A stretch of DNA of 20,000 bases from an uncultured virus (IMG/VR IMGVR_UViG_3300042351_001072) (Duplodnaviria; Heunggongvirae; Uroviricota; Caudoviricetes): IMG/VR virus record IMGVR_UViG_3300042351_001072; one strand, 5' to 3'. Position 1 is the first letter of the stretch. The number at the start of each line of letters is the position of its first letter. A program made the translations under genes and the position numbers. The notes under the pieces were generated by a model. It was given only the letters and a program-made list of their open reading frames with translations, searched no databases and had not been told where the DNA came from. Below are positions 1-20,000 of the stretch, one piece after another.

Positions 1-199
1 CATATACATTACCCATATATTCTCTATAATAACCTAATATATCCTTTGCTTTACTACGAAAACCAAGTTTTTTTACCATTACTGGGTTGAATCTTGGTAC
101 CTCACCTAAAGATTTTTGTTCATCCCAAAGATCAAAGAAATATTTCTTCACAGGATTAACCTTTTCTTCCATCAATATTTTCCTGATAAGATCTCTCAT
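1..199 (-). CDS. Hypothetical protein, paralog of 424..1014 (3' end runs off the window)
   Basis: Hand translation from ATG at 199: MRDLIRKILMEEKVNPVKKYFFDLWDEQKSLGEVPRFNPVMVKKLGFRSKAKDILGYYREYMGNVY..., open to the edge and colinear with the N-terminus of 424..1014; ATATTTAT motif 7 nt upstream. Confidence 0.9.
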   Translation of the reverse strand, partial: MRDLIRKILMEEKVNPVKKYFFDLWDEQKSLGEVPRFNPVMVKKLGFRSKAKDILGYYREYMGNVY

Positions 200-206
200 A
201 TAAAAT

Positions 207-214
207 ATAAATAT
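207..214 (-). promoter_or_regulatory. ATATTTAT putative phage late promoter
   Basis: GTGATATTTAT ending 7 nt before ATG 199; motif recurs before about 10 genes. Confidence 0.65.
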
Positions 215-219
215 CACAT

Positions 220-251
220 AAAAACAAAACCTGAGACGTAGTTCCTCAGGT
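220..251 (-). terminator. Rho-independent terminator
   Basis: Stem ACCTGAG/CTCAGGT (229-235/245-251), followed on the minus strand by TTTGTTTTT, just after the stop of ORF 260..400. Confidence 0.75.
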
Positions 252-259
252 CAATGGTA

Positions 260-400
260 TTAATCCACATTCTTATGTTTTTTCTTACGAGTGTAACATT
301 TCTTACTCTTTTGAACAATAGGTCTTGTCGCAGCCCATATCTCTTGAATTGTAATCTCAATAGTTTTCATCTTTCCGTATGTTTGAATATTGTTTGACAT
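260..400 (-). CDS. Small basic protein (46 aa) with ArfA-like C-terminal motif
   Basis: Hand translation MSNNIQTYGKMKTIEITIQEIWAATRPIVQKSKKCYTRKKKHKNVD; flanked by a TATATTTG promoter and a terminator. Alternative start at Met11. Confidence 0.75.
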   Translation of the reverse strand: MSNNIQTYGKMKTIEITIQEIWAATRPIVQKSKKCYTRKKKHKNVD

Positions 401-411
401 AATTAATTATA

Positions 412-419
412 CAAATATA
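412..419 (-). promoter_or_regulatory. Bacteroidota-type -7 promoter element TATATTTG
   Basis: Matches TAnnTTTG, 11 nt upstream of ATG 400. Confidence 0.65.
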
Positions 420-423
420 CAAA

Positions 424-1014
424 TTATTTTAATATATCCACATCAGCATCAGTAATTTCTGTACCATATTTTATTGCGAAGTCAATAATAAATGATTGAA
501 CTATTGTTTTAATCTCATCCTGTACATCAAAATAAGTAGACATATCATCTATTTCATTATTACCCCTTGAAATGTTGTACCTTACCTGAGTATATTCATC
601 TTGATCTTCATCATATTCGTCTAAATTTATATAACCTTCAAGTATATCAACATCAGCCTCAATGTTTTTATCTCCAAATATATATTTATCAACACGAACA
701 TTACTTAACTTAAACGTGAATATTAAATCTTCATCACCCCATTGTCTTCTAAAACTAAGGTCATCAGAATGAAATACCTGAGACGATAAAAAATCCAATA
801 AATTCTCTTCACCAACACTTTCCCCACCAATGTATTCAGTATAGTAATCACTTATCTCTATTGATCGTTTTCTAAAACCAAGTTTACCAATCAAACTATA
901 ATCAATAGTCGGATATTCACCATTAGATCTCATTTCATCCCAATGATCAAAGAAGAACTTTTTGATTGGGTTCATCTTTTCTTCTTTTAATATTTTTCTA
1001 ATTAACTCTTTCAT
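424..1014 (-). CDS. Acidic hypothetical protein with MKELIRKILKEE leader
   Basis: 196-aa ORF; paralog immediately downstream; ATATTTAT 6 nt upstream. Confidence 0.9.
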   Translation of the reverse strand: MKELIRKILKEEKMNPIKKFFFDHWDEMRSNGEYPTIDYSLIGKLGFRKRSIEISDYYTEYIGGESVGEENLLDFLSSQVFHSDDLSFRRQWGDEDLIFTFKLSNVRVDKYIFGDKNIEADVDILEGYINLDEYDEDQDEYTQVRYNISRGNNEIDDMSTYFDVQDEIKTIVQSFIIDFAIKYGTEITDADVDILK

Positions 1015-1020
1015 TATTCC

Positions 1021-1028
1021 ATAAATAT
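1021..1028 (-). promoter_or_regulatory. ATATTTAT putative phage late promoter
   Basis: CTATATTTAT ending 6 nt before ATG 1014. Confidence 0.65.
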
Positions 1029-1030
1029 AG

Positions 1031-1162
1031 TTAAAAATACTCTACTATCGTATATTCTATAATATTTCCATAGGTGTTAATCCAATCAATACATTCCTGT
1101 TGTGTTGCGTTTTCCAACATGATATCCCTTGTTGATATTTCTATTACGTTATAAGTTTCCAT
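1031..1162 (-). CDS. Small hypothetical protein (43 aa)
   Basis: Hand translation METYNVIEISTRDIMLENATQQECIDWINTYGNIIEYTIVEYF; starts 1 nt after the stop of 1164..2063 and fills the gap. Confidence 0.7.
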   Translation of the reverse strand: METYNVIEISTRDIMLENATQQECIDWINTYGNIIEYTIVEYF

Positions 1163-1163
1163 A

Positions 1164-2063
1164 TTAACTAAATGTTAAAGTTATTGTTTGTGATGGAGCA
1201 CCAACCGTAGATTGATTTGTTCCACCCCAGTTTGCATTATTAATCATAGGTCTAAGTGCGTATGTACTACTCGCAGTACAACTACCAACATTTGAGAACT
1301 CAACCGCAACACCACCAATTTTAGGGGTACCACAACCTGTCCCAACAAACCAAACATTGGCTCCGATTGTAACATTTCCAACAGTTGCAGTTCTTAAGTT
1401 ATTTGCAAGAGTTTGTACTTTTGTTGGGTCGGAAACCGTTATTGAACTTCCATTGGTACTTGACCAAACAAATTGTGTATATGTGGTACCAGTTAATTGA
1501 CTTCTAAATGTATTCCAAGCAGTTTCCATAGCTGACGTTGGCGCAACTCCTTGAGTAAATGCCTGAAAGAATGTAACACCACTAGCTGGCACTGACGAAG
1601 TTGTAGGTGTTGGTGTCGGTGTACTTGTTAAGGTTTGTGTTGGTGTTTGCGTAGGTGTTTGAGTTGGTGTTTGAGTTTGTGTAGGCGTAGGTGTTGGGGT
1701 TAGAACAACAACCCATGAACTCCAAAAACCTAACGATTCCAAATAATACTTACAATCATTCCCATTTGTAAAACTTTGTCCATAAACACCATTAACTAAA
1801 TCAACAAATGATTGTTCTGTCTTAAGTTTAGATCTATAAAATCTAACATAAGCAGGTACGTTATCAGGATTAGGTTGATTACCACTAAGGTTAGGTCTAC
1901 ATATAACATAACCCAAATCTTCATCAGGACCTTCCCACCATCTAACACCACCAATTCCACCTGTATAATCTAACGGATCAACACCAATAGCTAAGTCACC
2001 AACTTGGTCGGTGCCAGGTATTAATGACCCTGTATTATATGCAAATGGTCTTGATGTTGGCAT
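1164..2063 (-). CDS. Putative virion surface/decoration or fibre protein with Pro-Thr linker
   Basis: 299 aa; N-terminal domain (MPTSRPFAYNTG...), TPTPTPTQTQTPTQ... linker, T/G/S/N-rich C-terminal domain. Structural role is inferred from composition and architecture. Confidence 0.7.
   Translation of the reverse strand: MPTSRPFAYNTGSLIPGTDQVGDLAIGVDPLDYTGGIGGVRWWEGPDEDLGYVICRPNLSGNQPNPDNVPAYVRFYRSKLKTEQSFVDLVNGVYGQSFTNGNDCKYYLESLGFWSSWVVVLTPTPTPTQTQTPTQTPTQTPTQTLTSTPTPTPTTSSVPASGVTFFQAFTQGVAPTSAMETAWNTFRSQLTGTTYTQFVWSSTNGSSITVSDPTKVQTLANNLRTATVGNVTIGANVWFVGTGCGTPKIGGVAVEFSNVGSCTASSTYALRPMINNANWGGTNQSTVGAPSQTITLTFS
1599..1700 (-). repeat. Degenerate 6/12-nt coding repeat encoding the PT/QT linker
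   Basis: Units such as gtaggtgttggtgtcggtgt and gtttgtgttggtgtttgcgtaggtgtttgagttggt translate to (TP/TQ)n. Confidence 0.85.
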
Positions 2064-2866
2064 TATCTATTGTATGGTCTAAACCTCATTGGGTTTGCCT
2101 TAATTGCGGATTTAGGAAATCTTAATTTAGATCCCTGTTGTCTTGCATTTTTTAGTGTCCTTGCGTATTCCCACATTTCTCGTTTATTACTATTCTCCTG
2201 TTCTTTAATATTAAAGATAAAATGTATTCTCCACTTATTAATTATTCTATCCGCAATAAGATAAATAAAATCATCATAATCAATCCATTCTGATATACTA
2301 TTAAAAGTTAAATTTAAATCAACTTCAAACATTGGAATGGTACTTATACCTTTTCTTCTTTCTATATTTACAATACTTATTTTATCTATAGTATCAACAA
2401 CATCGCAAGCTGAAGGTCTATAACCTTCCTCATCAGATAGCCATTCAGGAAAATCGTTGGTATCCAGTTCTTCACAATTATGTTTAATTTCCTCTAACGT
2501 TTCGTCAACAATGTCTTGGAATGTTTCCGTCATTGTTTCTTTACTTAACTTGTTATTTATAGATTCGTTTATACCACCTCTACTTTTTCTTTCGTCATAA
2601 TAATAACCCTTAAGTAATGAATCGTAAGTTTTAATCATATAGTCAATAAAATTATCCACATCATCCTGAGGTTGATCTTCAATTTCAATATTATATTTGT
2701 AATGTATATAATTTTCTAGTGTCGCCTTAACTAATTTATATTTAAATTCTTCAAGACTTTTTGATTCAAAATAAATATAACCGATACCTTTCCTCATCAT
2801 TTTTTCAAACTTATGATGGTCAATTCTTCTTTTAAAGAATGGTGATAAATTGTAATCTTCTGACAT
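2063..2866 (-). CDS. Hypothetical modular protein; start probably ATG 2866 (MSEDYNL) rather than 2908
   Basis: ORF track 2063..2908; GTATTTAT (2873-2880) lies 6 nt upstream of ATG 2866; TAATG stop/start overlap with the next gene. Confidence 0.8.
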   Translation of the reverse strand: MSEDYNLSPFFKRRIDHHKFEKMMRKGIGYIYFESKSLEEFKYKLVKATLENYIHYKYNIEIEDQPQDDVDNFIDYMIKTYDSLLKGYYYDERKSRGGINESINNKLSKETMTETFQDIVDETLEEIKHNCEELDTNDFPEWLSDEEGYRPSACDVVDTIDKISIVNIERRKGISTIPMFEVDLNLTFNSISEWIDYDDFIYLIADRIINKWRIHFIFNIKEQENSNKREMWEYARTLKNARQQGSKLRFPKSAIKANPMRFRPYNR

Positions 2867-2872
2867 ATAATG

Positions 2873-2880
2873 ATAAATAC
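2873..2880 (-). promoter_or_regulatory. GTATTTAT variant of the putative late promoter
   Basis: Same 6-nt spacing to ATG as other copies. Confidence 0.55.
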
Positions 2881-2923
2881 CAGTTAAATCAAAAAACATT
2901 TTGCCCATTGATAGTTCTTTTAT

Positions 2924-2954
2924 TTTGTAAAGTCAAATGTTTTCACTATCTTTG
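2924..2954 (+). promoter_or_regulatory. Bacteroidota-type promoter TTTG-N19-TATCTTTG
   Basis: TTTG 2924-2927 and TAnnTTTG 2947-2954, 4 nt before ATG 2959. Confidence 0.75.
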
Positions 2955-2958
2955 AAGT

Positions 2959-3303
2959 ATGAAAGATATGAAAATTAAAGATATTGTGATGAAAGTTATT
3001 GACGTGTTGTACAACATCGTCGTTGGTGTATTAACTATGTTAGGTAAGGTGATTGTATTCTTGATCACACTTGCTCAGTCAAGTAGTATTGAAAAGTCAA
3101 AGTCCGCAGTTGACTTTATCTTCTCAGATGTTAAACCTAAAGTTAAATCAACTGTAAATAACAGTTCAACAATTAATGTTGAGCCTAAAAACAAACGTCA
3201 AGAACTTGAGGATAGCCTTCGTTATTTAAAGTCCAAAGTTAAAAAAACCGTTCAAGATAAAAATAACATTGGAGTTATTGAATCCGTTCTTAAAAATATG
3301 TAA
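2959..3303 (+). CDS. Hypothetical protein with N-terminal hydrophobic segment
   Basis: 114 aa; hydrophobic VIDVLYNIVVGVLTMLGKVIVFLITLA, basic C-terminus; own host-type promoter. Confidence 0.8.
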   Translation: MKDMKIKDIVMKVIDVLYNIVVGVLTMLGKVIVFLITLAQSSSIEKSKSAVDFIFSDVKPKVKSTVNNSSTINVEPKNKRQELEDSLRYLKSKVKKTVQDKNNIGVIESVLKNM

Positions 3304-3317
3304 CGGTAATACTTTTA

Positions 3318-3557
3318 TCAAATGTGTTTAATGTTTTTTGTTATATTAGTAAACCAATTTGGACCATACTTATCTTTGTAATAATTATTGTTTTGTCCTC
3401 GTTTACTTTCTTTATCATAAAACCCACTTAAATATGCTCTATTAACAATATTTTCTTCAACAGATTTTAGATTATTTAATTTTTCTACAATCTGATCGTT
3501 AGTTGGGTTCTCCTCTTGAATAAATTTGATAAGTGCATCTACTGGTGTTTTTTCCAT
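3318..3557 (-). CDS. Hypothetical protein; probable start MEKTPVD at 3557
   Basis: Track start 3641 overlaps 3562..3810; ATG 3557 follows that stop by 4 nt and has TTATTTAT 6 nt upstream. Confidence 0.75.
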   Translation of the reverse strand: MEKTPVDALIKFIQEENPTNDQIVEKLNNLKSVEENIVNRAYLSGFYDKESKRGQNNNYYKDKYGPNWFTNITKNIKHI

Positions 3558-3561
3558 AATA

Positions 3562-3810
3562 TTATAAATAAGTATCTTCAACAAAAATTGGTGTTTTCTC
3601 ACCCACATAAGCCCCAACAATATTATAGTAATAATGTTCAAGAGCGTCTTCCTCAGTCATATCCTCACTCATTAGTATTTCAATTACTTTTGATTTGGAA
3701 TACACTAACCTCATACTATTCTCTTCTATCCCTATGATACCATCATCAAGACCATCAGCCTTTAATATTTCCTCATCAGGATAATTCTCAACTATCTGAT
3801 CAAGTATCAT
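3562..3810 (-). CDS. Conserved small acidic phage protein
   Basis: 82 aa; ADGLDDGIIG...EDALEHYYYNIVGAYVGEKTPIF resembles a widespread phage hypothetical family; ATGA overlap with the upstream gene. Confidence 0.85.
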   Translation of the reverse strand: MILDQIVENYPDEEILKADGLDDGIIGIEENSMRLVYSKSKVIEILMSEDMTEEDALEHYYYNIVGAYVGEKTPIFVEDTYL

Positions 3811-4013
3811 TTTCTTCTCCCTCTTATTTTTTGAAAGAAACTAACATATATAGTTGCAATCAAAATATATAATGTCGCACTAATCCACAATGGAGCAGTT
3901 ACCCACCACCAAGACCAATCAATATAATTTGTAAGTTTTAGGACTAAGAATATTAAAAATAGAATGGTTCCTAAACCCATTCCTCCACCTGTGTTACTAC
4001 TTTTATTTCCCAT
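3807..4013 (-). CDS. Small two-helix membrane protein
   Basis: LFLIFLVLKLTNYIDWSWWWVTAPLWI, typical of a common phage/bacterial small membrane family; basic tail. Confidence 0.85.
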   Translation of the reverse strand: MGNKSSNTGGGMGLGTILFLIFLVLKLTNYIDWSWWWVTAPLWISATLYILIATIYVSFFQKIRGRRK

Positions 4014-4040
4014 ATTTTAATTATATGGGTTTTGATTTAA

Positions 4041-4619
4041 TTAGTCAATATAGTCAGGATCATTTTCTGATAACCATTCAAACATTTCCAATCTACATTC
4101 TTCTAACCAATCAGTACAGGTATCAATAATACTATCGTAGTAGTTTGAATTAAACCAATCTAATAACTCGGATATTTTATAAAACTCAAAATTAATCTCA
4201 ACAGGATAATATAATTGTGGATCATTTTCATAATTACGATTCCAATTATTATAAAAAATCAAATTTATTGGTAAAATATCACTACCATCCCAAAACATAG
4301 TTGCGTAACCGCCCATACTTTCTTTACTTTTTTTAAATGTAATTTCAAAAGTCCAAGATCCCACCATGCTATCAATATCAAGTTTAACATCAACACCCTT
4401 ATTACTAAAAGTTCTTGGTAAAACTTTCTTTTTAAAAATATAATAACTTAATATATCATTACACTCTTCGTTAGTAAATGGTGTTGTTTTTTGAAACATT
4501 ATATCAGCCAACTTAATAGGAAACTTATATCTTTTTAATGTTTCTATTAGACCAAACTCCTCAACAGATTGATCAACCTCATGTTTAATATTATCAATAT
4601 TTGATTCACTAATAATCAT
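4041..4619 (-). CDS. Hypothetical protein with MIISES leader
   Basis: 192-aa ORF, TAATG-coupled to the upstream gene. Confidence 0.85.
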   Translation of the reverse strand: MIISESNIDNIKHEVDQSVEEFGLIETLKRYKFPIKLADIMFQKTTPFTNEECNDILSYYIFKKKVLPRTFSNKGVDVKLDIDSMVGSWTFEITFKKSKESMGGYATMFWDGSDILPINLIFYNNWNRNYENDPQLYYPVEINFEFYKISELLDWFNSNYYDSIIDTCTDWLEECRLEMFEWLSENDPDYID

Positions 4620-6106
4620 TATGGTTGAAGTATTGAAGAAGCGTATTTATAAGATTCTTCAGGTATTTTACCTCTAAGTTCAGTAAATGGCGTTTTATTT
4701 TTAAACGCTTCTGAATATGCTTTTAAGTTAGGACCACTATTATATCCCGCAATTGAAAGATCAAGTCTTCCTGGAAATTTACTCAATAATACTTTCATCA
4801 TTTTAGGATACGCTTTCAACGCATCACTAACATTACAAGGATCACCACCACCCCCATAAGTTGGCCAAGTTCCCGGCATAAACTGAGCAATACCTTTAGC
4901 ACCCGCACTTGAATTTCTCTTACATAACATAACATCAGGACTAAATGCAGACTCACTAAATAATTGTCTGATTGCAATTTTTGGGTCTAACCCAATCTCT
5001 TCAACATCAGACATAAACGTTTCATAACTATCTCCAGCAGCATTTTTGAATCTAGATTCAATATCTGACGGGTATTCTCTAACTTTTATACCTGGATTTT
5101 CAATTACCATTGGATTAAAGTTTTTATTACTCTTATCACTTTTACCAAAAGTATATCTCTTACCTGTTATTTTAAATAATAAATCGCTTATAATACCACC
5201 TGTCGTATCAGGTGTTAATTTACCTGTCTGTTCTAAATTATTGGTTTCTTGATAGTCCTCAATAGCCTGTGTTGTTTCACCATCTACTTGACCTGTCATT
5301 GGTAAATCGCTTTTATTTATAACATTCAAGGAAAATTGCATGGTTTTAATATCTTCAGGTGTCGCTCCACTTTCCATATTATCTTTTTTAGATAATATGG
5401 TTTGAATTGATTTAAAAAGTCTTTGGGACGCAGTTTGGGTTTCAGTATTAGTACTACTATCAGTATTAGCACCAACCGTTATATTTTTTAAATCACCCAT
5501 ATTAGCATAAACCTGATCTCTCATTAACTTGTGTTGCGCAGATCCTACGTGAACACCATCATTACTCCAACTCATATCACCAACTAATTTTGGTATTACT
5601 ACCGCTCCAGTAATACTAGTCGCCAAATCAGTTTGGTATTTCACTCTTTTAGGTTTATAAGCTATCATACATTCTCTATCACAATATTTAGTTGGTTTAA
5701 CTTTTTCCGGATTAAATATTGTTTCACTGTCAAATCCTACCAATACAATTGCCTTTCCACCTTGACCATTAACTAAGTCAACCATTTTTTGTATATTACC
5801 AATTGGTTTTGTTATTGGTTGTGGAGACATTACGTCATTTGCACCACCATAAATGAAAACTAAATCATATTTTTTTTCACTTAATTTTGTTGTAAGGTTT
5901 TCCAACATCCAATCAGTTCTCATCCCACCTTTAGCAACCTGAGTTACATCCCATTCAGGATGGTCTTTAGCAATTAAGTAGTTCCATGTCCATCCATCAC
6001 CAGCACTATGACTATCACCAACAAACATAACATTAATTTTCCCGTTATCTTCTTTGATGAGGTGTACTAAAGTTTTTAATTGTTCTTCACTTATTATAAT
6101 CTTCAT
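4619..6106 (-). CDS. SGNH/GDSL esterase + peptidoglycan-binding-like + SLT lytic transglycosylase fusion
   Basis: SGNH blocks FVGDSHS, KGG, GGAND, DGVH; PG-binding-like GQVDGETTQAIEDYQETNNLEQTGKLTPDT; SLT motifs SESAF, SSAGAKGIAQFMPGTW, AGYNSGP, PEESYKY. Confidence 0.88.
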   Translation of the reverse strand: MKIIISEEQLKTLVHLIKEDNGKINVMFVGDSHSAGDGWTWNYLIAKDHPEWDVTQVAKGGMRTDWMLENLTTKLSEKKYDLVFIYGGANDVMSPQPITKPIGNIQKMVDLVNGQGGKAIVLVGFDSETIFNPEKVKPTKYCDRECMIAYKPKRVKYQTDLATSITGAVVIPKLVGDMSWSNDGVHVGSAQHKLMRDQVYANMGDLKNITVGANTDSSTNTETQTASQRLFKSIQTILSKKDNMESGATPEDIKTMQFSLNVINKSDLPMTGQVDGETTQAIEDYQETNNLEQTGKLTPDTTGGIISDLLFKITGKRYTFGKSDKSNKNFNPMVIENPGIKVREYPSDIESRFKNAAGDSYETFMSDVEEIGLDPKIAIRQLFSESAFSPDVMLCKRNSSAGAKGIAQFMPGTWPTYGGGGDPCNVSDALKAYPKMMKVLLSKFPGRLDLSIAGYNSGPNLKAYSEAFKNKTPFTELRGKIPEESYKYASSILQP

Positions 6107-6108
6107 AA

Positions 6109-7254
6109 TTAAACATTAAATAATGGTTCATTTTTAAATAACACTAACCCACCTTTACTTACAACTTCATAATCTTTGTTTTCAAATACCACATAGTTAG
6201 ATCCATTGTCACTTATAAACATCAATAAATCAACATAATTTGGATTATACATTTTCATGGAGTTTGTTGGTACCGCATATTTAAAACCATCAATTGTACT
6301 TGGTTTAAGTTTACCATTTAATGGTTTTATTTGGTAATATAAATTTTCACTATTCACTTTTAAATCTCTCCCATATCTTGTGTCTTGAATTGATCCAGGA
6401 CAATATTCAGTTAAACCACCTTCTTCAATATTATATATTTGTTTTAAAACATTAATCGCATTTTGCTCATTGGTAATACCTCTTTTTAATGTACTCCAAT
6501 TTAATTCTTCTAAATCATCCAAATATATAGATTCAGGACCTAAAATTTCTTCACTGTTATTTACTAACCAACTTAAAAATTTAGTTTTAAAATCTTCAAA
6601 AATGTCTTTTTTACCTTCTAAACTTGTTTTTGTTTTGTTTGCATATATTTCAAGTAACTTTGATATAACTTCCGAGTTTGTATCAAAATAATTTAATATT
6701 GACCAATCAGATATTAAAGAAAAATTTTCACCATATTTTACACCTCTATAATGTATAACACCTCTATTGGTTTTGCAATTTTCATCCTTAACTGACTCAC
6801 CATACATTGTATCTCCATTCTCATCTGTCTTGGTTGAATAAATTTTTTGCAGTAACTGTCTAAGAGTTTTTTGATAAGTGTCACCATCTTTATCATATTT
6901 TAATAGATATGACAAAGTTCTGTCATTACCAATAAGAACATTATATTTACCATCATTATTTAAAATGTATGGGTCCCAAGTAGGATTTTTAAATACAAAC
7001 GTATTTTTACCAATTTTTACTTCTTTACCGTCTTTAACAAGGATAATATCTTTATCACGATTATTTTGTATTAATATTTTATCATCATTACTTATTCCTT
7101 TCACAACAATAAGTGATGTACTACCGTAAGATTTTTTTTCTGTCGCAGTATATTTAATTTTTAGAGGTCCACCATCAAGTTCTTCGCCTTCTTTAATGAT
7201 ACCCATTAAAGTTTTTATCCTATCCAACTCCTCAATAATTATATTTTTACCCAT
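6109..7254 (-). CDS. Hypothetical protein, possible C-terminal PD-(D/E)xK-like nuclease fold
   Basis: 381 aa; leader MGKNIIIEELDRIKTLMGIIKE; C-terminal E(QNAINVL)...GRDLKV...YYQIKP. CDS secure, nuclease call tentative. Confidence 0.6.
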   Translation of the reverse strand: MGKNIIIEELDRIKTLMGIIKEGEELDGGPLKIKYTATEKKSYGSTSLIVVKGISNDDKILIQNNRDKDIILVKDGKEVKIGKNTFVFKNPTWDPYILNNDGKYNVLIGNDRTLSYLLKYDKDGDTYQKTLRQLLQKIYSTKTDENGDTMYGESVKDENCKTNRGVIHYRGVKYGENFSLISDWSILNYFDTNSEVISKLLEIYANKTKTSLEGKKDIFEDFKTKFLSWLVNNSEEILGPESIYLDDLEELNWSTLKRGITNEQNAINVLKQIYNIEEGGLTEYCPGSIQDTRYGRDLKVNSENLYYQIKPLNGKLKPSTIDGFKYAVPTNSMKMYNPNYVDLLMFISDNGSNYVVFENKDYEVVSKGGLVLFKNEPLFNV

Positions 7255-7259
7255 AACTT

Positions 7260-7267
7260 ATAAATAT
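7260..7267 (-). promoter_or_regulatory. ATATTTAT putative late promoter for the 7254-4041 operon
   Basis: GTGATATTTAT ending 5 nt before ATG 7254. Confidence 0.65.
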
Positions 7268-7935
7268 CACAATTTAATTTCTTTATGGAATCCGCTATAT
7301 TTTAACACTTCATCTCTTATATTTAACTCAAGATCAATTTTATTCCTGTCAACATTAAAATTACCTTCAGAACCAGCTTCTGTATTCCACCCATTTTTAT
7401 TACTATTTAAAAATTTAACAAAAAAGTTCTCAAATTGCATTATAAAACCTGGATCAGCATCACCATCCGCCCTTAGATAGTTAAACCCATAATCATTATG
7501 ACCAGCCCAAAAATCAACACTAAACCAACTAACTCCGTCATCATCCATCATTTCCACAATATGTACAGGAGTTTTTTCCTGATATTCATGTGGCGCGTAT
7601 TCCATAAAATAACAATAACTTTTAATGTCTATTTTTTTCTCTTCAGGATATATTCTAAAAATTAATTCGTGATTATCATTAAGATCAAAGTCAACAAGAT
7701 CAGTTAATAAATGCATATGATCTTTAGTATATTCCATAAAGAAATTACGAAAAGTACCAATCATAGGTACTTTTTTATTACTATTATGTGTTTGACCATC
7801 AAACAAAACTGTAGGTTGGAATGATCCTACATTTTCAATCTCATCACCGTAACAATGAACCAAAACCTCACAGGGACCAATGTCTTCAAGATAAAGAAAT
7901 ATTGCTTGAGCTATTTTATTTATCTTATTACTCAT
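7267..7935 (-). CDS. Diverged paralog of 7932..8597 (DUF6878-like)
   Basis: Colinear motifs FLYLE, SVDFWAGHNDYG, GWNTEAGSEG; ATGA overlap. Confidence 0.75.
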   Translation of the reverse strand: MSNKINKIAQAIFLYLEDIGPCEVLVHCYGDEIENVGSFQPTVLFDGQTHNSNKKVPMIGTFRNFFMEYTKDHMHLLTDLVDFDLNDNHELIFRIYPEEKKIDIKSYCYFMEYAPHEYQEKTPVHIVEMMDDDGVSWFSVDFWAGHNDYGFNYLRADGDADPGFIMQFENFFVKFLNSNKNGWNTEAGSEGNFNVDRNKIDLELNIRDEVLKYSGFHKEIKL

Positions 7936-8597
7936 TCTATATCTTCAAGTTTTATTTCAAGATGTAAATCACTGTCAACCTGTTCTCTAGTATTCCAAAT
8001 ATGTTCAATTTCAATTTCTTGTTTAGTTACAGTTATTACTCCAGTAGCACCTTCATTGTTTTCCCAACCACCAAATGATCGTTCCAAATAAGTATAAACA
8101 ACGTCTTCCATTCCCGCACTCAAATCATATTCAACTCCATTATTTCCTTCACCTTTATCTTCAATGTGTCCATCATCTCCACCGCCTTCATATTTAACCG
8201 TAATTGATTCAAGGTTGTGTTCATCTAAAAATGAATTTACTTCCTCGTTACCATTTAATTCATAACTATCACCAGCAGATTCTTCACCATTTTCTGTTAT
8301 TTCACTAGTAATAATCATAATTTTTGATTCCACTTTAAATTTTATAAATAAACGGTAATACTCCTCCTCACTTTCACTTTGAGACCCATACCATATTTTA
8401 TGACCATATTTTTCTATAATCATATCAAAAAGTGGTAAAAAATTAGACGGAATTTTAACGTCTTTACGTAATCCATTAATCCATACTTTTTCATCCCACC
8501 ATTCTATACTAGTTATTTCCATGCTAAAATCAACGGATGCCTCGTCGGTATTAAATTGTTCTAAATAAAGGAAAAATGATGTTAATAATCTTTTCAT
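7932..8597 (-). CDS. Acidic protein with DUF6878-like C-terminal domain
   Basis: VKYEGGGDDGHIE and GGWENNEGATG motifs; family name from recall. Confidence 0.7.
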   Translation of the reverse strand: MKRLLTSFFLYLEQFNTDEASVDFSMEITSIEWWDEKVWINGLRKDVKIPSNFLPLFDMIIEKYGHKIWYGSQSESEEEYYRLFIKFKVESKIMIITSEITENGEESAGDSYELNGNEEVNSFLDEHNLESITVKYEGGGDDGHIEDKGEGNNGVEYDLSAGMEDVVYTYLERSFGGWENNEGATGVITVTKQEIEIEHIWNTREQVDSDLHLEIKLEDIE

Positions 8598-8611
8598 AAT
8601 ACTATTTTATA

Positions 8612-8619
8612 ATAAATAT
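8612..8619 (-). promoter_or_regulatory. ATATTTAT putative late promoter
   Basis: In the short intergenic gap, 14 nt before ATG 8597. Confidence 0.5.
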
Positions 8620-8622
8620 AAG

Positions 8623-8976
8623 TTAATCGTCAAATTTCATCTTCATTGTACGTATCATCCACATTGGTCTTTCGTTTGACTCAATAGCCTTTATCCAATC
8701 GTGAGCACTTGGAATATAATTATTACAATCTTCTTTGATGTGATCTTCCCCCACATATCGTGTATAAACGACTTTACCATCACTATTGATGAATGAGGAC
8801 CCAAATATCTTTTCCATCTCAAAAATACCCTCTGAATGATGTCTAAACATCCTGTGTAAAGAATTTCCAACCCATGCTTTGGTCTCATCCAACCAATTAT
8901 GTAAATGGATATAATCTTCTTCTTTACCTCCGTATTTCTTAACTGAACTTTTTGCGTGTATTAATGGGTGTGCCAT
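8623..8976 (-). CDS. His-rich DUF6915-like protein
   Basis: MAHPLIHAKSSVKKYGG..EDY..HNWLDETK...HRMFRHHSEG...EDHIKED...IPS; family name from recall. Confidence 0.75.
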   Translation of the reverse strand: MAHPLIHAKSSVKKYGGKEEDYIHLHNWLDETKAWVGNSLHRMFRHHSEGIFEMEKIFGSSFINSDGKVVYTRYVGEDHIKEDCNNYIPSAHDWIKAIESNERPMWMIRTMKMKFDD

Positions 8977-9026
8977 GATAAATGATTTTTTTATATAATA
9001 GTGAATTTTATAATGGAATTGTAGTG

Positions 9027-9034
9027 ATATTTAT
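9027..9034 (+). promoter_or_regulatory. ATATTTAT putative late promoter
   Basis: GTGATATTTAT ending 5 nt before ATG 9040; orientation follows the plus-strand gene. Confidence 0.65.
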
Positions 9035-9039
9035 TATAT

Positions 9040-9240
9040 ATGAAAATTATAATCACAGAGAAACAAGCCGATATACTATTTGGAAATAAGATCCATTGTT
9101 CAAAATGTGATCACTCATGGAAAAAAGAAAAGGATGATAAACATCCTTATTTATGCCATTCATGTGGTTGGGATAACAAATCCAAAAAATATAATAAAGT
9201 AGAACTAAAAAAGTTTTGGGATAACCATACCAAAAAATAG
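9040..9240 (+). CDS. Small zinc-ribbon protein with MKIIITEKQ leader
   Basis: CSKC...CHSC pair in 66 aa. Confidence 0.85.
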   Translation: MKIIITEKQADILFGNKIHCSKCDHSWKKEKDDKHPYLCHSCGWDNKSKKYNKVELKKFWDNHTKK

Positions 9241-9241
9241 G

Positions 9242-11008
9242 TTATGCACGTTTTTGAACATAATTATTAGTAATCGCTTTAGAGGTAACTCCTTTAACCA
9301 TATCATTAGCTTTTTTGACCACATTATCATCATTACTAGCAAGTTGGGTTCCTTTGTCTATAAGTTTACCAAATTGATCATATGCTTTATATCCTTTATC
9401 CGCAGTTTTTGCATAATCACCTGATTTAACCGCCCCTTTAAAATCTTTTGTAAGTATTTTTTTATAATCCCCAATACCATAACCTAATTCAAGTGCGGTC
9501 TTTGCTTTATCACCAGCAACATAACCCGTAGCGTCCGCAGTGTATCCTTTTACTTTATCTTTAGCCGGATCGTATATAACTTTCTGTGTTATTTTTTTAG
9601 CATCTGCTTTAATTTGATCTTGAGTCAATTTTTTAATTCCAAGATCGGTCGCAAGTTTGGTTTCCGACGCAGCTCCCGTACCAGACCATTTCACTATACC
9701 TTGGAAAAGTTGTTCCATCCACGCAGCAGCTTTAGTAACCATGCCACCAATAGTTGTCGCACCAAGTTTTTCAACTACCCATGTACCCGCTTGTTTTATT
9801 AGACCCGCCGCCCAACTCAACGCACCACCAATCTTACTAACCCAAGGTTTAACGTATTTAATAAACCAAGATTGTTTGGCAATCTTTTGAAAAAATGAAC
9901 CAATTGTGCCTCCCGCCCCAAAAAATGGTTTTAGGAACTTACCAATGATTTTTGCTAATGCCCCCGCAGTACATAGACCAATTACGCTAAAAAATAATTT
10001 ACCCCAAGAACCAATACCTGAAGCAATTTGTGATACATCAAATAATGTTAATGCCGCCCATGCCGCGGTAACCCCAAGTGCCCCAACACCTGTATAATCT
10101 AATAATGTTTGTAGTATTGCCCCACCTGTACTCATAAGAATATCTCTCATTTGTTCAAAGAACCAAGGTATTCCTTTTTCTTTTAACCATGTAAAACCTT
10201 TTTTAACCAAATCAACACCAGCACCCGCAGCCGCTAAAAAAGTATTATAATTGGCTCCACTATAACCCAAACCTTCTAATCTTTTCCAAATTGCTCGGTA
10301 TTGAGTCGGATCAAAGTCTGACATCTCAGCATTAAGCCAAGCTCTAAGATTTCCATATGGTTTAATTTGATATGCAATTATTTCATTAACTTTATCTAAA
10401 ATATTTTTATTTACAATAAGATCTATTGCTTTAACCGCATCATCTTCATTTGTTCCGTCGTAGTCATCAAATACGTTATCACCATCAAGATCAAACGCCC
10501 TTTTTAACGCATTAACAACAGAATATGCCGCACTATCATTTTTAGCTTTAATATCAGCCTCACTCTTTAAAAACGCCGCCTTTTGTTCAGGTGTCATTTT
10601 TGCAAGAGCGTCATTTCTTTTTTGATTTTCAGCATCAATTTTTTTATCAATATCTTTAATCCATCCCCATCCCGACCAATCGTCGTCTTCTTCTTCAGAT
10701 AATATATTTGACTTTGTAACTTCATTTACAAAACTTTCTTTTAGAAACGAAAAGAATTTATCAACCTCATTTTTAGGATTGAATGTTGATTCAACAATTA
10801 CGTCACCATTAAACTCCCTTTCGTAACTCTCTCTAATAGTTTTATTATTACCAAATAAATTAGTAATGTACTCATTCTGACTTTCCTTTAGGAATACCGC
10901 TTTATTTGTGAAGTTAGGATTTGTCTCCATCTCAAATAAATGTAATCCCCTATGAAAATCTAATTGTCTTTCAACTTTAGATAAGTAATAATTTAACCTA
11001 TTGTCCAT
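9242..11008 (-). CDS. Large helical protein with annexin-repeat-like motif and Gly/Ala-rich hydrophobic region; candidate ejection/membrane protein
   Basis: 588 aa; several (L/I)xE-S/E sites in the first ~105 aa; GTNEDDAVKAI...YGNLRAWLNAEMS; hydrophobic GVGALGVTAAWAALTLF and LFFSVIGLCTAGALAKIIG. Confidence 0.65.
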   Translation of the reverse strand: MDNRLNYYLSKVERQLDFHRGLHLFEMETNPNFTNKAVFLKESQNEYITNLFGNNKTIRESYEREFNGDVIVESTFNPKNEVDKFFSFLKESFVNEVTKSNILSEEEDDDWSGWGWIKDIDKKIDAENQKRNDALAKMTPEQKAAFLKSEADIKAKNDSAAYSVVNALKRAFDLDGDNVFDDYDGTNEDDAVKAIDLIVNKNILDKVNEIIAYQIKPYGNLRAWLNAEMSDFDPTQYRAIWKRLEGLGYSGANYNTFLAAAGAGVDLVKKGFTWLKEKGIPWFFEQMRDILMSTGGAILQTLLDYTGVGALGVTAAWAALTLFDVSQIASGIGSWGKLFFSVIGLCTAGALAKIIGKFLKPFFGAGGTIGSFFQKIAKQSWFIKYVKPWVSKIGGALSWAAGLIKQAGTWVVEKLGATTIGGMVTKAAAWMEQLFQGIVKWSGTGAASETKLATDLGIKKLTQDQIKADAKKITQKVIYDPAKDKVKGYTADATGYVAGDKAKTALELGYGIGDYKKILTKDFKGAVKSGDYAKTADKGYKAYDQFGKLIDKGTQLASNDDNVVKKANDMVKGVTSKAITNNYVQKRA

Positions 11009-11029
11009 AATATTTTTAATTCTTATATA

Positions 11030-11037
11030 ATAAATAT
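11030..11037 (-). promoter_or_regulatory. ATATTTAT putative late promoter (divergent pair, left)
   Basis: 21 nt upstream of ATG 11008. Confidence 0.55.
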
Positions 11038-11067
11038 TACCATATACTAAAAACTATGATTTTTAAT

Positions 11068-11075
11068 ATATTTAT
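11068..11075 (+). promoter_or_regulatory. ATATTTAT putative late promoter (divergent pair, right)
   Basis: 7 nt upstream of ATG 11083. Confidence 0.65.
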
Positions 11076-11082
11076 ATAAAGT

Positions 11083-12054
11083 ATGAAAGATATTAAATTA
11101 CATAGTATTATAAAAAGAGTATTGTTGGAAGAGGTTGACGATAAGGCTTTTACCAAAAGAGAAATAATATTCTTTAAATTTTTAAACGAGTTTAAAGAAT
11201 CCGCTCAACCATCATCAGAAAAGTTAAGTAAATTTATCCAAAGTAATATGTCTTCATTTGGTTTTAAACCTGAGGACTATACCGAACTTTCAAATAGGTA
11301 CACTCAGAATTATAGAGAAGATGGCAGATACGAGGACACTAAAACAAGTGAACTTAAACAATATCACAACTTAAAAACTAAAAAGGTAACCAACACAAAC
11401 GCATCCGAAAGAGTCTCAGAACTACTACCATTTAAAGGATCTAACTTAGAAGGTAGATGGGAACAAGACGGTAAAGGTGATTGGGGTTATGTCGTTCTTT
11501 CATATAATTGGTATCCTATATACATTTACAAATATAAAAAATGGTTTGAAACTTCTAATTCATATTCATCATCCACATCTAAACAGATGAGGAATACAAG
11601 ACCAACAAGATGGAATAGTAAGATAGGAAAACAAATGTTGATTTGTGATCGTAATGAGATGGATCAGATAAGACGTGGTTCTATTAGTCCAGAACAATTA
11701 GTTGTAAATAAAAATAACAATTTTACTGAATCAATTGATAAATTGATTGACTCACATACTTTACAAACAATCAGAGTTGGTTGGTTCCCAAGATTAAGAT
11801 TATCGTTTTACTACACAGGAGTTAGATTCAATGAGAAAATGCCTGAGGTAGACATAAACATTGTTAAAGTTGATAAGATAATTGATAACAAAATAGATAG
11901 AGAATCAGGTGATTTCTTTACAGGTAATATGGTTGGTGTCACTGAAGAATATTTAAAAACCTCAGTTAATTCACACTTTGAAAGATCATTTACTGAAATG
12001 TTAGGTAGAGATCTATCCGAAAGTATAATAGTTAACATATCTTTTAAAAAATAA
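11083..12054 (+). CDS. Hypothetical protein with MKDIKLHSIIKRVLLEE leader
   Basis: 323 aa; central YVVLSY.WYPI...WF....YSSSTSKQ resembles a small stand-alone phage domain. Confidence 0.85.
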   Translation: MKDIKLHSIIKRVLLEEVDDKAFTKREIIFFKFLNEFKESAQPSSEKLSKFIQSNMSSFGFKPEDYTELSNRYTQNYREDGRYEDTKTSELKQYHNLKTKKVTNTNASERVSELLPFKGSNLEGRWEQDGKGDWGYVVLSYNWYPIYIYKYKKWFETSNSYSSSTSKQMRNTRPTRWNSKIGKQMLICDRNEMDQIRRGSISPEQLVVNKNNNFTESIDKLIDSHTLQTIRVGWFPRLRLSFYYTGVRFNEKMPEVDINIVKVDKIIDNKIDRESGDFFTGNMVGVTEEYLKTSVNSHFERSFTEMLGRDLSESIIVNISFKK

Positions 12055-12085
12055 AAAAGTCGGATCTAAGTCCGACTTTATTTTT
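12052..12085. terminator. Bidirectional intrinsic terminator
   Basis: Perfect stem AAAGTCGGA-tctaag-TCCGACTTT (12056-12079), A-tract before and T-tract after, between convergent genes. Confidence 0.85.
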
Positions 12086-12098
12086 ACAATCCTTAATT

Positions 12099-12335
12099 TT
12101 ATAACCCGTAGTTAACTCTTTTATCACCTAACAATTCCAAGGCTTTCTCAACCGCCATGTCTTTGTTTTTAAGACCACGTTCTTTAATCTTCTTACCATG
12201 TACGATTTGATAAGTAGTTGAAGCGACTTCTTTGTTATCACCTTTCCCAGATTGTTTTTTAATAGCTTCCATCGCATAAACATCTAAAAAACCAACTTTA
12301 CAAATGTAACGACCTTTTGTTGAACCTTTTACCAT
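12099..12335 (-). CDS. Small basic hypothetical protein
   Basis: 78-aa ORF with an A-rich leader and host-type promoter. Confidence 0.8.
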   Translation of the reverse strand: MVKGSTKGRYICKVGFLDVYAMEAIKKQSGKGDNKEVASTTYQIVHGKKIKERGLKNKDMAVEKALELLGDKRVNYGL

Positions 12336-12368
12336 TTTTTTATTTTTTTGTTTTAATTAATACTTCTA

Positions 12369-12376
12369 CAAATGTA
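12369..12376 (-). promoter_or_regulatory. Bacteroidota-type -7 element TACATTTG
   Basis: TAnnTTTG in the intergenic gap; GTTG 20 nt upstream (12397-12400). Confidence 0.65.
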
Positions 12377-12381
12377 CGAAT

Positions 12382-12729
12382 TTATTTTTGATCTGACAAC
12401 ATAAAATTTAAAAATTTTCTTATTGTCCTAATAATTTTTACTCTTTCAGGATCTTGTTCATCCATATCGTAAACATAATCAGTCATATCATTTTCATATA
12501 ACATATTTACAATACTATTTTCCATGTCTTTTTTTGACATATACCCATTAAACCCATATCCTGGCAACCCTTCAAATTTGTATTCCTTAACTTTTAATCC
12601 TCCCCAGTCATCACCTATCTTTCTTTCGTTAACCTTAAGTCTTCTAATTAAGAAATAAAACAATTTACTATCTATATCTTCGTGTTGTGAAGATATTTGT
12701 TCATTCTCATTCAAAGTTGACTTAATCAT
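12382..12729 (-). CDS. Hypothetical protein with MIKSTLNENE leader
   Basis: 115-aa ORF abutting the stop of the ferritin-like gene. Confidence 0.8.
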   Translation of the reverse strand: MIKSTLNENEQISSQHEDIDSKLFYFLIRRLKVNERKIGDDWGGLKVKEYKFEGLPGYGFNGYMSKKDMENSIVNMLYENDMTDYVYDMDEQDPERVKIIRTIRKFLNFMLSDQK

Positions 12730-13218
12730 TTATTTAAGAAATTTTAATTTGTAAAGAGTAGAATTTATTAGTTCTTCTACAGTATCAATTTGGTTCTGCA
12801 AATAACTTTCTTTAACTGAATCACGATTATCAGAAATAACATCCAATAACTCTTTAAAGTACTTAATTAATTGATCATTTGACTTATAATCAACCATATC
12901 AAAAGTTTTGTAATTTTTAACTAATCCGTGTTTACCCTGATATGATTCAACTAACCCGTCAACTAATCCATCTATACCTTCATAATATTTTTGTAGTGCT
13001 TTATGTTCTGAATATGAAGTTGTTTGTAAATGAAGGATATGTACTTGTGTTTGTGAATGTAATAACTTACAAACTATTTCACAAAACTGATCATTACTTC
13101 CTTCGGACTCTGAATCATTTTCATTATTGTCATCTTTGTCTTCAATTGTATCTTCCTGTTCGTATAAACCTTGTTTTTTTAATTCTTCAAACAATTTTTC
13201 TGTTAGATTTTTTTCCAT
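12730..13218 (-). CDS. Phage Dps/ferritin-like protein (DUF5856-like) with N-terminal leader and acidic linker
   Basis: HILHLQTTSYSEHKALQKYYEGIDGLVDGLVESYQG and LQNQIDTVEELINSTLYKLKFL. Confidence 0.8.
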   Translation of the reverse strand: MEKNLTEKLFEELKKQGLYEQEDTIEDKDDNNENDSESEGSNDQFCEIVCKLLHSQTQVHILHLQTTSYSEHKALQKYYEGIDGLVDGLVESYQGKHGLVKNYKTFDMVDYKSNDQLIKYFKELLDVISDNRDSVKESYLQNQIDTVEELINSTLYKLKFLK

Positions 13219-13230
13219 AGTTTTTTATTA

Positions 13231-13238
13231 ATAAATAT
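13231..13238 (-). promoter_or_regulatory. ATATTTAT putative late promoter
   Basis: 12 nt upstream of ATG 13218. Confidence 0.6.
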
Positions 13239-13246
13239 ACTCAAGT

Positions 13247-13747
13247 TTATGATTTTACAACCAAATCCTTTTCTGATATAATAATACTAGATTCATCAAA
13301 CGTACTATCTAACCTTAATATCTCATTTTTAATCTCAGAAAATGAAGACCACAATAACGATCCTTCAGTTTTTGGACTGTAATCATTATCAACCAAATAT
13401 TGTACTATAGTATTTTCTTCCAATGTTATGAACCCATGAGCAAACCCTCTTGGGACAATTAATTCATCACCACCTTTCATTTCAAAAAATTGGCAGTTAT
13501 TATACGATCTAAGTGGTTTCCTTAAATCCACCACAAAATCTAAAATTCTACCATTAATGACCTTTACCAATTTTGCTTGGGAGGTTTCTCCTGTTTGATA
13601 ATGTAATCCTCTTAATGTAAACTTTTTTGGGTTCACGCTAATATTACTTTGTTTCCATTCCTTGTCTAATTCAAACAACGAAAGAGGACTAAATGATCCT
13701 CTCTCATCATAGAATATTCTGTTGTTGATTATTCTTGGTTGTTCCAT
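13247..13747 (-). CDS. rmlC: dTDP-4-dehydrorhamnose 3,5-epimerase
   Basis: DERGSF, TLRGLHYQ, QAKLVKVINGRILDFVVDLR, VPRGFAHGFITL, ISEKD. Confidence 0.93.
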   Translation of the reverse strand: MEQPRIINNRIFYDERGSFSPLSLFELDKEWKQSNISVNPKKFTLRGLHYQTGETSQAKLVKVINGRILDFVVDLRKPLRSYNNCQFFEMKGGDELIVPRGFAHGFITLEENTIVQYLVDNDYSPKTEGSLLWSSFSEIKNEILRLDSTFDESSIIISEKDLVVKS

Positions 13748-14439
13748 TATATAAATTTAATTTCGTTAGTTATAGGGTCCCAATCAATATTCCATGGAGT
13801 ATGTGAATAAAGATATCGTTCGTTCAATACAGACGCATTGAAGTAGTGTGTGTGACCATCAAAGTAGTGTCCATGACCAGTATGGATATGACCACAGATA
13901 TGGATCTTAGGTTTGATTTGTTTGATTCTCTCCGCAAGTAATTCACAACCCAAGTGAACATTGCGGTTACCTTCAACATCATCTAATATTCCCCAAGCCG
14001 GTCCGTGAGTAATCAATATATCAATACCTTCAGGAATCATATCCCATTTTGCTTTCAACTCTTCACCATTTCGTGGTAAGTTAAATGCCCAATTGTAGAA
14101 CTCAGGTTGCCAAGGAGATCCCCAAATTTTAACTTCAGGACCATCACCATCTTGTGTAGTCATTAACTCATCTTGGACGTATTCAATAGTCTTGTACCCT
14201 GTTAATATATCTTTTACTTTCTCAACATTGTTTTGAAAACCCCAATCATGATTACCTGCAATGAATACTTTATGGTCATAGGTTACGATTTTATCGTACC
14301 AAGCAGCAAACTCACGTATCTCGTGTTCGTAACCCATAGAACTAATATCACCCGCATGGATTAACAAATCACCACCAGGTAAATCGTGGTGTACGTGTTT
14401 GTGTTTTCCGTGTGTGTCTGATATGATAGTTAATTTCAT
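13747..14439 (-). CDS. Calcineurin-like metallophosphoesterase (MPPED/239FB-like); start ATG 14439
   Basis: SDTH, HAGD, AGNHD, GSPWQP, LITHGP, GHIH; the track's TTG start at 14454 would run through the promoter. Confidence 0.92.
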   Translation of the reverse strand: MKLTIISDTHGKHKHVHHDLPGGDLLIHAGDISSMGYEHEIREFAAWYDKIVTYDHKVFIAGNHDWGFQNNVEKVKDILTGYKTIEYVQDELMTTQDGDGPEVKIWGSPWQPEFYNWAFNLPRNGEELKAKWDMIPEGIDILITHGPAWGILDDVEGNRNVHLGCELLAERIKQIKPKIHICGHIHTGHGHYFDGHTHYFNASVLNERYLYSHTPWNIDWDPITNEIKFI

Positions 14440-14443
14440 AATA

Positions 14444-14475
14444 CAAATATACAAAATTAATAGTGTAAATCCAAA
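14444..14475 (-). promoter_or_regulatory. Bacteroidota-type promoter TTTG-N20-TATATTTG
   Basis: TTTG (14472-14475) and TATATTTG (14444-14451), 4 nt before ATG 14439. Confidence 0.75.
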
Positions 14476-14849
14476 TAAAGATTGTCGTCATCTGTATATT
14501 TTACACAACAAAATGCAGGATGGTATTGGTCTTTCAAATCATCAGTTAACTCATGAATATGTTTTGAAGGATCATCCACATAGTACATTGGTTCTTCTCC
14601 ATTCTTTCTCCTTTGGATTTCTTCTTCCATTCGGGCATTATGGGTCATAGACATATTATACTGTTCTCCTTCTTTCAATACCACACCCCATCCGTGTTGC
14701 TCATAATACTTATCTTCAACTCTTTGGGCAAGAACAAGAGCATCATCAGGTAATTCAGGATGATCCTCCAAAAACTTTCTAAGTTTCCCGATGGTAAGGT
14801 AATATTCGTAATTACCTTTTAAATCATCAATGACATTTATTTTACCCAT
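14457..14849 (-). CDS. Hypothetical protein
   Basis: 130-aa ORF in the minus-strand gene run. Confidence 0.8.
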   Translation of the reverse strand: MGKINVIDDLKGNYEYYLTIGKLRKFLEDHPELPDDALVLAQRVEDKYYEQHGWGVVLKEGEQYNMSMTHNARMEEEIQRRKNGEEPMYYVDDPSKHIHELTDDLKDQYHPAFCCVKYTDDDNLYLDLHY

Positions 14850-14862
14850 TACACTAATTTTT

Positions 14863-15183
14863 TTATTTAGTTTTATAATCGTTCCACTTCCATCCTAGAA
14901 ATAGTTTCATACATTTTCTATGTAACCAATTTGGTTTTTTCTCAAAATGAATACAAAACCCTTCGCCAGCACCAATACAATATTTGCCAACCTTCTTTAC
15001 TATTTTATTTTCTTCACTTTTTGTAACATATGGTTTTTCTGAGTTATCAACTTGATGATTATCCAAATTTTCTTCAGTTATTACTTTTTTCTTTCTAGGT
15101 TTATAAGTCCTTTTTTTTGGTTTTTTTTCTACTACAGGTCTACCCGTAGTAACCGTTTCTTTTAAAATTATTTTTTCTGTCAT
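14863..15183 (-). CDS. Lysine-rich hypothetical protein
   Basis: 106 aa; KKPKKRTYKPRKKK. Confidence 0.75.
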   Translation of the reverse strand: MTEKIILKETVTTGRPVVEKKPKKRTYKPRKKKVITEENLDNHQVDNSEKPYVTKSEENKIVKKVGKYCIGAGEGFCIHFEKKPNWLHRKCMKLFLGWKWNDYKTK

Positions 15184-15188
15184 TTTTT

Positions 15189-15917
15189 TTATTTTTTAAT
15201 TTTTAATACTTCCTTTTTATAGTATTCATCAAATCCATCTAAGTAATTTGTAATACTCTTACTTTTATCAACTCCAATAACTTCATCTATTAACCCAAAC
15301 TCCATTGCCTCATCTGAGTTATACCATCTGTCTCTTTCAGAGAAGTCCAACACCTCTTGGAATGTTTTTCCACAATTCTCAGCCAAAATTTTAAATAAGA
15401 TGTAATTGTATTTTTCACCTTCCATCTGATCAATACGTGTGTCTTGAATGTTTCCTTGTGTACCATGACTTACTTGGTGAGTCATTACTTTAGAATGAAT
15501 TAAAGATGATCTTTTACCTTTGGTACCTGAAGAAAGTAAAACAGATCCCATTGATGCACACATACCTAAATTAGTTGTGACAATATCAGAACTAACATAG
15601 TTCATAAGGTCAACAATACCAAGACCACACATCACAGATCCTCCAGGACTATTAAGATACAACGTAATGTCTTTCTTCTCCACAGAATCCAAAAACAATA
15701 ATTGAGCTTGTACAATATCAGACATATTTTGATTTACAGGTCCTGATAACCATAATATACGATCACGCATCAACCTTGAGAAGATATCAATTTGAGTCGC
15801 ACGTAACTCTCTTTCCTCCAAAATGTATGGTGTTAATGACGCTTCAAACTGATCTAATGCCATTGAACTAATCCCTTCGCTTTTTGCAAAACTTCTAAAC
15901 TCTTTTCCGTAATTCAT
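15189..15917 (-). CDS. clpP: ATP-dependent Clp protease proteolytic subunit
   Basis: DIFSRLMRDRI, QLLFL, YLNSPGGSV, catalytic Ser (CASMGS), His (MTHQ), Asp (ERDRW), EFGLIDEV. Confidence 0.96.
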   Translation of the reverse strand: MNYGKEFRSFAKSEGISSMALDQFEASLTPYILEERELRATQIDIFSRLMRDRILWLSGPVNQNMSDIVQAQLLFLDSVEKKDITLYLNSPGGSVMCGLGIVDLMNYVSSDIVTTNLGMCASMGSVLLSSGTKGKRSSLIHSKVMTHQVSHGTQGNIQDTRIDQMEGEKYNYILFKILAENCGKTFQEVLDFSERDRWYNSDEAMEFGLIDEVIGVDKSKSITNYLDGFDEYYKKEVLKIKK

Positions 15918-15921
15918 AATA

Positions 15922-16554
15922 TTATAATTTATTTTCTGTGTTTTTTATTTCGTAATAATAGTTGTTTGAATCTTCAGATACCCATTTATCCGATTGAGCT
16001 TCCACTGACTCAATGTGTGTATCAACTTTTAAACTTGATGGTTCTATTGGGAATGGTTTGGTCACCCAATTTGAATCTTTCCAATATATTCTGTTGTTAG
16101 GTTGACAAAGTAGATAACCATCATCCGCAATTAGTATATGCCCACACTTATAATCAGATGGTTCATCAGAATATGGATTTCTATACCAGTCTACTGTCAT
16201 AAGATAAGTAGCCCAAACTTTTGACCCGTCTTTTAATGCGACCTGACATCTTTTTTCATAAAGATAATCATAGGTAATAACACTTACATTTTCAGAGAAA
16301 CAATCCCATAATTGTTTAAAATCAAATGGAATATCATTTTTAGGTATTTCCATAAAAATTTCAGATATTGGGACTCTTGATCTTAACATTCCATAATCAG
16401 TCATAACATGAAATGTTAATATTTTACCCGCCAATGATTGAACTGCAAATGCATAAGCTTTGTGATAATCGTCCTTATCTTCTTCTTTTTTTGTGAAGTG
16501 TGATGCTCTCACATAACACTTAAATAATTCAATGTTTTCGTTTAATTTTGACAT
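15922..16554 (-). CDS. Conserved phage hypothetical protein; probable start MSKLNENI at 16554
   Basis: QLWDCFS, KCGHILIADDG, QPNNRIYW; ATG 16554 directly follows the upstream stop at 16556. Confidence 0.8.
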   Translation of the reverse strand: MSKLNENIELFKCYVRASHFTKKEEDKDDYHKAYAFAVQSLAGKILTFHVMTDYGMLRSRVPISEIFMEIPKNDIPFDFKQLWDCFSENVSVITYDYLYEKRCQVALKDGSKVWATYLMTVDWYRNPYSDEPSDYKCGHILIADDGYLLCQPNNRIYWKDSNWVTKPFPIEPSSLKVDTHIESVEAQSDKWVSEDSNNYYYEIKNTENKL

Positions 16555-16555
16555 T

Positions 16556-16972
16556 TTAATTTTTTTTAATCCATTTATTTTCTGAGTCCAGTTCAAACTC
16601 CCCAACAAACTCTTGTCTCCATTCAGTTGGTCTTATTAATGATAAGAAATATTCCCCATTATTTCTACGGTATAGGTAATATTTTTCCCCAACAACAGGT
16701 TGGAAATTGTAATTTGATGAGTAAACCATTCTATTCCACTCAAACTCATCAACCAATTTATTATACTCTTCCTTTATCTCATCATACCTTTTATTGAAGT
16801 AATGATTGGTTTTAAGGATCTTTTCATTTTTCCAAGTTGATACATTATCAGGAATTATGACCGGAGACCCAACATTTGTTGCATATGGAAGAAGATGGGC
16901 ATAATAACCCTTCTCCTCACTCCATACTGCATTATCGGGGTATTTATTTTCTTTTGGCATATCGTAAGACAT
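16556..16972 (-). CDS. DUF2452-like protein
   Basis: LLPYATNVGSPVI...YNFQPVVGEKYYLY...FLSLIRPTEW; family name from recall. Confidence 0.7.
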   Translation of the reverse strand: MSYDMPKENKYPDNAVWSEEKGYYAHLLPYATNVGSPVIIPDNVSTWKNEKILKTNHYFNKRYDEIKEEYNKLVDEFEWNRMVYSSNYNFQPVVGEKYYLYRRNNGEYFLSLIRPTEWRQEFVGEFELDSENKWIKKN

Positions 16973-17026
16973 TACACTTGGTAAATCAGAATACTGACAC
17001 CATAAATCATCAGTGTGTACCTAAAA

Positions 17027-18079
17027 TTAATTTGATAACGGGAAATATATTTTTGGGTGTGATTGATAATTTTCTAAAACAATATCATCCAAAGTATATT
17101 CTGAAATATCATTTACTGCCCTTTCAGATAATCTAACATTCGGTAATGGATATGACTCCCTTGTTAATTGTTCTTTAACACCATCTATATGATTTAAGTA
17201 GATATGACAATCACCTAAACTACAAATAACCTCATCAGGAACCATATTGACTTGTTTTGCCAACATCATAAGTAACAAAGAATATGAGCTGACGTTATAC
17301 GGCCATCCAAGTGCCGAATCGACACTGCGTTGGACCCACATTAAAGAGATTGCTCTGGTTGGGATATTATGTTTATCCATATATTCCATTGTTTTAGGTT
17401 CTTTGTAATGAACTGACACCCAGTTATCTAATTTTTTCATCAACTCATATCTTTCCTCCAAACTCAACTCTCTTGTATAACATTGAAATCCATAATGACA
17501 AGGTGGAAGCACCATCGTGTCCAGTTCTCCAATATTATAAGCATTAACCATCAATCGTCTTGAGTCTGGGTTTGTTTTAAGGTCACGGATTAGGTTTGCG
17601 ATTTGGTCAATTCCGTACTCAATCCTTCTTACACCTGCCTCTTTACTCTTATCTTCAACTACATCCCAACCTGTATGCCAACTTCTCCATTGCTTACCAT
17701 ACACAGGACCTAAATCACCCCACTTTCTAGCAAACTCATCATCTGTTTTGATATGTTCAATAAAATCTTCTTTACTCTTTGGCCATCTTACTTCATCACT
17801 ATCAACATATCTCTTATAAGCATCACCATCCCAAATATGACAATCATTATCAACAAGGTATTTGATGTTGGTATCACCTCTTAAAAACCATAGTAATTCA
17901 GTTACCATAGTTTTCCAAGCCATCTTCTTGGTTGTAAGAAGTGGAAATCCATCTTTCATATTATGACGAATCTGTCTACCGAATACAGATAATGTTCCTC
18001 CGTTTCTAGTTTCTTTTTTTACTCCGTTATCAAGAATGTCTTGAAGGAGTGATTGGTATGATTTATCTAGGTTGTTCAT
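17027..18079 (-). CDS. thyA: Thymidylate synthase
   Basis: FPLLTTKK, ELLWFLRGDTN, DLGPVYGKQWR, PDSRR, LPPCH, QRSVD, GDCHIYLNH. Confidence 0.97.
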   Translation of the reverse strand: MNNLDKSYQSLLQDILDNGVKKETRNGGTLSVFGRQIRHNMKDGFPLLTTKKMAWKTMVTELLWFLRGDTNIKYLVDNDCHIWDGDAYKRYVDSDEVRWPKSKEDFIEHIKTDDEFARKWGDLGPVYGKQWRSWHTGWDVVEDKSKEAGVRRIEYGIDQIANLIRDLKTNPDSRRLMVNAYNIGELDTMVLPPCHYGFQCYTRELSLEERYELMKKLDNWVSVHYKEPKTMEYMDKHNIPTRAISLMWVQRSVDSALGWPYNVSSYSLLLMMLAKQVNMVPDEVICSLGDCHIYLNHIDGVKEQLTRESYPLPNVRLSERAVNDISEYTLDDIVLENYQSHPKIYFPLSN

Positions 18080-18101
18080 ATTTTTCTATTGTTTATCTAA
18101 T

Positions 18102-18416
18102 TTATTCACAACTTTCGGTATTAAATTCAGTTTCGTCAGGAGTTTCCTCAATCATAGGTTGGTTTTCTAATCTCTCAATTACTATGTTAATTGCTTCAGG
18201 ATAATGAGTATATCCCTGTCCGAAATTAATTCCCGTTAGTCCCAATACCTCATTGTTAATGTAATGTCGGTTTTTACCCTTACCTTTTAAAATCTCGTGG
18301 TCCATTGAAACATCGTTCCAATCTCTCAATACAAGTCCAGTACCACTAGGTTCCTTGTAATGTAACCTAATGATATTGTTATGACTAAAGTTCTTAATAA
18401 ATTCTCCTAGTGTCAT
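18102..18416 (-). CDS. Hypothetical protein
   Basis: 104-aa ORF in the gene run. Confidence 0.8.
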   Translation of the reverse strand: MTLGEFIKNFSHNNIIRLHYKEPSGTGLVLRDWNDVSMDHEILKGKGKNRHYINNEVLGLTGINFGQGYTHYPEAINIVIERLENQPMIEETPDETEFNTESCE

Positions 18417-18430
18417 ATTATTTTATTTAT

Positions 18431-18673
18431 TTAATTGATGTCTTCCAATCCATCAATTTTATCTCTCAATGTGTTGATCGTTGAATGGACATATTCATCA
18501 AGTTCATGAGATACCTCCAAATACTTTCTTCTCAGTTCGTGGAACTTTTCATCCTGAACTTCTTTGAATGATGAGTAATGTTTGAAACAATAGTGGAAAC
18601 CTTCATTCTCCATTCTATAACGAACCATTTCAATTTCCTCTAATTGATTTTCTAATCTTTCTAAATCACTCAT
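18431..18673 (-). CDS. Hypothetical coiled-coil protein
   Basis: 80-aa ORF in the gene run. Confidence 0.8.
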   Translation of the reverse strand: MSDLERLENQLEEIEMVRYRMENEGFHYCFKHYSSFKEVQDEKFHELRRKYLEVSHELDEYVHSTINTLRDKIDGLEDIN

Positions 18674-18759
18674 TTCTTTAAAAATATATTTAATATAGAT
18701 TGTTTTACCACATTAAGATAGTACAAACAGACAAACAAATAAATCTTTATCTTCTTCAT
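18670..18759 (-). CDS. Putative 29-aa hydrophobic peptide
   Basis: Hand translation MKKIKIYLFVCLYYLNVVKQSILNIFLKK; fills the gap; ATGA overlap with the next gene. Confidence 0.55.
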   Translation of the reverse strand: MKKIKIYLFVCLYYLNVVKQSILNIFLKK

Positions 18760-18764
18760 TTGTT

Positions 18765-19175
18765 TTATACGGTGTGTTCTATATGAACTCTCACACAATT
18801 CTGAGGCATTCTATTCAAGTGTCTGTAATTGTTGATGTATCCCATCATATTACCGCTACCTACGGCATTTGCAGAGTGGATCACAACTTCTACTACAGGT
18901 TTACCATCCAACCATTGGTTAACCAACCATTTGGTGCAATCCATACCAGTTTTCTCAGTGATGTTATCGTAATTGATTATGTAGTTTTTCACAACACCGT
19001 AGTGCCATTCCGCCATCGCACTATCACCTAAGTCGTGATCCAACGATATTAATTCAATATTCTCCAACCCAATTGAGTTGATCTTTTGAACGAACTCATC
19101 ATAAGAACGTACAACGATCCAACTTGGATCCACTGGCGTTCTTACATCATCTAAATAAATTCTAACTTTGTCCAT
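18765..19175 (-). CDS. Cyclic-phosphate-processing receiver domain protein (cREC-like)
   Basis: IYLDDVRTP, WIVVRSYDEF, ISLDHDLG, TGMDCTKWL, HSANAVG. Confidence 0.85.
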   Translation of the reverse strand: MDKVRIYLDDVRTPVDPSWIVVRSYDEFVQKINSIGLENIELISLDHDLGDSAMAEWHYGVVKNYIINYDNITEKTGMDCTKWLVNQWLDGKPVVEVVIHSANAVGSGNMMGYINNYRHLNRMPQNCVRVHIEHTV

Positions 19176-19179
19176 ATTA

Positions 19180-19187
19180 CAAATATA
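19180..19187 (-). promoter_or_regulatory. Bacteroidota-type -7 element TATATTTG
   Basis: 4 nt before ATG 19175. Confidence 0.7.
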
Positions 19188-19190
19188 CTT

Positions 19191-19493
19191 TTATTTTTTT
19201 ATTAAACCTAATTCTAACCGATATTCTTTAATCTTAACTCTTGCTTCCTGATATTGATCACCATTATTGGCTTGATGACCTTTTGAAACCGCAAGAGTAA
19301 TTTCCATTTCATTATCAATAATGTAAGATATTTTTTCCTGATCCGTTAGTTCACATGGTGTTATTTCATTCTTAATATAAGTTAAGATCAATTGTTTAAT
19401 GTTAAGAACCTGTTTGTTAGGGTTGGTTTTACCATTATAACTCATAACAGAAGAATCGTAGATATACTTACATAGTTGTTGTAGTTTATCCAT
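19191..19493 (-). CDS. Hypothetical protein
   Basis: 100-aa ORF in the gene run. Confidence 0.8.
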   Translation of the reverse strand: MDKLQQLCKYIYDSSVMSYNGKTNPNKQVLNIKQLILTYIKNEITPCELTDQEKISYIIDNEMEITLAVSKGHQANNGDQYQEARVKIKEYRLELGLIKK

Positions 19494-19498
19494 TTCAA

Positions 19499-19759
19499 TT
19501 ATATTAACTCAAATTCTTTATTTACCAATTCTATTTCTTTATTCAATCTTTCAAGTTCTTTGGATATCATTTCTATGATAATCTCCTTGTTATTAAAACT
19601 TACATCACCTTTTACCATAAACGGTCCAGGATTCGTAAACTCAATTTTTACCCCCAACCCACAACCTTTAAGAGCACCTTCTAGTTTGTATTTTTGTCTT
19701 TCCAATCTATCAAGATTTTCTTTGATTATTTTTGCCTGTTCAAATTTTTCTATTTCCAT
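19499..19759 (-). CDS. Hypothetical coiled-coil protein
   Basis: 86-aa ORF in the gene run. Confidence 0.8.
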   Translation of the reverse strand: MEIEKFEQAKIIKENLDRLERQKYKLEGALKGCGLGVKIEFTNPGPFMVKGDVSFNNKEIIIEMISKELERLNKEIELVNKEFELI

Positions 19760-19877
19760 TTTTATATTTTTTACGTAAGTATTCTTCCCAAACTTCTTGT
19801 TTTATTCCGTTCACAAAAAACCAACCAAGATTTAATTCAAACCATTTATTAATCCGATAAAAAGTTTTTTTGATCAT
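19740..19877 (-). CDS. Small hypothetical protein (45 aa)
   Basis: Hand translation MIKKLFYRINKWFELNLGWFFVNGIKQEVWEEYLRKKYKNGNRKI; starts 2 nt after the upstream stop. Confidence 0.65.
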   Translation of the reverse strand: MIKKTFYRINKWFELNLGWFFVNGIKQEVWEEYLRKKYKNGNRKI

Positions 19878-19879
19878 AT

Positions 19880-20000
19880 TTAAAAATTTCTTAATTTTTG
19901 ATAATCTTCTTTGGTTAAAACAATTTCATTTAAATCTGAGTTTAAACCTCTAATGGTTTTCCAAGCTTCCTTAACTCTATTCCACAAAGATTTATTCCCA
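19880..20000 (-). CDS. 3' end of a hypothetical protein starting outside the window
   Basis: ...GNKSLWNRVKEAWKTIRGLNSDLNEIVLTKEDYQKLRNF-stop. Confidence 0.7.
   Translation of the reverse strand, partial: GNKSLWNRVKEAWKTIRGLNSDLNEIVLTKEDYQKLRNF

Follow-up and report, generated by a model that had tools for sequence, protein, structure and literature searches.

Why do so many proteins of one phage, with otherwise unrelated bodies, begin with the same kind of short peptide? The question is raised by a 20,000-nt window from an uncultured virus (IMG/VR record IMGVR_UViG_3300042351_001072), which lies in a 74.8-kb fragment of an uncultured T4-type jumbo phage (completeness ∼26%; 129 ORFs). A preliminary description of the window listed nine proteins with (I/L)-x-E leaders, located behind a recurrent promoter-like box, and proposed that a portable promoter-leader cassette sends diverse proteins into the phage head for delivery at infection. 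These claims were followed up here on the contig and its relatives, in particular G005 (completeness 100%; ∼40 leader genes among 338).

A leader confined to N-termini

That the proteins share an N-terminal leader is confirmed, and the signal is stronger than first noticed. Among the same 98 proteins of the contig, 63 pairs of N-terminal windows score 40 or higher, compared with one or two pairs of internal windows. When 346 proteins of the contig and a complete relative are joined in a similarity graph, the N-termini yield 552 edges and a single component of 104, whereas internal windows yield 77–80 edges, with no component larger than 10. A leader profile matches 30 of 429 N-termini and none of 672 internal control windows, and in a six-frame scan, 19 of the 21 significant matches begin at the first methionine of the frame. 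The codons of the leaders vary synonymously, which shows that selection acts on the peptide. The leader is present on 30 of the 129 ORFs of the contig, spread over 25 unrelated body families. A single leader class is found in at least 176 distinct ORFs of viral metagenome contigs and is virtually absent from prokaryote genomes (596 Gb); it is missing from all cultured phages of the isolate collection searched, and a literature search found no published account of this leader.

All nine N-termini of the preliminary description are present in the sequence as quoted. As the criterion of the family, however, (I/L)-x-E is too loose because [ILV]xE occurs in any given 10-residue window of 13–16% of the related proteins. 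By similarity, six of the nine are members (genes starting at 199, 1014, 6106, 7254, 9040 and 11083), with the gene at 9040, whose 66-aa product is below the size cut of the graph, counted by its MKIIITE start; MIISES (4619), MIKSTLNENE (12729) and MEKNLTEKLF (13218) are not. The ClpP, ThyA, RmlC, phosphoesterase and cREC proteins lack the leader, as originally maintained.

The leaders are helical, 12–22 residues long, and fall into several interchangeable classes, all of which have a further (I/L)-x-E close to the start. Of 161 leaders, 150 end with [ILV]xE at positions 13–22, compared with 21–25 occurrences in control windows, and the ending is specific for Glu: [ILV]xD is found in 12 of the 161, against 20–49 in the controls. 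A common ending is -INE, and all six leaders of the window have the terminal [ILV]xE, whereas 9 of 115 type-2 leaders lack it at positions 15–24. In the AF2 model of the 381-aa protein of the window, the leader is a low-confidence helix (residues 5–21, pLDDT ∼50) followed by a disordered linker (22–30) and a confidently modeled body; the leader is thus predicted to be an amphipathic helix detached from the body.

Leader genes of the window and their promoter-like box

At the left end of the window, from which it runs off, a 184-aa leader protein is encoded on the minus strand (window 1–199, contig 23712–24266). Its leader codons, MRDLIRKILMEE (164..199, minus strand), match the profile with an E-value of 2.8e-5 and 0 control matches, and the leader has a degree of 7 in the graph. 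The box ATATTTAT at 207..214 on the same strand lies 7 nt before the start at 199 and is preceded by a terminator-like stem-loop at 228–252. The 196-aa protein encoded at 424..1014 (minus strand) is a paralogue with a body 26% identical to that of the 184-aa protein; its leader MKELIRKILKEE (979–1014) has a profile E-value of 2.2e-5, its box (1021..1028, minus strand) lies 6 nt before the start at 1014, and no Pfam or PHROG family was found for it.

The next two leader genes, both on the minus strand, share a box at 7260..7267, on that strand and 5 nt before the start at 7254. The first (6109..7254) encodes the 381-aa protein with leader MGKNIIIEELDRIKTLMGIIKE (7189–7254) and a C-terminal domain that weakly resembles PD-(D/E)xK nucleases, with weak Foldseek matches. 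The second gene of the operon (4619..6106) encodes a 495-aa cell-wall hydrolase that combines SGNH/GDSL, PG_binding_1 and SLT domains, according to Pfam and PHROG matches, behind the leader MKIIISEEQLKTLVHLIKE (6050–6106, minus strand; graph degree 12). On the plus strand, a box at 9027..9034, 5 nt before the start at 9040, precedes the gene for a 66-aa Cys-rich, zinc-ribbon-like protein (9040..9240) with the class-B leader MKIIITEKQ (∼9040–9066), a start that recurs in five other proteins of the contig; the G005 orthologue is 68% identical. Also on the plus strand, the box at 11068..11075 lies 7 nt before the start of a gene (11083..12054) for a 323-aa protein with leader MKDIKLHSIIKRVLLEE (11083–11133; graph degree 9), for which no Pfam or PHROG family was found.

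Three minus-strand genes have the box but do not belong to the leader family. The 221-aa DUF6878 protein (7932..8597), encoded behind the box at 8612–8619, has no leader, and the promoter therefore also serves genes without one. The 588-aa protein (9242..11008), with its box at 11030–11037, 21 nt upstream, had been credited with several leader-like motifs; 7 of its 10 [ILV]xE sites are in residues 1–105, but a leader is absent. This protein has two hydrophobic helices near residues 305–360, and its residues 137–438 are homologous to a G005 protein that does bear a leader. The 162-aa Dps/ferritin-like protein (DUF5856; 12730..13218, box 13231–13238) has an acidic N-terminal extension, also conserved in G005, yet similarity does not place it in the leader family. 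The bodies behind the leader thus include the cell-wall hydrolase, the nuclease-like protein and the zinc-ribbon-like protein, whereas the ferritin-like protein of the preliminary description was not shown to be a carrier.

The 10 copies of ATATTTAT in the window, compared with 5.7 expected by chance, are unremarkable as a count alone because 12 of 200 shuffles reach 10. Eight of the 10, however, precede a start codon by 5–21 nt and have the same orientation as the gene. The original observation that leader genes follow the box extends to all 30 on the contig, 15 with a box of their own and 15 in a tight operon behind one, compared with 36 of the 92 other genes of the contig. In most leader genes, the box ends 4–7 nt before the ATG, so that the transcripts are likely to be leaderless or nearly so. 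In G005, the box is also found upstream of the genes for the tail sheath, a baseplate wedge subunit and an adaptor-like protein, and of the scaffold/capsid operon, so that leader genes and virion genes share a promoter. There are, furthermore, 52 instances beyond virion and leader genes, one of these before an operon with SSB and UvsX-like genes; the box is not exclusive to virion and leader genes, and hence its ‘late' character is our reading.

Terminator, promoter and leader are arranged as cassettes that flank variable genes, and Pfam-defined enzymes are fused directly behind the leader. Of 107 full-length leader ORFs on further viral contigs, 98 lack any Pfam assignment; the others include Pterin_4a, P-loop kinases and an ADP-ribosyltransferase match below the threshold. 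On average, the bodies are acidic (net charge per 100 aa of −4.9 vs −1.1). The leaders are exchanged between bodies: the family of the 381-aa protein, with 69 homologues, includes five leader classes, one exchange being nested in a clade with a support of 96–99, and two bodies that are 47% identical nevertheless have different leader classes. In one body family, three copies have the leader behind a ATATTTAT-type box and two are leaderless behind another, host-like box. The 25 body families, the class exchange and the cassettes jointly support the portable promoter-leader module that had been proposed from the window.

Head protease, predicted capsid cut site and known systems

The preliminary description called for a gp21-like protease and a comparison of the leader ends with capsid cleavage sites; both the protease and the site were found in relatives. 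According to PMC9026906, T4 gp21 cleaves after L/I-x-E, with Asp blocking the processing, and the gp23 propeptide consists of 65 residues. The gp21-type protease family (PF03420, Peptidase_S77) was detected in 5 of 5 and then in 12 of 17 leader-bearing contigs, including all nine leader-bearing relatives with a completeness of 90% or more, and for the protease of G005 a match to 5JBL, the structure of T4 gp21, was obtained (E-value 2e-13). Every one of the 11 capsid proteins from relatives has L-I-N-E|A in the alignment column of T4 gp23 E65|A66, so that the leader end matches the predicted capsid cut site. Candidate head-core proteins encoded next to the portal are in the 98th–99th percentile of [ILV]xE density. 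No protease or capsid genes were found on the window's own contig (∼26% complete), and the link to head maturation accordingly comes from the relatives; moreover, every leader-bearing genome belongs to one T4-like clade, so that finding leader and protease together does not count as independent evidence. Together with the Glu-specific leader end and the promoter shared with virion genes, these data indirectly suggest that the leader is tied to T4-type head maturation.

The closest known parallel is the capsid-targeting sequence of T4, likewise a short N-terminal peptide common to diverse proteins (IPI, IPII, IPIII and the Alt propeptide) and removed by gp21. According to PMC9026906 and PMC3012670, these peptides consist of 10–19 residues, compared with 12–22 here. 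Both kinds of peptide end in (L/I)-x-Glu, and the present clade likewise encodes a protease of the gp21 type and a gp23-type capsid protein whose cut site is conserved. There is, however, no sequence similarity, with the leader profiles scoring the N-termini of T4 IPII and IPIII below zero bits; the resemblance is one of design, not of sequence. Unlike T4, the present phages have several interchangeable leader classes, each with the additional motif near its start; they tag ∼30 genes in 75 kb here and ∼40 in a 257-kb relative, compared with a handful in T4; and the tagged bodies are acidic, whereas the T4 internal proteins are basic. Packaging and cleavage are known for the T4 system and predicted for the present one.

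Other systems share separate features with this one. Encapsulin cargo-loading peptides are short terminal peptides that send unrelated enzymes, including ferritin-like proteins, inside an HK97-fold shell; they are usually C-terminal, uncleaved and cellular, and involve no protease. The present leader would similarly serve as an address for unrelated cargo but is N-terminal, viral and putatively cleaved. In T4-type phages, PeSL (promoter-early stem-loop) cassettes have been proposed to shuffle small variable genes modularly, and here, too, a stem-loop and a promoter directly precede small, highly variable genes. In contrast to PeSL, the promoter class here is shared with virion genes, and the module continues past the start codon, where it encodes a conserved peptide. 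In the giant phages phiKZ, 201phi2-1 and SPN3US, many head-internal proteins are processed after Glu, and head and ejection propeptides, with redundant sites, are cut at S/A-x-E by distant gp21 homologues (PMC9026906). These phages belong to a different clade and have S/A at P3, where the present leaders have I/L/V, and no shared portable leader is described for them in the portion of PMC9026906 consulted.

What the leader may do

The leader is probably, albeit with considerable reservation, a greatly expanded analogue of the T4 capsid-targeting sequence, with packaging and cleavage as predictions. Under this scenario, the amphipathic helix would dock a freshly synthesized protein to the core of the head during assembly, and the gp21-type protease would then remove the leader by cutting after the Glu of the terminal (I/L/V)-x-E. 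The freed bodies would stay inside the capsid and be carried along with the DNA into the next host; we infer each of these steps, from core binding to delivery. The cargo would comprise the cell-wall hydrolase, the nuclease-like protein, the zinc-ribbon protein and many proteins without an assigned function, and genes would gain the tag in a compact unit that joins terminator, ATATTTAT promoter and leader, the promoter being of the class that precedes virion genes. With 30 of 129 ORFs here and ∼40 of 338 in G005, the number of leader-bearing genes is unprecedented and argues against a capsid address, as do the acidic bodies, the lack of sequence similarity to the T4 peptide, the type-2 leaders without the terminal motif and the occurrence of the box before other genes. 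We know of no phage that loads anywhere near 30–40 tagged proteins and, to our knowledge, a transglycosylase packaged in the head would be unusual for a contractile-tailed phage.

The same number weighs in favor of an alternative in which the helical leader docks its protein to a different shared partner or location in the late infected cell (for example, a chaperone, an assembly factory or a site on the membrane) and need not be removed: 30 tagged ORFs of 129 seem many for capsid cargo, a detached amphipathic helix on many unrelated bodies suits such a role, and one G005 protein is DnaJ-like, judging from its N-terminus. Nevertheless, this appears unlikely because it leaves unexplained both the fixed-distance, Glu-specific, Asp-depleted ending and its match to the predicted cut site of the capsid protein, and no candidate partner was identified. 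A considerably smaller probability is assigned to an element acting at the DNA or RNA level, either a recombination handle or a translation-favoring start region, with the peptide as a by-product. The short distance between box and ATG, with the likely leaderless transcripts, the cassettes flanking variable genes and the exchange of leader classes would all fit, but the residues are kept while the codons vary synonymously, half of the leader genes (15 of 30) are inside operons with no promoter of their own, and the helical residue pattern is conserved across several classes together with the specific Glu motif at the end.

Even less credence is given to the leader as a tag for degradation or activation, recognized by phage ClpP or by host ClpXP, through which late accessory proteins would be kept short-lived. 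The ClpP gene of the window (15189–15917) and the presence of ClpP in four of five complete relatives prompt this idea; that gene, however, is located among genes without the ATATTTAT box, and G005, complete and rich in leader genes, lacks ClpP. Finally, the tandem arrays of leader genes on the contig (eight and six genes) and the full-length paralogues among leader proteins could suggest that the leader is the last conserved remnant of a single, fast-diverging paralogous family. This is the least credible explanation, given that the bodies come from unrelated Pfam families (SGNH/SLT, Pterin_4a, P-loop kinases), leader classes are swapped within one body family and leaderless copies of a body family exist.

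Building on the capsid-address reading, it is conceivable, although rather doubtful, that cargo loading is plug-and-play, so that any gene that gains the terminator-ATATTTAT-leader module becomes head-packaged, protease-released and delivered with the DNA, and the virion holds dozens of effectors. If so, these would include nucleases, kinases, ADP-ribosyltransferase-like proteins and cell-wall enzymes, all pre-made, and the same body could be deployed by two routes, leaderless from an early host-like promoter or leader-tagged for the next infection.

Should capsid targeting prove wrong, the peptide most widely shared in this phage clade would still need an explanation. If the leader is indeed a capsid address, these phages would inject a large, fast-changing arsenal of ready-made proteins, an order of magnitude greater than the few internal proteins of T4, and the ‘dark' accessory genes of jumbo phages would be read differently: those that are expressed late, have no assigned function and bear the leader would become candidate effectors of host takeover or anti-defence in the first minute of infection. 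The leader would then provide a simple sequence handle for finding such genes in metagenomes and, given that the T4 sequence has already been used as a tag for loading foreign proteins, could also serve to load foreign proteins into phages of Bacteroidota-type hosts.

The N-terminal leader and its extent

Otherwise unrelated proteins encoded in this contig share a short N-terminal leader. The window corresponds to bases 24068-44067 of the contig (a single viral contig of 74,836 bp, 31% G+C, ∼26% complete according to CheckV, with simple ORF calls), and the existence of the leader does not depend on the tripeptide (I/L)-x-E from which it was initially described because this tripeptide alone is too common and was rejected as the definition of the family. 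In a pairwise test of 98 contig proteins, the N-terminal windows form 136 pairs with a score of at least 30 and 63 pairs with a score of at least 40, compared with 11-13 and 1-2 pairs, respectively, for internal windows. The similarity graph of 346 proteins from the contig and G005, a complete 257-kb IMG/VR relative, contains 552 edges between N-termini, with one component of 104, whereas internal windows of the same proteins yield 77-80 edges and no component larger than 10. The profile of the MNLQE... class converges on the N-termini of 17 contig and 13 G005 proteins and matches none of the 672 internal control windows. In a six-frame scan, 19 of the 21 significant matches start at the first Met of an open frame, with two exceptions: a second, in-frame leader inside a fused G005 ORF, and a leader remnant of 20 residues with which contig ORF 8301-8645 ends. 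The former lies in a single 312-aa frame (L166:7190-8128, minus strand; G005 87190-88128) with complete leaders at residues 1 and 201 and no stop between them, which is either two fused leader genes or a small polyprotein. The latter, LNLQESITRIRREETKQIIR followed by a stop (contig 8304-8363, minus strand, outside the window), is the C-terminal end of its ORF, sits at the edge of the array of eight leader genes and looks like a decayed array member. Altogether, 30 of the 129 called ORFs of the contig are leader genes, and there are tandem arrays of 8 and 6 such genes, both outside the window.

The leaders fall into several classes, namely MNLQExIRR(I/V)L(R/K)EE, MNLQExIxRIxxMMG(L/V/I)xxE, MKIIITE(S/K)Q... 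(class B), (M)K(E/D)LI(R/K)KIL.EE and, in G005, MKKIIKLTESDLTRIVKRVI.E; their codons vary synonymously while the residues are kept. Among the nine N-termini listed in the preliminary description, six (199, 1014, 6106, 7254, 9040 and 11083) belong to the family and three (4619, 12729 and 13218) do not; in particular, the N-terminus of the ferritin-like DUF5856 protein, proposed to be a leader carrier, is unlike the leader classes. This Dps-like protein (12730-13218, minus strand), encoded behind ATATTTAT, has an acidic N-terminal extension of ∼60 residues, also conserved in G005, in which LTE, LFE and LYE occur. The 588-aa protein (9242-11008, minus strand) contains a Gly/Ala-rich region, two hydrophobic helices at about residues 305-360 and seven [ILV]xE sites clustered in the first 105 residues, and could be a membrane-active protein of the virion with a long propeptide. 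In the 299-aa protein (1164-2063, minus strand), for which no family match was detected, two domains are separated by a long Pro/Thr/Gln repeat linker TPTPTPTQTQTPTQ...

The pattern M-N-L-Q-E-x-I-x-R-(I/V) matches at least 156 IMG/VR stretches, many on contigs of 200-335 kb, which yield at least 176 distinct ORFs; ten relatives carry 1-8 copies of the MNLQE class each, and the reversed control pattern gives none. Prokaryote genomes totalling 596 Gb contain this pattern in 48 places; only two of these continue as a leader, and a single 3.3-kb contig, binned into a MAG, carries both. A tblastn search with the 381-aa window protein and a 29-residue leader returned no match among 50,697 phage isolate records, which appear to include no cultured phage with this leader class. 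In the closest isolate, Flavobacterium phage immuto (capsid protein 41% identical), a related leader, MKKQILSEQF(K/R)RMQ.LAGIITES, is present in only two of the proteins encoded by plus-strand ORFs in 150 of the 160 kb, and another common start in three; the titles and abstract openings of the matches listed include no virion proteomics of this phage. Nucleotide matches of the window to isolates are limited to 150-290 bp of the immuto thyA gene, and the gene order in the right half of the region discussed here is common to the window and G005.

Bodies and promoters of the leader genes

Most window genes lack a Pfam or PHROG family. The recognizable ones encode an SGNH/GDSL, PG_binding_1 and SLT hydrolase (4619-6106) and DUF6878, DUF6915, DUF5856, RmlC-like epimerase, metallophosphoesterase, ClpP, ThyA and cREC proteins. 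Without their first 25 residues, the 30 leader proteins form 25 BLASTP families. No Pfam family (E 1e-3) matches 98 of the 107 full-length ORFs with a leader taken from other contigs; the families found include Pterin_4a (two) and P-loop kinases (three), with single ADP-ribosyltransferase, terpene-synthase and DUF6624 matches below the cut-off.

The 381-aa protein (6109-7254, minus strand) has 69 homologues of its body, all metagenomic, with five leader classes located directly ahead of the conserved body start. In a quick maximum-likelihood tree of 65 rows (four were dropped, three short and one without a Met start), the class-B clade contains two nested type-2 leaders (support 96-99), and the leader labels require 9 changes, compared with the minimum of 5. 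The earlier proposal that a portable leader is attached to diverse bodies is supported by the number of families and by this exchange. In an AlphaFold2 model built on 29 of 70 sequences (mean pLDDT 84), the leader forms a helix of residues 5-21 (pLDDT ∼50), which a disordered linker (22-30) joins to a confidently modelled body. The body has invariant D...Q-x-K and C-x-G motifs, and Foldseek returned only weak matches, to PD-(D/E)xK nucleases (I-Ssp6803I, PvuII and DpnI; best E 8e-3). The 281-aa protein (2063-2908, minus strand) has no leader; its ‘FF.RR(I/L)' body domain stands behind leaders elsewhere (G005 84368), and its C-terminal 27 residues match the N-terminus of a further G005 protein.

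Of the 42 copies of the promoter-like box ATATTTAT on the contig, 27 precede a called start by 0-40 nt, most often by 4-7 nt. Each of the 30 leader genes either has its own box or belongs to a tight operon behind one, which is true of 36 of the 92 other genes, and the anticipated association of leaders with a directly upstream box was recovered (Fisher p = 7e-4 for the contig and 3e-4 for G005). In G005, the box also precedes the genes for the tail sheath and the gp25-like baseplate wedge subunit, an adaptor-like gene and the scaffold/capsid operon; no further conserved upstream element was found beside it in this genome. We infer that ATATTTAT is a late promoter, and ‘late' goes no further than that because 52 other genes are also preceded by the box. 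A second box, TAnnTTTG, which fits the host-type Bacteroidota promoter, precedes the phosphoesterase and cREC genes and numerous small genes of early type, with 3-4 nt between box and ATG (upstream regions of window 13747-14454 and 18765-19175; many genes of L167-L169). In another body family, represented by an anecdotal sample of five copies, three leader-bearing copies follow a ATATTTAT-type box and two copies lacking the leader follow TAnnTTTG, 3 nt from the ATG. The short distances of both boxes from the ATG, 4-7 nt in the case of ATATTTAT and most leader genes, suggest that transcription begins at the start codon or immediately beside it, yielding leaderless mRNAs. Sigma-70 promoters are not enriched (69 found vs 80 expected by chance). 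A tRNA-like sequence (GGTTCGAATCC arms) is located just upstream of two ATATTTAT boxes (contig ∼11250-11900, outside the window), and a perfect bidirectional terminator-like hairpin (window 12056-12079) separates the convergent genes 11083-12054 (plus strand) and 12099-12335 (minus strand).

Leaders and head maturation

The T4 prohead protease gp21 cuts after L/I-x-E, with Asp at the last position blocking processing, and removes 10-19 residues from internal proteins and 65 from the major capsid protein gp23 (excerpts of PMC9026906). Of 161 leader ORFs, 150 have an [ILV]-x-E whose end falls at positions 13-22, compared with 21-25 in shifted windows, and [ILV]-x-D is found in 12, compared with 20-49; leader positions from 11 onwards are unbiased because they are outside the search pattern. 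Nine of the 115 type-2 leaders lack [ILV]-x-E at positions 15-24.

A gp21-like protease, which the preliminary description proposed to look for, was found in relatives, which are the source of all head genes considered here (protease, capsid and portal). Its family PF03420 was detected in 5 of 5 and then in 12 of 17 leader-bearing contigs, including all nine with a completeness of at least 90%; the five contigs that lack it are 36-71% complete. G005 has a T4-type head module with a gp23-like capsid protein, a gp21-like protease that matches the T4 gp21 structure (E 2e-13) and thousands of annotated gp21 genes, and a portal. Comparison with the capsid cleavage site, also called for at the outset, shows L-I-N-E|A in the column of T4 gp23 E65|A66 in 11 of 11 capsid proteins of relatives and V-S-E|A in immuto, a phage that also encodes a gp21-type protease. 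The [ILV]xE density is at the 99th percentile in the portal-adjoining protein, the 98th in a 71-aa neighbour and the 85th in the acidic scaffold candidate. Mimicry of the scaffold by the leader was considered and rejected as too marginal (NLYRIIKNEIS, residues 436-447, scores 14.4 compared with the background maximum of 14.1 in 3,560 windows). A complex prediction that paired the leader, as residues 1-45 from a protein of G005, with the C-terminal part of the scaffold candidate returned no verdict, scoring under the mark in a run without controls. The G005 portal gene (L162:14400-18422, minus strand; 1340 aa) carries an HNH-endonuclease-like insert, the capsid gene (L162:7990-9828, minus strand) has an insert between two parts that match gp23, and homing-endonuclease genes are located nearby.

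Pure paralogy of the leader genes is excluded because the bodies belong to unrelated Pfam families and leaders have been exchanged. An element acting at the DNA or RNA level would fit the near-abutting promoter and the leaderless transcripts it suggests but is opposed by the synonymous codon variation and by the presence of leaders inside operons. The possibility that the leader is a ClpP tag is weakened because ClpP is missing in the complete genome of G005. A helix docking to another partner is a less likely alternative and leaves the Glu-specific end of the leader unexplained.

Capsid targeting, the function originally proposed for these leaders, is an established principle in T4, where diverse internal proteins have only the capsid-targeting sequence in common (excerpt of PMC3012670), and similar sequences are noted in reviews for close T4 relatives (excerpt of PMC9026906). 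No paper containing the strings MNLQE, MKIIITE or LTESDL was retrieved by a full-text search, and none of the titles listed for the topic was relevant. The leader described here shows no sequence similarity to the T4 capsid-targeting sequence. Unlike the latter, it exists as several classes that are interchangeable, and the number of genes tagged is larger by an order of magnitude.
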